From: Candidatus Saccharibacteria bacterium QS_5_54_17
GTDB taxonomy: Bacteria; Patescibacteriota; Saccharimonadia; QS-5-54-17
Length of the DNA: 64,000 nucleotides
Direction: 5' to 3'
Assembly (NCBI GenBank): GCA_003022365.1
Contig: PXOU01000007.1
Coordinates: forward strand, 227 to 64,226
This document shows, piece by piece, positions 1 to 64,000 of this stretch. Under the pieces are notes generated by a model, which saw only the letters and a program-made list of their open reading frames with translations, had not been told where the DNA came from and made no database searches. Positions within the stretch are counted from its first letter, which is position 1, and each line of letters begins with the position of its first letter. The translations under genes were made by a program, and so were the position numbers.

Positions 1-2957
1 CTCCAGAGCAGGCGTGGGCCCAATCCGACCAATCATCCGGCTCAGTAGAAGGTGAATGGATCGACAATGCCCATATCAAAATTAAGGGAAACTTATATCT
101 CTACGGAAGTAACAATGAAGAGGATTCAGGGGATCAATTCTATTTTCAAAAATCAGAAGGCGAAAAGTTTAATAAAGAGTTTGAGGATGCAGCACCTTGG
201 GATCGCGACCATCCAGATAATTGCGTGGATTACATTCATGGTGACTCGTTTGGGCAATACCCCCATTTTAATAAGAAGACTACCACCGAAACCGCCACGC
301 TTACCATCAGAGATCACAAAGACGGCGAGGACGTATGTTATACAGAAAAGAAAGACGTTAACCTCGACCCGGAAGATGCCAACCCGGAAGATGCCAATAT
401 TGTGTTTAGACAGTTCGGGGAAGGGGACAAGAAGGAGATTAAGCCGGTTCATAATGACGCTTTTAGCAAGCCGGGTGATATAGATGATTACGATGTCAAG
501 GATACCATCAGTTTGGAAGGTTACAAGTCGTACCAATTTTTGGGTACCTATAGAATTGATAAGGACTACTCTAAACACAACGAAGGGGATGGGGAAAGGT
601 ACGCTAATACCAAGGGAGGGAAAGATTGCAAATCAGAACTCATAAAGCAAAGTAAAGGTGACGACAAAGTAGATGCGACCATCAAGCATTATGACAACTC
701 TTTTGAGTTGACCCCGACATGTGAGAGTAAAGAATTTAACGGTCTACGGGTAGTGAATGAATTTGACAATGTAAAGGCGGGCGAAACCCCAGCATACAAC
801 AAAGAGGACCTGGACGAACCGGGCGTGGATGCTGGCAATGACGATGAAGGCGACGATGAAGGAAGCGATGACAACATCGATTGCGACGCCGGGTTCGGAC
901 TCTCTTGGTTGGTCTGCAACATCATCAGCGCTTTCCGGAATTTCATGGAGTTCGCGACCAATGTATTAGAGTCGCTTTTGAGCGTCAGCCCCCTGGAGAG
1001 AACCAATGATGAAGGTGGCAAAACGTTCATCTACCAAACGTGGAGCAGCGTACGGAATATGGCCAATATATTCCTGATCCCGGTATTCATCTTTTTGATC
1101 TACGCCCAAGCCACCTCTTTCAATATAGACACCTATACCATAAAAAAGATGCTCCCCCGGCTGGTAGCGGCGGTTATATTTATCCAAGCCTCCTTCTTCC
1201 TGGTCGCAATTGCTGTAGACATTACCAACGTCCTGGGGAAAGGCATCGAAGGAGTAGTTCTGGCGCCCATACAAGACTCAGCCCTGCAAGAATCAGTTGC
1301 CCAAGACAGACCAGATCTGAATTTCAGCGGGGAAGGCGAAACGAGCGTAATAGTCGCCGGATCCGCCTTTTTGACGTATTTCGCAGCTACCGGGGGCCTG
1401 GCTACGATCGCGGGCGGGGCGGTCGCGTTCTTCCTGGTCATGCTGCCGGCTATCATCGCCATCATCGCTACTTTCTTGACCTTAATGCTGCGTCTTATAA
1501 TCATCGTGTTGCTGACTGTCCTATCCCCCATCGCCTTCCTTTTGTGGGTACTCCCCAATACGGAAAAATGGTTCAAACAATGGCTGGACATGCTCCTGAA
1601 AGCACTGATGATGTTCCCGTTGATCATGCTGCTGTTGGCTTCCGGTACCCTGGTGGCCGTGATAGCGACCAACTTTGGGGAAGGAGACGCCACAGAGGTT
1701 GAAGACGCTGTGACTGCGTTGATCGGCTTCGTGGCCGTTATGGCGCCCCTGTTCGTAATACCCTTCACCTACAAATTAGCCGGAGGGGCGGTGTCGGTCC
1801 TCGGCGGCACAGTCTCCAATCTCACCAACAAAGCCGCCCGGGGCAAAGACGGCAAGGGTGGTAAAGGTGGCAAGGGCGGCCTAATGGGGGGACTCCAGGA
1901 AAAGAAAGAGCGGCGTGAAACGGAGATGGCCGCCGGTATGAAACCCGACAACTTGCTCGGCAGGGCGGTAATGGGTACCCCCGCCGTAAGAAAAGCGGCC
2001 CAGGCCGGGGCCCGCCCCGGAGTCGGCGTGGGAGGAAAATCCCAAGCCCAGGCGATAGGAAAATTCAAGCAGCAAGTCGGCGAAGCGGACAGAACCCTTG
2101 AGGAGGAAGGCATTAACGACCCCGAAATACAGAATGAAATTGCCCAACATGGTGACTCAATTAGGGGCCGGATAAAGGAACTTGAAGGTAACGGTGAAAC
2201 CGAGAAGGCGGAGAAGTTGAAGGAGGTTAAGCACCATAGCGGCAAAAAAGAAGTGCGGGCCGCCGCCTTGCAGCGGGTAGCCAAGCAAGGGAAGGCGCAG
2301 CAGGCCAGTTTTGATGAAGTCCAGAAAGCGACCGGGGGCCAAGTCGGCAAGGACATAGTCTCCCAGGCAGCCCAAGCGGCCGGCAAAGATGGCGGTCGGC
2401 CGGACCTGAAAGCGTACAATACCGCCAGCAACGACGAAGACAAATGGAAGAATTACAAACAAGAGCTCCGGAGCATGAGCACCGAAAACTGGCAAAAACT
2501 CAAACCCGACGCCTTGGAAGACAAAAACAACAACCCAACCGAATTCGCCCAAGCCGCCAGGCAGCAAGCAGCAGAAGATAAGGAATTCAAACAGATGCTT
2601 GGTAAGATGGCGAGTCAGGAATCAGGAGTGCCGAAGGAAACCCGTGATAAGCTCAGCAGAACAGCGGGGTTGGATTTTGAGAGGGACCCCGACCTCCAAG
2701 CAGGCAACCTGGGCGTCGACGTAGCCTCGGCGGGCGGCACACCGGTAAAGCCCCGGGAGGGGGAGGAAGGCACCGTCCCCACCAGCCCACGGTTCGGGCA
2801 ATCCGGGCAATCGGGAGGACCGCAGGAACCGGGAGGAGCCGGGGAACCGGGACAACCCGGCCCCAACTACAACAACCAGGATCAAAATTCCGGAAACCCG
2901 AATCCCAATGACTCGTACAATCCGAATCCTAATGACCCGTACGATACACTTAGTTAG
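1..2957 (+). CDS. VirB6/TrbL-like polytopic membrane protein of a T4SS-like apparatus. It is 5'-truncated: frame 3 is open from the window start. It has an acidic N-terminal ectodomain, about 8 TM helices and a long K/E/G/Q/P-rich C-terminal tail with PNPND repeats.
   Basis: Frame 3 has no stop from nt 3 to 2957. There is a cluster of about 8 hydrophobic helices (aa ~225-520 of the listed ORF), matching VirB6/TrbL topology. It lies in synteny with the VirB3- and VirB4-like genes downstream. The C-terminus is a low-complexity tail. Confidence 0.55.
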   Translation, partial: PEQAWAQSDQSSGSVEGEWIDNAHIKIKGNLYLYGSNNEEDSGDQFYFQKSEGEKFNKEFEDAAPWDRDHPDNCVDYIHGDSFGQYPHFNKKTTTETATLTIRDHKDGEDVCYTEKKDVNLDPEDANPEDANIVFRQFGEGDKKEIKPVHNDAFSKPGDIDDYDVKDTISLEGYKSYQFLGTYRIDKDYSKHNEGDGERYANTKGGKDCKSELIKQSKGDDKVDATIKHYDNSFELTPTCESKEFNGLRVVNEFDNVKAGETPAYNKEDLDEPGVDAGNDDEGDDEGSDDNIDCDAGFGLSWLVCNIISAFRNFMEFATNVLESLLSVSPLERTNDEGGKTFIYQTWSSVRNMANIFLIPVFIFLIYAQATSFNIDTYTIKKMLPRLVAAVIFIQASFFLVAIAVDITNVLGKGIEGVVLAPIQDSALQESVAQDRPDLNFSGEGETSVIVAGSAFLTYFAATGGLATIAGGAVAFFLVMLPAIIAIIATFLTLMLRLIIIVLLTVLSPIAFLLWVLPNTEKWFKQWLDMLLKALMMFPLIMLLLASGTLVAVIATNFGEGDATEVEDAVTALIGFVAVMAPLFVIPFTYKLAGGAVSVLGGTVSNLTNKAARGKDGKGGKGGKGGLMGGLQEKKERRETEMAAGMKPDNLLGRAVMGTPAVRKAAQAGARPGVGVGGKSQAQAIGKFKQQVGEADRTLEEEGINDPEIQNEIAQHGDSIRGRIKELEGNGETEKAEKLKEVKHHSGKKEVRAAALQRVAKQGKAQQASFDEVQKATGGQVGKDIVSQAAQAAGKDGGRPDLKAYNTASNDEDKWKNYKQELRSMSTENWQKLKPDALEDKNNNPTEFAQAARQQAAEDKEFKQMLGKMASQESGVPKETRDKLSRTAGLDFERDPDLQAGNLGVDVASAGGTPVKPREGEEGTVPTSPRFGQSGQSGGPQEPGGAGEPGQPGPNYNNQDQNSGNPNPNDSYNPNPNDPYDTLS

Positions 2958-3147
2958 TATTAAGGCGTAATGATAAATCGGCCTATACGCCCACCATCTC
3001 AAATAGACAGATGAGAAGAGGTTGGAAGAAAAGTCTGGGTGGGGCGGGAGGGCGTGCTCGAGGAGCAGCTGAAGAGGAATAGGGGATTGGAGTTTGGGGA
3101 AGACGGCACTGGCGACGCTGCCAGCAAGGCCGCCTTCCCCGAAGACT

Positions 3148-3411
3148 CTACGATGATTTTCGTCGCCATTTAAGGCGTACTTCCCAGTACGCCTCAACGA
3201 CGGCATTAATTGCGAACCCCAGCACAAACGCTGCGGCCGACGTGGCCGCAGCGATTAATAACCCGGCAATAAGCCCGGCCTCGATCCACCCCCCTATTAG
3301 ACAAAGGGGGGCGAGCCCCATAGTGACGAAGAAGAAAATTTTAAAACCGAGGCTATCCTCGTTGGACGTTGTTTCGTTTACCACTTTGCGGACAAACGAC
3401 TTCTCGGTCAT
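3148..3411 (-). CDS. Small 2-TM membrane protein (87 aa), possibly pilin/VirB2-like; its orientation is convergent to the cluster.
   Basis: It has two clean hydrophobic helices (FFFVTMGLAPLCLIGGWIEAGLIAGLLIAAATSAAAFVLGFAINAVV). AAAGGGG lies 6 nt upstream of the ATG on the minus strand. The competing plus-strand ORF 3242-3508 is low-complexity. Confidence 0.35.
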   Translation of the reverse strand: MTEKSFVRKVVNETTSNEDSLGFKIFFFVTMGLAPLCLIGGWIEAGLIAGLLIAAATSAAAFVLGFAINAVVEAYWEVRLKWRRKSS

Positions 3412-3584
3412 CCTGTGCCCCTTTCGAGTCTTCTTCCAACCTGGCGAAGCGAAGAAAGCCCTTCGCTACTCATATAATCACATGAAATTTGATATTAGTC
3501 AAGGCTGACTGGGGTATTTTTGCACGTAGAACCCGGGATCACTCGGAATCATTACCAAAGCCCTACAATAAAAACCGGGCGAAA

Positions 3585-4140
3585 TATCATTCCTGAATAT
3601 GTCATTCCTGAAACAAGTTCAGGACAGGCTCTGAATTTATTTCAGGATCTGGTTTCCGGGTTGGTTTCAGCATAAAAATGATTCCGGATCGGAGTCCGGA
3701 ATGACAGAGAGGGTGACGAAAAAGCAATGTCATCCTGAATTTAGTTCAGGATCTATTTCAAAGCTGATTCCGAAACAAGTTCGGAATGACAGAGGGGGGG
3801 GCGGAATGAACTACCACGCCCTTACGGACGTGGTTTCACTTTAATTCAAGCTCCGCTTGGCCGCTGTCTTCCCGGCCCTGGTATTCGATGTAGTTCCGTA
3901 TGGTCTCTTCATCCACGCCGACGGTGGAGATAGCGTACAATCATGCCTCCATGCTACCGCATGGAGGCAAAGACAGCGGCGGCGCCTTCATCCACGCCCT
4001 TACGGACGTGGTTTTCTTATGGCGGATAAAGAGGATTCGCATTTTTTTCCTTACTTCCTGTTCCCTGTCTCCAGTCTCCAGTCTACTGTCTACCACTTAC
4101 TGCTTACTTCTTGCTGCTTGCTTCCTGCTTCCTTTTCCTG
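3585..4140. repeat. Composite hairpin-repeat block R1. It contains the modules gtcattcctgaaacaagttcaggacaggctctgaa, atttcaggatctg, ggattccggatcggagtccggaatgaca and two copies of ccacgcccttacggacgtgg, ending in a CT-rich cttacttcttgctgcttgcttcc module.
   Basis: The same modules recur at 11 or more other intergenic loci in this window. ORFs 3857-4141 and 3900-4154 lie inside the repeat and are probably spurious. Confidence 0.8.
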
Positions 4141-4197
4141 ACCGGCCATTATGACATGAGCTTTATACCCCGCATCTGATCCGCTATACTGGCGGGC

Positions 4198-5148
4198 ATG
4201 GCTACCTATAAAGTTCCCCAGGATGTCGAAGCCGAAGACAAATTACTGGGGCCGCTGACGTTCAAACAGTTCATTTTCATGCTGATCGCCGGCGGCGGGG
4301 GGCTGCTGGCTTGGCTGATGTGGCAGGTGCACCCGTTCCTGGTGGTGTTACCGCTGCCGATCGTGGTGATATTCGGCGGACTGGCCGTCTTCCGCCGGGA
4401 AGACCAGCCCATGGAGCGGTACTTACTGTCCTTTTTTAACTTTCTGTTGCGGCCGCGCCAACGGGTGTGGAACACCGAAGGGTATTACGAACATCTGGTC
4501 CTCACCAAACCCAAAAAACAGGAGGAAACACCCCTCAAACAGGATGTCCACGAAGTCCATGGCCAATTGGAAAAACTGGCCCAGACGGTCGACACGCGGG
4601 GATGGGCCGCCAAACGTCCGGAGCTGACGGTACCGGACGCCAACCCGGCTATCGGCGCCAGCGGCGACGACCGGTTGTTCAGGCCCGACGAGTCCCAGGA
4701 GCCGGCCGAGGTGCACGAGCGCGAAGACATCATGAGCGAGGAAAACCCCGAAGGCATGCAGCTTGACAATCTGCTACACGAACAAACCCGCCAGCGGCGC
4801 GAGCAAGTGATGGAGAACGTCCGCCGGCAAGCACGTGGTCAAACCCCGGCGGAGGGAGAAACCGTGCCCCAGGCGGACGGGCATCATACCCCGGCTGAGG
4901 TTCCTGCCGCCAGCCCGGCCGCGGAAGCTTCGGAATCCCCGCCATCACCACCGGCTGGGCAGACGGGCAACGACCAGGCGACCGACAACACCGACAATCA
5001 GGCGCCCCAGACCCAGGCACCCGAAACCGCCCAGCAATCTGGTATACTGAACGTGTCTGATGAGTTAAGCGTCAGCCAGATCGCCGCCGCGGCCAACCGG
5101 CAATCCGATGATCGCTTGCAAGAGGGTGAGGAGATACAACTGCGATGA
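4198..5148 (+). CDS. VirB3/PrgI-like small T4SS membrane protein with a long disordered C-terminal extension.
   Basis: The N-terminus LLGPLTFKQFIFMLIAGGGGLLAWL plus a second TM helix matches PrgI/TcpE/VirB3-family topology. It sits immediately upstream of the VirB4-like genes. The C-terminus is P/A/Q/E-rich low complexity. Confidence 0.5.
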   Translation: MATYKVPQDVEAEDKLLGPLTFKQFIFMLIAGGGGLLAWLMWQVHPFLVVLPLPIVVIFGGLAVFRREDQPMERYLLSFFNFLLRPRQRVWNTEGYYEHLVLTKPKKQEETPLKQDVHEVHGQLEKLAQTVDTRGWAAKRPELTVPDANPAIGASGDDRLFRPDESQEPAEVHEREDIMSEENPEGMQLDNLLHEQTRQRREQVMENVRRQARGQTPAEGETVPQADGHHTPAEVPAASPAAEASESPPSPPAGQTGNDQATDNTDNQAPQTQAPETAQQSGILNVSDELSVSQIAAAANRQSDDRLQEGEEIQLR

Positions 5149-5274
5149 CTAATCAGCGACACGATAGCCGCGAGCAACCAGGCCCGTTCCAAAATTCCAC
5201 CACGGCTCAGATGTCTTTATGCTTCCGTGTTACCTGCCGCGTCCGGCTGGTTCCATGGCAATCGGGGAGGTTTT

Positions 5275-6285
5275 ATGCCGCCCGATGATCAACAACCCGC
5301 CAACCAGGCAGGCCAGCAGTATGTGCCCGGGAACACCGGCGGGCAGGCCTCAGAACAGACCAACACCGCCGGGCAACCGGATCCAAGCCAAGCTGGACAA
5401 AGCCCCGGGCAAGGACAGCAGCAAGGTCAGCAACAACCCCAGCAACAACCAAACGCCCAAGCAACTCAGCAACAACCCCGGCCCCAACCCAACACCCAGC
5501 GGCCCACCCCAGGCAGCCAGCCCAATGCGGGGCAATCAAAAAAATCGAAAGAGAATAAGAAATCGAGGAAAAAGGCTAACAGCACCCAGAAATCACTGCT
5601 GGTTTCCGAGATACGCGATGGCATCGTTATCATGCGGGACAGTTCGCTGCGTTCGGTGGTCATGTGCCAGTCGGTCAACTTCGATCTGATGAGCCCACAA
5701 GAGCGGGAAGGGGTGGAACAGGCCTACCAACAGTTCCTGAATTCGCTTGATTTTACCGTCCAGATATACATCCGCAGCCAGCGCATCAACCTGGATAACT
5801 ACTTGGAAAAACTCCAAAACGCCCGGCAGAACCAGGACAACATTCTGCTGGGGCTTTTGATGGAGGATTACATCGAATACATCAAGTATCTGGTGGAAGC
5901 AGCTAACATCATGGACAAGCAATTCTACGTCATCGTGCCATATTATCCGTCCGGAATTTCCGAGGGTATCGCCAGCGGTGCCCAGAAATTCACCGAACTG
6001 TTCAAGACCAAGAAGAAAGACGTGGTAACCGTCAACGAAAACGAGTTCAATAAACATAAACAGGAGCTGAGCCGGCGGGCCCGTACGGTCGCCAACGGGT
6101 TGAACCGGATCGGCACCCAGGCCGTACCGCTCAACACCCAGGAACTCATCGAGTTGTATTACAATGTGTACAATCCGGTCACCTCCAAACAGGAGAAGCT
6201 GACCGACGTCAATCAACTAGAGTCCCCGATCATCGAAAAAGGCGAGGGGCAAGCCGACCAGGTACTCCCCGGGGAGAACGCATGA
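5275..6285 (+). CDS. Standalone VirB4 N-terminal-domain-like protein (CagE/TrbE/VirB-like fold) with a ~110-aa Q/P-rich disordered N-terminus.
   Basis: The likely start is ATG 5275, 5 nt after GGGGAGG, in the same frame as listed ORF 5227. The C-terminal 220 aa (IRDGIVIMRDSSLRSVVMCQSVNFDLMSPQEREGVEQAYQQFLNSLDFTVQIYIRSQ...) resemble the N-terminal domain of VirB4 proteins. There is no Walker motif. Confidence 0.45.
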   Translation: MPPDDQQPANQAGQQYVPGNTGGQASEQTNTAGQPDPSQAGQSPGQGQQQGQQQPQQQPNAQATQQQPRPQPNTQRPTPGSQPNAGQSKKSKENKKSRKKANSTQKSLLVSEIRDGIVIMRDSSLRSVVMCQSVNFDLMSPQEREGVEQAYQQFLNSLDFTVQIYIRSQRINLDNYLEKLQNARQNQDNILLGLLMEDYIEYIKYLVEAANIMDKQFYVIVPYYPSGISEGIASGAQKFTELFKTKKKDVVTVNENEFNKHKQELSRRARTVANGLNRIGTQAVPLNTQELIELYYNVYNPVTSKQEKLTDVNQLESPIIEKGEGQADQVLPGENA

Positions 6286-6433
6286 GCGGACACCCGCCAA
6301 ATCCAAGCCGGGCCACCCCAAACCAATCGCTGCCCGTGGTTGCCCGCCACGCAAGGGAGGAACCGTCGATGCCAGCTTGGGGTTTAGTCATCAAAGCCTT
6401 GCCTGCTAACCTGAAAACCGGAGCATTTTAGTA

Positions 6434-8356
6434 ATGGGTTTGTTAAGCAAGCTGAATGTCTTCAAAAGCAAACAGGACCCGGTCGGGCTGGCCGAAGCGC
6501 AAAAACAGCGGGAACAGCAGGAAGTCGAGCGGGAGTTCCGGCAAGGCATTACCGGGCTGCGGGATTTCATCTCCCCCTCCAGCCTGGAGTTCGAGTCTTC
6601 CTATTTGCGCATCGGCACCCGGATGGCCCGGACATTATACGTCTACGGCTACCCCCGGCAACTGTTTACCGGCTGGTTATCACCTATCATCAACCTGGAC
6701 GAAGCATTGGACATCAGCATGTTCATCTACCCGGTAGAAAGCCGGGTGGTGCTGGAGAATCTGCGCAAGAAAGTGTCCCAGCTGGAGGCCGACATCCAGA
6801 TCAACCAGGAAAAAGGGCGGGTGCGCGATCCCCAAACCGAGGCGGCCATCCAGGACGCCGAGCAGTTACGGAACCGGTTGCAGGTCGGGGAGGATCGGTT
6901 CTTCCGGTTCGGCCTCTACATCACCATGTACGCCGACAGCATGGAAGAAATGACCTACATCCAACGGAAGATCGAGGGAGTCTTCGGCCAGCAGCTGGTA
7001 TATACCAAAGTGGCCACCGTACAGATGGAACAGGCCTTCAACTCGACCGTGCCGCAAGTCACCGACCAACTCCAGATTATGCGGAACTTCAGTACCGGCG
7101 CCCTGTCGACGACCTTCCCGTTTACTTCGGCCGATCTATCCCAGGAAGAGGGCATTCTGTACGGCATAAATATGCACAACAACGGCCTGGCCATTTTTGA
7201 TCGGTTTAGCCAGGAAAACGCCAATATGGTGGTCTTCGCCAAATCGGGTGCCGGTAAATCGTTCACCGTCAAGCTGGAAGCGTTGCGGAGTCTGATGATG
7301 GGCCGGCAGGTTATCATCATCGATCCCGAAAACGAGTACGAGCGGCTCAGCGACGCGGTCGGCGGCAGTTATATCTACTTGAGCTTAAATTCGGATACCT
7401 ACGTCAACCCGTTCGATCTTCCCACGGTTACGGATTCGGAAGAGGCCGACAATGCCTTGCGGGCCAACCTGATTACCCTGCACGGCATGCTGCGGTTGAT
7501 GATGGGCAGCACCAAACAGGAGGATGATGGCAGCATCAGCTCCGGCATCACTGCCGAAGAAGAGGCGGATCTGGATATGGCGCTCATTAACACCTACGCC
7601 GCCATGGGCATTACCAACGACCCGCATACCCACACCGCCCAACCGCCCACCATTAACGATCTCTACGACACGTTGGTCAATATGGCCGGTACCGGCCCTA
7701 ATATGGCCCAGCGGTTGCGCAAATACACCGAAGGTACCTTTTCGGGTATATTTTCCAACCAATCCAACGTATCGCTGGATAACGATTTCGTGGTCTTCAA
7801 CATCCGCGACCTGGAGGACGAACTCCGGCCGGTGGCGATGTTTATCGTACTCAACTACATATGGAACCGGGTCAAATCCGACCAGACCGAGCGGTATCTG
7901 GTCGTGGACGAGGCCTGGCAGTTGATGAAATACGAGGATTCGGCCAATTTCCTCTTTTCGGTGGCCAAACGGGCCCGAAAATATTCGCTGGGACTGACCA
8001 CTATCTCCCAGGACGTGGAGGACTTTTTGACTTCCCGGCTGGGACGGGCGGTGGTGTCTAACTCCAGCATGCAGCTGTTGCTTAAGCAGGCGCCGTCGGC
8101 GGCCGATCTGATCGCCGAAACCTTCAAACTCACCAGCGAGGAGAAGAAACGGCTGACCCAGTTCCCGGTCGGGCAGGGGCTTTTCTTCGCCGGCTCCAAC
8201 CACATCCATCTCCGGATCGAGGCCAGCCCCACCGAAGCCCAGCTGGTCACCACCGACCCGCAAGAGCTGGCGGCCATGGAAAAAATCAATCAAGGGGTTG
8301 CCGGTGGGGAATCGGCCGAAACCGACAATACCGAAGCCGATACCGAGGCCGGGTAG
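6434..8356 (+). CDS. virB4: VirB4-family T4SS ATPase of the Gram-positive TrsE/PrgJ/TcpF/ConE type (COG3451).
   Basis: Walker A is VFAKSGAGKSF and Walker B is RYLVVDEAWQLM. The N-terminal region (SPSSLEFESSYLRIGTRMARTLYVYGYPRQL...WLSPIINLD) is typical of TrsE-like VirB4. It lies in synteny with the VirB3- and VirB6-like genes. Confidence 0.85.
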   Translation: MGLLSKLNVFKSKQDPVGLAEAQKQREQQEVEREFRQGITGLRDFISPSSLEFESSYLRIGTRMARTLYVYGYPRQLFTGWLSPIINLDEALDISMFIYPVESRVVLENLRKKVSQLEADIQINQEKGRVRDPQTEAAIQDAEQLRNRLQVGEDRFFRFGLYITMYADSMEEMTYIQRKIEGVFGQQLVYTKVATVQMEQAFNSTVPQVTDQLQIMRNFSTGALSTTFPFTSADLSQEEGILYGINMHNNGLAIFDRFSQENANMVVFAKSGAGKSFTVKLEALRSLMMGRQVIIIDPENEYERLSDAVGGSYIYLSLNSDTYVNPFDLPTVTDSEEADNALRANLITLHGMLRLMMGSTKQEDDGSISSGITAEEEADLDMALINTYAAMGITNDPHTHTAQPPTINDLYDTLVNMAGTGPNMAQRLRKYTEGTFSGIFSNQSNVSLDNDFVVFNIRDLEDELRPVAMFIVLNYIWNRVKSDQTERYLVVDEAWQLMKYEDSANFLFSVAKRARKYSLGLTTISQDVEDFLTSRLGRAVVSNSSMQLLLKQAPSAADLIAETFKLTSEEKKRLTQFPVGQGLFFAGSNHIHLRIEASPTEAQLVTTDPQELAAMEKINQGVAGGESAETDNTEADTEAG

Positions 8357-8725
8357 TCAGCAGACAGTAGACGGTAGACGGCAGACAGGGAGTGAGAAGC
8401 AACAGGCTCTGAAGATGTCATTCCTGAAACAGGTTCAGGACAGGCTCCGAACTTGTTTCAGGATCTATTGCAGAATCTGTTTCAGGATCATGTCTGGTTA
8501 AAGGATTTCGGCTCGGGGGCCGGAATGACAAATAGGTTTTGCATTCTCCCCTTACTTCTTGCTTCTTGCTGCTTGCTTCTTCTTCCCTGTTCCCTGTCTA
8601 CTTCTGTTTTTTGCTTACTTCTTACTTCCTGCTGCTTACTCTCCGTTCCCTGTATGCTGTCTGCTGTCTACCGCCTACTGTTACCTGCTTGCTTCCTATT
8701 CCCGCTGCCGGGAGACTGTTGTGAG
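8357..8725. repeat. Composite repeat block R2 with a MITE-like layout. The left arm is cagcagacagtagacggtagacggcagacagggagtgagaagcaacagg. Internal hairpin modules follow. The right arm is a long CT-rich microsatellite-like module (cttgcttcttgctgcttgcttc...ctgtctgctgtctaccgcctactg) that is roughly the inverted complement of the left arm.
   Basis: Direct reading of the sequence. ORFs 8453-8755 and 8539-8724 inside it are low-complexity and probably spurious. Confidence 0.8.
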
Positions 8726-8815
8726 TGTATAGGCCGCCCTTTCGTGATATGCTAGGGTAAAGGTAAGGATAACAGGTATGATCCCCCCGTCCTGGATGTG
8801 GCAGGAGTATATAAG

Positions 8816-10018
8816 ATGAAACAGATGGTTAAAGTCAAAAAACATCTCCAAAAACATTTCCGCCCGGGCTCCGGCACCGGTAAGTATCGATCGGCTGGGG
8901 TAATGCTGGGAACGGGCGTGTTGGTATTCGCCTCGGTGGTGACACTGCCCGGAGGTGGCCTGACGGCGGCCACCCAGAAGGAGCCCTCCCGAATCGCACT
9001 GGGGTCCTCACACATCGACGCCGAAACCGACATTACCCAGAACAAGAGCGGCAACGGATGTTTTGCCACCACCGCCATCACCATCCGTAACAGCGGAAAA
9101 TTAGCCGATGCCCTGGAGCGCTACGTCGAAAATCACCAACCCGACTCGCCGTTTGCCAACCTGGGAGAGGCTTTGGTCAGCGGAGCCAAGCAGGAGAACG
9201 TCAACCCCATGCTGTTGGTGGGCATCGCCCAAAAAGAAAGCATGCTGGGGACGGCCTGGGGGAGCAATTCGTCCGACAGCTATAACGCCTTCGGGCGCCG
9301 AGCCAAAGAATCCCAGCCCAGTATAGACGGATGGTACCGGTACGACTCCTGGGAGCAAAGTTTGGAGGGAGGAACCGACTTTGATGACATCCCCAATTAC
9401 CTCCGCCGGGTATTCATCGAAAACGGGGCAGTGTCAATCGAGGAATTCGTCAACCAGTACGCCCCTCCCGAGCAGAACGATACCCAGCTTTACCGTCATC
9501 AACTCCGGCAATCGATCGAGGAAATGATCGAACTGGCCGGCGACAGCATCCGCTGCGGCAGCGGCCAAAACTGGATCTGGCCAACCGGGGACGGGGGAGC
9601 CGTGCTCAGCTGCTTTGGTGAACGGGGCGCCCCGCAACCGATCGGCCCCAACAAGCATGCCGGGATCGACATTACCCCGGACGCCGACCCTTACGTATTA
9701 GCCGCCAATAGCGGCGAGGTGATCACCGCCCGCCACACCGGAGCAGCCGGGCTGATCGTCGAAATACAGCACAATGAAAACCTGATCACCCGGTATCATC
9801 ACAACAGCAGCTTGCTGGTGAACGTCGGGGAGACCGTATCGGCCGGGCAACGGATCGCCTACGTGGGCACCAGCGGCAACGCCACCCACCCGCATGTGCA
9901 TTTTGAGATCTCCCGCAACCAGAAAGCAGTCAATCCCGCCCGGGAAATGGATATACCCGGGGCAGTTTCCACCAGCGGCGCTAATTGCGGCGGCAACCAA
10001 GAAAAGGGGTCGTCATGA
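8816..10018 (+). CDS. Secreted or membrane-anchored bifunctional peptidoglycan hydrolase: an N-terminal lysozyme-like (glucosaminidase/SLT-like) domain plus a C-terminal M23 (LytM) endopeptidase. It is a VirB1/PrgK-like accessory.
   Basis: ATG 8816 follows AGGAG by 9 nt. A TM/signal region is present. The motif NPMLLVGIAQKESMLG (E in a lysozyme-like context) is shared with ORFs 32299-35304 and 53628-54344. The M23 motifs are HAGIDI...HHNSS...GNATHPHVHFE. Confidence 0.75.
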   Translation: MKQMVKVKKHLQKHFRPGSGTGKYRSAGVMLGTGVLVFASVVTLPGGGLTAATQKEPSRIALGSSHIDAETDITQNKSGNGCFATTAITIRNSGKLADALERYVENHQPDSPFANLGEALVSGAKQENVNPMLLVGIAQKESMLGTAWGSNSSDSYNAFGRRAKESQPSIDGWYRYDSWEQSLEGGTDFDDIPNYLRRVFIENGAVSIEEFVNQYAPPEQNDTQLYRHQLRQSIEEMIELAGDSIRCGSGQNWIWPTGDGGAVLSCFGERGAPQPIGPNKHAGIDITPDADPYVLAANSGEVITARHTGAAGLIVEIQHNENLITRYHHNSSLLVNVGETVSAGQRIAYVGTSGNATHPHVHFEISRNQKAVNPAREMDIPGAVSTSGANCGGNQEKGSS

Positions 10019-10959
10019 AGAACCGGATATTGGTCGGGGCGATTGCGGGAGGCTTGATACTGGCAACGGCCCTCGTCGTCGCGGTCCAGCTGAATTCCGG
10101 GTCGGAACCCTTTTTCCAGAAAGCCGCCCATGATCACGTCAAACACATGCGGTTCGTGGAACCCAATGTGCTCCAGTACGTCACCCGGGACAACGAGGTT
10201 AAGCGACTCGGAGCGGAAACCTTCCGGACCGAAACCCAAACCCAGGTGAAAGGGTTTCACGTCCGGCTCAGCCCCTCAGGCGAATACGTCAGCCACGCCA
10301 AGGACGGCAAAATACACATCACTACGGTATCCTCGGAGCGGACCAACCACCGGTTGCACGGTTCGCTGCATCGCTGGCAGGACGAGTCATCGCTTATGTA
10401 TATCAAAAACCAATCAAAGCCCTCCGTGTTCCTGGAAGAAGGACAGCTTACCCGGTACCATCTTGAGACTACCAACAAGGACTATGTCATGGACATAGCG
10501 GGCACCGTTATCCATCCGTTGAATTCGTATTCGGGACTGATACTCACCGCGGCCGGCCAGGAGGTAGCCGAGAACGCCCGTTTAACGCTCTACAGTGGCC
10601 GGAAAGAGGCGGAGGTGGCGGTCTCCGATCAACCCATCCAAAGCACGGCCAGCGCTCATGGACTGATGGCTTTCCAGACCCGCGGCGATCCCACCCTGAA
10701 ACTCATCAACCGGCACGGCCGGGTAAAACCGACCGCCATCCAACCGCGGGAAAGTTTGTACCGACCCGTGGATGGGGATACCATCGCCGCCGAGATAACC
10801 AGCGCCGATCAACGGAAAATCGAACTATACGACGTCTCCCAATCGGTGGTGGAAAGACAGCTGCCTCTGGGTGAAGTAGGCGAAGTCATCGACGTGGCGG
10901 CCACGGACAGCTACGTCGCCGTCGCCACCACCAACGGGATATACGTAGGAGCCTTATAG
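10015..10959 (+). CDS. N-terminally TM-anchored extracytoplasmic protein of unknown function (possible T4SS structural component).
   Basis: ATG 10015 follows AAAAGGGG. It has a single N-terminal TM helix, sits in the operon with the hydrolase genes, and its start overlaps the stop of the upstream gene. Confidence 0.5.
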   Translation: MKNRILVGAIAGGLILATALVVAVQLNSGSEPFFQKAAHDHVKHMRFVEPNVLQYVTRDNEVKRLGAETFRTETQTQVKGFHVRLSPSGEYVSHAKDGKIHITTVSSERTNHRLHGSLHRWQDESSLMYIKNQSKPSVFLEEGQLTRYHLETTNKDYVMDIAGTVIHPLNSYSGLILTAAGQEVAENARLTLYSGRKEAEVAVSDQPIQSTASAHGLMAFQTRGDPTLKLINRHGRVKPTAIQPRESLYRPVDGDTIAAEITSADQRKIELYDVSQSVVERQLPLGEVGEVIDVAATDSYVAVATTNGIYVGAL

Positions 10960-10960
10960 T

Positions 10961-11578
10961 ATGATGCGATCCAAAAAACTACTCATCATCGCCGCTGTTA
11001 TCATCTTTCTACTGGCTGCCGTCGCGGCGGTGTATTGGCTGGAATTCCGGAACCAGGAATTCCAGCTGGAGGATACTTCCCCCGGCCAGCAAGTCCGGAT
11101 AGACCGGCTGACTCCCACCATTTCTTTTGACTATAATCAACCCCTCTTTATCCCCGAGGATTTCCGGGTGGTGAGCGATCCGCTCATGGACGCGGAAATA
11201 TACACCCGCGGCGACACGCTGTATCTGGTACCCAACCACGCGCTCCTCCAGCGAGCGGAATACACCCTGACCATACCCCGGATCGAAAGCCAATCCGGCC
11301 AAAGCATAGGTGAACACACCCTTACCTTCCGCACGGACCGGCGACAGTCGTCCCGGCTTGGGTTTATCCGTGACCTGCCGGTGCATAATCCCGGCTACAG
11401 CATCACCTATCTGGAAGATCAGGATGCGTTCGTGGTCCGCATTACCCAAGTGCCGGTAGAAGAAAAGCGGCTACGGGCGCGTAACTATCTGGAGAAGAAC
11501 GGCATTAAACCCGGGCAAAACGACGTTAAATTCGAAATATTGCGCAGCGTGGAAGGGCGGGGCGCTTCAGCGGGATAA
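10961..11578 (+). CDS. Bitopic membrane protein (205 aa) with VirB8-like topology: short cytoplasmic N-terminus, one TM helix, about 170-aa periplasmic domain.
   Basis: Topology only. It is translationally coupled (ATG 2 nt after the upstream stop). There is no sequence-level family match I can assert. Confidence 0.4.
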   Translation: MMRSKKLLIIAAVIIFLLAAVAAVYWLEFRNQEFQLEDTSPGQQVRIDRLTPTISFDYNQPLFIPEDFRVVSDPLMDAEIYTRGDTLYLVPNHALLQRAEYTLTIPRIESQSGQSIGEHTLTFRTDRRQSSRLGFIRDLPVHNPGYSITYLEDQDAFVVRITQVPVEEKRLRARNYLEKNGIKPGQNDVKFEILRSVEGRGASAG

Positions 11579-11584
11579 TCGGCC

Positions 11585-11845
11585 GATGGGGGCAGTTGAC
11601 AGGAAGCAAGGAGCAAGTGGCAAGTGGAAAATGCAAATCCTCTTTGTCATTCCGAACTTGTTTCGGAATCGGCTCTGAAACAGATCCTGAAATAAATTCA
11701 GGATGACAATGGGGGAAGATCCTGAAACAAGCCTGCCTGCCGGCAGGCAGGTTCAGGATGACATTTTCACTACCCCTCTCTGTCATTCCGGCCCCCGAGC
11801 CGGAATCTATTAAACCGAGGTGTTCAATAAGTTCTGTCAAACTAA
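11585..11845. repeat. Composite repeat block R3: purine-rich arm gacaggaagcaaggagcaagtggcaagtgg; hairpin modules including gtcatcctgaacctgcctgccggcaggcaggttcaggatgaca and tgtcattccggcccccgagccggaat; ending with the ggtgttcaataagttctgtca module.
   Basis: Direct sequence comparison with R1, R2, R4-R12. ORF 11526-11840 is probably spurious. Confidence 0.8.
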
Positions 11846-11905
11846 GCCAGTGATTTATAAAAGGCCGTGGTTATTGTATAATCCAGGGGAAATCAAAAGG
11901 CGGGT

Positions 11906-14900
11906 ATGGCGGAAGCCCAGGATACAGACGACCAGGACCAAAACCAGGATTCGGCCGGCCAGGGCGATGTCGAACAAGACACCCGGGAAGGCGGGGAGCA
12001 AGCCAATCAAGACGGCGGAGCGAGCGAATCCACCGGTGAGGGCGGAGCAGGCGAATCCAGCGGCGGAAGCGGCGGTTTTTACTCGGCTGGCGGCGGCGTA
12101 GCCGAATCCGCCCTGAATAAGACCGCCGTCGGGCGCGGGCTGAAGCCCGTGCTCAAGCTCATCGGCCGTAACAAAGGCAAGAGCGGCATTGCCGGCGGCA
12201 TCGTGGGGGTAATTATAACCATGGTAGTGGTCGGTTTTCTGGGTTTGAAACAGTTCGAGCTGGTGCACATGATGAAAATTTTTCACAACTACGCTTTCGT
12301 GGCGTCCGAATATACCGAAGGCGGCCGGACTTCCCGGCTTCTTGCCCGCACCTTCCAACGCGGCCGTAATATGGAAACGAAAAGAGTTCGCCAGGACGGC
12401 AACCGGCGGAGGACCGGCAACCTGATCAGCGACTGGGTTAATGACAGCCGTTTGAATAAAATCGAGTCAAAAATTGAGAAGAAGGGATATACATTTGAAT
12501 ACAAGAGCGCAAACGGCCACCGGGTGGCTACGGGGATACGCCAAATAGATACCGGGGAGGTGATCGAACTGAAGAACTTCCGCCAAGCACGAGGAGAGAT
12601 CCGCACGCTCATCAAACAAGGGATCAAACCTTGGCGGGTGGGGAAGCGATTCCGGTTTCATCAGTTGATGTATTACCGCACCGGGTGGAATCGGAAATTC
12701 TTTACCGGACGCAAGCGGGCCGATGCCTCCCGGCGGTTGCGCGCCCGGGTACGCGGGGAGAAGTATAACCCGGAGGCGCGCCCCAGAGACAGTGACAGCG
12801 ACAGCAAGGTTTCCGAGGAAACCAGACAACAGGTGGAAGGTGAAGTAGAGGAACAACAGAACAAAGTCAACAATATCATCGAGGACGCTCGCCGGGGACG
12901 CTCGCCAAACCTGAAAGCTCGGGCTTCCGAGATCGGTTTAAGCGTCACCGGTTTGGCAATGATGAAGTGTCTCGCCGAGAGTATTGAAAAGCAAACCGAG
13001 GGCCAAGAGCGGGCCCGCCAGGAAGCACCCATGGTCCTGGCCCAGGAAGTATCCACCGCCGCTCATCAAGCCAAAGTCGGGGGGAATACGGTGAGCGGCG
13101 AAGAATACGGGCAGCTGATGGAAGTTTTTCACGATCCAGCAACAGAGGGTACGGAAGGGAAAAACATAGTTGCAGCTGCTGGCGGCACCGGTACTCCAGC
13201 AACAGAGGATACGGAAGGGAGACACCCAGGCGAAACTGCCGCCTATAAACGAGCGGCCGGTGTACAGCTTACCGGCAACGAACCGGATCTCGAGGACAAT
13301 TATTATGTCAAGGCGGGAGGGATAGGCGGTTTTTTTCGTAACGTCGCAAAAGAGGGGTTAGAACGCATTAATGCAGTAGGCAAATTAGGAAACAATATAT
13401 GTAGCTTTTTGGGTAATACGGGAGTCCAACTGACCGCGGACTCCATAGAGCTTATCGCCTCCTTGGGTGTGGGGAAAGCGGTTGCCATCGGGGGCGAGTG
13501 GGCGCTGGAGCAATTAAGAGCTTTTCAGTGGGCTGTGGGCAATTTTGTGGATTGGATAGTCGACAACATCAGCTGCATGGATTTCGGCTTCTCGGCGCAT
13601 CTGGCCACCAACTGCCTGGCCGCCGGCATGGTGATGAACAACACCGAACATGTCCGAAGCAACATGGGCGCGCCGCCGCTTTCGGGTGATAAATACGAGA
13701 AAGTCCGGGATAAAGCCCAGGACGCCCAACACGACTTTCTGGCCCGGAAGGGTTCGTTCCATAAGTACCTGTCTCCCGACAACCCCTACTCCCTTACCTC
13801 CAAGGTGGCCGTGGCCATGCCCAAAACCTTTCACGGGCTGGCTCGCCAAACGGCCAACATTCCTTCCGCCCTTCTGGATTCGCTGGGAAGCATCTTTTTC
13901 CAGTCCGTCGGCGCCCAGTGGAAGGAAGGGGACGATTATAAAACCTACGGGTTGGAACACTTCGGGTTCACCGACGCAGAAGTGCAGAACGTCGACCCCG
14001 TTGCCAACGAAAAGCACGTTCTGGATCATCTGAACTATTACTGCTGGAAAAATTCCAACGGCAATGAGTGGCAAGTCTACGATGGGAAGGGTTATAGGGG
14101 TTGCGACAAAAGCAAGTTCACCACAGCTGTCAATATGCGGGAGTATCTGTGGTGCTCGCAACTCCCTTACAACGAACCCAGCAGCGGGGGCACAAAGGGT
14201 TGGAGCGACACCCATTGCCCGGATCGTTTCGTCCGAGACAGCTCGCAAAGTTGGTTATCCACAAACAATTTGATCGCCATTTCCATGTGGATGTTTGACC
14301 GGTATACCGTGGAAAACATGTCTCAACTGGTCTCGGATAACAAATTAGACGACACCATAACCTTTAACCTTCTTGAGGATATCGAAAGCTGCGCTCAACA
14401 AATAAAGGAAGATCCGGGTACTCCGGCCACGATGGGCTCGTTTGTTGCTAGAAAGGAAAATCCGCCCATCCCTTTGAGTTGTTATGAGAAAACGGACGAA
14501 CGGCCCTCAATTTTTTACTCCAAAGGCTATATGCAGGGTGAAGGTGGCAGTGCCTCGGCAGATGACGGCGGCTCGGGGAGTGATGGCGGCGACAACAACA
14601 CTGGCGGCGGCGGGAGCGGCGAGTCCCAACCCGTAGAGGGGGAGACGGAAGAACTGGCCAAGCGCATTCTGAATCGTCCCGATATTACTTTTAAGGGCGG
14701 CGAGGGCGGCAGAGTACGGAATTCCTTCGTGCAAGCCAGCCGCAGCGGCACCGCATCCAAGTACACCCGGGATGGTCGCCGGACGGAGGTAAGTTCCCAG
14801 TTGCTGGGGGTCATCCTGCGCATAGCCAACCAGTCTAACATACCCCGCATCCGGATCACCTCGCTTACCACCGGCGATCATACCTCCGGTAGTACGCACT

Positions 14901-15112
14901 ATAGCGGGCAGGGAGTAGATATCGGCAATCAGTTTGCCGATACTCTTATCCGGTTCGTTTACCGGAACCGCGGCAACTTCGGCATCCACGAGATTATATA
15001 CGCCTCGCCGCCACAGGGCACCAGTAATCTTAAGTCCGGGGAGTCCTTTTCCTACTCGCCGAAGACCAGGGAAAATCATAGTGATCACATACATATTTCC
15101 ACACTGCAATGA
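11906..15112 (+). CDS. Large (1068 aa) membrane-anchored protein with an acidic disordered N-terminus, one TM helix and a C-terminal LAS/M15-type zinc peptidase fold (VanY or L-Ala-D-Glu peptidase-like).
   Basis: The C-terminus RITSLTTGDHTSGSTHYSGQGVDIGN...HSDHIHIS fits the Peptidase_M15 S-x-H-x-x-G-x-A/G-x-D and HxH zinc motifs. A TM helix IAGGIVGVIITMVVVGFLGL is present. The gene is translationally coupled to the downstream gene. Confidence 0.65.
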   Translation: MAEAQDTDDQDQNQDSAGQGDVEQDTREGGEQANQDGGASESTGEGGAGESSGGSGGFYSAGGGVAESALNKTAVGRGLKPVLKLIGRNKGKSGIAGGIVGVIITMVVVGFLGLKQFELVHMMKIFHNYAFVASEYTEGGRTSRLLARTFQRGRNMETKRVRQDGNRRRTGNLISDWVNDSRLNKIESKIEKKGYTFEYKSANGHRVATGIRQIDTGEVIELKNFRQARGEIRTLIKQGIKPWRVGKRFRFHQLMYYRTGWNRKFFTGRKRADASRRLRARVRGEKYNPEARPRDSDSDSKVSEETRQQVEGEVEEQQNKVNNIIEDARRGRSPNLKARASEIGLSVTGLAMMKCLAESIEKQTEGQERARQEAPMVLAQEVSTAAHQAKVGGNTVSGEEYGQLMEVFHDPATEGTEGKNIVAAAGGTGTPATEDTEGRHPGETAAYKRAAGVQLTGNEPDLEDNYYVKAGGIGGFFRNVAKEGLERINAVGKLGNNICSFLGNTGVQLTADSIELIASLGVGKAVAIGGEWALEQLRAFQWAVGNFVDWIVDNISCMDFGFSAHLATNCLAAGMVMNNTEHVRSNMGAPPLSGDKYEKVRDKAQDAQHDFLARKGSFHKYLSPDNPYSLTSKVAVAMPKTFHGLARQTANIPSALLDSLGSIFFQSVGAQWKEGDDYKTYGLEHFGFTDAEVQNVDPVANEKHVLDHLNYYCWKNSNGNEWQVYDGKGYRGCDKSKFTTAVNMREYLWCSQLPYNEPSSGGTKGWSDTHCPDRFVRDSSQSWLSTNNLIAISMWMFDRYTVENMSQLVSDNKLDDTITFNLLEDIESCAQQIKEDPGTPATMGSFVARKENPPIPLSCYEKTDERPSIFYSKGYMQGEGGSASADDGGSGSDGGDNNTGGGGSGESQPVEGETEELAKRILNRPDITFKGGEGGRVRNSFVQASRSGTASKYTRDGRRTEVSSQLLGVILRIANQSNIPRIRITSLTTGDHTSGSTHYSGQGVDIGNQFADTLIRFVYRNRGNFGIHEIIYASPPQGTSNLKSGESFSYSPKTRENHSDHIHISTLQ

Positions 15113-16413
15113 AGTACACGCGACTCGCATTATTTAGTATGATTTTGGTTTTTACGCTGGCCTCCATAATTTCCGGAGTAGGAGCCTTGCCGGCGGAAGA
15201 CGAAAAAGCATACATTTACGACAGCGTTTATTACGATGGCGATGCCACCACCGACCGATGCAGCCAGGGCGGAGCGGAAAGTATAGAGGAGTTACCTTCT
15301 AAAATTCGGCAACCGTACCGGGATCTTTTCCCGGAAGCAGCATCTGAGCAAAATGCCGATTTGGCCTTGTTGACGTTCGTCTTCTTCTGGGAAAACCGCG
15401 ATTTCCCGCCGCCGGACTACGACTGGCCTACTTCCGATTTAGAAGGTGACGACGACCCACAGGGACCGTTCCAATTCCGACCTAGTACATGGGACGCCTA
15501 CGGGGTTGACGGCGACGGAGATGGCGACAAAGACCTACAGGACGTAACCGACGCGGCCTACGGAGCGGCTAATTTTCTGAACTCGCTGGGCGGTAGCCAG
15601 GGGAGCCCGGTGGGCAGCGCCGCCAACCCCTTTGAAGAGGGAACGTTGGCATACGCTATGGGGGCCTACAACCACGGCCCGGCCGCCATGGAAAGAAAGA
15701 AGGATCTCCCCGAAGACGAGCGTGAGCTCCCCAAGGAAACCCGGGATTATATCAAGCGCGGCGTAACTTTTATCCGGGATTTGCGGTCCGGTACGGTCAA
15801 TCTGTCTACTGACGTGGAAGCTGGAGGAGGTGAAACGGCGCAGGCAAACGTAAGCCTTTCTTCGAACGGATGCGGCGGTTTAGGGGTGGGAAGTGATCTG
15901 GTATTCCCCTTGAAAACCACCAAGGCTGCCATACGGGAAGGGACTACCTTGAACGGCACGACCCTGACTTGGTGCCATGACAACCAAACCAACTGCCACA
16001 GCCCTCCCGGCTCCGATGACTTATACAAAGCCGCCGATGTCTTCGTGGAACCCGGCACCGAAGTAGTCGCCGCCACCAGCGGGACCGTGATTAAAACCGA
16101 TCCGCCGGGGCCATCCTTGAGCGTCCGGATACACGGCGAAGATGGTAACTATTATCATTACCAACACCTGAAACCCCACTCTGAGCGCGTCAACGAGAAC
16201 GACCGCGTGGAAGCGGGTGACGTGATAGGGGTTATCGGCGGGCCGAAAGCCGCGTTTGGCACCGCACCGCATCTTCACTTTGATGTCGCCACCGAAAACG
16301 TCGGCATTAGCCGTGACTGTGTGTCAAGCGGGAACTGTGAATATGAAAAATCGGTCATGATTGACGCCCAGCCCGATTTAGTAGGAGCATATAAAGCGTT
16401 ACCACAGGATTAG
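15109..16413 (+). CDS. Secreted bifunctional peptidoglycan hydrolase: MltB/Slt-family lytic transglycosylase domain plus M23 (LytM) endopeptidase domain.
   Basis: It has a signal peptide. The MltB-like motif is GPFQFRPSTWDAYGVDGDGDGDKDLQDVTDAAYGAANFL. The M23 motifs are HDNQTNCHSPPGSDD...HYQHL...GTAPHLHFDV. The start overlaps the upstream stop (ATGA). Confidence 0.8.
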   Translation: MKYTRLALFSMILVFTLASIISGVGALPAEDEKAYIYDSVYYDGDATTDRCSQGGAESIEELPSKIRQPYRDLFPEAASEQNADLALLTFVFFWENRDFPPPDYDWPTSDLEGDDDPQGPFQFRPSTWDAYGVDGDGDGDKDLQDVTDAAYGAANFLNSLGGSQGSPVGSAANPFEEGTLAYAMGAYNHGPAAMERKKDLPEDERELPKETRDYIKRGVTFIRDLRSGTVNLSTDVEAGGGETAQANVSLSSNGCGGLGVGSDLVFPLKTTKAAIREGTTLNGTTLTWCHDNQTNCHSPPGSDDLYKAADVFVEPGTEVVAATSGTVIKTDPPGPSLSVRIHGEDGNYYHYQHLKPHSERVNENDRVEAGDVIGVIGGPKAAFGTAPHLHFDVATENVGISRDCVSSGNCEYEKSVMIDAQPDLVGAYKALPQD

Positions 16414-16416
16414 CCT

Positions 16417-17640
16417 ATGCGGATAAGTTTTACACAAATCACCATAATAGTTGTCGGGGCGCTGATAGTCATCGGGGCCATATGGCTGGTGGTTTCCTAC
16501 TTCACCACCGGAGTCCTGCGGGTGGAAACCGGGCAAAACGCCCGGGTTGAACGGTTCGAGATCGCCGAAAACAGCCAACAAGCCCGAAAGCTTGGCACGG
16601 GGCCGGTGGTTAGCCAACGATTGGATCCGGGAACCTACACCGTAACGGCCGAAAACGCGGAGGGGGAAACGCGGACCGATACTACGGTGCAAAAACGGCA
16701 GACCACCGAGGTTCAGCTCAAGGTAGAAGAAGCAGGCAAGTTCCAAGAACTCACCCGTGGCAACGCCTATAACATAATCTCCCAGGCCGGCCGCCTGCGT
16801 TTTCTCGACCAAAACTTGAAACGGCTGTATCAGTTGGAAGCAGCCGGGCAGCGGCCCGAAAACGTCTTTCCCGGTTTATCCCCGGTATCGAGTATTACCT
16901 GGGCGGGTTATGACAGCGCGTTTGTCCAGCTGGAGAATAACGCCTATAAAGCGCTGGCCAGTGGCAACGTCAAACCGTTTCGATATCCACCGGATGCCCG
17001 CCCTAGTACCGATAACATCCCCAGCCTCGCCTCCCATGACATCAACGACCGCGGCCAAATGGCGGTTAATATCGAGGGTAGTTTGTATCGGTACCCGTCA
17101 GTGGATGCTGAGCCTGACAAATTACGCGATTTACCCAGCCAGAGCAGCCAAATCGCCCTCTCGGACACCGGAAGCATTTTTATATTCCACCCACCGGTAA
17201 CGGGCGAAAACAGTCAGTCCCAGCCCAGCAACCTGATTGTGGGAAGCCAAGCGTCTATGCCGGATGCGATGAAAAATACACACGTGTTGAATGCCGAGTG
17301 GAGTCCATCCGGTAACAAGTTACTCCTGGCCAAGAAAAACGGGCTCCACGTCTACGACAAAGCCGAGCAACAATTAAGCCGGGTTATGCAGTTTCTCCCC
17401 GATAATGCGGACAGTCTCCTGTGGCGGGATGAAAACCGGTTGCTTATGGTCGACGACGGTGCCGTCTGGCAGCTGCACATAGGTGAGCAGAAATGGCGGA
17501 AAATGGCGGACACGCCGGACCCGGTCCGGCACAACAACCCGCTCACCCTTGGCCAGGATGGACGGACCTTATATATGGGTACCACTTCGCAGGGACTGGA
17601 AAATGCCGGGTCTTTGTACCAACTTCGCCTGCCGCAATAG
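16417..17640 (+). CDS. TM-anchored extracytoplasmic protein with a PEGA/CarboxypepD_reg-like beta-sandwich followed by a probable beta-propeller (TolB-like) region.
   Basis: N-terminal TM helix. PGTYTVTAENAEGETRTDTTV is a typical PEGA-like strand pattern, and WSPSGNKLLLAKKNGLHVYD is a propeller-blade-like segment. 57735-59414 looks like a paralogue. Confidence 0.5.
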   Translation: MRISFTQITIIVVGALIVIGAIWLVVSYFTTGVLRVETGQNARVERFEIAENSQQARKLGTGPVVSQRLDPGTYTVTAENAEGETRTDTTVQKRQTTEVQLKVEEAGKFQELTRGNAYNIISQAGRLRFLDQNLKRLYQLEAAGQRPENVFPGLSPVSSITWAGYDSAFVQLENNAYKALASGNVKPFRYPPDARPSTDNIPSLASHDINDRGQMAVNIEGSLYRYPSVDAEPDKLRDLPSQSSQIALSDTGSIFIFHPPVTGENSQSQPSNLIVGSQASMPDAMKNTHVLNAEWSPSGNKLLLAKKNGLHVYDKAEQQLSRVMQFLPDNADSLLWRDENRLLMVDDGAVWQLHIGEQKWRKMADTPDPVRHNNPLTLGQDGRTLYMGTTSQGLENAGSLYQLRLPQ

Positions 17641-17644
17641 CGGC

Positions 17645-18075
17645 CGTATAGTCTCCCGGCAACGGGAATAAGGGAAGTAGATGGTAGACAGCAGACAGAA
17701 AACAGAGAGTGAGAAGCAACAGGCTCTGAACCTGTCATCCTGAACTTGTTTCAGGATCTATTTCAAAACCATCTCGGTTTAATGGATTCCGGATCGGAGT
17801 CCGGAATGACAAAGCGGGTAGCCTGGTAATAACGAATCTTCTATTGTCATCCTGAATTTATTTCAGGATCTGTTTCAGGCTTAGTTTCATAATCATATCG
17901 ACTTAATGGATTCCGACTCGGGGGCCGGAATGACACAGAGGTTTTGCATTTTTTCACTTGCTTCTTGCTTCTTACTGCTTGCTTCTTGTTCCCCTCATCC
18001 GCCTCGTCTCCCGGCTTATTGAACACCCTCACAGTAAACAGCAAGGAGGTGTTCAATAAGTTTCTGTCACATTAA
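17645..18075. repeat. Composite repeat block R4, the clearest MITE-like copy. The left arm is purine-rich (gggaagtagatggtagacagcagacagaaaacagagagtgagaagcaacagg). Two tandem sets of hairpin modules follow. The right arm is a pyrimidine-rich module (cacttgcttcttgcttcttactgcttgcttcttgttcc). It ends with the hairpin cttattgaacacc-N20-ggtgttcaataag.
   Basis: Direct reading of the sequence. The internal modules are duplicated within the element (17705-17815 versus 17840-17945). Confidence 0.8.
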
Positions 18076-18085
18076 GTGGCGGATG

Positions 18086-18343
18086 TCAGCCGATCGATAT
18101 CTTGATGTCGACAACCTCCATGTCACTGAACTTATCCAGAAGTTCTTCCCGGCGTAAGCGGAGATCGTTGGCCACGGCCGAGCTGGGCGTTTCTACGGTC
18201 AGCACCTGGCGCTGGAGCCGCCGGGCGCGGACTTTCCCTGGGTAGAGATTGCTCAACAACTCCTGGATGTTGGCCAGCTGCTCCTCACGAGCCATATCAA
18301 GTGAGTCGACCCGGTCCCGCATAATGTCATCAATTGAGCGCAT
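18086..18343 (-). CDS. DUF721-family small protein (DciA-like / RNA-binding), the conserved neighbour of recF.
   Basis: It is positioned immediately downstream of recF in the canonical dnaA-dnaN-recF-DUF721 arrangement. QVLTVETPSSAVANDLRLRREELLDKF is a DUF721-like segment. Confidence 0.55.
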   Translation of the reverse strand: MRSIDDIMRDRVDSLDMAREEQLANIQELLSNLYPGKVRARRLQRQVLTVETPSSAVANDLRLRREELLDKFSDMEVVDIKISIG

Positions 18344-18355
18344 ACCCCGTCCTGA

Positions 18356-19390
18356 TTACAACTCAATGGTAGCACAACCGGTTTCTAGTTGCTGTGGCGG
18401 ATGGGTAGCCGTGATGATGGTTTGGGTGTCGTGTAGGTGTTCCAGCAAGGCCGCTTGGCGCCGCTCATCCAATTCACTGAACACGTCATCCAAAAGCAAC
18501 AGCGGCTCGGACCGGGCATACTCGCGGATATAGGAGAGCTCCCCCAGCATGAGCGCCACCGTGGCCGTCCGCACTTCGCCCCGGGATCCGACTTCGGCCA
18601 GCGGCCGGGAATTATGCGTTACGTTTATGTCGTCCCGATGCGGACCATGGCCGGTGGTGCCATATCTAAAATCGGGTTGAATGGAGGCGGCCAGCTGCCG
18701 TAATAACTCATCGGGATAGTTTTTATTGCTGGTTTTGGAGGCGTAGGTGAATTGGATCTGGTTTTGGTCACCGGTGATATCCCGGTATATAGCCGGCACG
18801 GATTGATTGAAAAACGCCACTAAATCTTCCCGGCATCGGCGGATGTAGGCGGCTTGCTCCACCAGTAATACGTCCCACCCAAAGACCTGGTCTTTACTCG
18901 CCTCTCCCCGGCGTAAAAGACTATTCCGCTGTTTTAATATCCGCCGGAACCGTAAGAGGGAGGTGAGGTATTGGCTGTCGCTAAAGCAGAGAATCCGGTC
19001 CATAAGGTGCCGGCGATAGGATGGGGAGCCGTATATCAACTGTAAGCCGCCCGGTTCGAATAAAACGACCGGTAAATAGCCGATAAAATCCCGGGGCTTG
19101 ACTTGCTCACCCTGGCAGTATAACTGTTTCTGCTTCTGCTTCCAGGTGACCGCCAATTCATTCTTATCCGACGTCCAGGCGCTGACACGGAACCATTGCT
19201 CCCCGTCGCGGGCCATACTGGCCGGCGAACCGCGAAAACTCCGACTCATTCCCAACAGGTAGATAGCTTCCAGTATGTTGGTTTTGCCGCTCCCGTTGGG
19301 ACCGGTGATAACCGTCTTGCCGGCATCAAAACTAAACGCACGGTCTGGGTAGGAACGGAAATTGGTTAGTTGAAGCGTAGAAAGCGGCAT
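18356..19390 (-). CDS. recF: DNA replication and repair protein RecF.
   Basis: Walker A GPNGSGKTNILEAIY at the N-terminus. The Walker B/D-loop region LLLDDVFSELD at the C-terminus. Synteny with dnaN. Confidence 0.9.
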   Translation of the reverse strand: MPLSTLQLTNFRSYPDRAFSFDAGKTVITGPNGSGKTNILEAIYLLGMSRSFRGSPASMARDGEQWFRVSAWTSDKNELAVTWKQKQKQLYCQGEQVKPRDFIGYLPVVLFEPGGLQLIYGSPSYRRHLMDRILCFSDSQYLTSLLRFRRILKQRNSLLRRGEASKDQVFGWDVLLVEQAAYIRRCREDLVAFFNQSVPAIYRDITGDQNQIQFTYASKTSNKNYPDELLRQLAASIQPDFRYGTTGHGPHRDDINVTHNSRPLAEVGSRGEVRTATVALMLGELSYIREYARSEPLLLLDDVFSELDERRQAALLEHLHDTQTIITATHPPQQLETGCATIEL

Positions 19391-19589
19391 ACGGTTAACG
19401 GGGAGTAGTTTTGCTTATTTTGTTGTGTAATCTGTTAGGTAATATCTCGATCAATAAAAGCGTCATTTTTATCATGGGTAGCATCATTCAGCAGCCTACA
19501 GGACTCCTTTATGTGTCGTATATGTGGATATATCCGGGCTGGCAGTATTTTCGCCCGGCCTAAAACCCTTCAATCGCGCGAAAAAACGG

Positions 19590-20675
19590 TTAGGAGCGGA
19601 GCGGCATGACGATGTGTAAGTAGGAATCATCGTCCACCGGCTGGATCAGGCACGGATTGACTTTGCCGGTTAAACTGATGTCAACTTGGTCGGTATCGAT
19701 CACGCTCAAGGCGTCGGCGATATATTTACCGTTGAGGGCTACTTCCATATCTTCACCGGAAACCTCGCCGGAAATCTCCGAGCTGTTTTCACCGACTTGG
19801 CTGGCGACCGATTCCATATACAGACTGTCACGGGCTATTTTGACTGTCACGCTTCCGGTGGTTTCCCGTGCGAACAAGGTGGCCGCTTTGGTAATATCCT
19901 GGAGCTCGCCGGTGTTCACCCGGGCGGTGGTGGGAACCTCCTGGGGTATAAGTTGCCGGTAATCAGGGAATTCGCCGTCGATGATCCGGGAAACCAACTC
20001 CGTTTCATTGAACCCGAAGCTGATTTGATTGTCATCGATTTTCACTGTGACATCTTCACCCTCACCTAAAAGCCGCAACACTTCCGACACGGTGCGGGCG
20101 GGCACCACCACGTTACACTCAGCATCGGTCTCCATGATTTGCTTTTCCGCCAACCGGTAGCTGTCGGTGGCCACCGCGTACAGCATGCCGTCTCTGGTAT
20201 GCAGATAGACACCCGTTAAAACCGGCCGGCTATCATCCCCGGAAGTGACATGCACCACCTGGCTTAAGGCGTTTTTAAGCGTTTTGGCTGCCACTTGAAA
20301 TTCTACGTTACCCGAAACGGAGGGAATCGAAGGAAACTCTTCGGCGCTGATACCGTTGATTTTAGAGGAAAACCCGTTACTGTCTATGTGCACCGTGTCT
20401 TTCTCGCAAGTCAAGGAAACGTTTCCGGCCGGAAGATTGTGCACGTATTCGGAAAACAACTTGGCCGGAATAGTAACAGCTCCATCTTCTTCTACTTTAC
20501 CGCCGATCCAGTGAGTTATGCCCATTTCAAGATTAGTAGCTGAGAGCTGGATCCGGTTGTCTTTGGTTTGGAGTAATACATTAGCCAATACCGGCAAGGT
20601 ATTCCGATTGCCGATGATGCGGGAAACGGTGCTAAGTCCGTGGTTAAGATTTTCCTGGGTGATACTGAGCTTCAT
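19590..20675 (-). CDS. dnaN: DNA polymerase III beta sliding clamp DnaN.
   Basis: The N-terminus MKLSITQENLNHGLSTVSRIIGNRNTLPVLANVLL is typical of DnaN. It is about 360 aa in three domains, in synteny between dnaA and recF. Confidence 0.9.
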   Translation of the reverse strand: MKLSITQENLNHGLSTVSRIIGNRNTLPVLANVLLQTKDNRIQLSATNLEMGITHWIGGKVEEDGAVTIPAKLFSEYVHNLPAGNVSLTCEKDTVHIDSNGFSSKINGISAEEFPSIPSVSGNVEFQVAAKTLKNALSQVVHVTSGDDSRPVLTGVYLHTRDGMLYAVATDSYRLAEKQIMETDAECNVVVPARTVSEVLRLLGEGEDVTVKIDDNQISFGFNETELVSRIIDGEFPDYRQLIPQEVPTTARVNTGELQDITKAATLFARETTGSVTVKIARDSLYMESVASQVGENSSEISGEVSGEDMEVALNGKYIADALSVIDTDQVDISLTGKVNPCLIQPVDDDSYLHIVMPLRS

Positions 20676-21017
20676 AATTCATAATCCTTTTATTTACATG
20701 GTTATTATTGCGGTCGTGGAATCTGTGGATAATCGTAATATATTCCTTTTCCAAGCAAAAACAGAACTATTTTCGAAGTGGAGAAATAGCGGAAAAACTT
20801 TGGATAGAGGTGGCGTGTGTTTGCCACAACAGCGACACGACTACCGGAGTTATAAGCGGTGAAATACATCCACCACCTATACACAACCGTTCCCGCCTTT
20901 TCCACATTATTTCCATACCTTTTCCCGAAGGTTTTTAATGTTTGAGGAGCCATAAAACCGGTGTCTCCCGTCACCTGAACACTACCATGAAACAGTTTTG
21001 GGAAAATGAGCCGAGTT
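20676..21017. promoter_or_regulatory. dnaA-dnaN intergenic region with a perfect DnaA box (TGTGGATAA at 20724-20732), weaker box-like sites and AT-rich stretches. It is a probable second origin module or DUE.
   Basis: The consensus TTATCCACA occurs on the complementary strand. The region is AT-rich between the two replication genes. Confidence 0.5.
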
Positions 21018-22391
21018 TCAGGCATACAGCTGCTCTTTGACTTGCTGAACGGTTTGGCGCATGGAGGCATCCTCGGCTATACTCTGTTCGATTTTGCTCA
21101 CCGAATGAATGGCGGTGGTGTGATCTTTCCGGCCGACCGCTTTGGCCACGGCGGGGAAGCTTAAATGGAGTTCGTTCCGGAGGAGATACATACTGATTTG
21201 GCGTGGCTGGGAGACGGTTTTCTCTCTCCGGGCGCTCATAATTTCATGGGGGGTAACATTGAAATACCGAGCCGTTTTTTCCACGATCTGTTTCTGGGTC
21301 AGCCGGTGCCGCTTGGATTGGCTACTGCCCAGCACCTGTTCCACAACCGGAATTGATGGGGTCTGTCCGCTCATCTCACAGTGGGCGAGTACTTTCGTTA
21401 AGGCGCCTTCCAGCTCACGGATGTTGGACCGGATGTGGGTGGCCAGGTACTCGCTGACATCACCGGGAATATTGGTCTGGTGTTGGTGAGCTTTACTCTG
21501 GATGATGGCCATTCTGGTTTCCAGGTCGGGCGGCTGGATATCGGCGGTCATACCCCATTCGAACCGGCTCCGTAACCGCTCTTCCAGGGTGGGGATAGAA
21601 TTGGGCGGCTGATCGCTGGAGATTATGATCTGTTTATTAGCCTGGTGCAGGGCGTTAAAGGTGTGGAAAAACTCCTCTTCGGTTTTTTCTTTTCCGGCAA
21701 TGAACTGCATGTCGTCCACAATCAGTACGTCGGCACTCCGGTATTTATCGGAAAAGGTTTTCTTCTGCAGCGTGCTGGCGATGAATTCTTTGGTAAAGCG
21801 CTCACTGGTAATGCATTCGATGCAAATGTCGGGATTTTTCCGGAACATTTCGTTGCCGATGGCTTGGATGAGGTGGGTTTTTCCCAGCCCCACTCCGCTG
21901 TATATAAACAACGGATTATACTTTTCGCCCGGATTTTTGACGATCGCCTGGGAGGCAGCATAAGCCAATTCGTTGCCGGCACCGACCACGAAGTTGTCAA
22001 AGGTGTATTTGGAGTTCAGGTTGGAGGTATTGGATCGGGATTTGGGTTTAACGCTCCAGTCGGTTTGCCGCTGCTGACCGGTTTGACGTTTCTGAGTGGT
22101 TTCTACCGGCGCGGGCTCGTTTGTTCTCCCGTCTTTTTGCAGCTGGGTTTCCTGGTGGATGGTAAAGGTTATCTTCTCCGGCTGTAGGCCGTTTTTGTGC
22201 AAGGTTTGCTCCAGAAGCGACTGGTATTTTTCCTCCAACTGCCGCTTGGTAAACACATTGGGTACGCCGATTACCACTTCCTGGCCATCACTTTTGACAA
22301 GTGTGGTGTTCTTAAACCATGTCGCGAAGCTGGCACGGGGAATCGTAACTTCAATTTCTCCCAGCACTGCCTGCCACAACGGGCTCGCCAA
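21018..22391 (-). CDS. dnaA: Chromosomal replication initiator DnaA (TTG start).
   Basis: AAA+ Walker A GVGLGKTHLIQAIGNE. Box VII/sensor motifs. A C-terminal HTH (HTTAIHSVSKIE). The start is TTG preceded by GAGGGAGG. Confidence 0.95.
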   Translation of the reverse strand: MASPLWQAVLGEIEVTIPRASFATWFKNTTLVKSDGQEVVIGVPNVFTKRQLEEKYQSLLEQTLHKNGLQPEKITFTIHQETQLQKDGRTNEPAPVETTQKRQTGQQRQTDWSVKPKSRSNTSNLNSKYTFDNFVVGAGNELAYAASQAIVKNPGEKYNPLFIYSGVGLGKTHLIQAIGNEMFRKNPDICIECITSERFTKEFIASTLQKKTFSDKYRSADVLIVDDMQFIAGKEKTEEEFFHTFNALHQANKQIIISSDQPPNSIPTLEERLRSRFEWGMTADIQPPDLETRMAIIQSKAHQHQTNIPGDVSEYLATHIRSNIRELEGALTKVLAHCEMSGQTPSIPVVEQVLGSSQSKRHRLTQKQIVEKTARYFNVTPHEIMSARREKTVSQPRQISMYLLRNELHLSFPAVAKAVGRKDHTTAIHSVSKIEQSIAEDASMRQTVQQVKEQLYA

Positions 22392-22731
22392 TGGTAACCT
22401 CCCTCACGCGCTTTGCTTAACTCTCTTTTTAGGCGTGTACCTATAAACTATATTAACCCAGGCGCTTGCATTTCCACAAATCCCGCGCATAAATCACCCC
22501 AAAACGGCTCAAGTTTTCCACAAGCAGCATTTAACACCGGCAAGCTTGTGGATAAATGCTTGTTAGATGTGTATAAAAACGATATTATGCAACTAGAAAG
22601 CAGCCTATATATACCCTGTTTGAGCACCGGTAATCCGTGTCAAGTTTGCCGGGAAGAATTAGGCAAGCGGCTAGAGCGGGTGTGTTACGATGCACGGGTA
22701 GCCAAAACAGGTTAGCATAAGGAGTTCCAGC
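22392..22731. promoter_or_regulatory. oriC-type region with DnaA boxes (TTTCCACAA at 22471-22479, TTTTCCACA at 22514-22522, and a perfect TGTGGATAA at 22547-22555) plus the rpmH and dnaA promoters.
   Basis: DnaA-box consensus matches on both strands in the divergent rpmH/dnaA intergenic region. Confidence 0.6.
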
Positions 22732-22869
22732 TATGTCCAAACGGACCTATCAACCCAAGAAACGGCAACGGGCGCGGGAGCATGGGTTCTTCAAGCGCAT
22801 GAGCAGCCAAGCGGGGCGGAATGTCCTCAAACGCCGCCGGCAAAAGGGACGGAAGCGCCTCAGCCATTA
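22732..22869 (+). CDS. rpmH: 50S ribosomal protein L34.
   Basis: Translates to [45 protein letters not shown]. It is below the 60-aa ORF-track cutoff. An AGGAG SD precedes it. Confidence 0.9.
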
Positions 22870-22903
22870 AGGCTTTCATGAGGTGATCCCTTAGGCTTTT
22901 TAT

Positions 22904-23248
22904 ATGCTCAAGCAGCCCAACCGGCTCCGCCGACAAAAAGATTTCGCCCGGGTATTCAAGCACGGGGACACCGTCCATATGCCGGCCTTTACCGTCAAAT
23001 ACCACGCCAACCACCACCCTTCGCGTACCCGGGTGGCGGTGGTGATCAGCAGCAAAGTAGCCAAACGGGCGGTTATCCGCAATCGGACCCGCCGCCGGTT
23101 CTACGGACAGGTCCAGCTTTTGTGGCCGCGGATACGGCCCGGCATGGACGTCGTCATCCTGCTTCGGCGCCAAGCCACTGATCTGCGCGGCGCCCAACTC
23201 GCCGAGCAGTTGCGGAGTTGTTTTCACAAGGCAGGCATTCTACACTAA
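22904..23248 (+). CDS. rnpA: Ribonuclease P protein component.
   Basis: A basic 114-aa protein (RLRRQKDFARVFKHG...AKRAVIRNRTRRR) in the canonical rpmH-rnpA arrangement. Confidence 0.85.
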   Translation: MLKQPNRLRRQKDFARVFKHGDTVHMPAFTVKYHANHHPSRTRVAVVISSKVAKRAVIRNRTRRRFYGQVQLLWPRIRPGMDVVILLRRQATDLRGAQLAEQLRSCFHKAGILH

Positions 23249-23263
23249 CGGGAGAGGTAACCC

Positions 23264-24217
23264 ATGATAGACACCATTATTCTGGAACCGCTACTGAACC
23301 TGTTGTTGTTTTTGTACGCCGTTATTCCGGGCGGATTCGGGGTGGCGATTATCGCTATGACGATCGTGATCCGGTTGGCGACCTGGCCGTTAATGAAGAA
23401 GCAGGTCCACAAGCAAGAGGAAATGAAAGAGCTCCAGAAAAAGCAGCAGGAGCTCAAACCCAGGATCGACAAGATCAAAAAACAGGCCAAGGGGGATAAG
23501 CAAAAGGAAGCCCGGATGCTGTCGGAACTTTATCGGGAGCAGGGGATCAACCCCATGGCCATGCTCGGCAGTATGGGGCCCATGCTGTTGCAACTGCCCA
23601 TATTGATCGCGCTGGTGGAAGTATTCCGGGATATGATCACCGTGGAGCAGATCAAAACCTCCGCCTACTCCTTCGTCAATTCTTTGCCGGCCATCCAGGA
23701 TATTCTAGCCCAGCCGGACGCGTTCGACCCGATGTTATTGGGATTCTTCCGTCTGTCCGAAACCAGTTTGATACTGGCCGCGGTGGCCGGTGTCACCACC
23801 TATGTCACGGCCAGGCAAATGTCCGCCCTCAAATCCGGCCAATCGGATTCGGGCAAAACGAGCGGTGCCGGCTTGCTCATGAAAGTCATGCCGATCGCCG
23901 TATTCGGCATCAGCGCTACGTTCCCCGCGGCATTGCCGTTGTACATCGCCACCATGAGTTTGGTGGCCACCTTCCAACAACACATCATCCTCAAAGAGGA
24001 AGAGAACGTCATCAAGCAATTCATGAACCGCCGGAGAGGGGGTGAGGCCTCCTCTGAGGTGTCATCTCCGGAGCAAACATCCAGTTCCCCGGGCGAAAAC
24101 AAGAGCAAGAACAAGACCCAAGAAGGCTCGAAGAAGCCTCAACAGTCTTCCGAGAAGGCGGCTTCCGGGCAGCAGGCTGCTTCAGGTAAACTCCAGGCTA
24201 AAACCAAGAAGGGATGA
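23264..24217 (+). CDS. yidC: Membrane protein insertase YidC/Oxa1 (short Gram-positive/CPR type) with a K/S/Q-rich basic C-terminal tail.
   Basis: Five TM segments and a conserved YidC core (WPLMKKQ...MQ...P). Synteny after rnpA. Confidence 0.85.
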   Translation: MIDTIILEPLLNLLLFLYAVIPGGFGVAIIAMTIVIRLATWPLMKKQVHKQEEMKELQKKQQELKPRIDKIKKQAKGDKQKEARMLSELYREQGINPMAMLGSMGPMLLQLPILIALVEVFRDMITVEQIKTSAYSFVNSLPAIQDILAQPDAFDPMLLGFFRLSETSLILAAVAGVTTYVTARQMSALKSGQSDSGKTSGAGLLMKVMPIAVFGISATFPAALPLYIATMSLVATFQQHIILKEEENVIKQFMNRRRGGEASSEVSSPEQTSSSPGENKSKNKTQEGSKKPQQSSEKAASGQQAASGKLQAKTKKG

Positions 24218-24220
24218 GAT

Positions 24221-24685
24221 ATGGACGCACGGCAATTCGCGACCGATTTTCTGGAAAATCTGGTTACCTTCTTCGGAGTTAACGTGATCGTGGAATCCCA
24301 GGAAGACGAAGATGAGGGCGTCATCCGATTGAACGTCCCCTCCACGCACCTCAATGGCTTTTTTATCGGCCAAAACGGGGACACGCTCCGTTCCTTCCAA
24401 AATCTGACCAATATGGCGCTGAAAAGCAACGGCTACCAAGACACCTCCGCCACCGTCGATGTTGCCGGGTATAAAAAACAACAGGACCAGCGCCTCCAGC
24501 GGCACGTACAGAAAGTAGCCCAGGACGTGAAAACCAACGGGGAGGATCACTCGCTCCGGCCCATGAACGCCTACGAACGCCGCGTCGTACACCGGGCGCT
24601 GGCCGACATTGACGGCGTGGAGAGCGAAAGCACCGGGGAAGGCCGCGCTCGCCAAGTGGTCATCAAAAAGAGCGAATCCCCCTAA
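24221..24685 (+). CDS. jag: Jag/KhpB-like R3H-domain RNA-binding protein.
   Basis: The R3H motif ERRVVHRALADIDGVESESTGEGRARQVVIKK. It lies in the conserved position after yidC. Confidence 0.8.
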   Translation: MDARQFATDFLENLVTFFGVNVIVESQEDEDEGVIRLNVPSTHLNGFFIGQNGDTLRSFQNLTNMALKSNGYQDTSATVDVAGYKKQQDQRLQRHVQKVAQDVKTNGEDHSLRPMNAYERRVVHRALADIDGVESESTGEGRARQVVIKKSESP

Positions 24686-25060
24686 TATTCCTGAAACCGA
24701 TTCTGAAACTAATCCTGAAACTAATCCTGAAACTGATCCTGAAATAAATTCAGGATGACGTCTTCAGGATGACAGGAACAAGAGCAGGAAGTAAGAAGCA
24801 AGAAGCAAGCGGGGGTCAGTAGACAGGAGACGGTAGACAGGGAACAAAAAACAAAAAGCAGGAAGTAAAGAGGAAGGAGTAAGTTTCGAAATCGGCTCTG
24901 AAATAGATCCTGAAATAAATTCAGGATGACAGTTCTTTTTCGTCACCCTCTCTGTCATTCCGGCCCCTGAGCCGGAATTCAGGCAGCTTTTTATAGATTA
25001 CCTACTGAGGCTTATTACAAAAACTGACGATCGTCAGTAAATGTGATAGCTACGTAAGGA
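24686..25060. repeat. Composite repeat block R5. It has about five tandem ~11-bp units (t)tcctgaaacta, then hairpin modules, a purine-rich arm (ggaagtaagaagcaagaagcaagcgggggtcagtagacaggagacggtagacagg) and tgtcattccggcccctgagccggaat. It ends with the cttattacaaaaactgacgatcgtcagtaaatgtgatagctac module (palindrome at 25024-25037).
   Basis: Direct reading of the sequence. ORF 24764-24958 is probably spurious. Confidence 0.8.
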
Positions 25061-25190
25061 AGTGCCCGGGAAGCAGGATGTAGCAGGCAGGACGAAGGAA
25101 CCGGGGTGGAGGAAGAGGGATAATCTCCTGGGTTAGTTAAAGGGAAATTTGGCAACCAGTGTAAACAAAAGTACGCAAAGCCCATATAGT

Positions 25191-25946
25191 CTAGGTGTCT
25201 ATTTCGTTCAACACCGCATTCCTTAGTTTGTTAAGTATTGCCATTGCACATCGTTTGTCGCCGGGACTGAAACTGGTCGATCTGTGTAACAAGCGTTGTT
25301 GCATTTGTCGCATGAACGCCATATCGTCATTGGCTAGCGTGTCCTGGAGCATCTGGAGATTTTGCTGGAGACCCCAGACCGTTTGGTGGTAACGGAGATA
25401 GGTAAGGATTTGCAACATCCGCCGGACTGTTGGAACAAACCACTTAACGGCTTCGAATTTTTCTCGCTGGGATTGTGCTTTGATCTCCTCGTCGAATTTT
25501 TCGGTGATTTTCTCAGTCGCCTCTTTGTTTGATAAATGTTTTTGCATATCAAAATCTTTCAAGCCGCTGACGAACTGCTTGAAGGTTTCGTCCTGATACA
25601 ATACCCCCGCTCCTTTTAGGACGGTGATGTACAAACTCCATGAACCGTTTTCTATGCGCTCCTCCAGCTCCGGGATGGTCAAGTAATACATAAGTGATAT
25701 TCGCGGGTATTTTTGCTCCATCGCGGGCCTGTGTTCCGGATCGGGTTGCCGCCCGAAAAACATCAGTATGTCGTAATCGCTTTCTGTTGGGGCGAAATAC
25801 CCTTCTATGTACGAGCCGTATATCAGAATCGCTCGCAAATTATCCTCCGCGTGGCGTTTCCGCGCGTCCGCCACAAAGTTTCGGAGATATTCATCTGGTG
25901 AAACGCGTGTCGTGTTCATGTATCCACTGCCGGGATATCCGGTCAT
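25191..25946 (-). CDS. Pol-beta-superfamily nucleotidyltransferase, KNTase/ANT(4')-like, with an NTase domain and a C-terminal helical domain. It may modify an antibiotic or small molecule.
   Basis: The motif ILIYGSYIEGYFAPTESDYDIL has the GS...D-x-D NTase signature. Its 251-aa length and two-domain layout resemble kanamycin nucleotidyltransferase. Confidence 0.55.
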   Translation of the reverse strand: MTGYPGSGYMNTTRVSPDEYLRNFVADARKRHAEDNLRAILIYGSYIEGYFAPTESDYDILMFFGRQPDPEHRPAMEQKYPRISLMYYLTIPELEERIENGSWSLYITVLKGAGVLYQDETFKQFVSGLKDFDMQKHLSNKEATEKITEKFDEEIKAQSQREKFEAVKWFVPTVRRMLQILTYLRYHQTVWGLQQNLQMLQDTLANDDMAFMRQMQQRLLHRSTSFSPGDKRCAMAILNKLRNAVLNEIDT

Positions 25947-26953
25947 TTAACGGGAAACTTGGTGGTTATTTTGATCAAGCCGGATTGCGTGGGCGGGGGC
26001 GCTTGATGCAAAAAGCCATCGATGTAACTTGGATCAACGCGCCTGTTGCGTTGTATCCGGTGCCGTTGCGTGAACGCTTTTGGGAGATGAATTATAATCT
26101 TAAACAACAATTTTATCAGAAGAATCAGTTTCAATTTCTTTATGAGTTGCAACATTTTGAAACCGAACACCCCCAACACCCGCCAGCCGTATCCCCAGAA
26201 CAATTTCCCCGGCATGTTTTTCATGAACACCACGGGGAAGTTTTTATACATATGCTGCAACCGGAAATCTCCCAGTTTTTCGCTGGTGGCGCCAATGTGA
26301 TGATAGACGATTGCTTCAGGGGCGTAGCGCAGCCTCCAGCCGGCCAGCCGGGCCCGGAAACTGATATCCACGTCCTCGTAGTAGGCGAAGAACCATTCGT
26401 CGAAAAATCCCACATCGACGAATAAATCAGCTCGATACAAGCTCCCGCCGCCGCTGGCGGCCAGTACTTCGCGGTGCCTGGCGCCATCGTATTGTCCGTG
26501 GTCTGCTTCGCCGCGCCCCCGGGGGAACGGCGTACCCCATATGGAATACTCGTCGCCGGTGCTATCAATGGTTTCCCCGTCATAGGCGAGGATTTTGCCG
26601 GTCACTACCCCGATGTCGCTGGATGCTTCTGCTACTGCAACCAAACGTTCCAACCAGTTTTCTTCTGCCACCGCGTCGTTGTTACACAAAGCTATATAGT
26701 CCGCGCCTTGTTTGAGCGCGTACTCTATTCCCGCGTTTACCCCGCCGGCGAATCCGTAATTATCCTCCAACTGCAGTATATGGGCATGAGGGTAGTAGTC
26801 CTCGATGAGCTGCACTGAGCCGTCCTGGGACCCGTTATCCACCACGATGACTTCCCCGGGGAGCGTCTGACGATGTAGGGAGTCAAGACATTCTCCCAGT
26901 AATTGCTCACCGTTCCAGTTGGGTACTACCACACCAATCTTCATATACCCCAT
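25943..26953 (-). CDS. Family-2 glycosyltransferase (GT-A fold).
   Basis: Motifs VVVPNWNGEQLLGECLDSL...VIVVDNGSQDGS...YIALCNNDAV (DxD). Confidence 0.8.
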   Translation of the reverse strand: MGYMKIGVVVPNWNGEQLLGECLDSLHRQTLPGEVIVVDNGSQDGSVQLIEDYYPHAHILQLEDNYGFAGGVNAGIEYALKQGADYIALCNNDAVAEENWLERLVAVAEASSDIGVVTGKILAYDGETIDSTGDEYSIWGTPFPRGRGEADHGQYDGARHREVLAASGGGSLYRADLFVDVGFFDEWFFAYYEDVDISFRARLAGWRLRYAPEAIVYHHIGATSEKLGDFRLQHMYKNFPVVFMKNMPGKLFWGYGWRVLGVFGFKMLQLIKKLKLILLIKLLFKIIIHLPKAFTQRHRIQRNRRVDPSYIDGFLHQAPPPTQSGLIKITTKFPVK

Positions 26954-27015
26954 GCTCTCCTCAAAAAACTGTTAGAAATGGCGTAAACGATAGTCTATAA
27001 TAAACAGCGTAGTTT

Positions 27016-27810
27016 ATGCGAGTTTTCAACCGACGCAATTACTATTTGCTGCGCCAATTGGTCATTACCGATTTCAAGTTACGATACCAAGGCTCCGTGT
27101 TGGGGTATTTGTGGTCACTGCTGAAACCGTTGGCGTTATTTTCGGTGTTGTATACCGTATTCTCCCAGGTTCTCCGCTTTGGTGACGCTATTCCGTTCTA
27201 TCCAGCCTATTTGTTGCTGGGCATCGTCTTCTTTACCTTTTTCGCCGAAGCTACCAATAACGGGTTGCGGGCCATCGTGGACAGAGGCGATTTGATCGGC
27301 AAGATCAGTATGCCCAAGTACATCGTGGTGGTTTCCACCGTATTTTCCAGTCTTATCAACCTGATAATCAATCTCGGCGTGGTCATGGTATTCATTTTGG
27401 CCACCAATGCGGTGATCCGGCCGGCAGCCTTATTGGTGATACCAGTGCTGGCAGTCGAAGTGCTGGTTTTTAGTTTAGCCATCGTTTTTTTGCTGTCCGC
27501 GCTCTACGTACACTACCGTGATATCGCCTACATTTGGGAAGTCGTGGTGCAAATGATGTTTTACGCCACCCCGATTATTTATCCGCTTATATTAGTACCT
27601 GAAGCAGTCCGGCCGTTCTTGCTATTAAGTCCTCTGGCCCAGATCATCCAAGACGCACGGGATGTACTGGTCACCCCGCAAACTACCACCCTCTCCAGCA
27701 TCATAAGCCTGGAAGCTATGCTAATTCCCTTTGTGTTCATTGCGGGGCTCGGCGTAGTCGCTGTCTGGTACTTTCGCCGGAAAGCCCCCTATTTCGCGGA
27801 GGAGATGTAA
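27016..27810 (+). CDS. ABC-2 type polysaccharide/teichoic-acid exporter permease (Wzm/TagG-like).
   Basis: Six TM helices and the ABC-2 signature region YLWSLLKPLA...YQGSVLGYLW. It is adjacent to the ATPase gene. Confidence 0.8.
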   Translation: MRVFNRRNYYLLRQLVITDFKLRYQGSVLGYLWSLLKPLALFSVLYTVFSQVLRFGDAIPFYPAYLLLGIVFFTFFAEATNNGLRAIVDRGDLIGKISMPKYIVVVSTVFSSLINLIINLGVVMVFILATNAVIRPAALLVIPVLAVEVLVFSLAIVFLLSALYVHYRDIAYIWEVVVQMMFYATPIIYPLILVPEAVRPFLLLSPLAQIIQDARDVLVTPQTTTLSSIISLEAMLIPFVFIAGLGVVAVWYFRRKAPYFAEEM

Positions 27811-27811
27811 T

Positions 27812-29008
27812 ATGCTCAAACAACCATACGCCGTCAAAGCCGAAAATATTTCCAAGACCTTCCGCCTGCCCAGCGAAAAACACAGCACGCTCAAACAGAC
27901 CGTACTGAATATGGGCAAACAGCACTACAGCCAGCAACACGTGCTCCAGGATATAAATTTGGAAGTCAAAAAGGGCGAATTTTTTGGCATCGTGGGGCGG
28001 AACGGCAGTGGCAAAAGCACCCTGCTGAAGATTCTGGCCGGTATTTATCAAGTCGACACCGGAAACATCCAGCTGAATGGGCGCTTAACCCCTTTCATTG
28101 AACTGGGCGTGGGGTTCAGCCCGGAACTTTCCGGCCGTGACAATGTGTTTTTAAACGGCACCATACTGGGGTTAACACCTGAGGAGATCGACCGCCAATA
28201 TAACGAAATCGTTGCCTTCGCCGAACTGGAAGACTTTATGGATCAAAAACTGAAAAACTATTCTTCCGGCATGCAAGTGCGGTTGGCATTCTCCATAGCC
28301 ATCCAGGCCCACAACGACATTCTCATGATAGACGAGGTGCTGGCGGTCGGCGATGAGAACTTCCAGAATAAGTGCGTGGATTATTTTTCTTCCATCAGAA
28401 AGGATAAGAACCAAACCGTGGTATTAGTCACCCATGATATGGGCTGGGTGGAGCGGTTCTGCGACAAAGCCATCGTCCTTCACGAGGGAGAAATCGTGGA
28501 GGGTGTCCAAAAACCCTACGACGCCCACAAACTGTATTCGCGCATTAATCAGTCTTACAAAACCGGCAAGGAGGGGGAGGATGATGAAAGCCGGTGGGGA
28601 GACGGCAAAGCACTCATCCGAGGTGTGACGCTGACAAGTCCTGATCAACAAGGCAAACATCTGTTCCGGACAGGTGCTCCTCTAGAGGTCACGGTCTCAC
28701 TTGAAAATCAGGAACTGACCTCCGGGACGATACTGGTCGGGTTGGCGGTCTATGACGAGACGGGTACCTTTATATATGGACCCAACAGCTACGGGGAAAA
28801 CCTTTCCATAGATCATACCCGGGTAACATATCGAGTACCGGACTTGAAACTGAATACCGGTCGATACTTCTTGAGCGCGGGGCTTTTTAATCAGGACGCC
28901 ACCGACACCTATGACTTTATGGACCAAGTTATAGAATTTAAAGTGATTAACGAGCACTCGGATACCAATCGTGGCAGAGTGGTGCTGGAAGGAGAGTGGG
29001 ATTACTAG
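27812..29008 (+). CDS. ABC exporter ATP-binding protein (Wzt/TagH-like) with a C-terminal glycan-binding beta-sandwich extension.
   Basis: Walker A GRNGSGKST, signature YSSGMQVRLAF and Walker B ILMIDEVLAVGD, plus a ~150-aa C-terminal domain typical of Wzt. Confidence 0.85.
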   Translation: MLKQPYAVKAENISKTFRLPSEKHSTLKQTVLNMGKQHYSQQHVLQDINLEVKKGEFFGIVGRNGSGKSTLLKILAGIYQVDTGNIQLNGRLTPFIELGVGFSPELSGRDNVFLNGTILGLTPEEIDRQYNEIVAFAELEDFMDQKLKNYSSGMQVRLAFSIAIQAHNDILMIDEVLAVGDENFQNKCVDYFSSIRKDKNQTVVLVTHDMGWVERFCDKAIVLHEGEIVEGVQKPYDAHKLYSRINQSYKTGKEGEDDESRWGDGKALIRGVTLTSPDQQGKHLFRTGAPLEVTVSLENQELTSGTILVGLAVYDETGTFIYGPNSYGENLSIDHTRVTYRVPDLKLNTGRYFLSAGLFNQDATDTYDFMDQVIEFKVINEHSDTNRGRVVLEGEWDY

Positions 29009-30065
29009 CGGATTACCTCAAACTATCAAAAGTCAGCTCGGGAGTATCCCGTTTGACCAGTTCAGCCGACAGTATATCGCCTGGCGGATAGTGGAGCGGA
29101 TGCGACCCGACATGGACAACAAGTCTCATTTAAAGATTTTGGATATCGGCGGGTATGGCGGCAAAACCCGAGAGTTTTTCCCTGAAGACGAGGTCACGGT
29201 ATTGGACCTGTATGACATTGATGAGCCCTGCTACGTCAAAGGTGACGCGCTGGACATGCCTTTTGCCGATGACGCATTCGATGTCGCGGTCAGTTTCGAT
29301 GTGCTGGAACATATACCCAGGGAAAAACGCCGGCAGTTCATTCAGGAATCGACCCGGGTTTCTCAGCATCTAAACCTTATCGCCGCTCCATTTTATTCCA
29401 AAAAGGCCGCCCAGACGGAATTCGCGCTCAATCATTACTACAAAAACCTGACCGGCTTCCCGCACCAGTGGCTGCAAGAGCACATCGACTACGGTCTGCC
29501 CGTATCAACTGATATCGAAAAATATCTCACGGAGAACGACCTGTACTTCTCCGCCGTCAACAGCAACGAGATACACAACTGGACATGGATCCAGTTCGCC
29601 GTTTTGTTTACTGCCTCAAGTAATGTCAGCTCCCAATACTTGGAGCAGTTGTACCAGTTTTATAATACCCATTTGAGCAGTCTGGAGGATTACGATGAAA
29701 ATAGTTACCGGCGGGTGTACATAGCTTCGCCGAGAGAGCTTCCCCAAGATCTGGACCGGGAATTCCAGAATAACTATTCTTGGGAAGACCGGCTGAGACT
29801 GAAGGAGATTACCTTCCAACATATAGCGCAAATGCAACAAAACGCCCAGCGTGAGATGGTCAATCATGAGCTGAACTGGTACCAATTGATGGTGGAGCGA
29901 TTGAATCGGGAGAATAAGCACCTCCATTATCTGTTAGCCATGCGGGACAACGAGCTGCAATTGATCAACCAGTCGCGGGGATGGCGCATTATCCGGTTTC
30001 TGCGGCGGTTCCGGTCCGGATTGTGGGGAAAGCTTGCCTTCAAAAAGGGGAAACATGAGGGGTAA
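28971..30065 (+). CDS. Class I SAM-dependent methyltransferase (Methyltransf_11-like) with a C-terminal coiled-coil.
   Basis: Motifs ILDIGGYGG (motif I) ... DAFDVAVSFDVLEHI. Confidence 0.7.
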   Translation: MAEWCWKESGITSGLPQTIKSQLGSIPFDQFSRQYIAWRIVERMRPDMDNKSHLKILDIGGYGGKTREFFPEDEVTVLDLYDIDEPCYVKGDALDMPFADDAFDVAVSFDVLEHIPREKRRQFIQESTRVSQHLNLIAAPFYSKKAAQTEFALNHYYKNLTGFPHQWLQEHIDYGLPVSTDIEKYLTENDLYFSAVNSNEIHNWTWIQFAVLFTASSNVSSQYLEQLYQFYNTHLSSLEDYDENSYRRVYIASPRELPQDLDREFQNNYSWEDRLRLKEITFQHIAQMQQNAQREMVNHELNWYQLMVERLNRENKHLHYLLAMRDNELQLINQSRGWRIIRFLRRFRSGLWGKLAFKKGKHEG

Positions 30066-31986
30066 ATTCATAACACTTATCTCCAAAGCTATTTCCTTTT
30101 TTCCGCCACTTCGCAGCCTGGGGGCGGCAGTATTAACCCTTTTGGTCAAAGTGCGGGGCGGCAAAACCCTAGGTCTATATAAAGAATTCCGGCAACGGGA
30201 AGTCCAACTACAACGCGTGCATGAGTACCGCCAGTGGTTTATGTCCCATTATCCGCCATATGAGGAGCTGGAGCGGCAAAAAGATTTCGCCAAAGATTTC
30301 GGGTTCCAGCCCAAAATAAGCATTCTGGTCCCCACCTACAACACCGACATAGCGCATCTGCGCTTGTGTATCGAATCAGTACTGGCTCAGACGTATTTCA
30401 GTTGGGAACTGTGTATCGCTGATGACGCCTCATCAGACCCATTGGTGGCCGAAACCGTAAATGAGTACGCCGCTCGGGATGACCGGATACGCTTGACCGT
30501 GCGGGAGCAAAACGGCCACATCTGCGCCGCGTCCAATACGGCGCTTGACATGGCCGGCGGCGACTACGTTTCCTTGCTTGATCACGATGACATCCTCTGG
30601 CCCAACGCGCTCTATGAAGTAGTTAGTTTGCTAAATGAACACCCTGATGCGGAACTGATTTATACTGACGAGGACAAACTGGAAGCGGATGGTGAAACGC
30701 ACTCCGAACCGTTCTTCAAGCCGGATTGGAATCCGGATTATCTCCGCACCATCAACTACATAACCCATTTCGCCACGCTCAAAAAAGAATTAATGGATGC
30801 GATCGGCGGTTTTCGGCTCGGTACGGAAGGTGCTCAGGACTGGGACGTGTTCTTACGCGGGACCGAAGCTACCCCGCATATACATCACATTCCCAAAATC
30901 GTTTATAGTTGGCGAAAATCACCTGCTTCTACTGCCATGACCGCTGATGCCAAGGGCTATGCCTATCAAAACCAGAAAAAGGTTATGGAGGACGATATCG
31001 AGCGCCGTGGCTACACCGGGGAAGCGCAAACCACTCATTACAAAGGATACTGGCGGGTGCGCTACGACCTCATCGATGAACCCAAAATATCCATCATCAT
31101 ACCCACCAAAGAACGGTTGGGATTCATCCAGGAGTGCCTGTCTTCCATTATCTCTCAAACCGGGTACGCAAATTACGAAATCATCATCGTGGATACCGGC
31201 AGCGAAGACAGGCGCGTCTGGGATTATTACCGGTCCATGCAGGAAGAGTACGGACATATTTCCCTGTATGAGTGGAAGGAGGAATTCAATTTCGCGGCTG
31301 TGTGTAACTTCGGCGCCGAAAAAGCCTCCGGCGATTATTATCTATTCCTCAACAACGACACCAAAGTTATAACGGATCAGTGGCTGGAAGGTTTATTGGA
31401 ACACGCCCAGCGGGAAAGAACGGGTGCCGTGGGGTGTAAACTCCTGTTTTCGGATAATACCATCCAGCACGGGGGAATCGTGCTGGGCATGAGCAGCGAA
31501 AAATCCATCCAGGGGGTGGCCGGGCATATCTTTTCCACCTGGGATGATAGATCAACCGACCATGTCAAAGCTCTGTTCGCCGATACGGTGCGGAATTACT
31601 CGGCCGTGACGGCCGCCTGCCTGATGGTGGACAAAGAAAAATTTCACCAAGTCAAAGGGTTTAATCCCAAATTCCAAATCGCTTTTAACGACGTGGATCT
31701 CTGCCTGAAACTGCAAAACGCCGGCTATTTCAACGTCTACACGCCACACGTGAAGCTATATCACTTCGAGTCCAAATCGGTCGGCAAATACAAGACGAAA
31801 GGGCGTAACAGCGAGCAATTCGAAGAGGAAACCAGCGCCATGGGGCGTAAGTGGACATGGAAATTTATCAACAATGACCCCTCTTACAATCCCAATTTGT
31901 CGCTTGCCTACCCGTTCGGTAACATCGATCCCGATACAGAAGTAGTCGGTGGCAAGCGAAAGATACCCGAGAGACGTAATTCTTAA
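30034..31986 (+). CDS. Two-domain family-2 glycosyltransferase (tandem GT-A domains, WbbL/rhamnosyltransferase-like).
   Basis: Two separate GT2 cores (ISILVPTYNTD...ADDASSD...LDHDD and ISIIIPTKERL...VDTGSEDR...LNNDT). Confidence 0.8.
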   Translation: MPSKRGNMRGKFITLISKAISFFPPLRSLGAAVLTLLVKVRGGKTLGLYKEFRQREVQLQRVHEYRQWFMSHYPPYEELERQKDFAKDFGFQPKISILVPTYNTDIAHLRLCIESVLAQTYFSWELCIADDASSDPLVAETVNEYAARDDRIRLTVREQNGHICAASNTALDMAGGDYVSLLDHDDILWPNALYEVVSLLNEHPDAELIYTDEDKLEADGETHSEPFFKPDWNPDYLRTINYITHFATLKKELMDAIGGFRLGTEGAQDWDVFLRGTEATPHIHHIPKIVYSWRKSPASTAMTADAKGYAYQNQKKVMEDDIERRGYTGEAQTTHYKGYWRVRYDLIDEPKISIIIPTKERLGFIQECLSSIISQTGYANYEIIIVDTGSEDRRVWDYYRSMQEEYGHISLYEWKEEFNFAAVCNFGAEKASGDYYLFLNNDTKVITDQWLEGLLEHAQRERTGAVGCKLLFSDNTIQHGGIVLGMSSEKSIQGVAGHIFSTWDDRSTDHVKALFADTVRNYSAVTAACLMVDKEKFHQVKGFNPKFQIAFNDVDLCLKLQNAGYFNVYTPHVKLYHFESKSVGKYKTKGRNSEQFEEETSAMGRKWTWKFINNDPSYNPNLSLAYPFGNIDPDTEVVGGKRKIPERRNS

Positions 31987-31989
31987 CCC

Positions 31990-32300
31990 TCGCCCACTTG
32001 CAATGTCATCCCGGACTCCGGTCCGGGATCTGTTTCAGGCTTGGTTTCAGAACCGGATTCCTAACCAAGTTCGCAGTGACAAATAGGGTGACGCAAAAGA
32101 ATTGTCATCCTGAATTTATTTCAGGATCTGTTTCAAAACCGGATTCCGAACTAAATTCGCAGTGACAAAGAGGCTCTGCAATTTTTTACTTGCTTCTTGC
32201 TCCTTACTTCCTGCTTCCTGTTCCTGTCATCCTGAACCTGCCTGCCGGCAGGCAGGCTTGTTTCAGGATCCATCTCAGGATCAGCTTCAGCATCCCTCCT
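31990..32300. repeat. Composite repeat block R6: hairpin modules, the CT-rich module tttacttgcttcttgctccttacttcctgcttcctgttcc, and the palindrome gtcatcctgaacctgcctgccggcaggcaggcttgtttcaggat.
   Basis: Direct sequence comparison with the other blocks. Confidence 0.8.
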
Positions 32301-35300
32301 AAATATTATCCCCAGTCGGGATCTGTTTCAGCAGCTTGTGGCTGACGCCCCGGAGCGATTTGTCGCTGCATTGACTGTTGTCTTTGGCGCTCGGTCCGGT
32401 CAGCCAGCGTTTCTCGCCGTCGTACATGCAGTAGTGTTTATTGGTCTCGGGGCTGGTAATCAATCGACTGACCTTTTTATCGGCGGTCTTCTGGGCGAAT
32501 AGGTCGACCAGTTTCTGCGTATAAATTTGCGTGTTGCTGCCGAACCACGCATCCGCCGTTTCGCCGCCATCGACAGGGAACTGCCGCCGATTACCATCGT
32601 CGATGACCCCGTCGCTTTTGCTGAGGAGATAGGTGGCTTTTTGGCTGCTTTCCAGGTTGCCAATTTCCGTATCAGTCATTTTGACGTTGCCGCCGAAGCG
32701 GCCCAGCCCAAAGTTCTTAAACGCGGCCAGAGTCGTTATGTGATACAGCTCATTGCCGTCATAGAGATATAACTGTTTATTATCCGGGTTTTGAGAGCTC
32801 ACCAGAACACTCAGATTGTTTTCTTCCAAGAAAGAAGTTAAGCGGGAACTGATGGAGGTTGAATTGTTGCCGGTGCCCCATACTTCCCCGAGTGCCAGGT
32901 TTTTGGTCCGGTACAGGGCGCCGTTCCGGGCAATGCCGTATCCATCCCCGACCGTAAAGTCGTTATTCAGATCCGGCTTTTCTTGGAACCAGTCGCTCAG
33001 CGAGGCACTGGCAATGTTCAGGTTCGGACTGAGTTCCCACTCATCGCTGACCACCTTATGGTATCCGTTGTTATCGAACACGTAATCATCAGTTCCGGAA
33101 GTGAATTGGTGGCCGGTACTGCTTCCGGTGTCCATGCCCTTGATCATGCCATGGGGTAATACGAACGTACCCTGGCCTGTCCCTGAACGCATCAATCGCA
33201 GCTTCTTGAAACTGCCCACGTGGTGCTTAGTGCCGCTGCCGTCCAGGTAGAACACCTTATTGGTGGAAGAACTGGTCACGTACGGAGTGCCGATGCCGTT
33301 TTGATCCGGATATTGATCCAGCACTGCTGCCGAAACGCTCATCGGCGATTCCGGAGCCGTGTAGGCATTTTCCAGCGAATCCTCCAAGTCGTATTTGTTC
33401 TGTTCCATGTAATAAGTAGTGGTGCCGTCCGTAGCCGTGAAGCTGCTGACACTACTATCTTTGGAGAGCATATTCAGGAATGCACCGGAGACTTCCGTTT
33501 TGGCGCCGTCACCACCGGGCTTCCAGTGATTATAAACCCCCGGGCCGGCGATGTGGTGGTACGTATCCTGATTCATCAGATAAATCTTGGTGTCGTATTT
33601 TTCTTGCAACAAAATCGTGGCTTTACCCGCTCCGGCGAAACGGTTTAGGCTGGGTTGGCTGATCCGGGAAAGGTTACCACTGTACACCTGGTCCATGGAT
33701 CCCGAAGAAATCCAGTGCTTATTACCCTGGTTGATAAAGAATATTTTATTGGTATTTGCCGCGGTCGCTTTCGGATAGTGCAATGTTCTTTCCTCCCAGC
33801 GGGGAATACAGTTGCCGTTATCGTCATAACTTTGGCAGAAATATGCCTCAGAGACTGCGATAGCGCTGCCGCTGCCCTCCCATGCGTTCAAAGTAGTCAG
33901 GTTCGGGTAATGCTGGATTACGTTACGGTCGGTATCGGCATTGCTGTCCATCATGTAAATCTTGCCATCAAGCGGTGATTTGATGCGGTATGTAAGCTTT
34001 TTCTTGTTCAGATAGTTAACGGTGTTCTGTTTCAACCACGGGATGTTGCCAAGTTGGAAGTTCCATGCTTTGGCCTGATTATGGCTCCTGACATGAAAAG
34101 CTCTCTTGTCATCCGCAAAATACGCTTTGCCGGTGCCGCGCTCATATGCCAGCCGCCGCAGCGTTCCGCCGTCATCGTATTTATCCAATTGATCAGGGCT
34201 TACATTCTGCTTAGGAAGCTCGTCGAACCCCCAGGCTATCAACGCGTCCTGGTTGGCTATATGTATTTTTAAATTTTCCTCTTTGTTGATGACATATATC
34301 GCCCCCGAATTTTCATTGCGCATCAGCACGATGTCTTGGCTCGGGGTCGGGGAACCGAACCAGTCCGTAAAATCGCGCCAAAAGTTCCGGTTGCCATAGG
34401 TGCTGCAACTATTGCCCGTGCCGTACAGATTATCCAACGCGGCCTGGTTGGGTTGGTAAGGAGTGTAGTTGTACAAAGCCGAGGTGGCCAAGTTCTTTAT
34501 ATCTACGGTATCATTTCCACAGCTGTCATCGGGGTGGTAGTCTATATCGGTCTCGCCGGGCGGGTAGTAGTTGTAGCCGCGGGTTTCCTCCATAATTTCT
34601 TTGAAAAACTTGGCGGCTTGGTTAATCTGGTTATAAAAACCGCGGTATTTCGGATCGCAATCGGAGCTATCGGGGCAGCCGAAGCCGGTAGCGGATTGGT
34701 ATTGGATAATCCACGGCCAGGAGTCGCCGACAAGTGATTGCTCCTTCTGCAGCAGAACCAGGATTACTTGCGGATTTATATCGTGTTTCTGGGAAACATC
34801 CTTAATTAATTGGGCGGCCGATTTGCCGTTGGTGCCAAGGGTGTCATTGGTATTCATGGCGTTGCTGTCGCTTTTGTTGAAGTTGGTGCGGCCGCCCTTC
34901 CACCAGCACATGGTCTTGGCCTTCTCATATCGGTTGTCGCCGGATCCAAAGCCGAACTCTTCCCGTATGTACTTATCGCTGCATTCGGGCATGTTTTCGG
35001 TGGGGTCTTCCTTGTAATCTTTCAAGCACATGTAATCCCGGCCGAAGTCCATCCAACGATTCGACTCGCTGTGCCGCTCCTCACAGCCGCCCATTTCGGA
35101 CATTTCGTTTTCCAAGAAACTTTGGATGTCGCTGACGCTCATGGTATCGGTATCGCGCATGACAGAGTTATCGATCAGTCGCCCGGGGCTGAAATTATCG
35201 GCATCGGCTACCTGCTTGTGGGAACTGACGTTAGTAGCCACCATAATCCCGCCAAGAACCAATACCAAAATGCCTGCCAATACGTATAAAGCCGGGCGCC

Positions 35301-35304
35301 TCAT
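32299..35304 (-). CDS. Large (1001 aa) secreted protein with a lysozyme-like domain and C-terminal ~35-40-aa repeats shared with the amidase and the S8 protease.
   Basis: N-terminal signal/TM. The motif NPQVILVLLQKEQSLVGDSWPW...ATGFGCPD parallels 8816-10018 and 53628-54344. Repeat units KIYLMNQD...HHI, KVFYLDGSGTKHHV and QLYLYDGNELYHI are present. Its start overlaps the stop of 35301-35870. Confidence 0.6.
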   Translation of the reverse strand: MRRPALYVLAGILVLVLGGIMVATNVSSHKQVADADNFSPGRLIDNSVMRDTDTMSVSDIQSFLENEMSEMGGCEERHSESNRWMDFGRDYMCLKDYKEDPTENMPECSDKYIREEFGFGSGDNRYEKAKTMCWWKGGRTNFNKSDSNAMNTNDTLGTNGKSAAQLIKDVSQKHDINPQVILVLLQKEQSLVGDSWPWIIQYQSATGFGCPDSSDCDPKYRGFYNQINQAAKFFKEIMEETRGYNYYPPGETDIDYHPDDSCGNDTVDIKNLATSALYNYTPYQPNQAALDNLYGTGNSCSTYGNRNFWRDFTDWFGSPTPSQDIVLMRNENSGAIYVINKEENLKIHIANQDALIAWGFDELPKQNVSPDQLDKYDDGGTLRRLAYERGTGKAYFADDKRAFHVRSHNQAKAWNFQLGNIPWLKQNTVNYLNKKKLTYRIKSPLDGKIYMMDSNADTDRNVIQHYPNLTTLNAWEGSGSAIAVSEAYFCQSYDDNGNCIPRWEERTLHYPKATAANTNKIFFINQGNKHWISSGSMDQVYSGNLSRISQPSLNRFAGAGKATILLQEKYDTKIYLMNQDTYHHIAGPGVYNHWKPGGDGAKTEVSGAFLNMLSKDSSVSSFTATDGTTTYYMEQNKYDLEDSLENAYTAPESPMSVSAAVLDQYPDQNGIGTPYVTSSSTNKVFYLDGSGTKHHVGSFKKLRLMRSGTGQGTFVLPHGMIKGMDTGSSTGHQFTSGTDDYVFDNNGYHKVVSDEWELSPNLNIASASLSDWFQEKPDLNNDFTVGDGYGIARNGALYRTKNLALGEVWGTGNNSTSISSRLTSFLEENNLSVLVSSQNPDNKQLYLYDGNELYHITTLAAFKNFGLGRFGGNVKMTDTEIGNLESSQKATYLLSKSDGVIDDGNRRQFPVDGGETADAWFGSNTQIYTQKLVDLFAQKTADKKVSRLITSPETNKHYCMYDGEKRWLTGPSAKDNSQCSDKSLRGVSHKLLKQIPTGDNI

Positions 35305-35870
35305 TCGATCCTCGCTTGCTTTTTATCTGACGCAGCTTCGCTGTTGCGGATGAAGACGCGTGCCGTCCACATGCCTTTGGGCGAAAACTTGCTGTTATTC
35401 ACCTGGACGCCACAGGCGTAATAGCCGGTCGGGGCGCGTTGTATGGCAGCTGTTTCGGTGACGGTTGAACCGTTTCGGGAGAATCGGAACTCACAGGTAC
35501 CCTCCGTTTTGTTGCTAACCATCGCATTGGCGTAAACAGTGCCGTTATCCCGCTGGCCGAAATTATTCAGCGTGATCGAAGCATCAGATTCCTCCGAAGA
35601 TTCTTGAGGAGATTCCCCAGAAGTATCAGACTCGTTCGGAGATTCTTGATTTGTATTTGTACTACTCCTGTCTTTTTTTGTTTCTTTTTCGTCATCTTTA
35701 TTTTCTGCCTCTTGTTTTTCTTCCGGCAAACCGCCTTGGGCTTCGCCATTTTCATCTTGGGAGTCTTCAGTAGCAGGGGAACCGCCCTGCGTTTGCTGCC
35801 ACAGCGCATACCCGCCACCAGTGGCGAGTAGGAGAATGAGAACGACTGAAATAACGGTGTGTTTTTTCAT
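35301..35870 (-). CDS. Small secreted or lipoprotein-like protein with an acidic low-complexity linker, co-transcribed with the 1001-aa hydrolase.
   Basis: Signal peptide MKKHTVISVVLILLLATGGG. It has a 4-nt overlap with the downstream gene. Confidence 0.45.
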   Translation of the reverse strand: MKKHTVISVVLILLLATGGGYALWQQTQGGSPATEDSQDENGEAQGGLPEEKQEAENKDDEKETKKDRSSTNTNQESPNESDTSGESPQESSEESDASITLNNFGQRDNGTVYANAMVSNKTEGTCEFRFSRNGSTVTETAAIQRAPTGYYACGVQVNNSKFSPKGMWTARVFIRNSEAASDKKQARIE

Positions 35871-36098
35871 GGGGGAGTTTTTATTTTAATACTTTCAGCG
35901 CGTAGCGCATATTTCCATATAAGCATAAAAATTGATAAAAGTCAAGATTACATAAGGGCTTTCGCCTCTATAAACCAGACTAAATGTCATTTCTGAAGAT
36001 GTCATCCGCCTAGTCTCCCGGCTTTTAGAAAACGTGGTAGCATACGCAGCAATGAACGTAGCAGGCGAAAAGTGATGCTGTTGCAACGGGGGAGGTAG

Positions 36099-37553
36099 GT
36101 GTTTTTCGCGTTCCGTAACTTTCTCCGGCAGAACAAATGGGTGGTTGTCGGGGTGCTTGGGGCGGTATTGGCATTTATTGGAGGGGGCGGGCTGAGCGTC
36201 GTTTCGATTCCCCATTTGCTGACCGCCGATGCGCCGTATCATCTTGATTACGCCTGGCAGATTTATCAGGGGAGGTTGCCGCAATTTTCCATGGGGCCGA
36301 CTATGCCCGCCGATGTTTCCATGCATACCTATCATCTGACGGGCCATCATCCGCCGCTGTATTACGGGATTATCGCGCCATTTGTGGGACCGTTCATCGC
36401 GGCAGGAAGCTGGGAGATGGCCACCATCATAGGGCGGGTGATGACGCTGGGTATCGGCGTGTTAAGCCTCCTGGCTCTGGCGTGGACCGGTTGGATAGTC
36501 GGCGGCCGTTACCGGAAAATGCTGGCTGTGGCGGCTCCGGCGATCGCTGCTACATTCGTGCCGTTCGTTTTAGTCTCGTCCGCGATTTATAGCGACGGGC
36601 TATTAGTGCTCATGTCCATCTTGGCCTTCGCGTTAAGCGCGCTGCTCCTATACCGTGGTCCCCGCCCATGGAACATAATGTGTCTGGCCATAGTGCTGTT
36701 GCTCGGCATGGCAACGCGGGTTTCGTTTACCAGCATGCTCGCCGTGGCGTTAGTGGCTGTCCTGTCTTCCTGTATAATCCATGGCAAAGGCACACTTTCC
36801 AAAAATCTACTCAAAGGCGGGGGATACGCTGCTGCCATGGGGCTGCTTGTGGTTGTCGGCATCGGGTGGTTTTACTACTTCCACAACTTTGAGGCCAGCG
36901 GTTCGCTGCTGACTAACAGAATCGATACTGTCGAACATGTGCGCAGATTCAAATCTTTCCCGGACGTCATAACCAGCAAGAATCTATGGTATCTTGTCCC
37001 ATTTGGTTTATTCGGCCACTCCTTGCAGCGTTTAGAAGACTTTACCCTTAACCAATGGTTGTCTTATCTAGTTTTCCTGGTAGGAGTTTCCGGCAGCATG
37101 GTGTGGTTTGCTAAGCAGAAACTGCGTGGATTTTTCCAAAAAGCGAACCGGGAAACCATGTTAGTCGGTACCATGTTTATCGCCTACTCCGGACTCGTTT
37201 TCACCCAGCAAATCGTATACGCGACGGGGTATGGGATGTACAACCCCCGGTACCTTTTGCCGGCGTGGGTCGTAGCAGGGGTCGTGATAGGTATGGGAAT
37301 GCTTATTTGGCAAAAAAAGGGGTTAATTGCGGTGGCCGCGATGGCGGCAGGCTGGGCAGCTGTTATCAAGTGGCTGGTGTATATACTGGTAACCGAAGCT
37401 CATTTGTCTATAGAGCGAGGATGGTTTCACATGCTCCAGTCCGCCGCCGCGGACAATGGCTTTCCGGCAGCGACGATACCAATACTGCTGACAACCACCG
37501 CGGCAGGAGTGCTGCTGGTGGGCATGTCGCTCTGGCGGCTTTCCCCGGAGTAA
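36099..37553 (+). CDS. Polytopic GT-C-fold-like membrane glycosyltransferase (ArnT/PMT-like), a paralogue of 43246-44844.
   Basis: About 12 TM helices. The first-loop acidic motif ADAPYHLDYAWQ...HPPLYY is shared nearly verbatim with 43246-44844. It is associated with the polyprenyl-P GT2 at 46396-47355. Confidence 0.5.
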   Translation: MFFAFRNFLRQNKWVVVGVLGAVLAFIGGGGLSVVSIPHLLTADAPYHLDYAWQIYQGRLPQFSMGPTMPADVSMHTYHLTGHHPPLYYGIIAPFVGPFIAAGSWEMATIIGRVMTLGIGVLSLLALAWTGWIVGGRYRKMLAVAAPAIAATFVPFVLVSSAIYSDGLLVLMSILAFALSALLLYRGPRPWNIMCLAIVLLLGMATRVSFTSMLAVALVAVLSSCIIHGKGTLSKNLLKGGGYAAAMGLLVVVGIGWFYYFHNFEASGSLLTNRIDTVEHVRRFKSFPDVITSKNLWYLVPFGLFGHSLQRLEDFTLNQWLSYLVFLVGVSGSMVWFAKQKLRGFFQKANRETMLVGTMFIAYSGLVFTQQIVYATGYGMYNPRYLLPAWVVAGVVIGMGMLIWQKKGLIAVAAMAAGWAAVIKWLVYILVTEAHLSIERGWFHMLQSAAADNGFPAATIPILLTTTAAGVLLVGMSLWRLSPE

Positions 37554-37554
37554 C

Positions 37555-37930
37555 AATAGGGACCGGAAGTAGGAAGCAAGCAGTGAGGAGCAACAGACTC
37601 TGAACCTGTCACTGCTGAAACAAGTTCAGGACAGGCTCTGAATTTATTTCAGAATCTATTGCAGAAACGATTCCGAACTAAATTCGCAGTGACAAATGGA
37701 CTTTGCATTCTTCCACTTGCTTCTTACTGCTTACTTCTTGTTCTTGTCATCCTCTTGTCATCCTGAACTTGTTTCAGGATCTGTTTCAGGATCCTTTAGG
37801 AGAACCTCGGAAAGCTGCTACACGTCGTAACAAAGCAGTCTGACTTATTACAAAAAATGACGATCGTCAGCAAATGTAATAGCTACTGGGGTGCGTGAGG
37901 AGGCGGGACGAGATAAGTGGGAAGTAGTAA
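37555..37930. repeat. Composite repeat block R7: a purine arm, hairpin modules and a CT-rich arm, then the tgacttattacaaaaaatgacgatcgtcagcaaatgtaatagctac module at 37841-37886.
   Basis: Direct sequence comparison. The second module matches 25011-25053. Confidence 0.8.
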
Positions 37931-37955
37931 GTAATAAGTAATAAGTGGGAAGTGG

Positions 37956-38915
37956 TTACGGGCGTTGCCGCCGCAGCACTTCCCGAAACGACGTGTCGAA
38001 TAGTTTGCGGGCGAACCAAGGGGTGACCACTACAAGAACCATGAAAGCCACTATACGCCGCAGCAGCGCAGCTGCCAGTGCTATGGATACGGGAAGCCCG
38101 AGCACAGTGGCGGCCACGACTATCAACCCTTCATTGATGCCAAGCCCTGCCGGTGTAATACCGATAAGTCCGGTAAGTATGACAAGAGAAGTAATGAAAA
38201 GCGCCTGCAATACGCCGATGTCCGCACCCAAAGCATTGAAAGCGGCGAAGATGGCGACAGCCATGCTTAATACGTGCGCTAACGCCCATCCGCTTGCCAG
38301 CCGCAAAATATGCCCGTCACGGCGGATAAAAAACCACCCGTTAATTACTCTGGATAAATGCTTGGTAAAAAAATTGCTGCCTTCTTTGATTTGGGGGGAA
38401 AAAAGCAGCAAACCAAGCAGAAAGATGCACATTCCTCCCAGCAGCAGTACAAACGTGGCAGTTTCCACCCCGGCATCCGAGCGGGCAACCATCAATAAAG
38501 CTCCCAAACCAAGCAGTGAACTCAAAAAGTACATTAAGATGTGCGCGGCACCCAACGCTGAGGCAAATTTGCTTAAAGGGAAACTATATTTGCGTTTTAG
38601 ATAACTCGCCCGTACCGCAAGGCCGAGTTTGCCTGGGGCGATTTGGTTTCCCAGTCTTGTCACTGCTGCCAAACCGAATGTTTCTACTCTCTTCAAACGC
38701 AAGCCTATGGGTCGCAACACCACATCCATAACGGCGCCGTTGGTATAAAGGGTTGCCACGGATCCCACGCCGAGCAATGCAATCAAGGAGGGATTTTCCA
38801 GTCGTAAAGCCAGGATCTCTTCCCAGTTTTCCGTTAAATAAACTGCCAAAAATGCCGCGAAGGCCAGAAGTATAATGACAGACCATAACAGTTTATTTTT
38901 TAAAACATTTTGCAT
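37956..38915 (-). CDS. Flippase-like / lysylphosphatidylglycerol-synthase TM-region family membrane protein (UPF0104).
   Basis: Eight TM helices, a basic C-terminus, and an N-terminal pattern typical of the LPG_synthase_TM family. It lies in the glycan locus. Confidence 0.6.
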   Translation of the reverse strand: MQNVLKNKLLWSVIILLAFAAFLAVYLTENWEEILALRLENPSLIALLGVGSVATLYTNGAVMDVVLRPIGLRLKRVETFGLAAVTRLGNQIAPGKLGLAVRASYLKRKYSFPLSKFASALGAAHILMYFLSSLLGLGALLMVARSDAGVETATFVLLLGGMCIFLLGLLLFSPQIKEGSNFFTKHLSRVINGWFFIRRDGHILRLASGWALAHVLSMAVAIFAAFNALGADIGVLQALFITSLVILTGLIGITPAGLGINEGLIVVAATVLGLPVSIALAAALLRRIVAFMVLVVVTPWFARKLFDTSFREVLRRQRP

Positions 38916-39007
38916 GCCAAAATATTATACAAGAAACCAGACGCTGAGTCCCAGTTCAAAGCCGGATTGTATACGGCAATAAAAACCTTTCTTGCTTTAT
39001 TTTTTGC

Positions 39008-40255
39008 TTGTCATATCGGAAAATAATATTCATGGCGGATAAGCCGACACATAAAGGAAAAATACTTATATTAACTTCCACGTTTCCCCGATGGGAGAAC
39101 GATAATGTTACCCGCTTCGTTTTTGATTTTGCCAAAAGCCTTTTACCTGACTTCTGTCCCACAGTATTGGCTCCCCATGACTCGGGTGCCCAAAAAAATG
39201 AACAAATGGAGGGGGTTTCAATAAAGCGGTTTCGGTACTGGGTAACGGAAAAAGGCCAAAACATCGTCTATAACGGTGGTGCCCTGGCTAACTTTAAAAA
39301 AACACCGCTATATTTTTTGAAAGTCCTCTGCTACACGGTCGTCATGTTTCTGCGCAGCGTTTGGATAACGCGGAGAGAGCAGATACCCATCATTAATCCG
39401 CACTGGCTGATCCCGCAAGGATTCATCGCGGTTGCCGCCAGCTATTTTACCGGAGCGAAAATAATAATCACCATTCATGGCGGCGATATATTTTCATTTC
39501 ATGGCAAGATTATGCGCTCCATAAAACGTTGGGTTCTCAAGAAAGCTGACGAAGTGGTCGTCAATAGTTCGGCGACTTTGGAAGCAGCCAAATCGATATA
39601 TGGTGCACGTGAATACCGGGTAATCCCTATGGGGTTGGATTACCAACATTTCAACAAAGCGGCCGATACCGAAACTATCCGAAAACGGCACGGTTTGGAT
39701 GGCTTCACCATCCTGTTCGTCGGCAGACTGGTCAAGATAAAAGGAGTGGAATACTTACTTGAAAGCCTGAAGCTATTATGGGATGAAAACCACCACTTCA
39801 AAGCTTTGATCGTCGGGGAAGGGCCAAAACGCGAAAAGCTGCATGATTATGTAGTAAACAACGGGATGGAGGATGCGGTCGAATTCGTGGGCTGGGTGGA
39901 TTCGGCGGAGATTCCCGTTTACTATCAAGCGGCGGATGTATTCGTCGGACCCTCAATTATTTCCCAAGAAGGGCGGCCCGAAGCGCTCGGGCTCGTATTC
40001 GCTGAAGCGCTTGCCAGTGGGACTCCCGTCATAGCAACCGATACCGGAGGAATCAAGGATATCATAAAACATAAAGAAAACGGCCTTTTGGTGTCTGAAA
40101 AATCCGCGGAAGAGATCAAGAAGGCGCTCAAAGTGCTGGATAATGACGAACAACTCCGTAAAACGTACGCGGAAAACGGGATGCGGCACGTAAAAAAAAC
40201 GTTCAGCTGGAAATCCGTCGGCAAGCAGTATTCCAATCTTCTCCAAAAACTATAA
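39008..40255 (+). CDS. Family-4 glycosyltransferase (GT-B fold).
   Basis: The canonical GT4 motif EGRPEALGLVFAEALASGTPVIATDTGGIKDII. Confidence 0.85.
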   Translation: MSYRKIIFMADKPTHKGKILILTSTFPRWENDNVTRFVFDFAKSLLPDFCPTVLAPHDSGAQKNEQMEGVSIKRFRYWVTEKGQNIVYNGGALANFKKTPLYFLKVLCYTVVMFLRSVWITRREQIPIINPHWLIPQGFIAVAASYFTGAKIIITIHGGDIFSFHGKIMRSIKRWVLKKADEVVVNSSATLEAAKSIYGAREYRVIPMGLDYQHFNKAADTETIRKRHGLDGFTILFVGRLVKIKGVEYLLESLKLLWDENHHFKALIVGEGPKREKLHDYVVNNGMEDAVEFVGWVDSAEIPVYYQAADVFVGPSIISQEGRPEALGLVFAEALASGTPVIATDTGGIKDIIKHKENGLLVSEKSAEEIKKALKVLDNDEQLRKTYAENGMRHVKKTFSWKSVGKQYSNLLQKL

Positions 40256-40257
40256 TC

Positions 40258-41172
40258 CTACCATCTTTTCCAAGGCGGGGCCCTTTGGGAAAGTTTTTCA
40301 AGCAACTGGATATCTTCCTGGAAATGTTCTATCAGTTTGTTTTCCGTTTCCTCACTGTAACTGGTGGTGGTTTCGGTGCTGGGTTTGACGTTCCAGCGAT
40401 TGATTTTGTTTTCTACTTTTTTACGGACGGGATGCGGAATAAGATTTTTCCATAACTTCTCGATAAAAGGAACCCGAAAAAGGAAATTAGCGGTAAGTAT
40501 TTTGGTCTTGGGTTGGCCACCGCCCTTATGATAACTGGTTTCAATATTGGAGGGTATGAATTTCTCGTCCACTCCTATAAAAGAAAAAAATTTTTTCAGT
40601 GCTGACTGCGGGTCGGCTTGAATTTCTTCTGTGAAAAGCACTAGCAATTGGTTAGGGTCGAATAGATCATAAAAGCCGGAAAGTATCCGGCCGTATTCGC
40701 TGGCGATGAGAAAATTGCTTTGGGGAGTAATGTTGGCTCTGTCTGGTGATAAATCCCTGTCCAAAAGCGTCTTAACGTCTTCATCGAACGAATTATGGGT
40801 ATTACCTCGCCGCAAAGCCATTTTGTGATGAGAAAAAGACCGCTCTATGGGGTCTCGCAGCACCGCTACGAGTTTGATATCCGGAAAATCCTGTTTTATA
40901 CGTTGGGCGATTACCTCAGGGGTGGTGTCTTCTCTGCCCAGCATGTACTGCGGTGTTATGGTGCCGGTAGTTTGATTTTCGGGTGCCTGGGCAAAGTAGG
41001 CGTTCAAGTACCAATCCAACCCCTTTTTGTATACCTCCTCATCATCATAAAAAGGCGCTTCCTTGACTTCGGGCATGTATATTTGGGGATGATGCTTTGC
41101 CCATTCGAAAAGCGTGGTAGTCGCTGATTTCCCTGCTCCGATTACCAGGAAATCCAGTGTTTTTTCGGCCAT
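40258..41172 (-). CDS. Sulfotransferase (PAPS-dependent).
   Basis: The 5'-PSB motif VIGAGKSATTTL near the N-terminus and a 3'-PB-like region. It is paralogous to 41328-42260. Confidence 0.7.
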   Translation of the reverse strand: MAEKTLDFLVIGAGKSATTTLFEWAKHHPQIYMPEVKEAPFYDDEEVYKKGLDWYLNAYFAQAPENQTTGTITPQYMLGREDTTPEVIAQRIKQDFPDIKLVAVLRDPIERSFSHHKMALRRGNTHNSFDEDVKTLLDRDLSPDRANITPQSNFLIASEYGRILSGFYDLFDPNQLLVLFTEEIQADPQSALKKFFSFIGVDEKFIPSNIETSYHKGGGQPKTKILTANFLFRVPFIEKLWKNLIPHPVRKKVENKINRWNVKPSTETTTSYSEETENKLIEHFQEDIQLLEKLSQRAPPWKRW

Positions 41173-41327
41173 AGGAAAACTCCCGCTCTGTTGCGAATTC
41201 TCGCTTTTTGATGATTAAGTTTACCTCAAAACTCAAGTAAAATAATATCACGAGGAAGACAAACTCATGAATGCCAATCCATGGAACGCCAGCCGAAGTT
41301 AAACTATAGCTATTCAATTACTTTTAC

Positions 41328-42260
41328 CTAGTTTTCCTCGAATCCCCAGATCGCCGCAAAGTCTTGATTGGTTAAGCGGCTGAGCTCCCTCACTTCTGGC
41401 CGGAGTTCTTCCGTAAGCCGTTTTCTCACTTCCGGGTCCAGCTCACCCTTCGACTGCTCCTTAAGCAGCAACTTATCCGCCTGTTTTTGCAAGTTGGTAT
41501 ACAAGGTCGGACTCATTAATTTGAAGGCCACGTTCTTTAGCCACATAGTGTGAGCTATTTTGTTAAGCCAGCTTATGCGTGGTTTCTTGCTGTTATGGAC
41601 CGATTGAAAATCGGGTATTACGTCTTCCCTGACGCCAAGAAACCGCAATATTTCTTTATAGGCGGTTTCATTATTTTTCTTGAATTCCTCGTTGGCTATT
41701 ACCATGACATTTTCCTTGCCGAATTGGTCGTAAAAACGCTGTATATGTTTGCTGTATCTGGCCCGTTCACGATAGAAGTGATAGGAAGGGCAACGCGCCC
41801 GTGGCGGGACGTTTTTACCTTTTTTACGGCTACTTTCTAGAGAGATCGCTGTCTGGAAGTCGGTTTCATTTTCCACGGTTTCATTCACGTATTGGGTATG
41901 TAGCGAATGCATGAAATCGACAGGATTCCGCAACATGATGATGATTTTGGCTTTCGGGTTATGTTGGTATATATGGCCCGCCGCCGCTTGGGAATAGCTG
42001 TAGCAAGTAGACGCGTCTCCCCGTAGTTGGCCGGGTTGGCAATGTTTAAAATGTTCCTCATACTTTTCAGGCGTCCGGACCCCGTAATATCTTTGCTTGC
42101 CGTGGAATTGATCGCTTTCTTCCCGAAGATCCGTGGCGAAGTAAGATGGCTCTTTGGGGTAAGACATACAGATCTCAGGATGTTCTGACAAAAAATGGGC
42201 CAAGGCGGTGGTCCCGGATTTTGGCTGGCCGGCGATTACGAAATCAATTTTACATGCCAT
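41328..42260 (-). CDS. Sulfotransferase (PAPS-dependent).
   Basis: The 5'-PSB motif IAGQPKSGTTAL and the sulfotransferase-family region RNPVDFMHSLHTQYV. Confidence 0.7.
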   Translation of the reverse strand: MACKIDFVIAGQPKSGTTALAHFLSEHPEICMSYPKEPSYFATDLREESDQFHGKQRYYGVRTPEKYEEHFKHCQPGQLRGDASTCYSYSQAAAGHIYQHNPKAKIIIMLRNPVDFMHSLHTQYVNETVENETDFQTAISLESSRKKGKNVPPRARCPSYHFYRERARYSKHIQRFYDQFGKENVMVIANEEFKKNNETAYKEILRFLGVREDVIPDFQSVHNSKKPRISWLNKIAHTMWLKNVAFKLMSPTLYTNLQKQADKLLLKEQSKGELDPEVRKRLTEELRPEVRELSRLTNQDFAAIWGFEEN

Positions 42261-42429
42261 AGACTTATCAATAATTTAGCAAAGTTTTACAGTATCAACT
42301 ATAGTGAGTTTTTATGATACCACGGACAAAATAAACGAATGCTATTTTGCCCGTGGCTATTTTCCAGTATAGCAACCCGGGAAAGATTAATATTATCAAC
42401 ATCACAAAAATTGTTATACTTGTAAAACA

Positions 42430-43161
42430 ATGGTTGAGCTCCAATATAAAAATCGGCAATTCCTATTCAATGAAGGCATTGACGGCAACGTAATCCGTAC
42501 TTTGGGAAAAGGCCGGTTCTATGAACCGGGCATGCTGAAATTCATTGAAAAACTCGAGCCAGAAGGCACCATTATCGACGTCGGGGCGAATATAGGCAAT
42601 CACGCGATTTATTTAGGTGCGTTCACGGACTGCCAAAAAGTCATAGCCATTGAACCTCATCCTGGGATCAACCAACATTTAACTGATAACGTGGAGCAAA
42701 ACGGGTTGGCCTCCAAAATCGATGTGCACCATATCGCCGTGGGAGATAAAGCAGGCAAATGCAATATAGAATCCAACTCGGAAAGATATAGGGGAACTGC
42801 GCAAGTCCTGCCGGACTCCCAGGGATCCATTCCTATAAAAAAGCTGGACAATCTTGCCCAAAAAAGAAAGGTTTCGGTTATCAAAATAGACGTGGAAGGA
42901 TTCGAGCCCCAAGTATTACGGGGGAGCAGCAACATCTTATCCCGGCAGGAGCCCCATATTTTCGTGGAAGCTCATGATAGAAAGGCGAAACGGCAAATAG
43001 ATGAGATTTTACACCCCTTGGGCTATAAAGCCGTCAAGGTATTTAATAGGACGCCGACCTATTATTACCGAAAAGATGCTTCCCGAACGGGCATAAAAGA
43101 ATTAATCCAAAGACCGCTCTTTCATTTACGCAGACTGCGCATATTCCGCATTTTGGGTTGA
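42430..43161 (+). CDS. FkbM-family SAM-dependent methyltransferase.
   Basis: IIDVGANIGNHAIYLG and the overall FkbM layout. Confidence 0.75.
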   Translation: MVELQYKNRQFLFNEGIDGNVIRTLGKGRFYEPGMLKFIEKLEPEGTIIDVGANIGNHAIYLGAFTDCQKVIAIEPHPGINQHLTDNVEQNGLASKIDVHHIAVGDKAGKCNIESNSERYRGTAQVLPDSQGSIPIKKLDNLAQKRKVSVIKIDVEGFEPQVLRGSSNILSRQEPHIFVEAHDRKAKRQIDEILHPLGYKAVKVFNRTPTYYYRKDASRTGIKELIQRPLFHLRRLRIFRILG

Positions 43162-43245
43162 TTTTCCCCGTCTCGGTGTAAACGCCCAAAAACCTGGGGA
43201 ATATACGCTCGCAGCTCTACGCGAAAAGAAGAAGTTTGTGCTAAA

Positions 43246-44844
43246 GTGAGGGGCAAGTGGAGATTTAATACCCGGGTTCTTACTTGGTCGGGAGATTTGG
43301 ATATAGTTGTGGAGAAAAAACATAATTTAAAATCATCATTGGTAGGCCTGTGGCAAAGACATACGTGGTTGATAATAGGATTATTCGGGGTTGTCCTGAC
43401 CTTTATAGGTGGTGCTGGTTTGCGAACTACTACTATCCCGTGGCTTTTGAGTGCTGACGCGCCGTTCCATTTGGATTATGCCTGGCAAGTATACAAGGGG
43501 GTTCTGCCGGCGGCGATGGGAGGCATACAAGCACCGGTTGCTGCCCTTCCCAATCACCCGGTCCATTTGGCGGCGCAACACCCGCCGCTTTATTACGCCA
43601 TCCTTGCTCCTTTGGCGGGCCCGTTTATGGATAACGGAGACTGGCCGATGGCGACAGCATTGGGGCGTTTGTTGTCGATGGGGTTAGGGTTGCTTTCCGC
43701 GCTGGCGCTGGCGTGGGTAGCATGGATAGTCGGGGGTAAATATCGGCGCATCCTGGCCATCGCAGCACCGGCGATTGCCATTACTTTCGTGCCGTTTGCA
43801 GGGGTGGCAGCAGCAGTTTATAACGATACATTGGTAGTCTTTACCTCGACCGTAGCGCTCGGGTTGGCCGCTTTAATTATCTACCGAGGGCCGCGCCCGT
43901 CATATGTAGGCGTATTGACCGTAGTTTTATTACTCGGTATGGCCTCGAAAGTATCGTTCGTCAGCGCCTTTTTTGTGGCAGTTTTAAGCCTCATAGGCGC
44001 TTTTGTGCTCCACGGAAAAGACACCTTCTCCAAAAATACGGGAAAGGGTATAGGCTGCGGAGCGCTGGTTTCTTTGGTGGTGATAGGGGGCATCGGTTGG
44101 TTTTATTACCTCCATAATTTCCAAGCAAGCGGATCGCTCATCAGTGCCCAACCAAGCTCACTTCCTCCCATGCGTGAATATAGACCTTTCTTGCAGGTCA
44201 TAATCAGCCAAAAATTGTGGGAGCTTGTGCCTTTTGGCCTATTTCGCCGTTCCTTCCATGAGATAGGAGGGTATACACTTAATCAGTGGATATCAATTTC
44301 CGTATTCGTATTGGGCATGCTGGGGAGCATCGCCTGGTTTGTAAAAGAAAAAGCATGGCATATATTCCACAAGACACGTAGGTTGCACTTATTGGTTGCT
44401 ACTATGTTCACAGCGCATTTCGGCATCGTTTTTGCCCAACAAATGGTTTATGCGACCGGATACGGATCCATCAATTTTAGGTATATTTTGCCGGCCTGGT
44501 TTTTGATGGGATTGGTTTTGGCGTTCGGGGTGTCGGTTTGGCAGTTTTTGCGCGGTTTCGGGGCAGTATTGGTGGCGATCGCCGGATGGGTAGCCGTCAT
44601 TAATTCTACCGTGTTCGCTTTATCAAGCAGGACGAATTTGCCTACTGAGCATGGATGGGTTCCTCTATTACAGTCCGGAGCAGAGCAAAACGGTTTCGCC
44701 CCGGTAATCGTGCCGATACTGCTACTTGCTATAGTGCTCGGTTTAACGTTGATCGCAATAGCGTTATGGTATGCCACCTCCCCGAGGAATATTAAAGCTG
44801 AAGCAAGCAGCAAAAGATTGCCCGACCGTAAGGGGAGCACATGA
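43246..44844 (+). CDS. Polytopic GT-C-fold-like membrane glycosyltransferase, paralogue of 36099-37553.
   Basis: SADAPFHLDYAWQVYKG...QHPPLYYAILAPLAGPF and the matching TM architecture. Confidence 0.5.
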   Translation: MRGKWRFNTRVLTWSGDLDIVVEKKHNLKSSLVGLWQRHTWLIIGLFGVVLTFIGGAGLRTTTIPWLLSADAPFHLDYAWQVYKGVLPAAMGGIQAPVAALPNHPVHLAAQHPPLYYAILAPLAGPFMDNGDWPMATALGRLLSMGLGLLSALALAWVAWIVGGKYRRILAIAAPAIAITFVPFAGVAAAVYNDTLVVFTSTVALGLAALIIYRGPRPSYVGVLTVVLLLGMASKVSFVSAFFVAVLSLIGAFVLHGKDTFSKNTGKGIGCGALVSLVVIGGIGWFYYLHNFQASGSLISAQPSSLPPMREYRPFLQVIISQKLWELVPFGLFRRSFHEIGGYTLNQWISISVFVLGMLGSIAWFVKEKAWHIFHKTRRLHLLVATMFTAHFGIVFAQQMVYATGYGSINFRYILPAWFLMGLVLAFGVSVWQFLRGFGAVLVAIAGWVAVINSTVFALSSRTNLPTEHGWVPLLQSGAEQNGFAPVIVPILLLAIVLGLTLIAIALWYATSPRNIKAEASSKRLPDRKGST

Positions 44845-46355
44845 ATTATATACATCGCCTAAAACCTAAACTGAATCCATATTTTCAAAATCCCATCAAC
44901 AAAACGTTGGGAATACTGGGTTCCAAAGGTTTCCGGATATTTACCTACGGATGGTTTCTTGTCCAAGCCTCATATATAGCGGTATCCACCAAATACCGTA
45001 TTGTACCGGATGCGGGCGCTCATTATGGCAGGATACGCCTTTTTGCCCGCGATGGACTCGATCCGTTCATCCAAAACCAACAGGGTTTCTATTTCGTGGG
45101 CGAGATGATCAGAAATCCTGACCCGCTGTATCATTACCTATTCAGCATTATATATAGATTAGTGCCGTTTCAGGATCCCAACCCCCTCAGTAATCAAGTA
45201 CCAAAAACGGATACGGCGACCATCATGCTGTTTGAGTTCTTAAATATAGCGCTGGTACTGGGTGGGCTTATTATGTTTTACAAACTAATGAAACGGCTTG
45301 ATTTGTCAGCTTTGACCAGGAATATTTCCTTGTTCATGATGGCGACTACGTTAATGTTTGTATTTTTGGCAGGGGGCATCAATTACGACAATCTGTTGTT
45401 TCTGGTGGCGATGTCGGTGTTTTACTTCTTCGTGAAGTTCATGCAAACGCGGACGCTTAAAAGTTTGCTGAGTTTGCTGATTCTTTTGGTGATTGCCGGA
45501 TTGACGAAAACCGCTTTCATGCCTATTGCCGCAGTAGTCTTTGTTTTGACGGGCTATTTTGCCTTTAGATCCCGAAAGGATATTTTTTCCCAAGTCAGAG
45601 GTGTACTCCGTTTGCAAAAAAAGCAACAAGCGATCTTGGGTGTTCTGCTCATATTGCTGCTTGCGTTCGGCGGCCTATTCGTTGAACGCTACGCGGTTAA
45701 TTTAGTGGAGTATGGCTCTGTGCAACCGGGTTGCCTCCAGTTGCATACGCATAAACAATGCAGCCAATGGGGCGTTTTTTCCCGTAGGCAAAAATTTGAA
45801 AGCACTCCTACTACGTATGAATTCGACCCCAGTGAATTCAGTATCAAATGGGCGCAGAGGATGCGCTTTTATACGTTTAGCGCCATAGGGCACGCTTCGT
45901 TTGCCGAAACGAATTTGATTAAATACGGGTCATATGCCTTCATCGGTTTGATGGTAATAGCCTCTATCAGGAAATTCGACCGGCGCGAGAAAGAGGTAAA
46001 CATCCTGCTGGCGATATCCATTTTTTTCATACTGTTGCTGTTGGCTGTCAATTACTTCGGAGCGTATATGACCAGCGGTATATTCGGTATAGCACTACAA
46101 GGCAGGTATGCGTTCCCTGTTCTGCCTTTGCTGTACGCGGTAGGAAACCACTATGTTTTCAAGCTACTGGCGTGGAAGTGGCTTAAGGCGTTGTACGCAT
46201 TGTTTATTTTGGTCATATTCATACCTTCGGGAGTGATTCACTATATATTCTGGACGGGTAAGAATTGGCATACCGAGTATACACCGGAAATTCATCACGC
46301 CATCAAGGAAAACTTGCGTTGGTTCAACTATAAGGTGCTAAAAATTTTTAACTAA
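44841..46355 (+). CDS. Polytopic membrane protein, a possible third GT-C-like glycosyltransferase/polymerase.
   Basis: About 11 TM helices. The first loop IVPDAGAHYGRI resembles the DAPxHLDY loop of the neighbouring paralogues. Its start overlaps the upstream stop. Confidence 0.45.
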   Translation: MNYIHRLKPKLNPYFQNPINKTLGILGSKGFRIFTYGWFLVQASYIAVSTKYRIVPDAGAHYGRIRLFARDGLDPFIQNQQGFYFVGEMIRNPDPLYHYLFSIIYRLVPFQDPNPLSNQVPKTDTATIMLFEFLNIALVLGGLIMFYKLMKRLDLSALTRNISLFMMATTLMFVFLAGGINYDNLLFLVAMSVFYFFVKFMQTRTLKSLLSLLILLVIAGLTKTAFMPIAAVVFVLTGYFAFRSRKDIFSQVRGVLRLQKKQQAILGVLLILLLAFGGLFVERYAVNLVEYGSVQPGCLQLHTHKQCSQWGVFSRRQKFESTPTTYEFDPSEFSIKWAQRMRFYTFSAIGHASFAETNLIKYGSYAFIGLMVIASIRKFDRREKEVNILLAISIFFILLLLAVNYFGAYMTSGIFGIALQGRYAFPVLPLLYAVGNHYVFKLLAWKWLKALYALFILVIFIPSGVIHYIFWTGKNWHTEYTPEIHHAIKENLRWFNYKVLKIFN

Positions 46356-46395
46356 CAAGCCTAGCCGTTAAAATACCGGCGCTATTTCCTTTTCT

Positions 46396-47355
46396 TTATT
46401 TCTGATACCGCATCCGACGCAGATGCTCCAATGATTCTTCGTGTAGCGTGCGATTGACGGCGATCAGGTCGGCCAGTATTCCCACCACTATCAACAGGAA
46501 GCCGACCAGTAACAAGACGCCTCCCCCGATAAGCGACTGGAGGTGTCCTGATACTAACCCTCCTTCTATAATTATCAGTACTATATACCGGATAAACGGT
46601 AATACCCCCAGAATGGCCAGAAGGGCACCTAATCTCAGGAATACGCTGTACGCCCGGTGCATGGCGTAGCTGCGGATGATGGCCGAGGCGGATTTGAATA
46701 CGTGCTGCCATATGTTTTTGAATAACCGCGACTCCCTGGTTTTGGCGTTGGTGGTGACGGCCACGGAGGTAATGGGTATATTTTTTCTGCCCGCGTAAAC
46801 GATGGTCTCCGTACAGTAACTGAAATCGGTCACCACGTTCATTTTAAAAGCTGCATCCCGGGAGTAAGCACGGAAGCCGCTGGCGGCATCGGGGATTTTG
46901 GTGCCGGCGGCCTTATTAACCACCCAACTTCCCGTTTTCTGTAAAAATTTTTTAAGTGGACCGAATTCGTCAATTTTGCCGGTTTGCCGGTCCGCTACCA
47001 CGATGTCGTGGCTCCCGTCCATGATCGGTTGTATCAGGTCCGGAATACGTTCCTGGGGGTATTGGTTGTCCCCGTCGGTATTGACGATGATATCCGCCCC
47101 CAGCTCGAGCGCGGCGCGTATGCCTTCGGCAAAGGTGGTGGCCAATCCTTTGTTCTGTTTATGCTGGATGATGTGATCCACACCGAGCTCTCCGGCGACC
47201 TCGACGGTTCGATCGCTCGAGCCGTCGTCGATAATCATAATTTCGACACTTTTAACGCCTTTTATCTGGCGGGGGATGGTGCCTAGCACCATCGGCAGGG
47301 TGGTTTCTTCGTTGTAACAGGGAATTTGGATGATGCATTTGGGGCGCTTCTTCAT
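46396..47355 (-). CDS. Polyprenyl-phosphate glycosyltransferase (GT2, GtrB/ArnC/DPM1-like) with C-terminal TM helices.
   Basis: CIIQIPCYNEETTL...MIIDDGSSDRT...VNTDGDNQYP, plus two C-terminal TM helices. Confidence 0.8.
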   Translation of the reverse strand: MKKRPKCIIQIPCYNEETTLPMVLGTIPRQIKGVKSVEIMIIDDGSSDRTVEVAGELGVDHIIQHKQNKGLATTFAEGIRAALELGADIIVNTDGDNQYPQERIPDLIQPIMDGSHDIVVADRQTGKIDEFGPLKKFLQKTGSWVVNKAAGTKIPDAASGFRAYSRDAAFKMNVVTDFSYCTETIVYAGRKNIPITSVAVTTNAKTRESRLFKNIWQHVFKSASAIIRSYAMHRAYSVFLRLGALLAILGVLPFIRYIVLIIIEGGLVSGHLQSLIGGGVLLLVGFLLIVVGILADLIAVNRTLHEESLEHLRRMRYQK

Positions 47356-47394
47356 GACTCTCTTTCTTACATGGTATATAATCTACTTTTCATC

Positions 47395-47545
47395 TTAACA
47401 AATGAAACGGATTCTGAAATAAATTCAGGACAGGCTCTGACCCCGATCCGGGATCAGTTTCGGAATCTAATGCTGCAACAGGGAAATTATCCCGAATCAA
47501 GTCCGGGATGACTATTATTTTCGTCATTCCGGACGACGGTCCGGA
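47395..47545. repeat. Short repeat block R8 (aaataaattcaggacaggctctgacc...tgtcattccggacgacggtccggaat).
   Basis: It shares modules with the other blocks. Confidence 0.7.
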
Positions 47546-47546
47546 A

Positions 47547-49943
47547 TCATTTGTGGCAGGCGACGGTTTCACCGCTGTCATAATTCTCAAGCATACCCGA
47601 GCCTATGGTCATGACGTCTTTCCAGCGGAAGCCGGCTTTGGTGTAAGAACGGGGAGTAACGATGTACCGGCGTACATCCGTTGTGCCGTCAGTATCGATA
47701 GCGAATACCTTGGGCGAGTCATCAGTGGTAACAGTGGTGCCGGTGCGGAGTGTCGAAAGCGAATTACCAGAAGTTAGTGCATCAATCTTGCCCTGGCTGA
47801 CTCTCCGAACGTCCCGCCGGCGTTTGTACCCGTGGCTTCCCAGAACGTTCGGGTGGGTGATATAGCGTTTCTTGCCATCTTCTGCTCGGAAGATCCTGTG
47901 TGTGTCACTGGATGTGAATACTAAACCGTCGGGAATGTCCGAACTGGCATAGACGGCAGGGCCGTCGCTGTAGCTATCCAGCCGCCGTTGGCTGACTTGG
48001 TAGGTAGGCGCATCATCGAGGTCGAATGTGTGGTATGCTTTAAGGCTGGAGATATGGCGTTTCACGTAACCGCTACTTGTTTTATCGATAATGAATATCT
48101 TGTTGCCGCTTTTTTGTTTGACGAGAGTCCCTTCACCGATTTTAATAGCATCGCCATCACTTAAATTACTTAATTCCCTCTTGGTAATATTGACTACTTT
48201 ACGGGAGCTGAGACGGTTGCTTCTGATGGCCAACGGGGATGTAAGATGGCGTTTTTTGCCGTTTTCGAGCAGGAAAATCTTACCGTTATCGGGGTTACGA
48301 ATAATTGTGCCGTTGGGCCGGGGATTGTCCGTGTACCCGAAACTGCAGAATACCTTGAGGTGGGTGCCGTAGTGGTTGTTGAAGGTGACGTTGTTTTCGC
48401 TGACCAAGCGCACGCCTTCGTAGTAGCGGCCGAAGGCGCCGCTCGGGCGTGCCCATTTGAACGTGAAGCTGCCGGTTTGCCCGGGGTCGACGCTATTTTC
48501 GTTCAGTACGGCCGGTGTTTGGCTGTCCAACCAGTCCCCGCCTTGGAAGTCGCTGCCCTCGCCCCGCGGACTGTCGGTTTTCAATAGCATTCGGTTAGTG
48601 GAATTGCTCCAGGTTTGGGTACCCGTGTTCTTGAACTCCATGGTGACTTGGGAACTCCTGTCGCCGCTGAGGTCCACCACCTTGAAATTAGTCAGCCGTG
48701 CGGCGTAGCCCCATGGATTATTACTGTTCTTGTCGGCCGTGTCCTGGCGGATGCTGTCCATTTTGTCGTAGAATAAGTCGCCGTTGCAGGTCGTATTGCC
48801 GGCGTCCCGATGGGCGGCGATGGTGGGAAGGTTGAGGCAGTTATTACCGTTTTCATCACAAAACTGGTGTGTGGTTTGGGGGTCGATTTCGAAACTGGTA
48901 GTTTTCCAGGACAGTAAGGTAGAGAGACTGTCCAGCGTGGCATCGGTGGGTGGGGTCACGTTGCCGTCGTTGAGTTCCTGACACGTCGAACTGTCACTTT
49001 GGAAACAGCCCAGTACCGCTACTCCCATGGAGCCTTTATTGTAATCACGGACGTGGCCGGCCCGTACGTGGTCGCCGCCGTAACGCCCCTCATAAATCGT
49101 TCCTTCGTGGTCGAGTAAATAATTGTAGCCGATATCGCCCCAGCCGAGTGTCTTAGCGTGATAGTCCCAAATCGCCCGGACGACTTCTTCGGGATTGGAT
49201 TGTTGATTGGAATGGACCGTGTGGTGGATGAAGATTTGCTCGGTGTCGTTGTACGTCGGGGGCCAGTAAGGACTGTCGCCCTGGAATTTGTCGCCGTTAG
49301 GGTCAGGGCTGTCCCACTCCGAACGCGTTACGATGTTCGGTCCGCCGTTGGCGGCGAATACCTTTTTGCCTAAGGCGGAGACTGCTTCGGTCGCTTTTTG
49401 AATGCCTGATTTGCGGGAATCAAGATAGGTCATTTTCATATCAGTAATCCTGGGCGATGCTTCATCCGGGGAATTCCGTTGTAAGGTAACGCGGTATTGG
49501 AAGTGGCTGCCTTCGAGGAAAATGGGTGTTTCCATGTAGGTTACCCCGGCCATGGGGTCGTTACCGCGTACGGACTTGACGGCATCTATTTCCATCCACC
49601 GCGTCCAGTCTGTGCCATCGCTTGAAACCCGGATTTCCACCGTGCGGTTTTGATTATCGGCTCGTGTTTCTTCCCACATGGGGGCAATGGCGTTGAACGG
49701 GTGGTTGGCTTCCAGTGGCTGGGAGGTTATGGTTTTTTGGGTGTCACGGCCGGAAATTTTCAGAACCGAAGGCCCGTTGTTTACGCCCAACACCTCCTGG
49801 CTGGAGCTTTGAATGCTGGTGTCTAATGGATTGGCAGTGGTCAAGTAGAAACCAGCAGACAGCAGGACAGCAACCACGGCGCCCATAATGATTTTTGATT
49901 TTTTGCTGGCGAACACGGTTTTGAGCGGAAAATGTATGTTCAT
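47547..49943 (-). CDS. Large secreted N-acetylmuramoyl-L-alanine amidase (Amidase_2/PGRP domain) with C-terminal targeting repeats.
   Basis: Signal peptide. The Amidase_2 region IHHTVHSNQ...WGDIGYNYLLDHEGTIYEGR...GHV...NKGSMGVAVLG. Repeats include KIFLLENGKKRHLTSP, KIFIIDKTSSGYVKRHIS and HRIFRAEDGKKRYITHP. Confidence 0.8.
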   Translation of the reverse strand: MNIHFPLKTVFASKKSKIIMGAVVAVLLSAGFYLTTANPLDTSIQSSSQEVLGVNNGPSVLKISGRDTQKTITSQPLEANHPFNAIAPMWEETRADNQNRTVEIRVSSDGTDWTRWMEIDAVKSVRGNDPMAGVTYMETPIFLEGSHFQYRVTLQRNSPDEASPRITDMKMTYLDSRKSGIQKATEAVSALGKKVFAANGGPNIVTRSEWDSPDPNGDKFQGDSPYWPPTYNDTEQIFIHHTVHSNQQSNPEEVVRAIWDYHAKTLGWGDIGYNYLLDHEGTIYEGRYGGDHVRAGHVRDYNKGSMGVAVLGCFQSDSSTCQELNDGNVTPPTDATLDSLSTLLSWKTTSFEIDPQTTHQFCDENGNNCLNLPTIAAHRDAGNTTCNGDLFYDKMDSIRQDTADKNSNNPWGYAARLTNFKVVDLSGDRSSQVTMEFKNTGTQTWSNSTNRMLLKTDSPRGEGSDFQGGDWLDSQTPAVLNENSVDPGQTGSFTFKWARPSGAFGRYYEGVRLVSENNVTFNNHYGTHLKVFCSFGYTDNPRPNGTIIRNPDNGKIFLLENGKKRHLTSPLAIRSNRLSSRKVVNITKRELSNLSDGDAIKIGEGTLVKQKSGNKIFIIDKTSSGYVKRHISSLKAYHTFDLDDAPTYQVSQRRLDSYSDGPAVYASSDIPDGLVFTSSDTHRIFRAEDGKKRYITHPNVLGSHGYKRRRDVRRVSQGKIDALTSGNSLSTLRTGTTVTTDDSPKVFAIDTDGTTDVRRYIVTPRSYTKAGFRWKDVMTIGSGMLENYDSGETVACHK

Positions 49944-49974
49944 ACTTTACTCATTATAACGCACATAGGACGGG

Positions 49975-50235
49975 TTATTCCTGCCTACCCTCTTTGTCAT
50001 TCCGAACCCTCTCCGTCACTCCTAACCCCATCCGTCATTCCGAATTTATTTCGGAATCCGGTCCTGAAATAGATCCTGAAATAAATTCAGGATGACAAAG
50101 AGAAAATTCATTATTACGAGGCTACCCTCTCTGTCATTCCGGCCACCGAGCCGGGATCCATTAACCCGATATGATTCTGAAACGGATCCTGAAACAAGTT
50201 CAGGATGACATCCGGAGCCGGGTCCGGGATAACAA
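49975..50235. repeat. Composite repeat block R9.
   Basis: It contains tgtcattccgaa..., cggtcctgaaatagatcctgaaataaattcaggatgaca, tgtcattccggccaccgagccgggat and gatcctgaaacaagttcaggatgaca. Confidence 0.8.
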
Positions 50236-50254
50236 AAACAAGGAAAACGACAAT

Positions 50255-52474
50255 TTAGTTAATAGGATCGCCGTCCTGGCTGGGCAAGTCATTAGTATCG
50301 ACTTGGAACGAACGGGAAGAACCCAGGCCCAACACGCGGTAAATTAACAGCGTTTTAATGTGGCGTTTTTCGATATTACCGTTACTGTCGTAGTTTACTG
50401 CGTACAATGGCGGGTCGTCATCCGTTACTAACGTGCCTTCGCGAAAATCAAGGGAATTCCCAGTGCCTAAGTTCATATCGTCCTTCGTGGCTTCTTTGAC
50501 GCCGCCACGGAATTGGTGGCTTTTGAGCACGGCGGGCGATTTCACGTATCGTCGTTGGCTATTTTCCACCAAATAAATTTGGGGTTTGCCGTCCGGACTG
50601 ATGAGTACGCCGTCGGGGTGTTGGTCGGCCGAGGAAACTGCCGGGCCGTCTTCGCCGGGGAGTACCCGCGGCTTCACTTTCATGACTTCCGAATTACTAA
50701 ATCCGAGCCCGTGGAAAACGCTGGGAGAGCCGATATGGCGTTTGCGTACCGAGCCGCTATCGTGGTCGATGATATAAATCTTGGTATCGTTGGTGGGCGT
50801 AACCAACGTTCCTTCCCGTAATGGCAATGAATTGCCGGAGTTAAGATTGGCGTCGGGAAGCGTAGTCCGTTTGATGCGTTTCCATTGGAAATTATGGCTG
50901 TTGAAAATGGCCGGGTCCGTTATGTAGCGGCGTTTCCCGTTTTCCAGCAGGAATACTCTCGGGTTGCCGACGGTGCTTATGAGTGTACCGTCGGGGTGGG
51001 TACTGTCAGCATGCTTGTTCGCTTTATGGATATTCAAGCGGCCAAACCCGTGTTTCTTAGTTCTGGTGCTGCCCATTTCAGATACTTTGTCCACGCCTTT
51101 TTGCAGATTGGTGCGGATTTGATTGAACGTGGCGTCCGGAAACATACCTTTTAGTAGCGCGGCGGTGCCGGTGACGTGCGGGGTGGAAAGGGAGGTGCCG
51201 CTGGCGTTACCAACGTATTCGCGATTGCCGTTTGCTTCGGACGGAGCGGTCAGGGCGGGGACGTCCTTGCCGGGGGCGATCAGATCCAACTGGTCACCGT
51301 AATTGGAGAATAATGCCCGTTTGTCTTCTACCGTAGAGGCACCCACCGCTAACGTGTGCCGGGAAGCAGCCGGGTAACAGACGTGGTCATCGCCGTTGTT
51401 GCCACTGGCGGCGGCGGTTATGATGCCGTTGTTCCGGGCCTCCTTCAGCGCCTCCTCGAGCTTATCGTCGATGATGTCGCAACTGCCATTGTCGTCATAT
51501 ATAGCCAGGCTGAGATTAATCGCGTCGGCGCCGTTATCCGTGGCGTATTCGACGGCTGAAACCACGCGAGCGGTAGTAGCTCTTCCATACCCGTCGAATA
51601 CCCGCAGATTCATGATTTTAGCCTTCCAATCGGTGCCGGCTACCAGGGTATTATTATTTGTTTTGGCGGCCGCGATAGACCCGACAACAGTGCCATGCCC
51701 GACATATCGAGCATCTCCGTCGTTTTTATTCAATAAACTTTTATCGTTCTCGTTGTCGCAGGAATAGGGTTGGGGACCATTATCGCCGCTACTCGTGGTG
51801 TCGGTGTCATTCGGGCAGTCGCTGCCGCTGGCGTAGCCACCGGTGAAGTCCCAGCCATATTTGTCGTCGGTATATCCGTTCAAGTCATCGTCTGTATCAT
51901 TAAGGCCGTTTACTTCGTCGCTATTCTCCCATCGTTGCGAATCAACCATATCGTTATGGTCATGATATGGGTCCTGGTTGAACAAAACGCCGCTGTCCAC
52001 GATGGCGATGATGGTATCAGTTGAGCCGGTGGTGATGTCCCACCCCTTAGGAGCGTCCGTTTTTTTCATGTTCCACTGTTCGGAATATTTGGAGTCGTTG
52101 GGAGTTTTGGTGAGCTGGTACTTGTAGTTTGGGGAGATATCCAGGCTTTCGGTTTGCATGCCCGAAAGGGAAGCACCCCCTTCGGGGCTAAGGGCCCCCT
52201 TGACCTTACCGGGCGAGCCGTTAAACGTCACAAGTGTTTCATTGTCTGGAAGCGGAAACGTGCGTTTGATTCCCAACCCGGCTTTTTCGGCGGCAGTTTT
52301 GATTTCTGCTACTTGTTTATCAGGCAACCGGATGATGCTGCTATCAGCCGGCGGTTTCGGTTCTGATTCCTGCCCTTTCACTGCGCCGGGGAGTAAAACG
52401 GTGCCCAGGATGATAAAAACCGCTCCGGCAGCAGTTGAGAGAGAAAAGAGAGAAAAGTATTTCATGAAAATCAA
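50255..52474 (-). CDS. Secreted subtilisin-like serine protease (peptidase S8) with C-terminal targeting repeats.
   Basis: Catalytic triad contexts AIVDSGV, HGTVVGSIAA and GTSLSTPHVTGTAALL. Signal peptide. Repeats PRVFLLENGKRRYITDP, PQIYLVENSQRRYVKSP and PPLYAV. Confidence 0.85.
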   Translation of the reverse strand: MIFMKYFSLFSLSTAAGAVFIILGTVLLPGAVKGQESEPKPPADSSIIRLPDKQVAEIKTAAEKAGLGIKRTFPLPDNETLVTFNGSPGKVKGALSPEGGASLSGMQTESLDISPNYKYQLTKTPNDSKYSEQWNMKKTDAPKGWDITTGSTDTIIAIVDSGVLFNQDPYHDHNDMVDSQRWENSDEVNGLNDTDDDLNGYTDDKYGWDFTGGYASGSDCPNDTDTTSSGDNGPQPYSCDNENDKSLLNKNDGDARYVGHGTVVGSIAAAKTNNNTLVAGTDWKAKIMNLRVFDGYGRATTARVVSAVEYATDNGADAINLSLAIYDDNGSCDIIDDKLEEALKEARNNGIITAAASGNNGDDHVCYPAASRHTLAVGASTVEDKRALFSNYGDQLDLIAPGKDVPALTAPSEANGNREYVGNASGTSLSTPHVTGTAALLKGMFPDATFNQIRTNLQKGVDKVSEMGSTRTKKHGFGRLNIHKANKHADSTHPDGTLISTVGNPRVFLLENGKRRYITDPAIFNSHNFQWKRIKRTTLPDANLNSGNSLPLREGTLVTPTNDTKIYIIDHDSGSVRKRHIGSPSVFHGLGFSNSEVMKVKPRVLPGEDGPAVSSADQHPDGVLISPDGKPQIYLVENSQRRYVKSPAVLKSHQFRGGVKEATKDDMNLGTGNSLDFREGTLVTDDDPPLYAVNYDSNGNIEKRHIKTLLIYRVLGLGSSRSFQVDTNDLPSQDGDPIN

Positions 52475-52749
52475 ACCCCTTCCTTCAGTTTATCAACTAA
52501 AGCATGTTTGATATACACCGCCGCGCGGTTATAAGGAGTAGTAGTTGGTATGTTTTTGATGGATTGCATGTTTTTGCTTTCTTCGCCTCCATATAGGCAA
52601 ACTTAGTAATCAATAATAACATCTAAAAACCCTTGTGTCAAAACTTCAAATACTTCAATACGACACCGAGCTTGGGCACAAACAGCAAGACAAACAGCAA
52701 TGACAGTCCTTGTTACCTCCTGGCTACCCCACGTATTTATTAGTATTGT

Positions 52750-53247
52750 TTGAAACATTCAAACGGCATTGATACACGTGGTAATATTAAGGACCTGGGG
52801 TATGTCCTCGAAGCTCTTTACCAGCTTCATACAAATAAACTACCCCCCTCTCTTATCAAGGAGTTGATGATGACGCTCCCAGGCAATCCGGAAAATCAAC
52901 CCAAAGCAGAGACGCGAGAGCAGCTTGTGCGATATTGGGAGAATTCTTTGGATAAACTACAAGAAGAAGATGATGCTGTTGTGGCAGGCTATATTCTCGG
53001 CGATATTGTCGATACTGAGTTTTGGGAAGATGAATGGATGCAAAGCGAAGAGGCTGACCCGGAGATCATCGAAGTACACGACTTAGTAGCGGCTCTCGAA
53101 ATTCCCGGTGGTGAAACTATTTTTTCTTTCGAAGATGACGGCCCCATTAGCCGTGAGCAAGCATGGGACCGGGTTAAAGAAGGAATTGAGTCATTAAAAA
53201 AGAAGTATCTTCCGGCTGAAGAACAAAGCGGATCTCAAAACGGGTGA
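52750..53247 (+). CDS. Small acidic cytoplasmic protein of unknown function.
   Basis: A 165-aa ORF with non-repetitive composition, isolated between a repeat block and the protease gene. No recognisable motifs. Confidence 0.4.
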   Translation: MKHSNGIDTRGNIKDLGYVLEALYQLHTNKLPPSLIKELMMTLPGNPENQPKAETREQLVRYWENSLDKLQEEDDAVVAGYILGDIVDTEFWEDEWMQSEEADPEIIEVHDLVAALEIPGGETIFSFEDDGPISREQAWDRVKEGIESLKKKYLPAEEQSGSQNG

Positions 53248-53274
53248 TTGGAAACAGAACAGGAGAGAAAACCG

Positions 53275-53560
53275 ACTTTGGCGTTTTCCTTTTTTCTGTC
53301 ATCCCGGACCCCGCCCGCACTGAGCCTGTCCGCATTGGGCGGACAAGGTCGAAGTGATCCGGGACCGGTTTCAGGATCGGTTTCAGAACTGGATTCCGAA
53401 CCAAGCCTGCCTACCGGCAAGGCAGGTTCGGAATGACAAAAAGGTTTTGCATTTTTCCACTTGCTTCTTACTTCTTACTGATTGCTTCTTATTCCTGTCA
53501 TTCCTGAAACAAGTTCAGGACAGGCTATGACCCCGATCCGGGATCCGTTTCAGGATCTAC
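53275..53560. repeat. Composite repeat block R10.
   Basis: It contains tgtcatcccggaccccgcc, the ggattccgaaccaagcctgcctaccggcaaggcaggttcggaatgaca palindrome, the CT-rich module cacttgcttcttacttcttactgattgcttcttattcc and tgtcattcctgaaacaagttcaggacaggct. Confidence 0.8.
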
Positions 53561-53627
53561 TCTCGCTACATCTTATCTATTCCAAATTAAAGTATACTTA
53601 AGCGTATTAACTTTTCAGAGAAGAAAG

Positions 53628-54344
53628 TTAATTGGCGCCGAACCACTTCTGCATGTAAGTGACGAAGTTGTAGTTTCCATAAAAGTATCGGTCATTGTAG
53701 GGACGCCAGGCGCTGTCGACCCGATGCGGGGTGTAGTTATACAGCGCGGCAGTGGCGCAGTTTTGTATATGGGTCGGTCTTCCGTCGATGGTGATTACGT
53801 TCCCTTTACTCCGTTGCGGATTCACCCGCCATTGCCAGGCGGATAGGTAGTCACCGCACGCTCGGTCGTAACCCGCCCGGAGAAGCTGGGTGCCCAGCTT
53901 CACTTGGTTGGCGAATCCATAGTATTCCGCTTCACAATCCGCGCCGTCGGGGCAGCCGTACCCCATGGCGGTCCGGTACTGCCATGGCTCCGGCGATGTT
54001 TCGGTGACCAACGAGTTCTCTTTCTGGAGCGTGACGAGTATGACCTTGGGGTTTATAGCGTGTTGCCGGGATAGGCGACGGATGATCTCGGCGGCGGATT
54101 CGCCCGTAGCCGGGTCTTGGTAATTCTTTAAGCATAAGTCATCGTCTTTGTCGCATTCGGTGCCTTTTTTATCCAGGAACTGCTGGATCTCCTGGGTCCG
54201 CATACCAAATCCGCCGGTAAAGACCCGGTCGCTAATTAGACGCTGGGTATATTTCCCGTCAATAGCCGGTAATTCCTGGGTGGCTCCGGGAGTAGGAAAT
54301 AAGACGACCCCCGCCCATAACAGTAATATCCACCTCCAACCCAT
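53628..54344 (-). CDS. Secreted lysozyme-like (glucosaminidase/SLT-like) cell-wall hydrolase.
   Basis: Signal peptide. The motif NPKVILVTLQKENSLVTETSPEPW...MGYGCPDGADC is shared with 32299-35304 and 8816-10018. Confidence 0.6.
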   Translation of the reverse strand: MGWRWILLLWAGVVLFPTPGATQELPAIDGKYTQRLISDRVFTGGFGMRTQEIQQFLDKKGTECDKDDDLCLKNYQDPATGESAAEIIRRLSRQHAINPKVILVTLQKENSLVTETSPEPWQYRTAMGYGCPDGADCEAEYYGFANQVKLGTQLLRAGYDRACGDYLSAWQWRVNPQRSKGNVITIDGRPTHIQNCATAALYNYTPHRVDSAWRPYNDRYFYGNYNFVTYMQKWFGAN

Positions 54345-54384
54345 ACTTCCTCCATTATACCTTTATACGAAGTGAAGCGCGAAA

Positions 54385-54700
54385 TAACCGATAATTCTGA
54401 ACGGAATCTGATCTGAAAAGATCCTGAAACAAGCCTGCCTGCCGGCAGGCAGGTTCAGGATGACAGGTTCAGGTGCGAAACTCACAAAAACATTATTGCA
54501 AGGACCGTCCTTGCAATACATAAATTGCCGCATAAGCTTTTGTTTAGCCAATCTTGCAAGGACGGTCCTTGCAATTGCGTGTCACGTCTTCCACTTACTT
54601 CTTACTGCTTACTGCTTGCTTCTTGTTCTTTGTTCCCTCTTTGTCATTCCGGCCGCCGAGCCGGAATCCAAGCAATCCAATTGGAATCTAAAAAAGTTTT
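54385..54700. repeat. Composite repeat block R11 plus two inverted copies of the 21-bp palindrome TTGCAAGGACCGTCCTTGCAA (54495-54515 and 54553-54574) upstream of rmlA.
   Basis: Direct reading of the sequence. The CT-rich module runs 54596-54640 and the tgtcattccggccgccgagccggaat hairpin follows. Confidence 0.8.
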
Positions 54701-55566
54701 TACTCCTGCTCTAAAATCTGCATCAAATACTGCCCGTAGCCGCTTTTAATCAGCGGCCGGGCCAGCTCTTCCAGTTGCGCGGGAGTGATATACCCTTCAC
54801 GATAGGCGACTTCTTCGGGGCAGCCGATTTTGAACCCCTGGCGCGACTCGATGACGTGGATGAAGTTAGCCGCGTCCATCAACGACTGGAAGGTGCCGGT
54901 ATCCAGCCAGGCGGTGCCACGGTCCAGCATGCCGACAGCCAGTTGGTTCTGATGCAAATATTCCGTCATCACGTCAGTAATCTCGTATTCACCCCGGGCG
55001 CTGGGCTCGATGCGCTTGGCAACATCTACCACGTCATTATCAAAGAAATACAAACCCGGAACCGCGTAGGATGACTTCGGTTCTTCCGGCTTTTCCTCGA
55101 TTGACACGGCTTTACCGGATCGGTCAAACTCGACGACGCCGTACCGCTGCGGGTCCGCTACGTGGTAGGCGAAGACCACGCCGCCGTCGGGATCGGTATA
55201 ATTTTTGAGCTTGTCGCCCAGTTCCGAGCCGTAAAATATATTGTCGCCGAGCACCAGTGCCGCGCTGTCATTGTCGATAAAATCTTCTGCCAATACGAAC
55301 GCGTGGGCCAAACCTTCCGGCTTTTCCTGCACAATGTAAGTGAATTGGCATCCCCACCCGGAACCGTCACCGAGTAACCGCTGGAACTGTTCCTGATCAT
55401 GCGGCGTCGTGATGATAGCGATCTCACGGATACCCGCCAACATCAGCGTGCTCAGCGGATAATAAATCATCGGCTTGTCATACACCGGCATGATCTGCTT
55501 GGATATGCCTTTGGTAATCGGATAAAGTCGAGTACCCGACCCGCCTGCTAAGATAATCCCTTTCAT
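54700..55566 (-). CDS. rfbA: Glucose-1-phosphate thymidylyltransferase.
   Basis: [24 protein letters not shown]...; the start is taken at MKG rather than the upstream in-frame M. Confidence 0.9.
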
Positions 55567-55626
55567 ACACAAACAGGGTATAGGATTCAATTACTAGGAT
55601 CTAGTGCGCAAGGACCATCCTTGTTA

Positions 55627-56628
<1,002 letters not shown>

Positions 56629-56799
56629 TCAGCATATAGCAGCCCGCACCCGAGCGTCCAGTTAATAAACGCTGCCATATGTCCCGTCACGGGCTCATGG
56701 TTAGTTACGGTTACTATGCTTCCCTCGCCTCGAGCAAAAGGAAGAATGCTGGTAAAAACATGTATATTGCTGCACAATTACAATAAAGGGTGTTTATAG

Positions 56800-57747
56800 A
56801 TGGACCAGACTGATAAACCCGCACCGGAATCAACGGTGAAAAACCCGTTTTGGCGGCGAAAGACATTTTGGTTGATCGCCATTGTCACGCTGGTTTTAAT
56901 CGGTTTGGCGGGTCTTCAAACCCATAACTTACTAACTAAAAGTTCGCGTAAGCAACGGGTTTTACAGCAGTATGAACAGCGGCGGGAGGAGCTTCGCCGG
57001 CAACAAAGACAAGCTGCCACCGAAAGAGCCCGACAGCACAGGGAAGCTCACGAGCAATTTCAAAACGTGTCGAGCCAGAATTTTCAAAAACCTTCCTGCG
57101 AGCAACTAGAAAACCGCAAAGCCATTATCATCCAAAACAGTGCCTGCGATTATCGGGTAAGGGCGGTCGGTACGAGTAAAATGGCGGTTGTATTGTTCTA
57201 TCACAACTCTCCTGAGACAGGGCAGTTTACGCAGAAAAACCCGGACAATGTCAAAAGCATGCACTACCTCAATACCTACTTGAGCGAGCAAGCGGAACGC
57301 TACGGGATTGATGATGTGAGGGTGGAATTGACCACCTACGGGCCGTATGAGCTATCACAATCGACGAGATTGGATAAAAATTCCCATGGCGAAGTGTTTG
57401 AAGTCTACAAAGAAACCTCTAAGGGAAACAACGTTCCCGAAGATAAGTACGACATGGTCCATTATGTTGAGCTTGATACTGGAGACCGAAAAGGAGTAGC
57501 CTCGCCAAGCTCGCACCGCGCATTTACGAAAAGCAAATCGGTAGGAGTTTTCGTCCATGAAACACTGCATCTTTTCGGGGCGGAAGATAAATATCATAAT
57601 GACGATTGCACCACGATAGGTACTAACGATCCATTCCAGCGGCGCGACGATCCGGAACGCGGCCTCGATATCATGTGCAACAGTTACCATATACAGTATA
57701 GTGTAATTAATGATATAACCGCGAGGGAAATAGGATGGCCCAACTAG
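56800..57747 (+). CDS. Membrane-anchored or secreted zinc metallopeptidase (HExxH).
   Basis: N-terminal TM. The zincin motif VFVHETLHLFGAEDKYH. Confidence 0.5.
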   Translation: MDQTDKPAPESTVKNPFWRRKTFWLIAIVTLVLIGLAGLQTHNLLTKSSRKQRVLQQYEQRREELRRQQRQAATERARQHREAHEQFQNVSSQNFQKPSCEQLENRKAIIIQNSACDYRVRAVGTSKMAVVLFYHNSPETGQFTQKNPDNVKSMHYLNTYLSEQAERYGIDDVRVELTTYGPYELSQSTRLDKNSHGEVFEVYKETSKGNNVPEDKYDMVHYVELDTGDRKGVASPSSHRAFTKSKSVGVFVHETLHLFGAEDKYHNDDCTTIGTNDPFQRRDDPERGLDIMCNSYHIQYSVINDITAREIGWPN

Positions 57748-59414
57748 ATCCTGATGAGAAAGACTCCACTTCCACGGAAGCTGAACGAGAGCAAAAAGAA
57801 GAATCGTCCGGTCCGGAAAAAAGCCAGCAGTATAATGCTGCCGTGTCTTTGTTAAAAAAACCGATGCATAAATGGCGTGAGCTTACCCCTAAGGCCAAAC
57901 TGCTGAGTGCCGTTGGTGTGATAGTGTTACTTTCGTTGTTAGTGTTCGTGATACCCTCGGCGCGGTACGCCGCACTCAATCTTACCATGGGTACACAGAC
58001 GGTCGAGGTGTTCGTCGTAGATAAAAAGACCCAGCAACCGATCGATAAAGCCAATATCCAGTTCGGCGATACTATGGGCGAGACCGATGAAGAAGGAAGA
58101 GCGATATTGGAAGGGGTGGATTTCGGTCCCCGGCAGATTACCGTGGAAAAAGGGGCTTACGCGGATTTTAGCGGACAGTACACCGTTGATTTCAGGGTGG
58201 ATTTTTTCGGCCCTGTCGAACTTGAGCCGACAGGAGTCCCGCTTAAAATCCGAGCGGTTAATAAAATTTCAAAAACGAGTATCGATGATTTTCAAGTCGC
58301 GCTTAAAGGGTCGGAATTAAGCGCTCGTTCGAATGATAACGGAATTGCAGAATTAAGCGCCCCGCCTCCGGCGGAACGCGAGGTGGACGTTACCGTAACG
58401 GCTGACGGTTACTGGGAAAAAACATTCACGACCGAACTCCGGCTTGAACGAGAGTCATCTAAACCCGGCGTGGTAGAAGTTGTTCCTGAGGGCAAGCATT
58501 ACTTCCTTTCAAACAGAACTGGCACGATAGACTTGGTGGAGGCGAATCTGGATGGTTCAGAAAGAACCGTGGTCGTAGAAGGAACCGGTGATGAAAAACC
58601 GGGTACGCAATTCAAGGTATCTCCGGGCGGGGACTGTGGTGCCATGATCTCAACACGGGCCGGAGAACGCGGCCCATCAGGCGATTTATTGCCTGCTTTA
58701 TACATAGTCAATTTCCAGCAACGCACGATTGAACGGGTGGATGAAGGAGCTCCAAGTTTTCAACCGATCGGCTGGTCGGGAAATCAATTTATTTACCAGA
58801 TCAATTACCGGGACGCTGGACGCGAAGGCAATCAAAAGCTCAAATCCGTTGATACTGCGAGCAATAACGCTCTTGAAACCTATGTTGTTACAAAAGGGTA
58901 CTTCCAGGGGGTTACTCTTTTGCAAGATAAGCTTCTGTATAGCTTGACGCAAAACGAGCGTGAAAAGATAGGCACGTTCCGGATCGATGTGGACAATGGT
59001 TCGGAAAAACAAGTGATTGATACATCCTCCCACCGGACTAAGATTACTGGCGCGAAAACGGCTATTTATCAGGATGATAACGGTGTGGAATACGAATATT
59101 CCGCCGAAAGCGATAGCGTCAATGAATTACAGCAACCGTCGGAGTCCGTGGCCGGTTCGGACTTTACGGTTTCCGGCAAAGGAAAAGTCGCCTGGATAGA
59201 AACCAGGGACGGCACCCGGACTTTGATCGTGGAAGGAACCGCGGTAACTAAAGAAGTGAACGTGAGCGATATTCTACGTTGGCATGGCGAGGATTATATT
59301 ATTTATCACTCTACCAAGGACGGCTCGACTGATTACATCGTTCATGTGGATAGTCAGCAATCACTCGAGATAAGTGATACGTATGAACGTACTTCCCGCC
59401 GTCATCATTATTGA
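57735..59414 (+). CDS. TM-anchored extracytoplasmic protein with a PEGA/CarboxypepD_reg-like domain plus a probable beta-propeller; paralogue-like to 16417-17640.
   Basis: N-terminal TM. The beta-sandwich signature QTVEVFVVDKKTQQPIDKANIQFGDTMGETDEEGRAIL. TolB-like segments. Confidence 0.5.
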   Translation: MAQLDPDEKDSTSTEAEREQKEESSGPEKSQQYNAAVSLLKKPMHKWRELTPKAKLLSAVGVIVLLSLLVFVIPSARYAALNLTMGTQTVEVFVVDKKTQQPIDKANIQFGDTMGETDEEGRAILEGVDFGPRQITVEKGAYADFSGQYTVDFRVDFFGPVELEPTGVPLKIRAVNKISKTSIDDFQVALKGSELSARSNDNGIAELSAPPPAEREVDVTVTADGYWEKTFTTELRLERESSKPGVVEVVPEGKHYFLSNRTGTIDLVEANLDGSERTVVVEGTGDEKPGTQFKVSPGGDCGAMISTRAGERGPSGDLLPALYIVNFQQRTIERVDEGAPSFQPIGWSGNQFIYQINYRDAGREGNQKLKSVDTASNNALETYVVTKGYFQGVTLLQDKLLYSLTQNEREKIGTFRIDVDNGSEKQVIDTSSHRTKITGAKTAIYQDDNGVEYEYSAESDSVNELQQPSESVAGSDFTVSGKGKVAWIETRDGTRTLIVEGTAVTKEVNVSDILRWHGEDYIIYHSTKDGSTDYIVHVDSQQSLEISDTYERTSRRHHY

Positions 59415-59690
59415 GCCTTCTTTGTCACTGCGAACTTGGTTCGGAATCTCATTCTGCAACAGGGAAACGATCCCGGATCACTTCGACCTTGCTCAGTGCG
59501 GGTGGGGTCCGGGATGACAATTATTTTTCGTCACCCTCTCTGTCATTCCGGCCGCCGAGCCGGGATCCATTAAGCCGATAAGATTCTGAAACTGATTCTG
59601 AAGCTGATGCTAAAACCGATCCTGAAACAAGCCTGCCTGTCGGCAGACAGGTTCAGGATGACACATTCAGGAATGATATTTAGTCCAATT
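59415..59690. repeat. Composite repeat block R12.
   Basis: It contains tgtcactgcgaacttggttcggaatc, tgtcattccggccgccgagccgggat, tandem ~12-bp gattctgaaact units and the gatcctgaaacaagcctgcctgtcggcagacaggttcaggatgaca palindrome. Confidence 0.8.
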
Positions 59691-59873
59691 TTTGTTGCAG
59701 GGTCTTGATAATGATTCCGGGTGATACGCCCGTGAACACCTTACTGTAGGGGAGGTGTTCAATGTGTCGTGTCACTATACGGGCTTAAAATCTTGCGAAA
59801 TTTGCTATAAAACTTGCGTTTTCGGCATTTGTTCGATACTCTAGGGGTAGAGAAATCAAGGAGATGCTACAAG

Positions 59874-60491
59874 ATGAAGCAAACGCTGACCAAGAAACAG
59901 AAACATTTACTCGATTTCATCCGCCAGTTCGAGCAGGAATTCGGCTATTCACCTACCTATCGGGAGATTATGGACGGACTGCACTATACCTCGGTAGCCA
60001 CGGTTGCCCAGCACGTGGACAACCTATTATATAAGGGGTTTTTGCACAAAGGCAACAATGAAGCACGTTCCATCCAATTGGTGGACGCGGACGTCGATAC
60101 CCAGAACTTGAGTGGCTTACCGGTCAAGGGTTTAATCGCCGCTGGCGAACCCATAGCTGTACTGGATGATCCCAGCGAAACACTGCAGGTGCCCAACTTC
60201 ATGATCAAAAGCGATCAAAGTTACGTGCTGCAGGTCAAGGGCGAAAGCATGGTAGAGGATGGCATTCTGGATGGCGACTACATCGTGGTGAAAGAACAAA
60301 AAACCCCAGTCAACGGGGATGTGGTGGTGGCCATGATCAACGGCGAATCGGCCACGCTGAAGCACTTTTACCGTGAATCGAACCGCATCCGCTTGGAGCC
60401 GGCCAATGCCGCTATGGAGCCGATTTACGTTGATTCGGACAACGACATTGAGATCCAGGGCACCGTAACCGGGGTGATACGGACCTTTTAA
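59874..60491 (+). CDS. lexA: LexA repressor (S24 peptidase).
   Basis: N-terminal winged HTH LTKKQKHLLDFIRQ...GYSPTYREIMD. The cleavage/active-site contexts are ...AAGEP..., VKGESM and the Lys region VVVAMINGESATLKHF. AGGAG lies 10 nt upstream of ATG 59874. Confidence 0.85.
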   Translation: MKQTLTKKQKHLLDFIRQFEQEFGYSPTYREIMDGLHYTSVATVAQHVDNLLYKGFLHKGNNEARSIQLVDADVDTQNLSGLPVKGLIAAGEPIAVLDDPSETLQVPNFMIKSDQSYVLQVKGESMVEDGILDGDYIVVKEQKTPVNGDVVVAMINGESATLKHFYRESNRIRLEPANAAMEPIYVDSDNDIEIQGTVTGVIRTF

Positions 60492-61354
60492 TCCGCACTT
60501 CCTGCTATTTGGTTGATTGCTTCGTGTCCGTCCCGGACGGCCATAGTAGCTGCCTGTACCGCTGTCGCGCCAACTTGGAAGTAAAAGTCCGCGTCTTCGC
60601 CGGATTCGATACCGCCGACTCCGATGACATCCATGTTTTCAGGTAATCTTTCCCGGAACTGCTGGACTTGCCCCAAAGCAATCGGCAACATACTCCGTCC
60701 GCTGACACCGCCCCGGCCGGCTGCCAAAACCGGTTCGCCATCTCGGAGCATAACGCCGCCAGGAAATGTATTGCTCGTAGCTACCGCTGATATGTTTTCC
60801 GAGTCAATGATGGCGCCGGCTACCTCGTTTAGTTTCCCCGGGTCCGAATAGGGCGAGAGTTTGGCTACTTGTGGAATATCGGTAACTTTTCCTATCTCGG
60901 CCGCGATGTGCACCATCGTATCAGGATCGAAACTGGCTATGGGTTTTTGCTTGCCGCTTTCGCTTACGTTTGGGCAGCCGAAATTCAGCTCCAGAATGTC
61001 CACGCCGACTTCGTCTGCCATTTTTGCCAGCTGCACGTATTCCTCGGGAGAAAATCCGGCGATGCTGAGAGCGAACGCTTTTCCGGATTCGTGAGTTTTG
61101 GAAATCATATCCGGCAGGTGCCGGCGATAATACTCCATTCCTTCATTCGGCATCCCGAATGAATTCAGAGCATAGTCTTCGCCGGCGAACCAACGCGGTT
61201 CAGGGTTGCCTTCCCGCGGTTCCATGGTGATCGATCCGACTAATACTGCTCCTGTCTCAGTATTGCGCCATCGCTCGACATCTTCCGGCGTCTTGGCGAT
61301 ACTGCAGGCCGCGTTCATGACCGGCGGGTCGATTTCGAAATTGCCTTTTTCCAT
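60488..61354 (-). CDS. pyrD: Dihydroorotate dehydrogenase-like (class 1, PyrD family) flavoenzyme.
   Basis: NAACSIAKT...LNFGCPNV...GVGGIESGEDA, motifs of the DHOD class 1 TIM barrel. Confidence 0.7.
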   Translation of the reverse strand: MEKGNFEIDPPVMNAACSIAKTPEDVERWRNTETGAVLVGSITMEPREGNPEPRWFAGEDYALNSFGMPNEGMEYYRRHLPDMISKTHESGKAFALSIAGFSPEEYVQLAKMADEVGVDILELNFGCPNVSESGKQKPIASFDPDTMVHIAAEIGKVTDIPQVAKLSPYSDPGKLNEVAGAIIDSENISAVATSNTFPGGVMLRDGEPVLAAGRGGVSGRSMLPIALGQVQQFRERLPENMDVIGVGGIESGEDADFYFQVGATAVQAATMAVRDGHEAINQIAGSAD

Positions 61355-61477
61355 ACGTTCTCTCCTCTTTCCTTAATAATACCCCTAGCTTTGGTCAAAC
61401 AAAAATTCCGCCACGGTGGTATCTGCTCGAATTCTGTTATACTTCTATGGAAACAGTGATTTGAATGGGAGTAGCCC

Positions 61478-63205
61478 GTGAGCAACCTGATCGAGCCGCA
61501 TGGCGGCAAATTAACCAATTTACTGGTTGACGGGAATGAAAAAACCCGCTTGCATGAAGAATCTCGACAATGGAAATCCTTCGACCTAAATCAACGGCAA
61601 CTCTGCGACCTGGAACTGCTTTTAACGGGCGGATTTTCCCCGCTCTCTGGGTTCATGAAGCAGGAGGATTACCGGTCGGTGCTGGATGATATGCGCTTGC
61701 GTGACGGGACCTTGTGGCCGATGCCGATCACCCTGGATGTATCGGCGGAATTCGCTGAAAGCCTGCGTGAAGGAGAGAATATCGCGCTCCGTGACAGCGA
61801 AGGCGTCATGTTGGCCGTATTAACCGCCGAAGACATCTGGCAACCGGATAAGGAAGCCGAGGCCGAAGCCGTCTACGCTACGGCCGACACCTATCACCCG
61901 GCGGTCGAGCATCTGTTTAACCAAGCCGGGGATTACTATATCGGTGGCAGCGTGCAAGGTGTCTGTCTGCCGGCTCGATACGACTTCAAATTACATCGGA
62001 ACACACCCAGTGAACTCAGGTCTGAATTCGAGCGCATGGGCTGGCGCGACGTAGTCGCCTTCCAAACCCGGAATCCTATGCACCGGGCGCATGTCGAGCT
62101 GACGCTCAGGGCCGCCAAAGAAACCGGCGCTAACGTTTTGATACATCCGGTCGTCGGCATGACCAAACCCGGCGACGTGGACCACTACACCCGGGTGCGG
62201 GTGTATCAGAAAATTTTGGATAAATATCCTGCCTATACGGCCCATTTGAGCTTGTTGCCGCTGGCCATGCGTATGGGCGGCCCCCGGGAGGCGCTCTGGC
62301 ACGCCATTATCCGGAAAAACTACGGCTGCAATCACTTTATCGTCGGCCGCGACCATGCCGGTCCGGGCAAGAACAAAGACGGCGAAGACTTTTATGAACC
62401 GTATGCCGCCCAGGAATTCGTCCAGCAATATGAATCCGAGTTGGGAATGACGATCGTGCCGTTTCAAATGATGGTTTATGTGGATGATTTGGACATGTAC
62501 AAAGCGATCGACGAACTGGAGGAAAACCAGGAGTATAGCAGTATCTCCGGTACCCAACTCCGGGAACGTCTGGCCGACGGGCGGGAATTACCCGAGTGGT
62601 TTACCTACCCGGAAGTAGCCGAAGAGCTACGCCGGAGCTACCCGCCGCGGTACCGGCAAGGTTTCACGGTCTTTTTGACCGGTTTGTCCGGTTCGGGTAA
62701 ATCAACCATTGCCAAGGCGCTCCAAGCCCGGTTGCTGGAGATGGGCGGCCGGCCGGTGACGCTGCTGGACGGAGATATGGTCCGCAAACACCTCTCCAGC
62801 GAACTGGGGTTTTCCAAGCAACACCGGGATATCAACATCAAACGCATCGGCTTCGTGGCTTCGGAGATTACCAAGAACGGCGGCATCGGGATTTGCGCGC
62901 CCATCGCTCCGTATGAGGCTACCCGCCAGGAGGTTCGGGGTATGATTAGCGCCGGGGGTGGTTTCGTGTTGGCTTACGTGGCTACGCCGCTGGAAATTTG
63001 TAAGCAACGGGATCGGAAAGGCTTGTACGCCAAAGCCGAAGCTGGCGAAATCCAGGAATTCACCGGCATATCCGACCCCTACGAGGAGCCCGAGGATGCC
63101 GAGGTTGTGCTGGAGACCGAAGACACTACACCTGAGGAATCTGCCCAGCAGATCATCCTGCACCTGGAGAGCGAAGGTTATTTAGCCGGGGAAACGGATT
63201 CCTGA
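61478..63205 (+). CDS. sat: Bifunctional sulfate adenylyltransferase (ATP sulfurylase) / adenylyl-sulfate kinase, i.e. a PAPS synthase.
   Basis: The ATP sulfurylase motifs QTRNPMHRAH and GRDHAGPG. The C-terminal APS-kinase P-loop FLTGLSGSGKSTIA with the DGD...NIKRIGF region. Confidence 0.9.
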   Translation: MSNLIEPHGGKLTNLLVDGNEKTRLHEESRQWKSFDLNQRQLCDLELLLTGGFSPLSGFMKQEDYRSVLDDMRLRDGTLWPMPITLDVSAEFAESLREGENIALRDSEGVMLAVLTAEDIWQPDKEAEAEAVYATADTYHPAVEHLFNQAGDYYIGGSVQGVCLPARYDFKLHRNTPSELRSEFERMGWRDVVAFQTRNPMHRAHVELTLRAAKETGANVLIHPVVGMTKPGDVDHYTRVRVYQKILDKYPAYTAHLSLLPLAMRMGGPREALWHAIIRKNYGCNHFIVGRDHAGPGKNKDGEDFYEPYAAQEFVQQYESELGMTIVPFQMMVYVDDLDMYKAIDELEENQEYSSISGTQLRERLADGRELPEWFTYPEVAEELRRSYPPRYRQGFTVFLTGLSGSGKSTIAKALQARLLEMGGRPVTLLDGDMVRKHLSSELGFSKQHRDINIKRIGFVASEITKNGGIGICAPIAPYEATRQEVRGMISAGGGFVLAYVATPLEICKQRDRKGLYAKAEAGEIQEFTGISDPYEEPEDAEVVLETEDTTPEESAQQIILHLESEGYLAGETDS

Positions 63206-63424
63206 ATGTTATTAAAAAACCCCCGGCGTATCCATCTAGCCAAAACCCTCACCTGGCGGGTATCCGCCACCGTGGCCACCTTTTTAATCAGTTGGGCGGT
63301 CACCGGAGAATTGATTATCGGCGTGACGATCGGTATTGCCGACGTGGCCTTGAAAACCGTGCTCTACTATCTCCATGAACGGGCCTGGTTCCGCTATGCC
63401 CAGGACCATTCCGTCCAGGAATGA
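63206..63424 (+). CDS. DUF2061-family small membrane protein, commonly adjacent to cysC.
   Basis: A 72-aa, 2-TM protein with YYLHERAW. It starts 1 nt after the sat-cysC stop. Confidence 0.6.
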   Translation: MLLKNPRRIHLAKTLTWRVSATVATFLISWAVTGELIIGVTIGIADVALKTVLYYLHERAWFRYAQDHSVQE

Positions 63425-63540
63425 TCGTCCCGGTAATAATCGCCGCTGCACCCACACCTGGGCAAGTGGGTAACGGGAGTTGCGGCCAGCCGGGTCTGCT
63501 AAGATGGGTGACATGACAACCCGAATGGGGAGCTGAAGAC

Positions 63541-64000
63541 GTGGAAGCGCTCTTAGTAGCGGTCGTATTAACAGTCGCCTTACTGGCTTTACTCCGGGAA
63601 TGGTTACCGCCGGTGGTGATTTTTTTGTTGGCCTTGGGAGTGCTGTTATCCAGCAACATCATCACCGCTCAGCAAGCCTTTGCCGGTTTCAGCAACAGTG
63701 TGCTGTTCATCATCGGGTCGTTATTCGTGGTTGCCCACGCCGTGGAACGTACCGTCAACCTGGCAGGAGGAATGCAGCGAGTCCTGGGGTCCGGCGAAGG
63801 TCCACGGGGCACCCTGCTACGGCTGATGACGCCGGTGGTATTGCTGTCGGGCTTCATCAATAATACCCCGGTCGTAAGTATGTTGGTACCCCAAGTCGGC
63901 ACATGGGCCAATAAGCATGGTATATCCGCTTCGGTGTTGTTGATGCCGCTTTCCTTCGCGGCCGTAATGGGCGGGACTATCACGCTCATCGGCACCTCAA
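63541..64000 (+). CDS. SLC13/DASS-family anion permease (probable sulfate transporter), 3'-truncated by the window end.
   Basis: A GTG start lies 9 nt after GGGGAG. The frame is open to the window end. Motifs GFINNTPVVSMLVPQ and MPLSFAAVMGGTITLIGTS are characteristic of SLC13/ArsB-NhaD-superfamily permeases. The ORF is missing from the ORF track because it runs off the window. Confidence 0.7.
   Translation, partial: MEALLVAVVLTVALLALLREWLPPVVIFLLALGVLLSSNIITAQQAFAGFSNSVLFIIGSLFVVAHAVERTVNLAGGMQRVLGSGEGPRGTLLRLMTPVVLLSGFINNTPVVSMLVPQVGTWANKHGISASVLLMPLSFAAVMGGTITLIGTS

Follow-up and report, generated by a model that had tools for sequence, protein, structure and literature searches.

A Probable Peptidoglycan-Remodelling Module in the Origin-Proximal T4SS Gene Cluster of a Halophilic Saccharibacterium

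Introduction

What are three putative cell-wall hydrolases doing within a T4SS gene cluster? The question arises from a 64,000-nucleotide stretch of DNA, here called the window, of the halophilic Candidatus Saccharibacteria bacterium QS_5_54_17, which belongs to a group of ultrasmall bacteria that live attached to other bacteria. The initial annotation read the three as a lysozyme-like plus M23 protein, a 1068-aa membrane protein ending in a LAS metallopeptidase motif, and an MltB-like transglycosylase plus M23 protein. It took the genes to be tightly coupled, likened them to PrgK, considered the arrangement unusual, and proposed complementary bond specificities that might serve to penetrate a host wall. 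The analysis reported here covers gene order and synteny, domain identities, fold, export signals, and whether the catalytic residues are kept. We propose that the hydrolases probably make up the peptidoglycan-remodelling module of a chromosomal Gram-positive-type (MPF_FATA-like) Saccharibacterial T4SS, located beside the replication origin. The arrangement is real and largely known, as two of the three enzymes are a core already catalogued in a cultivated relative.

The T4SS Gene Cluster and Its Relatives

All three hydrolase ORFs are present on the + strand (Table 1), and each has a TM or signal sequence at its N-terminus. The Gram-positive-type T4SS cluster (VirB6-like, PrgI, and a split VirB4) adjoins recF and, judged by position, dnaN and dnaA. 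The HMM and structure matches for the hydrolases and T4SS genes are far beyond chance. The ORFs, their domains, and the PrgI and VirB4 matches uphold the reading that a T4SS cluster here includes three proteins, exported or anchored in the membrane, whose predicted domains are those of peptidoglycan hydrolases. Within the window, the T4SS cluster begins with the VirB6/TrbL-like gene.

Table 1. Features of the T4SS-hydrolase region, in window coordinates.
Feature	Position	Strand	Basis or remark
VirB6/TrbL-like polytopic membrane protein, 910 aa	225..2957	+	weak Pfam TrbL match, E 0.0028
PrgI-family (VirB3-like) protein	4198..5148	+	Pfam PrgI 55.9 bits, cut-off 27
TraC-like / VirB4 N-terminal-like protein, own ORF	5227..6285	+	NCBIfam VirB4 families
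VirB4 ATPase, 640 aa	6434..8356	+	NCBIfam conju_CD1110 360.2 bits, cut-off 325
Hydrolase 1, 400 aa, signal-anchor + glucosaminidase-like + M23	8816..10018	+	Pfam
Glucosaminidase-like (GH73-like) region of hydrolase 1	~9173-9523
M23 domain of hydrolase 1	9653-9937
314-aa protein, N-terminal TM helix	10015..10959	+	insert gene; ATG overlaps hydrolase 1 stop (ATGA)
205-aa protein, N-terminal TM helix	10961..11578	+	insert gene; weak Big_5 (Ig-like) similarity, E 0.06
Promoter-like site	11854-11882		inside 327-nt spacer
Hydrolase 2, 1068-aa single-pass membrane protein, C-terminal VldE-type LAS metallopeptidase	11906..15112	+	AF2, Foldseek, profile search
TM helix of hydrolase 2	12185-12247		hydropathy scan
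LAS domain of hydrolase 2	14633-15109
Hydrolase 3, 434 aa, Sec-type signal peptide + SLT_2/MltB-like + variant M23	15109..16413	+	Pfam, PDB alignments
SLT_2/MltB-like domain of hydrolase 3	15310-15759
M23 domain of hydrolase 3	15973-16299
407-aa partner, N-terminal TM helix, possibly beta-propeller	16417..17640	+	weak beta-propeller, CarboxypepD_reg matches
recF	18356..19390	-	matches recF positions of related loci, E 1e-64 to 1e-214
ORFs after recF	19590-20675, 21018-22391		dnaN / dnaA in window by position only

The window was compared with related metagenomic loci whose VirB4 matches that of the window at E 1e-275 or better. Residues 108-306 of the TraC-like ORF match the N-terminal part of NCBIfam VirB4 models, and its orthologues in the related loci carry PF26593 TraC-like. 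The VirB4 ATPase also matches Pfam P-loop_TraG (86 bits). The PrgI-family gene is kept in L001 and L003-L005, and the L004 and L005 counterparts of the VirB6/TrbL-like gene have PF19590 TrbL_3.

The common order of these independent loci is VirB6 - PrgI - TraC-like - VirB4 - large LAS protein - glycosidase/M23 protein - 400-aa partner - DciA - RecF - DnaN - DnaA. The counterpart of hydrolase 2 directly follows virB4 in L001, L003, L005, and L023; in L004 it follows the same three-gene insert that is found in the window. The slot after the large LAS protein is modular and wall-lytic in every case, being filled by SLT_2+M23, Phage_lysozyme2+M23, Phage_lysozyme2 alone, or LAS+SLT_2. Homologues of the 407-aa partner occupy the same position, after the hydrolases, in L001, L003, L004, L023, and L028, and Pfam calls DciA, RecF, DnaN, and DnaA in L001 and L003-L005. 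Judged by gene order, both the succession VirB4, large LAS protein, glycosidase-peptidase protein and the anchoring of the cluster near the origin by recF-dnaN-dnaA are conserved in Saccharibacteria.

The cultivated relative is Southlakia epibionticum ML1, a member of the same class with a T4SS cluster beside dnaA-dnaN-recF, compared here by published annotation. SEML1_0001-0003 have the dnaA/dnaN/recF order of the window (Wang et al. 2023; PMC10633639). Directly after virB4 lies SEML1_0007, a protein of 1113 aa with a C-terminal Hedgehog/DD-peptidase domain (PMC10633639, Tables S1/S2), followed by SEML1_0006, with two lysozyme-like domains and a cysteine protease; both genes were scored essential by Tn-seq (PMC10633639). 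Common to ML1 and the window is the succession, 3' of virB4, of a protein of ~1100 aa with a Hedgehog/DD-peptidase domain in its last ~155 residues, a multi-domain wall hydrolase, and small exported proteins. In the related loci and ML1 alike, the hydrolase genes keep their place immediately 3' of virB4, with the frames overlapping or abutting. The second enzymes differ, that of ML1 having Glucosaminidase, Phage_lysozyme2, and cysteine protease domains and that of the window SLT_2 and a variant M23. ML1 also lacks the additional glucosaminidase-like/M23 gene that the window has between virB4 and the large protein. The 'peptidase and lysozyme homologues' of ML1 may fill the VirB1 role (PMC12102498). 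Since the pair after virB4 is conserved in Saccharibacteria and already annotated and essential in ML1 (PMC10633639; PMC12102498), the arrangement is not, for this lineage, the unusual one initially supposed.

The tight coupling of the three genes holds only in part. ATGA overlaps link hydrolase 1 to the 314-aa gene (10015-10018) and the 1068-aa gene to hydrolase 3 (15109-15112), but the block is broken between hydrolase 1 and the 1068-aa gene, where two small membrane-anchored proteins are encoded and a 327-nt spacer with repeats follows. As the spacer between the insert and the core pair contains a promoter-like site, the three hydrolases may not all be co-regulated.

The Core Pair: Hydrolases 2 and 3

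Hydrolase 2 starts with 90 acidic, disordered residues, followed by one TM helix (residues ~94-114), a mostly helical region (~115-835), a Gly/Ser/Asp-rich disordered linker (836-905), and the LAS domain (910-1068). Searches of a local copy of Pfam, NCBIfam, and PHROG gave no match. The full-length AF2 model averages pLDDT 62 overall and exceeds 90 in the C-terminal domain; modelled alone, this domain (the last ~160 residues) reaches pLDDT 96.1 and pTM 0.91. Its closest Foldseek match is VldE (E 9e-5, probability 1.0), with Hedgehog N-domains at 0.99 and the DD-peptidase 1lbu and MepA ranking lower. When a profile of 40 homologous domains was searched against the PDB, its matches to VldE (E 5e-4) and to the N-domains of Sonic hedgehog (E 1e-4) fell precisely on the zinc motif. 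The LAS metallopeptidase assignment of the C-terminal motif is thereby borne out.

VldE (Spr1875 of Streptococcus pneumoniae; PMC11667670; PDB 9flh-9fln) is an MT3-type LAS L,D-endopeptidase. In the alignment, H998, D1005, H1063, H1058, D1060, and H1061 of hydrolase 2 correspond to H301, D308, H375, H370, D372, and H373 of VldE; hydrolase 2 thus has each of the six residues at which a change to alanine abolishes VldE activity. The E-N-H-x-D-H-x-H loop and the S-x-H-x2-G-x-[AG]-x-D motif are identical in the two proteins. Otherwise the domains share only ~22% identity, hydrolase 2 has ~50 extra N-terminal residues, and the TM-score is 0.45 on query length and 0.65 on target length. Their settings differ too: VldE is a 380-aa LysM protein that remodels its own septum, whereas the hydrolase 2 domain forms the C-terminus of a 1068-aa membrane protein encoded among T4SS genes. 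A relative in L005 has a precomputed PF26571 VldE match. That the substrate is peptidoglycan is suggested by fusions elsewhere of the LAS domain family to LysM together with Glucosaminidase or Phage_lysozyme2 domains.

Hydrolase 3 has the MltB-like transglycosylase and M23 domains first ascribed to it. Its SLT_2 match of 39.3 bits (Pfam cut-off 24.3) covers 61 of 292 model positions, about a fifth; the domain spans residues ~68-217, aligns to MltB/Slt35 in the PDB, and has Glu95 as candidate catalytic residue. The Peptidase_M23 match is 55.7 bits (residues 289-397). Here Tyr306 stands opposite the first zinc His (HxxxD; 'MHYGVD') of lysostaphin and other solved M23 enzymes. Hence the zinc ligands, initially expected in both M23 domains, are all present in hydrolase 1; hydrolase 3 lacks the first His and keeps the remaining ligand and catalytic residues.

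Hydrolase 1 and the Three-Gene Insert

For hydrolase 1, ATG 8816, which follows an AGGAG, is preferred as start codon over GTG 8798. The protein consists of an N-terminal signal-anchor, the glucosaminidase-like region, and M23. Its Peptidase_M23 match scores 95.1 bits (Pfam cut-off 28.7), and the zinc ligands are complete: H281-x3-D285, YHH 327-329, and H358-P-H-V-H362 (400-aa numbering). The M23 half of the first reading is therefore supported, whereas the lysozyme-like half rests on a Glucosaminidase match of 23.4 bits (E 1e-4; 117 of 123 model positions) that lies below the Pfam cut-off of 30.2. For this region, no PDB match was found and no homologues were retrieved.

The likeness of hydrolase 1 is to phage tail-associated lysins (phi29 gp13-type lysozyme+M23), with which it is collinear over both domains. 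Residues 52-377 are collinear with phrog_6700 'endolysin' (E 4e-27), residues 97-398 have 27% identity to Bacillus phage G gp183 'tail protein with lysin activity', and the M23 domain has 39-40% identity to 'lysozyme-peptidase tail proteins' of Clostridium podophages. In contrast to such lysins, the window genes are chromosomal and in a secretion cluster, the identities are low (27-40%), and no phage structural genes occur near the hydrolases in the region examined.

Among the fetched loci, orthologues of the genes for hydrolase 1, the 314-aa protein (no family match in Pfam, NCBIfam, or PHROG), and the 205-aa protein are found only in L004. By this comparison, hydrolase 1 belongs to a lineage-specific three-gene insert, present in the window and in one 83%-identical relative among the loci compared.

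Proposed Function of the Module

The module would be the functional equivalent of VirB1, PrgK, or TraG, divided among several proteins. The PrgK comparison made at the outset is apt: PrgK (pCF10), TraG (pIP501), and CD419/TrsG-type proteins are Gram-positive VirB1 equivalents, that is, membrane-anchored multi-domain peptidoglycan hydrolases of monoderm VirB4/PrgI/VirB6-type clusters that unite glycan-cutting and peptidase domains. A LytM/M23-like domain is present in PrgK as well (literature cited in PMC12102498). Unlike these, with SLT and CHAP on one polypeptide, the window spreads LAS and M23 peptidases over three genes, and its proteins showed no CHAP or NlpC/P60 domain. A further difference from these conjugative systems is that the Saccharibacterial T4SS is chromosomal, that of ML1 being without a recognisable relaxase (PMC10633639).

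We envision two core members conserved across the class. The first would be a single-pass membrane protein of ~900-1100 aa, in which a long, mostly helical extracellular region and a flexible ~70-residue linker carry the VldE-type LAS zinc peptidase. Homology suggests that this peptidase is an L,D-endopeptidase acting on the L-Ala-D-iGlu bond of cross-linked stems. The second would be a secreted glycan-strand cutter, here an SLT_2/MltB-like lytic transglycosylase, joined to an M23 endopeptidase cutting cross-links or cross-bridges. In the window genome and its 83%-identical relative, the insert would add a second enzyme, phage tail-lysin-like, with glucosaminidase-like and canonical M23 domains. 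Their joint action would breach a thick monoderm wall locally and let the T4SS channel or pilus through. This reading draws on the domain and fold matches, the six VldE residues, conserved synteny, ATGA coupling, export signals, and the essential pair of ML1. Enzymatic activity, the bonds cut, their proposed complementarity, and physical association with the T4SS are predictions from sequence.

The target may be the bacterium's own wall, the host's, or both. It is possible, though doubtful, that the hydrolases act mainly on host peptidoglycan at the contact zone, so that the T4SS pilus or channel reaches the host membrane for effector delivery or nutrient/DNA uptake. Saccharibacteria are obligate epibionts that cannot grow on the host without their T4SS (PMC10633639; PMC11665869). 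Two modules are nearest to phage tail enzymes that penetrate host walls, namely hydrolase 1 and the LAS domain, whose MT3 motif family was first noted in the mycobacteriophage TM4 tape-measure protein (PMC11667670). Hydrolase 2, with its long helical stalk and 70-residue linker, could reach past the bacterium's own wall, and the gain of an extra lysin in one lineage fits adaptation to a particular host wall. However, Gram-positive conjugative T4SSs already require multi-domain hydrolases such as PrgK and TraG for passage through the donor's own wall (literature cited in PMC12102498), and VldE, the nearest characterised LAS relative, acts on the producer's own septal wall. The host-wall penetration initially put forward is an inference.

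The remodelling module might also be partly non-catalytic, an unlikely reading in which the variant M23, and possibly the helical part of hydrolase 2, have a scaffolding or activating role in the manner of EnvC/NlpD, SpoIIQ, or the PrgK LytM domain, and fewer bond types are cut than the domain count suggests. Model and structure comparison found no recognisable or enzyme-like fold in the middle ~700 residues of hydrolase 2, and its main role may therefore not be hydrolysis. With Tyr306 at the first zinc-ligand position, the M23 of hydrolase 3 may be a LytM-type domain without catalytic activity, like those of SpoIIQ, EnvC, and PrgK. SpoIIQ is among the NCBIfam matches of hydrolase 3, and B. 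subtilis SpoIIQ also lacks the first zinc His. Against decay, the tyrosine is found in 18 of 18 T4SS-linked relatives aligned (~25-70% identity), as are C289, C296, H297, D310, H353, H388, and H390. The Cys-x6-Cys-His that C289, C296, and H297 form is absent from canonical M23 domains, and H297 and D310 are spaced as H-x12-D, the spacing in M23A enzymes such as LasA. Such strict conservation suggests that the metal site is kept and that another residue has taken over as ligand.

M23 and SLT enzymes often act in division, VldE is a septal remodelling enzyme, and some proteins with LysM have the LAS domain but no VirB4 gene in the fetched flank; yet it is quite improbable that the three are housekeeping autolysins for division or wall turnover that merely happen to lie where the T4SS genes meet the origin region, as the post-virB4 position is kept in the related loci and ML1 while the domains of the second enzyme shuffle. 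A VirB1-like component is listed for this locus in T4SS reviews (PMC12857230).

The T4SS Cluster and Its Hydrolase Genes

The three hydrolase genes lie inside a VirB4/VirB3(PrgI)/VirB6 cluster, and this synteny is found in four further loci. The cluster is a chromosomal Gram-positive-type T4SS cluster of the kind described for Saccharibacteria and Patescibacteria (PMC10633639; PMC12102498; PMC12857230). All three hydrolase ORFs proposed in the initial annotation are present. Two of the products are on record for Candidatus Saccharibacteria bacterium QS_5_54_17: BRC19_00675, with 100% identity to the 1068-aa protein, and BRC19_00680, which is hydrolase 3. Hydrolase 1 likely begins at ATG 8816, which is preceded by AGGAG. 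The ATGA overlaps at 10015–10018 and 15109–15112 are real, but the description of three tightly coupled genes is only partly accurate, because hydrolase 1 is set apart from the other two by two genes for small TM-anchored proteins and a 327-nt spacer. This spacer includes a promoter-like site.

Features of the T4SS cluster in the window and regions of the 1068-aa protein
Feature	Position	Strand	Basis or remark
VirB6/TrbL-like membrane protein	225–2957	+	weak match
PrgI	4198–5148	+	55.9 bits
TraC-like piece	5227–6285	+	matches N-terminal part of VirB4
VirB4 ATPase, CD1110 family	6434–8356	+	360 bits, cut-off 325
Hydrolase 1 (400 aa)	8816–10018	+	glucosaminidase-like domain and M23
Small TM-anchored protein	10015–10959		
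Small TM-anchored protein	10961–11578		
Promoter-like site	11854–11882		in 327-nt spacer
1068-aa protein (hydrolase 2)	11906–15112	+	C-terminal LAS domain
Hydrolase 3 (434 aa)	15109–16413	+	SLT_2 and variant M23
TM-anchored ~400-aa partner	16417–17640		
recF, then two ORFs at dnaN and dnaA positions	downstream of T4SS genes	opposite	
1068-aa protein, acidic disordered N-terminus	residues ~1–90		full-length model, hydropathy scan
1068-aa protein, one TM helix	residues ~94–114		full-length model, hydropathy scan
1068-aa protein, mostly helical region conserved within family	residues ~115–835		full-length model, hydropathy scan
1068-aa protein, disordered Gly/Ser/Asp-rich linker	residues 836–905		full-length model, hydropathy scan
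1068-aa protein, LAS domain	residues 910–1068		full-length model, hydropathy scan

VirB4 appears to be split. That is, a separate ORF of ~300–360 aa, matching VirB4/TraC N-terminal models, precedes the ATPase ORF. The split is kept in all related loci (L001, L003, L004, and L005 are those listed) and is thus not a frameshift artefact. The hydrolase genes are followed by a TM-anchored protein of ~400 aa, which is also found in L001 (11119–12324), L003 (11015–12214), and L004 (14654–15772). This partner gives weak β-propeller and CarboxypepD_reg-like signals, and at its position Southlakia epibionticum ML1 has PEGA and prealbumin-like exported proteins (PMC10633639). Possibly, the partner is an uncharacterised structural component of the T4SS.

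A similar layout is on record for ML1, in the supplementary tables of Wang et al. 2023 (PMC10633639). There, SEML1_0008 is VirB4. SEML1_0007, of 1113 aa, has a "Hedgehog/DD-peptidase" segment at residues 951–1105, and its top structural neighbour is a "Peptidase M15B domain-containing protein". SEML1_0006, of 643 aa, combines two Lysozyme-like domains (PF01832 and PF18013) with a Cysteine proteinases assignment. The three genes adjoin recF, and all three are essential by Tn-seq (PMC10633639). In addition, Quinonero-Coronel et al. suggest that these "peptidase and lysozyme homologues" may take on the task of VirB1, and they describe M23 or LysM domains as frequent in the VirB1 homologues of Patescibacteria (PMC12102498). 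For the Saccharibacterial locus, a VirB1-like component is named in a T4SS review from 2025 (PMC12857230). Given the ML1 order of virB4, LAS protein, and hydrolase, the window is another instance of a documented arrangement. The initial annotation had presented the set of hydrolases as exceptional for a T4SS; the ML1 annotation and the related loci indicate that it is typical for the class. Two things set the window apart from ML1: the second enzyme has different domains, and there is an additional lysin.

The 1068-aa Protein Ends in a Predicted VldE-Type Peptidase

The 1068-aa protein has no match in Pfam, NCBIfam or PHROGs. Its full-length AF2 model has a mean pLDDT of 62, and Foldseek with this model found the C-terminal match to VldE, the pneumococcal L,D-endopeptidase, and nothing credible for residues 115–835. 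The C-terminal domain is more informative. An exhaustive HMMER search with the last 170 residues gave 148 cluster representatives, and in a 40-sequence alignment the near-invariant positions are H84, S88, H90, G93, D97, H150, H153, and H155 (domain numbering).

The domain carries two motifs. The first zinc motif, H-x6-D within S-x-H-x-x-G-x-A/G-x-D, is present as S996-T-H998-YSGQGV-D1005; across the 40 family members, its His is invariant and its Asp is at least 90% conserved. It aligns with "SLHYEGRAVDI" of Shh and "HGKGLAIDF" of VldE. The second motif, E-N-H1058-S-D1060-H1061-I-H1063, matches E368-N-H370-Y-D372-H373-V-H375 of VldE residue for residue.

The fold agrees with the motifs. A PDB search with the C-terminal 210 aa as a single sequence reached VldE at E ~1 only, and the VldE match became convincing only with the 40-sequence profile and the AF2 model. 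The profile finds Sonic hedgehog N-domains (E 1e-4) and the C-terminal domain of VldE (E 5e-4), exactly at the zinc motif. The AlphaFold2 model of the LAS domain, built from the 40-sequence alignment, has a pLDDT of 96.1 and a pTM of 0.91. In Foldseek against the PDB, it retrieves VldE first (E 9e-5, probability 1.0), followed by Hedgehog N-domains (probability 0.99) and then by the Streptomyces zinc DD-peptidase 1lbu and MepA. Weak Pfam matches among family members are to HH_signal (9 of 40), M15_4 (6 of 40), and M15_3 (4 of 40), and the L005 relative has a precomputed match to VldE (PF26571). Thus, the domain has the α/β Hedgehog/DD-peptidase fold, and the proposal that the C-terminal motif belongs to a LAS metallopeptidase holds, because profile, AF2 model, and Foldseek agree on it.

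VldE, a zinc L,D-endopeptidase, acts on cross-linked stem peptides, where it cleaves L-Ala-D-iGlu of the acceptor strand; its activity is abolished by Ala substitution of H301, D308, H375, H370, D372 or H373 (PMC11667670). In MT3 proteins, the H-x-H motif is extended to H-x-D-H-x-H (PMC11667670). By pairwise HMMER alignment, the six VldE residues map, in that order, to H998, D1005, H1063, H1058, D1060, and H1061. The C-terminal peptidase of the 1068-aa protein is therefore predicted, from these residues, to be specifically of the VldE/MT3 type, since every residue on which VldE activity depends is present. The assignment supplies a concrete candidate bond, L-Ala-D-iGlu in cross-linked stems.

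Hydrolase 3 Has a Variant M23 Domain

Hydrolase 3 has a Sec-type signal peptide, an SLT_2 domain, and an M23 domain. The SLT_2 match (PF13406; 39.3 bits, cut-off 24.3) covers residues 119–179 only, corresponding to model positions 157–218 of 292, and over this stretch the PDB matches to MltB/Slt35/SltB have E values of 6e-4 to 5e-3. The candidate catalytic residue, Glu95 ("FFWENRD"), lies outside the HMM-matched stretch. In the family alignment of hydrolase 3, most SLT_2 + M23 relatives have Glu in this column, which lines up with the Glu-Thr/Ser of ordinary SLT proteins, such as the actinobacterial "GMEETAH".

The Peptidase_M23 match (PF01551) is well above the gathering score (55.7 vs. 28.7 bits). 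However, the HxxxD site reads Y306-KAA-D310, so that the canonical first zinc-ligand His is absent; in alignments with four solved M23 proteins, among them lysostaphin ("MHYGVD"), Tyr306 occupies the position of this His. Thus, the zinc ligands expected of both M23 domains are complete in hydrolase 1 but not in hydrolase 3. In all 18 T4SS-linked relatives (~25–70% identity), Tyr306 is kept, as are the remaining ligand and catalytic residues D310, H353, H388, and H390, together with the motif Cys289-x6-Cys296-His297. The Cys-x6-Cys-His motif is absent from more distant M23 matches, most of which have the canonical His. A six-residue insertion in the window's clade gives the spacing H297-x12-D310.

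The T4SS-linked M23 domains of Saccharibacteria (the window, L001, L003, L004, and L005) form, by alignment, a distinct subfamily with Tyr for His at the metal site. We read the hydrolase 3 domain as a probably maintained variant of that site rather than a decayed domain. Tyr306 and/or Cys-x6-Cys-His297 may take the place of the canonical His in a new metal site; alternatively, the domain may serve as a scaffold or activator, like SpoIIQ, EnvC or the PrgK LytM domain. Simple degeneracy of the domain is less likely, given the strict conservation of its remaining catalytic residues and of the extra Cys/His motif.

Hydrolase 1 Resembles Phage Tail Lysins

Hydrolase 1 was initially described as a lysozyme-like plus M23 protein. 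It has an N-terminal hydrophobic anchor, and its M23 part is secure: PF01551 scores 95.1 bits against a gathering score of 28.7, and the HxxxD element H281-AGI-D285, the catalytic His at H328/H329, and the HxH element H360-V-H362 (400-aa numbering) are intact and align with ShyA, EnvC-type, and LytM structures. The N-terminal part is less so. Glucosaminidase (PF01832) scores 23.4 bits, below its 30.2 cut-off, though with E 1e-4 and a near-full span of 117 of 123 model positions, and an NCBIfam peptidoglycan-hydrolase model matches residues 103–191 (E 2e-5). By eye only, "AQKE141SMLG...NAFG" resembles the GH73 catalytic-Glu context "E-S...G...N-x-F-G". A single-sequence phmmer search of the PDB with the N-terminal domain found nothing relevant, a homologue search with this domain alone found none, and BLASTP against the Glucosaminidase + M23 relative P0167 aligned the M23 part only.

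Phage proteins match across both domains. Residues 52–377 are collinear with the "endolysin" phrog_6700 (E 4e-27), and residues 97–398 are 27% identical to, and collinear with, Bacillus phage G gp183, a "tail protein with lysin activity". Hydrolase 1 and the two small TM-anchored genes that follow it form a three-gene insert found, among the loci compared, in the window and L004 only; the large LAS protein of L004 is 83% identical to that of the window. The phage-lysin-like protein is an extra enzyme gained in one halophilic lineage.

A Variable Slot Follows the Large LAS Protein

The comparison set consists of four independent metagenomic loci and loci from GTDB genomes that were retrieved with a degenerate DNA pattern written by hand for the zinc motif; a search of GTDB genomes with the full 1068-aa protein gave no related loci. 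A genuine LAS domain is present in each of the 26 genomic loci matched by the motif, which are nearly all from Patescibacteria (Saccharibacteria, Parcubacteria, Sungbacteria, Yanofskybacteria, Doudnabacteria, and Paceibacterota). Two LAS-domain loci carry other labels, L011 (Fibrobacterota, single-cell genome) and L025 (Deltaproteobacteria, metagenome bin), which may reflect mis-binning, contamination or horizontal transfer.

The gene order in related loci is VirB6-PrgI-TraC-like-VirB4-large LAS protein-wall hydrolase-~400-aa partner-DciA-RecF-DnaN-DnaA, where the large LAS protein has 886–1115 aa. The slot after it encodes SLT_2 + M23 in the window, L001, L003, and L004; Phage_lysozyme2 + M23 in L005 and L014; Phage_lysozyme2 alone in L023; and LAS + SLT_2 in L028. 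That is, the large LAS protein and a following glycosidase-peptidase slot are conserved, and the domain content of the slot varies between lineages. In L028 (1355–6042), from one Saccharimonadales genome, the VldE-type peptidase is duplicated in two neighbouring genes, as the protein after the large LAS protein has a second LAS domain together with SLT_2. In L003, a 136-aa gene (4077–4487) between the TraC-like gene and virB4 matches 23S_rRNA_IVP and bAvd, the latter an accessory protein of diversity-generating retroelements.

LAS domains that are not in a T4SS context belong to proteins of 300–830 aa. Of ten sampled, five have any Pfam match, and those five add LysM and Glucosaminidase or Phage_lysozyme2. 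These associations support a peptidoglycan substrate for the LAS domain.

Proposed Roles of the Hydrolases

To summarize, the domains and the fold put forward at the outset are right, and the interpretation built on them is partly supported. Beyond the published annotation are the VldE/MT3 type, the variable slot, the Tyr-for-His M23 subfamily, and the extra phage-lysin-like enzyme. VirB1-equivalents of the PrgK/TraG type carry SLT and CHAP (NlpC/P60) on one membrane-anchored polypeptide. The window does not follow this plan: SLT_2 is on a secreted protein, paired with M23, and it is a LAS domain that the anchored protein bears. Among the window proteins searched against Pfam, none matches CHAP or NlpC/P60.

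The most likely reading, in which we have good confidence, is that the hydrolases are a T4SS-associated wall-remodelling module. A long tether on the anchored 1068-aa protein would carry the VldE-type endopeptidase; the cutting of glycan strands and cross-links would fall to the secreted SLT-M23 enzyme, with the accessory glucosaminidase-like/M23 enzyme adding capacity. Jointly, the three would open a local gap in a thick monoderm wall for the channel or pilus. The bond specificities and the host target of the hydrolases are matters that we infer.

It is unlikely, in our estimate, that the hydrolases are mainly host-directed. Essentiality of the T4SS is confined to the epibiotic setting (PMC10633639; PMC11665869), two of the modules have phage tail-lysin relatives, and the tether of the 1068-aa protein could give reach, all of which would suit a host target. 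However, Gram-positive T4SSs normally remodel the donor wall with multi-domain hydrolases (PMC12102498), and VldE acts on the producer's own wall (PMC11667670). We also propose, tentatively and with some doubt, that the set may be an outward-facing, phage-tail-like wall-drilling device that opens host peptidoglycan at the contact site. The helical stalk and flexible linker would present the MT3/VldE-type endopeptidase beyond the epibiont's own wall, and the LAS protein and the secreted glycosidase-M23 enzymes would let the essential T4SS reach the host membrane. If so, the shuffling of the second enzyme and the extra lysin of the halophilic lineage would reflect adaptation to host wall chemistries.

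The Saccharibacterial T4SS is essential for epibiotic growth, and its function is "completely unknown" according to a review (PMC11665869). The hydrolases are its components easiest to test biochemically, and their preference for own or host wall would bear directly on the role of the machine.

Intergenic Repeats

The spacer after virB4 is unusually long (459 nt, 8357–8815) and has a CT-rich low-complexity tract on the + strand, especially at 8530–8700. A 100-aa "ORF" at 8453–8755 lies within this CT-rich, repeat-bearing intergenic tract; we rejected it as very unlikely to represent a gene.

A short repeat family is found in the window at 3600–3791, 8416–8530, 11645–11789, 17803–17935, 24953, 49995–50140, 53430–53504, 54642, and 59541. 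There are 16 occurrences of TGTCATTCC, where 0.57 would be expected by chance, and the copies checked are all located between genes of the T4SS cluster. Inverted pairs are frequent (3600/3698, 8416/8522, and 53430/53496), and CTGAAACA / TTCAGGA motifs occur alongside the copies. The repeat resembles a palindromic element of the REP or MITE kind. The spacers on each side of the three-gene insert that carries hydrolase 1 contain copies.

Follow-up and report, generated by a model that had tools for sequence, protein, structure and literature searches.

The window, by which we mean the whole stretch of 64,000 nt analysed here, carries a dnaA-dnaN-recF-dciA gene group and a type IV secretion-like cluster, together with numerous genes of the cell envelope; our searches covered the 69,427-nt contig (ENA ERZ27230158 k119_113951) that holds the window and the remaining 5 kb. 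The locus under study, R4, is one of twelve repeat arrays in the window (R1 to R12) and lies between two convergent genes: one of 407 aa stops at 17640, and the other, DciA-like, stops at 18086. Its limits were set by alignment with the empty allele of a close assembly, L250 (JGI 3300046060). As GGC is found at both ends (17642-17644 and 18078-18080), the insert can be placed at 17645-18080 or, equivalently, at 17642-18077, and its ends read CCGTATAGTC... on the left and ...TGTCACATTAAGT on the right. The limits given in the original prediction (17645-18075) are at most 5 nt off these boundaries. The insert has the following parts:

17642-18080, no strand: whole R4 insert, from the alignment with the empty allele of L250 (JGI 3300046060)
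17645-17671, plus strand: left terminal module CCGTATAGTCTCCCGGCAACGGGAATA, with the hairpin TCCCG-gcaa-CGGGA at 17654-17667
17672-17723, plus strand: purine-rich tract with 7-nt periodicity (GTAGACR / GAGAAGC heptamers), the "left arm"
17719-17732, plus strand: junction motif ACAGGCTCTGAACC, kept in R2, R4, R7 and the L002 allele
17733-17941, plus strand: tandem duplication of a doublet unit, period 112-124 nt; a single doublet in the L002 allele
17734-17758, plus strand: hairpin H1, GTC-ATCCTGAA-cttgt-TTCAGGAT-C
17785-17810, minus strand: hairpin H2, GTC-ATTCCGGA-ctccga-TCCGGAAT-C, forming convergent doublet 1 with H1
17846-17870, plus strand: hairpin H3, GTC-ATCCTGAA-tttat-TTCAGGAT-C
17909-17934, minus strand: hairpin H4, GTC-ATTCCGGC-ccccga-GTCGGAAT-C, with one mismatch, forming convergent doublet 2 with H3
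17942-17957, plus strand: junction TTTTGCATTTTTTCAC, joining the ATGACA end of a hairpin to the pyrimidine tract
17955-17992, plus strand: pyrimidine-rich heptamer tract (CTTGCTT/CTTACTG)n, the "right arm", with copy number varying by allele
17993-18064, plus strand: module of 72 nt that contains a 13-bp perfect inverted repeat, CTTATTGAACACC (18015-18027) / GGTGTTCAATAAG (18048-18060)
18065-18077, plus strand: right terminus TGTCACATTAAGT, common to all three filled alleles

Arms, termini and alleles of the R4 insert

The original prediction described R4 as a purine-rich left arm and a pyrimidine-rich right arm enclosing duplicated hairpin modules. All three parts are present: the purine-rich arm at 17672-17723, the pyrimidine-rich arm at 17955-17992, which is a period-7 tandem repeat (TRF: 4.6 copies at 17957-17988), and between them modules whose copies are 79-91% identical (91% for 17733-17765 versus 17845-17877 and 79% for 17747-17817 versus 17871-17941). 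The same layout had been claimed for R2 and R7, and we found the module order to be shared, running from purine tract, ACAGGCTCTGAA junction and hairpins to TTTGCAT junction and pyrimidine tract. The arms had also been taken for the ends of the element, but they lie inside the insert, with a 27-nt module before the left one and 85 nt after the right one. These outer parts and the junctions recur elsewhere: R2 has an inverted copy of CCGTATAGTCTCCCGGCAACGGGAATA at its right end, and R12 has an inverted copy of CCGTATAG at its own; junction TTTTGCATTTTTTCAC is kept in R2, R4, R7 and R10, with a variant in R6 and an inverted copy in R3; and a copy related to the 72-nt module, which is missing in the L002 and L257 alleles, is found in both R12 and assembly L256, upstream of the lexA promoter.

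We aligned the left arm locally with the reverse complement of the right arm and compared the score with those of composition-preserving shuffles. The R4 arms scored 13 against 13.0±2.2 in the shuffles, 159 of the 300 shuffles reaching 13, and are complementary in composition only. Inverted arm similarity was significant in R2 (z = 5.7) and R7 (z = 3.8). The left arm of R4 scored 28 against the reverse complement of the right arm of R2 and 13 against that of its own right arm; given this better fit, the tracts belong to one common family of heptamer arrays, of the CTTGCTT/CTTACTG and GTAGACR types, that can stand in either orientation. As tandem heptamers, the arm tracts range in length from 38 to 170 nt. 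At the true termini of R4, as set by the empty allele, no inverted repeat was found (Smith–Waterman score of 4 versus 5.3 in the null). A unitary element of 350-450 bp with imperfect TIRs is thus not what we observe, the arms not being complementary and the true termini lacking an inverted repeat; that R4 amounts to more than scattered hairpins is borne out, as it belongs to a non-coding repeat family. R5 has the purine tract and R6, R10 and R11 the pyrimidine tract only, as had been noted, but they are not truncated copies: they represent differing combinations of modules. Homogeneous copies of defined length were absent, the twelve arrays and the four R4 alleles all being different module combinations.

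The four alleles were found in the window and close assemblies with recF-dciA nucleotide identities of 92-98%, for which the recF-dciA tree is (window,(L250,(L002,L257))). The site is polymorphic among strains, with an insert in the window, L002 and L257 and none in L250. The window allele is a 436-nt insert. The L002/L003 allele has the same ends, about twice the number of heptamers and one doublet with a hairpin nested in the loop of another, and it does not contain the 72-nt module. The L257 allele has the same right end and a different doublet with a pyrimidine tract on both sides; its contig ends inside the array, and over the assembled part of the left side the pyrimidine tract is in the orientation of the right arm. 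In L250, the sequence reads CAATAGC-GGC-GGAGGTCAGCC, as compared with CAATAGC-GGC-CGTATAG...ATTAAGT-GGC-GGATGTCAGCC in the window, and the two flanking genes are 9 nt apart; the same strain has arrays at other sites. GGC is therefore present twice at the filled junctions and once in the empty allele, as in a target-site duplication, and the 3 nt fit such a duplication or the microhomology of a deletion. A 17-nt direct repeat around R4 was rejected as a target duplication because it lies partly in the 72-nt module missing from L002.

As the filled alleles share both ends, the simplest history of the site is that the array was gained once and then precisely lost in L250 or replaced there by recombination; two independent gains would take an equal number of events. 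Other arrays show similar turnover. R3, R4, R5, R10 and R11 differ by whole modules from those of relatives with genes 90-92% identical, the R5 arrays of the window and L002 have almost nothing in common, and the R9 spacer is 5 nt in L251. Across close strains, whole modules are duplicated, lost or replaced, the number of heptamers changes, and entire arrays are gained or lost. No hairpins were found in the more distant L006 and L004 (61% and 74% RecF identity, respectively), where the genes abut at the R4 site, and a RecF peptide search of genome contigs returned no relative. Array loci also break metagenome assemblies, two contigs ending within arrays.

Hairpin arrays across the window

The eleven other arrays, none of them assigned a strand, are:

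3560-4197: array R1, same module family
8357-8797: array R2
11579-11905: array R3
24686-25190: array R5
31987-32298: array R6
37554-37955: array R7
47356-47546: array R8
49944-50254: array R9; the same two genes lie 5 nt apart in L251
53248-53627: array R10
54345-54699: array R11
59415-59813: array R12, upstream of lexA

The mosaics in the twelve spacers cover 4,706 nt or 7.4% of the window, and the module maps show palindromic repeats alternating with diverse spacer modules. Of the convergent spacers longer than 40 nt, all five have an array, as do seven tandem ones, whereas the seven divergent spacers have none (P = 0.0023); within the window they sit 3' of genes and never in divergent promoter spacers.

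The core unit of the arrays is an oriented hairpin of 25-26 nt, GTC-AT(6-7-nt stem)-loop-(stem)AT-C. The pattern GTCATYC-N13-14-GRATC gave 22 matches in the window (0.04 expected), and a structure-based count gave 26 hairpins (0.8 expected), with C as the next base in 24 of them; all hairpins but one lie inside the twelve array spacers. Their stems are ATCCTGAA, ATTCCGGM, ATTCCGAA and ATCCCGGA, and the sequences include GTCATCCTGAActtgtTTCAGGATC and GTCATTCCGGCccccgaGCCGGAATC, with heptamer flanks. The four hairpins of R4 form two convergent doublets, and at least four further doublets are present in other arrays, at least six in the window being strictly convergent (GTCAT... ...ATGAC). At four loci of the window, the hairpin is composite, with a 20-nt perfect palindrome between the 5' stem arm and the loop; the composites have thus themselves been copied to new sites. 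As single-stranded DNA, R4 was predicted to fold far better than its shuffles (z = -5.7).

The same unit occurs well beyond this lineage. We found the hairpin GTCATCCTGAA-N5-TTCAGGATC, whose 20 fixed bases give an expectation of about one chance match in 596 Gb, at 120 loci or more in species-representative genomes. Among the matches listed, the same 25-nt hairpin is present in more than 10 phyla, the hosts including Saccharibacteria, other Patescibacteria, Sphingomonadaceae, Gammaproteobacteria, Bacteroidota, Gastranaerophilales, Treponema, Elusimicrobiota, Rickettsiales and others; also among the matches listed, 62 of the 140 seed-oriented hairpins in other phyla have a convergent partner within 150 nt. 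When partner hairpins were picked by their flanks only, 97.6% of the cells paired and 6/8 pairs showed compensatory changes, a result equalled by none of 500 shuffles. This covariation indicates that the stem is under selection while GTC-AT...AT-C is invariant. The annotated neighbourhoods of the hairpin on Sphingomonad plasmids contained no nuclease. A scan of metagenomes with the junction pattern TTGCATTYTTYCMCTTRCT was discarded: the pattern is too degenerate, and the 120 loci, all single matches and none with the repeat signature of the lineage, are probably due to chance.

Genes for a transposase, integrase, RAYT or GIY-YIG protein were absent from the window and the remaining 5 kb of the contig. 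An autonomous transposase partner, as the original prediction envisaged, was accordingly not found in the 69-kb contig, save for a 34-codon remnant of an IS200/IS605 tnpA in R1. The remnant is 53-62% identical to annotated tnpA genes (tblastn against plasmids); Pfam gave no match to the 34 aa, a query too short for it. Its hairpins, CCACG...CGTGG (3815-3836 and 3993-4014), have no relation to the GTCAT hairpins and are confined to this remnant.

Interpretation, a candidate nuclease and rival explanations

Two descriptions from Neisseria bear on these arrays. The dRS3 repeat belongs to an oriented hairpin of 28 nt, NTS (CGTCATTCCCGCGMAVGCGGGAATCYRG; Chenal et al. 2025, PMC11893778). SsnA, a single-domain GIY-YIG nuclease of 94 aa, binds this hairpin solely in its single-stranded DNA form, cutting a few nucleotides upstream of it; cleavage depends most on the three bases that precede the palindrome on its 5' side and binding on the C just 3' of it, and related motifs and Ssn homologues occur across many phyla (PMC11893778). 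In neisserial intergenic mosaic elements (NIMEs), dRS3 repeats alternate with diverse spacers at syntenic positions whose content differs between genomes (PMC1797815). We tested the published patterns on the window. The Ssn-related motif (SRM) pattern HGTCWYN(0-2)YYVSBRHN(0-5)WNVSBRGN(0-2)RNCYNB had no exact match there and 16 matches at one mismatch (8.8±3.6 in shuffles), 4 of the 16 being true hairpins. The dRS3 pattern ATTCCC-N8-GGGAAT was absent, allowing for up to one mismatch, and related cores, ATTCCGG-N6-8-CCGGAAT, were present. The hairpins of the window share the NTS flanks and the ATTCC...GGAAT stem base and match neither the SRM nor the dRS3 pattern; they are best described as a variant that is related yet distinct.

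We consider it probable, at roughly 65%, that R4 is one locus of a genome-wide family of hypervariable intergenic mosaics, similar to NIMEs and to the BIMEs of E. coli and composed of NTS-class doublets and heptamer tracts. The working unit is the GTC hairpin of 25-26 nt, usually in a convergent pair, and the pairs are parted and flanked by spacer modules. The commonest spacers are the 7-nt tandem tracts, and where these stand in opposite orientations around a doublet they look like purine and pyrimidine "arms". The hairpins would act as single-stranded DNA, extruded in replication, repair or DNA uptake, and a small single-domain GIY-YIG nuclease of the Ssn type may bind them and cleave the strand a few bases before GTC, on its 5' side. 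The mosaics would then arise as the many copies undergo repair, template switching and recombination with one another. A whole array could be lost by slippage between the GGC repeats across its folded structure, or an empty allele could replace it by homologous recombination. This mechanism is proposed from the Neisseria work and from a polymorphic GIY-YIG gene in sibling strains.

That gene is small, lies directly upstream of lexA and overlaps the lexA start in L251 and L253 (JGI), L252 (Logan) and L256 (ENA ERZ27230162). From the first in-frame ATG, it encodes a single-domain GIY-YIG protein of 98 aa (PF01541, E = 8e-14), which in L256 reads MLYVYLLQSKTKTRGYVG... and has both motifs intact (LYVY...GYVG). 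The window does not contain this cassette of about 320 nt, which is precisely absent between CTCTAGGGGT and the lexA ribosome-binding site, and a search by regular expression and six-frame phmmer, one of whose queries (YhbQ) was approximate, found no GIY-YIG coding potential in the whole 69-kb contig, window included, or in 21 kb of L002. Patescibacteria and other phyla have homologues of 96-98 aa with 60-66% identity, named putative endonuclease or GIY-YIG nuclease family protein. In the siblings, no GTCAT hairpins flank the gene, and there are none within 4 kb of its closest named homologue, which is 60% identical and lies upstream of dnaG in another Patescibacteria genome. This dnaG-linked homologue has a conserved 5' leader in common with the sibling gene, which suggests that the GIY-YIG cassette is itself mobile. 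The link between nuclease and hairpins is circumstantial, and we regard the protein as a candidate partner enzyme, putatively of Ssn type.

A wider reading is speculative and, in our judgement, rather unlikely to be right as a whole: the GTCAT-hairpin doublet would be a pan-bacterial miniature mobile unit tied to a conserved small GIY-YIG single-stranded DNA nuclease, which in this Saccharibacteria lineage with its reduced genome would be controlled by SOS through the lexA operon; the arrays, filling most of the non-coding DNA, would together with the enzyme determine which single-stranded DNA, incoming or replicating, is cut and recombined in an episymbiont dependent on DNA uptake, the 5' heptamers serving as the cleavage zone. 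If so, travelling with the nuclease or depending on it would explain why the 25-nt core is near-identical in more than 10 phyla, and the position of the nuclease gene in the lexA operon would place it under SOS control.

Both a Y1-transposase and a TIR-MITE reading are possible at low probability. In the former, REP-like hairpins and REPIN-like doublets would be spread by a Y1 (HUH) transposase of RAYT or IS200/IS605 type. Convergent doublets, common in the window and found for 62/140 hairpins in other phyla among the matches listed, the position of the arrays at gene 3' ends, as in REP/BIME, and the 34-codon tnpA remnant in R1 all speak for such spread. REPs carry a GTAG 5' tetranucleotide, however, whereas the invariant flanks here are GTC...C as in NTS; neither a RAYT gene nor an intact tnpA was found in the contig or the loci of the relatives; and the hairpins of the tnpA remnant are confined to R1 and unrelated to the GTCAT hairpins. 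We thus find this explanation improbable.

Quite improbable, too, is the insertion of R4 as a unit by a trans-acting transposase with a 3-bp GGC target-site duplication, the other copies being truncated or rearranged derivatives. The precisely empty site in a close relative with GGC at both junctions of the filled alleles, the module order common to R2, R4 and R7 and the significant inverted similarity of the arms in R2 and R7 are as expected from a TIR-type MITE. Against this stand the lack of an inverted repeat at the true termini (4 versus 5.3), the absence of significant complementarity between the R4 arms, which as tandem heptamers vary from 38 to 170 nt, the identical orientation of the pyrimidine tracts on both sides of the L257 doublet and the fact that alleles differ by whole internal modules; no transposase gene is present in the 69-kb contig, and a slippage deletion leaves a 3-nt microhomology equally well.

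We consider it very improbable that the repetition reflects selection for a role at the RNA level, with the arrays acting as terminators, 3'-end stabilisers or small RNAs. The arrays do follow gene 3' ends and are missing from divergent promoter spacers, and the hairpins are stable with covarying stems. Nevertheless, scans for promoters and terminators in R4 found none, including no hairpin followed by a T-run; Rfam gave no match for the window at gathering thresholds or for R4 even at E = 1, and a scan for tRNAs was negative. Moreover, the hairpins occur in both orientations as symmetric doublets, array content turns over completely between strains with genes 92% identical, the whole array is dispensable in L250, and hairpins of this class are not bound as RNA by the Neisseria enzyme SsnA (PMC11893778). 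A CRISPR was dismissed, the repeats being heterogeneous, in both orientations and irregularly spaced.

The preferred reading, a mosaic family of NTS-class doublets and heptamer tracts, would bring into a new setting arrays that were earlier described as a peculiarity of Neisseria and were tied to single-strand-specific nucleases only in 2025; here, a related array system takes up 7.4% of 64 kb from the small genome of a candidate-phylum bacterium. Such arrays can be mistaken for MITEs. The four R4 alleles, with flanking genes 92-98% identical, provide a natural system to follow the gain, loss and reshuffling of arrays, and the link to a polymorphic GIY-YIG gene beside lexA has been made testable.

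Comparison with known systems

One close parallel is to NTS and SsnA: the hairpins are oriented and strongly enriched in the genome, with 5' (Y)GTCAT and 3' ATC-Y-R flanks, their invariant positions are those that govern binding and cleavage by SsnA, and sibling strains have a small single-domain GIY-YIG gene. In contrast to the Neisseria system, the nuclease gene is not in the contig of the window and, in the relatives, has no flanking hairpins. Like NIMEs, the arrays consist of short palindromes with an ATTCC...GGAAT core between many families of spacer modules of 20-200 nt, are intergenic and syntenic in position, vary in repeat number and content between related genomes and have other elements embedded in them, such as the IS remnant. 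They differ from NIMEs in their stems (ATCCTGAA, ATTCCGGM and ATTCCGAA, the exact dRS3 pattern being absent), in the prominence of 7-nt tandem tracts among the spacers and in the host, a MAG of Saccharibacteria (candidate phyla radiation); a literature search on repeats in Saccharibacteria found nothing relevant.

With REP, BIME and REPIN sequences, the arrays have in common extragenic palindromes in inverted pairs, forming mosaics with other motifs at gene 3' ends, but a GTAG-type 5' tetranucleotide and a RAYT gene were not found, and the flanks are those of the NTS class. TIR-type MITEs, such as Correia elements, are similarly short, non-coding, repeated and polymorphic for presence or absence, possibly with a short direct repeat at the junctions; the R4 family differs in that TIRs are absent from its true ends, its copies are not uniform and there is no transposase to match. 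By architecture alone, the arrays can also be likened to the BOX elements of Streptococcus pneumoniae, which are built as boxA-boxB(n)-boxC: both are modular and intergenic, and in both the end modules are distinct from the internal tandem ones, whose number varies, although the end modules here are tandem heptamers whose orientation is interchangeable.

Palindromic modules of the arrays

Several palindromic modules accompany the intergenic mosaic arrays of the window in addition to the oriented hairpin units, among them hairpins that themselves carry a second palindrome.

Palindromic modules (window positions unless another assembly is named)
25011-25053 and 37844-37886: 43-nt module CTTATTACAAAAAMTGACGATCGTCAGYAAATGTRATAGCTAC, two copies
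54496-54516 and 54554-54574: 21-nt palindrome TTGCAAGGACSGTCCTTGCAA, two copies
18015-18060 (array R4) and 59727-59763, half-copy at 11819-11828 (array R3), and 4-51 in the sibling assembly L256: inverted repeat TTGAACACC...GGTGTTCAA
11719-11762, 32226-32270, 54421-54465 and 59619-59663, and 11489-11540 in the relative L002 (R4 allele): hairpins with an extra palindrome in or beside the loop

The 21-nt palindromes are spaced 58 nt apart and together make up a module of ~110 nt. In L002, this module is found inverted in another array (R3) with a heptamer tract, a 7-nt tandem spacer, attached; it is a case of module movement between arrays. The 43-nt module has the palindrome TGACGATCGTCA at its centre, and both copies are bordered by an array on one side and on the other by a minus-strand gene, whose 3' end faces the module; a purine-rich tract follows the module in two of two cases. 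The inverted repeat has 13-bp arms and a 20-nt loop in R4. In both the window and L256 it also stands directly 5' of the promoter region of lexA, and it may be an operator, a terminator or one more array module.

Among the nested structures, the R4 allele of L002 contains a GTCATCCCGGA hairpin within a GTCATCCTGAA hairpin, and the composite hairpins of the window have CCTGCCTGCCGGCAGGCAGG placed between loop and stem. The tip of the hairpin may be a hot spot of insertion.

Candidate mobile elements in array R1 and at lexA

Array R1 contains what looks like an internally deleted mini-IS200/IS605 element, and a gene cassette is found at lexA in sibling assemblies.

Features of the two loci
Window 3815-3836 and 3993-4014 (array R1): 22-nt direct repeat CACGCCCTTACGGACGTGGTTT, two identical copies
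L251 9657-10004, L253 5-247 and L256 188-484 (sibling assemblies): single-domain GIY-YIG gene, 98 aa
Window 59849-59855: empty site matching the sibling GIY-YIG insertion

Each copy of the repeat in R1 folds as a hairpin, and the pair, spanning 3815-4014, encloses the minus-strand remnant LYAISTVGVDEETIRNYIEYQGREDSGQAELELK, ending in a stop. This remnant shares 53-62% identity with the C-terminal end of TnpA proteins annotated as IS200/IS605 in 224 plasmid records.

In the sibling strains, the lexA start is separated from its promoter region by an insertion, the 98-aa GIY-YIG gene. The gene is precisely missing at lexA in the window, and a 60% identical homologue in another Patescibacteria genome (L258) is similarly placed upstream of dnaG and shares the conserved 5' leader TGTAGTGA..CCTTGATAA.ATTATGTTCTA. 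The precise absence and the homologue with its conserved leader make the cassette itself look mobile.

Contig ends and array-free spacers

Two independent metagenome contigs (L003 and L257) terminate within the R4 array; short-read assemblies are broken up by such arrays in this lineage. No hairpins or arrays were found in the three long spacers around dnaN/dnaA (19391-19589, 20676-21017 and 22392-22903), the presumed origin region, in contrast to nearly all other long spacers of the window.

The 25-nt hairpin in other genomes

Among the matches listed (L007-L126), the 25-nt hairpin GTCATCCTGAA-N5-TTCAGGATC is near-identical across species of more than 10 phyla and mostly pairs convergently with a second hairpin of a different stem. 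It is also present, unannotated, on plasmids of Sphingobium, Novosphingobium, Sphingomonas, Treponema and Sulfurovum. Inspected by eye and from flanking sequence only, some hairpins or doublets appear to lie within open reading frames (L022, L035, L100 and L111), the hosts including apparently ligase-like and nucleotidyltransferase-like sequence. This apparent placement inside reading frames recalls the Rickettsia palindromic elements.

Follow-up and report, generated by a model that had tools for sequence, protein, structure and literature searches.

A divergent repeat module with the predicted fold of EccB most likely retains or targets secreted Saccharibacteria enzymes on the cell envelope

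Introduction

Two genes of the window, by which we mean the whole 64,000-nucleotide stretch of DNA that was analysed, encode an amidase and an S8 protease with a repeated sequence at their C-termini, and the same repeat is present in a third protein of 1001 aa. The question raised by this locus is what the repeat is and what it does on proteins of such different kinds. The initial annotation described a novel repeat of ~35-40 aa and suggested a common targeting ligand, such as a wall polymer or a host or prey surface. The third protein (32299-35304) falls outside 47547-52474, the segment to which that finding had been assigned. All features described below are encoded on the minus strand.

Results

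Three exported proteins share a repeat

The amidase gene (47547..49943) encodes a secreted or membrane-anchored N-acetylmuramoyl-L-alanine amidase of 798 aa, with a hydrophobic N-terminal segment at aa 17-35 (sequence inspection), an Amidase_2 catalytic domain at aa 232-388 (48780..49250; Pfam PF01510, 52 bits against a cutoff of 26, E 1.1e-13) and a C-terminal repeat array. The protein also matches PHROG endolysin/amidase families. A possible Ig-like domain lies between the catalytic domain and the repeats (aa 434-523; 48375..48644), where Pfam N_BRCA1_IG matched below its cutoff (0.0059); the same model matched 4 of 70 repeat-bearing proteins, with a best E=1.3e-11. The S8 protease gene (50255..52474) encodes a secreted subtilisin-family protein of 739 aa, with a signal-like hydrophobic N-terminal segment (sequence inspection), a Peptidase_S8 catalytic domain at aa 153-461 (51092..52018; Pfam PF00082, 130.7 bits, E 8.6e-38) and a C-terminal repeat array. 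The best NCBIfam match of the S8 protease was the T7SS mycosin, at 137.8 bits and well under the cutoff of 278.75.

An HMM of the repeat unit was built from 127 units, all from organisms other than that of the window. With this HMM, the S8 protease, the amidase and the 1001-aa protein scored 139 bits (E 4e-43), 134.7 bits (E 9e-42) and 68.1 bits (E 5.6e-21, whole-protein score), respectively, while none of the remaining window ORFs was found at E<1 and the maximum among 900 shuffled controls was 5.0 bits. An HMM made from the eight units of the amidase and the S8 protease detected the 1001-aa protein with E=5e-18, the runner-up among 273 window ORFs being at 0.099. The repeat common to the three proteins is real, and a compositional artefact was ruled out by the 900 shuffles and the cross-organism HMM. 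The similarity is far above chance. The initial annotation was right that it is shared by the three proteins and is not merely compositional, and the peptides it quoted were all present in the proteins named. Its repeat length has to be corrected: the actual period is 58-68 aa, and the quoted peptides represent the conserved core (strand 2, strand 3 and the helix).

The amidase and the S8 protease have exactly four contiguous units each, in the pattern A-B-A-B, or (A-B)x2, which is in register between both proteins. The unit coordinates of both arrays were verified by translation. In the amidase array (47550..48317), units u1 (A), u2 (B), u3 (A) and u4 (B) were located at 48138-48317, 47934-48137, 47751-47933 and 47550-47750, with i-E values in the non-window HMM of 4.7e-14, 1.5e-08, 1.8e-07 and 6.5e-10, respectively. 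In the S8 array (50258..50995), u1 (A), u2 (B), u3 (A) and u4 (B) were located at 50819-50995, 50618-50818, 50444-50617 and 50258-50443, with i-E values of 1.7e-16, 4.6e-11, 1e-09 and 0.0053, respectively. The identity between window units was 33-48% for A vs A, 27-40% for B vs B and 16-31% for A vs B, and the two whole arrays were only about 28-33% identical. The motifs G-T-L, V-[FY] and K-R-x-I were retained in most window units. The G-Y-x-W motif was mostly absent, its W being retained only in S8 u1 and amidase u4. In the family at large the conserved motifs are G-T-L, V-Y, G-x-K-R-x-I, F, G-Y-x-W and G.

An ortholog of the amidase (P0127), 92% identical, was found on a metagenome contig, where the gene after it is a GT2 gene, the same neighbour that the amidase has in the window; no close relatives were found among GTDB representative genomes. 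Between the two orthologs, dN/dS was 0.29 for the array and 0.057 for the catalytic region (aa 201-420), and units 3 and 4 of the array had values of 0.41 and 0.64, respectively. The amidase repeats are under purifying but relaxed selection. The amidase array is basic (pI 9.8, net +14) and the N-terminal part of the protein has a pI of 5.3. A generally basic repeat binding anionic polymers was rejected, as only the amidase array is basic and the median unit pI of the family is 6.0.

The 1001-aa protein and its N-terminal domain family

The 1001-aa protein (32299..35304), secreted or anchored, has an uncharacterised domain at its N-terminus and, after it, a long stretch of degenerate repeats, and no Pfam, NCBIfam or PHROG family matched it. 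Its best-preserved unit, at aa 323-384 (34153..34338; i-E 9.9e-07, 22.5 bits, HMM positions 4-58), is the only one that is individually significant. The degenerate region at aa 385-1001 (32302..34152), in which the unit boundaries are uncertain, holds at least five other units, all weak (i-E 0.009-0.8), and the significance rests on the protein-level score. Weak units were placed at 33688-33765, 33520-33624, 33190-33279, 32632-32793 and 32302-32472, with i-E values of 0.077, 0.0093, 0.82, 0.12 and 0.013, respectively. They include the three peptides that had been quoted for this protein.

By sequence comparison, the N-terminal domain extends over aa 40-320 (34345..35187) and has conserved LQKE(Q/N)SLV, GYGC and ALYNYTP motifs. 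A secreted paralog of 238 aa (53628..54344), adjoining rmlA and rmlB, is the same domain alone (35% identity, E=2.5e-31), and the repeat HMMs found nothing in it. The presence of rmlA and rmlB nearby is circumstantial regarding polyrhamnose. A family of 2,985 matches was obtained for the domain, all annotated 'hypothetical' and none with a Pfam model, and no sequence relative was found in the PDB. The label 'lysozyme-like', given to the 1001-aa protein in the initial annotation, was supported by no tool: the domain had no PDB or Pfam relative, hhalign against the SLT protein of the window found nothing, and the alignment with the GH73-type protein of the window, at the catalytic-Glu helix, was non-significant (E=0.08).

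Among the 120 N-domain homologs listed, 76 bear the repeat, 69 of them with exactly four copies. Other members of the family have LGFP, DUF5648, FG-GAP/VCBS or Ig-like modules in place of the four-repeat module, and LGFP and the repeat are interchangeable within this family. The commonest repeat carrier among the listed homologs is a conserved ~450-aa Patescibacteria protein composed of the N-domain and four repeats. Its gene adjoins WecG-type GT, M23, Mur ligase, PBP or MurG genes in four of five genomes checked, in syntenic housekeeping and cell-wall neighbourhoods of lineages with different names. This setting among cell-wall-synthesis genes points to the producer's own envelope.

A very large family without a database name

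The exhaustive HMM scan found at least 12,626 representatives of the repeat family (50%-identity clusters) at E<=1e-3 and 1,325 at E<=1e-30. A word-indexed homolog search recovered the repeat poorly (8, then 2 matches), and the family size is taken only from the exhaustive scan. Copy number ranges from 1 up to 17-20 per protein. In 159 proteins (the 150 best representatives plus earlier matches), the array was C-terminal in 111, and inter-unit spacing peaked at 55-65 aa. The motif set G3, L5, VY14-15, G20, KR22-23, F31, G35, W38 and G54 was conserved at 69-88% for each position. Partner domains among 70 members were SpoIID (14), Amidase_2 (12), S8 (5), M23 (3), Glucosaminidase (3), CHAP (1) and NlpC/P60 (1), with S8, a nuclease and CAP as non-wall partners, in a census that is biased by being drawn from top-scoring, many-copy proteins.

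The window copies are covered by no Pfam, NCBIfam or PDB-sequence model. For the known wall-binding repeats (LysM, SH3b, CW_binding_1/2, SLH, PG_binding_1, LGFP and SPOR), no Pfam match was obtained with the repeat segments (E<=10) or with 135 single units (E<=1), and these families were rejected as the identity of the repeat because neither Pfam nor NCBIfam gave a match. Profiles of the unit, of the two proteins and of four units gave only noise against PDB sequences, as did phmmer with the protein P0207. Judged by its profile, the window repeat belongs, as a divergent member, to a very large family of extracytoplasmic domains without a database name. The earlier view that the module is not LysM, SH3b, CW_binding, SLH or PG_binding agrees with these searches. 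Pfam, NCBIfam and the solved structures hold no dedicated model of it; it is not an orphan, in view of the family size and of the fold described below.

The phage family phrog_9616 matched the amidase at aa 544-600 (3.4e-9) and the S8 protease at aa 542-601 (1.2e-13). Two-unit actinophage proteins, such as A0A1I9SA71 of Rhodococcus phage Weasels2 and A0A345MGB2 of Streptomyces phage LukeCage, belong to the same family, and TM is 0.70-0.74 and rmsd 2.7-3.1 Å when their predicted structures are aligned with two units. Unlike the carriers in the window, they stand alone, with a length of about 100-115 aa and no catalytic domain.

Predicted fold and relation to EccB

The AlphaFold2 (AF2) model of the four-unit S8 array had a pLDDT of 85.1 and a pTM of 0.65, and the single-unit model had a pLDDT of 81.6. 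The unit was predicted to be a ~60-residue alpha/beta domain with three strands, a helix, a strand and a short helix. When the S8 array model was compared with the PDB by Foldseek, each of the first 11 matches was EccB5, EccB1 or EccB3, with probabilities of up to 0.99 and E between 3.8e-5 and 8.8e-3; the twelfth was at E=0.09. The single unit superposed on EccB5 with TM 0.64-0.68 (rmsd 2.6-2.9 Å over 59-62 columns) and on EccB1 (3x3n) with TM 0.62; rmsd over all EccB comparisons was 2.6-3.3 Å. EccB was the best and only significant PDB fold match to the window units. Beta-propeller blades (PQQ, YWTD, NHL) were rejected: only weak PQQ matches were found (E 0.03-0.8), the AF2 units contain helices and form no propeller, and Foldseek returned propellers only at E>=0.09. 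In EccB (PDB 4KK7, 3X3M, 5CYU and 7NPS), as in the window repeat, extracytoplasmic alpha/beta units of ~55-60 aa with a 4-stranded sheet and two helices typically occur in fours. According to these models, the window repeat has the fold of the EccB R1-R4 repeat domains.

PF05108, the whole-protein model of EccB, was the only recurrent Pfam match of the family and was found in 11 of 70 member proteins (best 8.8e-17) and in 8 of 135 single units (best 1.2e-4). The matches lie at profile positions of about 161-251 and 417-464, near R2 and R4 as placed by the published repeat boundaries (PMC4769845), and P0181 and P0207 reached 29.8 and 27.2 bits, respectively, against a cutoff of 27. PF05108 did not match the window proteins or units, and profiles of the window unit and of four units found no EccB chain among PDB sequences. 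As the window side offers no sequence link to EccB, the likeness could also reflect convergence of a small fold; we regard the family as probably a remote homolog of EccB R1-R4. The initial annotation had named the mapping of the units to an established binding-repeat family as grounds for refuting it. The EccB fold and PF05108 go part of the way towards such a refutation; the EccB repeats, however, are an established structural, not binding, repeat.

The window proteins are not EccB, as they lack the core domain and a type VII locus. In EccB, a central beta-sheet core domain lies between R1/R4 and R2/R3, whereas the units of the window arrays are contiguous (58-68 aa spacing) and the AF2 model has no extra domain. 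Nor do the window proteins have the layout of EccB, in which a periplasmic domain comes after a transmembrane helix; the central domain and the conserved C-terminal motif, which both take part in EccB interfaces, are likewise absent. Furthermore, the window units are fused to catalytic domains, unlike those of EccB. No ecc, mycP or WXG100 genes were found near, and no T7SS families were found in Pfam scans of the larger window ORFs (those from 120-200 aa upwards; several of them had no Pfam match at all). In the tblastn search with the S8 domain, the 40 listed records were ordinary subtilases and included no ESX locus.

The models also suggest a weak resemblance, more distant than that to EccB, to PlyCB-type wall-binding domains of phage lysins. 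Compared with the single unit, PlyCB gave TM 0.37-0.38, with E 1.2-3.1 and 21% identity across 53 columns, and TM was 0.30-0.35 for the wall-binding domain of LysIME-EF1, all PlyCB and LysIME-EF1 matches having E>0.4. No sequence similarity of the window repeat to either was detected. PlyCB, a subunit of the streptococcal phage lysin PlyC, and the C-terminal domain of LysIME-EF1 are multivalent as rings of separate subunits, whereas the window repeat occurs as tandem units in one chain.

Gene neighbourhood

Pfam scans of the larger window ORFs identified T4SS-type genes (PrgI, VirB4/TraG), glycan biosynthesis genes and replication genes, and the genes of the repeat proteins are situated in a surface-glycan locus. 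A general link between repeat genes and dTDP-rhamnose genes was rejected, as it was present in the window and in one further locus (L082) and absent in four other genomes. No conserved partner gene adjoining the carriers was seen in the loci compared.

Discussion

We interpret the repeat as a divergent module of EccB fold that most likely retains or targets secreted enzymes on the cell envelope, with a probability of roughly 0.6. The amidase and the subtilase carry the four-unit (A-B)x2 module at the C-terminus, and the 1001-aa protein a longer, decayed array. After export, we infer, several low-affinity sites of the array would engage a repeating component of the envelope, peptidoglycan or else a wall-linked glycan, and would thereby hold the catalytic domain at the wall. 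Taken by itself, this role of the array is its best reading, at slightly better than even odds. The fused catalytic domains in the census of 70 members are mostly wall-acting, the four-repeat module is exchanged for LGFP, DUF5648, FG-GAP/VCBS and Ig-like modules in the N-domain family, and each of the three window proteins has, by sequence inspection, an export or anchor segment at its N-terminus. The repeats are under purifying selection, their genes lie in a surface-glycan locus in the window and beside wall genes in four of five other genomes, and PlyCB and the LysIME-EF1 wall-binding domain are among the fold matches of the single unit, though weak (TM 0.30-0.38). The classical wall-binding repeats (LysM, SH3b, CW_binding_1/2, SLH, PG_binding_1, LGFP) follow a like logic, with variable tandem copies at the ends of secreted wall-acting enzymes, but have no sequence match to the window repeat and a different fold. 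Against an envelope role, G-Y-x-W is mostly lost in the window units and some partners are non-wall enzymes (S8, a nuclease and CAP). The interpretation given in the initial annotation was partly supported. The occurrence of the module on enzymes of different chemistry was confirmed and is compatible with a targeting module, and a common wall ligand would be plausible. The variant with a host or prey surface received no specific support, the commonest N-domain carrier with its cell-wall-synthesis neighbours pointing to the producer's own envelope.

The main rival explanation is that the repeats are a protein-protein assembly module, which would drive the formation of dimers or oligomers or dock the enzymes onto an envelope protein or machine, and would not bind a wall polymer. 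The sole experimentally characterised relatives behave in this way: in the only solved biological assembly, EccB5 forms a dimer by way of R1 and R4 and is in contact with the subtilase MycP5 (PMC8131196), and in EccB1, R1 packs with R4 and R2 with R3 (PMC4769845). One carrier in the window is itself a subtilase, with mycosin as its best NCBIfam match, although far under the cutoff. The dominant copy number of four is that of EccB (of the 120 N-domain homologs listed, 76 bear the repeat, and 69 of these have four copies), the A-B-A-B pattern suggests paired units, and the pTM of the four-unit model suggests a defined mutual arrangement. However, copy number across the family runs from 1 to about 20, as is usual for binding repeats of the avidity type rather than for a fixed interface. 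Many unrelated catalytic domains are found fused to the domain, other terminal modules can take its place, no conserved partner gene lies beside the carriers, and the EccB interface parts, the central domain and C-terminal motif, are absent. We consider assembly unlikely as the role of the array, while still giving it appreciable weight.

The target could instead be the envelope of a bacterial host, probably an actinobacterium, to which the array would direct the lytic enzymes of an episymbiont. The organism is a Saccharibacterium, its DnaA being 77%, 60% and 52% identical to those of Saccharibacteria MAGs; a statement in PMC11623550 describes every cultivated Saccharibacteria member as an episymbiont on other microbes, and in the pair mentioned in PMC7784981 the host is Actinomyces. 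The other contexts of the fold, EccB and the two-unit proteins from phages of Rhodococcus and Streptomyces, are actinobacterial, and the faster evolution of the repeats relative to the catalytic domain and the strongly basic amidase array would also suit a host target. The housekeeping and cell-wall neighbourhoods of the ~450-aa carrier fit self-wall maintenance, the median unit pI of 6.0 does not extend the basic charge to the family, and the present data give no indication of host specificity. We consider a host target improbable. Least probable is an inert spacer or stalk that keeps the catalytic domain off the membrane, with the similarity of the three proteins due to recent duplication and not to a shared function. 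The strongly degenerate array of the 1001-aa protein, the conserved family residues missing from window copies and the dN/dS values of amidase units 3 and 4 would be compatible with it, but a specific motif set is kept across thousands of clusters, dN/dS over the whole amidase array is 0.29 and AF2 confidently predicts folded globular units. The low identity of the amidase and S8 arrays also shows that the duplication was not recent.

With retention or targeting on the envelope as the preferred reading, the domain is of interest beyond this locus. It occurs in more than 12,000 protein clusters and is common on Patescibacteria surface enzymes, and a dedicated model would annotate thousands of 'hypothetical' proteins. 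The binding of peptidoglycan by EccB repeats is a proposal only (PMC4769845). The present comparison links the periplasmic repeats of EccB to modules found mainly on peptidoglycan hydrolases, which may support contact of EccB with the wall, and the repeat family supplies small soluble proteins suited to probing this proposal. On a bolder view, which we hold to be a long shot, the repeat would be a widespread module binding wall glycopolymer or peptidoglycan, the EccB repeats and the actinophage proteins would be its offshoots, and the amidase, the subtilase and a putative glycosidase of Saccharibacteria would be aimed at the actinobacterial-type envelope of the host; if true, this would give the EccB periplasmic domain a function and provide a molecular determinant of the interaction between episymbiont and host. 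For Saccharibacteria, architecture and fold suggest that secreted lytic enzymes with one shared targeting module are candidates for a role in division, envelope turnover or host interaction.

Repeat-Carrying Proteins and Their Genomic Surroundings

The DnaA protein encoded in the window was 77%, 60%, 52% and 51% identical to those of Candidatus Saccharibacteria MAGs, and the lower matches were to other Patescibacteria. The chromosomal origin region was located at 18356-24217 and comprised recF (18356-19390, -), dnaN (19590-20675, -), dnaA (21018-22391, -) and yidC (23264-24217, +). LexA was encoded at 59814-60491. A T4SS-type cluster with wall hydrolases was identified on the plus strand (4198-17640), encoding a PrgI-family protein (4198-5148), a VirB4/TraG-type ATPase (6434-8356) and two composite wall hydrolases, Glucosaminidase plus M23 (8798-10018) and SLT plus M23 (15109-16413). 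Large ORFs associated with this cluster (225-2957, 11906-15112 and 16417-17640) had no family match.

The three repeat genes sit within a surface-glycan locus (25943-31986, 36099-47355, 54700-56622 and 61478-63205). Its genes encode an ABC exporter of the Wzm/Wzt type, several glycosyltransferases of families GT2 and GT4 and a membrane glycosyltransferase of the PMT type, along with two large membrane ORFs without a Pfam match, methyltransferases (FkbM and others), two sulfotransferases, RmlA, RmlB and, for PAPS synthesis, a fusion of ATP sulfurylase and APS kinase. The gene set suggests a methylated, sulfated glycan, which may contain rhamnose.

All three carrier genes are on the minus strand. 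They encode an amidase of 798 aa (47547-49943; Pfam Amidase_2 at aa 232-388), an S8 subtilase of 739 aa (50255-52474; Peptidase_S8 at aa 153-461) and a 1001-aa protein (32299-35304) for which no Pfam or NCBIfam family was found. Each protein begins, as judged from its sequence, with a hydrophobic stretch for export or anchoring. Two small acidic ORFs without family matches flank repeat genes. One (35301-35870, -) encodes a secreted low-complexity protein of 189 aa, and its stop overlaps with the 1001-aa gene's start, suggesting translational coupling; the other, of 165 aa (52750-53247, +), lies between the S8 gene and a 238-aa gene.

Anatomy of the Repeat

The initial annotation had proposed a repeat of 35-40 aa common to these proteins. 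Every peptide quoted there was present, but the period was 58-68 residues, the peptides being the conserved core of each unit. An HMM of eight units cut from the amidase and protease only gave E = 5e-18 for the 1001-aa protein and 0.099 for the next of the 273 window ORFs. A stricter HMM of 127 units, all from other organisms, scored the S8 protease, the amidase and the 1001-aa protein at 139, 134.7 and 68.1 bits, respectively, and no further window ORF was found at E < 1. Shuffling the three proteins (900 versions) gave at most 5.0 bits with this stricter HMM. The repeat is real and is shared by the three proteins.

The amidase and protease aligned in register over about 250 C-terminal residues with about 28-33% identity. 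Each contains four contiguous units with verified coordinates, at 48138-48317, 47934-48137, 47751-47933 and 47550-47750 (-) in the amidase and at 50819-50995, 50618-50818, 50444-50617 and 50258-50443 (-) in the protease. Identity was 33-48% among odd units, 27-40% among even units and 16-31% between odd and even units, and three of the four even units carry a clear insertion of 4-6 residues in the strand 2-strand 3 hairpin. These two alternating unit types make the module an (A-B)x2 super-repeat. Of the units in the 1001-aa protein, only that at aa 323-384 was significant by itself, and at least five others were weak.

Compared with a 92%-identical metagenome ortholog, the amidase showed dN/dS of 0.29 in the repeats and 0.057 in the catalytic region; the repeats are constrained, yet evolve faster than the catalytic region. 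The amidase array is strongly basic (pI 9.8), as are the A-type units of amidase and protease (pI 10.4-11.3), and pI is low (4.9-5.3) in the acidic catalytic parts. Across the family the median unit pI was 6.0, and basicity is not a general feature. The conserved family motif G-Y-x-W is mostly absent from the window's units, and this loss together with the basic A units suggests a lineage-specific adaptation of the ligand site. For QS_5_54_17, the basic amidase array could point to an anionic ligand, perhaps the sulfated glycan that the locus seems to make.

Distribution and Domain Partners

The window repeats matched no Pfam or NCBIfam model even at E <= 10, in keeping with the earlier statement that no known cell-wall-binding repeat was recognised, and unit profiles gave no match to PDB chains by sequence. 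No dedicated model was found in Pfam, NCBIfam or PHROGs beyond the unannotated phrog_9616 (S8, 1.2e-13; amidase, 3.4e-9), while InterPro, CATH or ECOD may already group the domains. A word-indexed protein search returned ten relatives only. When 1.84 billion cluster representatives were scanned exhaustively by HMM, 12,626, 6,181 and 1,325 proteins were found at E <= 1e-3, 1e-10 and 1e-30, respectively, and a single protein contained as many as about 20 copies. Among 159 proteins (the 150 best plus the earlier relatives), unit spacing peaked at 55-65 residues and the array was C-terminal in 111.

Seventy of the 159 were scanned against Pfam. Partners were SpoIID (14 of 70), Amidase_2 (12), Peptidase_S8 (5), N_BRCA1_IG (4), M23 (3) and Glucosaminidase (3), with CHAP, NlpC/P60, GH46, nuclease, CAP and others once or twice each. 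T7SS_ESX1_EccB (11 of 70) falls on the repeat units and is no separate domain.

Predicted Structure and Comparison with EccB

AlphaFold2 modelled the four-unit S8 array with pLDDT 85.1 and pTM 0.65 (single unit, pLDDT 81.6), and the predicted unit has four strands, with one helix between the third and the fourth and a short helix after the fourth. When the four-unit model was searched against the PDB with Foldseek, ranks 1-11 were EccB5, EccB1 and EccB3 (E = 3.8e-5 to 8.8e-3, probability up to 0.99), and the next rank had E = 0.09. EccB is a core component of type VII secretion (ESX) with periplasmic repeats R1-R4. Global TM-scores against EccB were low (about 0.2), which we attribute to the different arrangement of units in the two proteins. 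Among 135 units scanned singly, the EccB family PF05108 was the sole recurrent family (8 units, best E = 1.2e-4), every other family occurring at most twice. In the 70 proteins scanned whole, the EccB alignments covered profile positions of about 161-251 or 417-464, corresponding roughly to EccB1 repeats R2 (E185-P241) and R4 (G391-L445) (PMC4769845).

The window proteins are not EccB. They lack its central core domain and, unlike in EccB, their units are contiguous. Pfam scans covering the larger ORFs of the window (>=120-200 aa) detected no type VII gene family, and several of these ORFs had no Pfam match at all. The top NCBIfam match of the subtilase was the type VII mycosin, at 137.8 bits against a cutoff of 278.75, about half the score required. 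The subtilase fuses a mycosin-like S8 domain to EccB-type repeats, and S8 is paired with the repeat in 5 of 70 family members; the pairing may be a coincidence arising from generic S8 similarity.

Actinophages Weasels2 (Rhodococcus) and LukeCage (Streptomyces) encode free-standing two-unit versions of the repeat, about 100-115 aa long. The best matches in the viral structure library were these proteins of Weasels2 (E = 1.2e-6, TM 0.74) and LukeCage (TM 0.70). BFVD matches to the repeat included A0A1I9SA71, A0A345MGB2 and A0A6J5PWI6.

The N-Terminal Domain of the 1001-aa Protein

The 1001-aa protein has an N-terminal domain (34345-35187, -) that is also found by itself in the 238-aa ORF (53628-54344, -), which adjoins rmlA. 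The family of this domain is large and unannotated (2,985 matches), comes from Patescibacteria wherever the source names an organism, and has the invariant motifs LQKE(Q/N)SLV, GYGC and ALYNYTP. No relative was found in Pfam, PDB or PHROG. An hhalign comparison with the GH73-type protein of the window aligned the QKE motif with the helix bearing the catalytic Glu, at a non-significant E = 0.08, so the domain may be a glycosidase.

The repeat was carried by 76 of the 120 matches listed, with exactly four copies in 69 of the 76; LGFP, DUF5648, FG-GAP/VCBS or Ig-like modules replace it in other listed members. Genomic context was viewed for five proteins of about 450 aa with this domain and four repeats, each in its own genome. 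One gene (L082) follows RmlB-like, RmlD-like and RmlA-like genes within a polysaccharide cluster. The other four (L084-L087), in Patescibacteria genomes, share one conserved gene block, WecG-type GT, M23, the ~450-aa gene, LigB/Memo, def and fmt, with Mur ligase, PBP or MurG genes nearby. The ~450-aa gene appears to be a conserved Patescibacteria gene for envelope maintenance.

Role of the Array

Envelope retention or targeting by multivalent binding is the best-supported role of the array (probability about 0.58), and we infer every step leading from the fold to wall binding. After export, the array would hold the enzyme at the envelope. This reading is favoured by the extracytoplasmic location, terminal position and variable copy number of the array, by fusion partners that mostly act on peptidoglycan, by its interchangeability with other terminal modules, by cell-wall gene neighbourhoods and by a weak resemblance in fold to phage-lysin wall binders.

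A role in protein-protein assembly, as in EccB, is the main rival, which we consider unlikely. The only experimental data on relatives do point this way: in ESX-5, the EccB5 repeat domains mediate dimerisation, and the subtilase MycP5, a mycosin, binds the periplasmic domain of EccB5 (PMC8131196). The frequent four-copy (A-B)x2 layout would also suit a fixed protein scaffold. Host targeting appears less probable still; the lifestyle of the Saccharibacteria group and the actinobacterial distribution of the fold's other contexts are consistent with it, but the conserved self-wall gene context argues against it.

The fold itself is already known, and terminal repeats on wall hydrolases are an ordinary architecture; no description of EccB-type repeats outside type VII secretion was found in the literature. 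The finding overturns nothing, and provides a useful annotation and a testable angle on EccB function.
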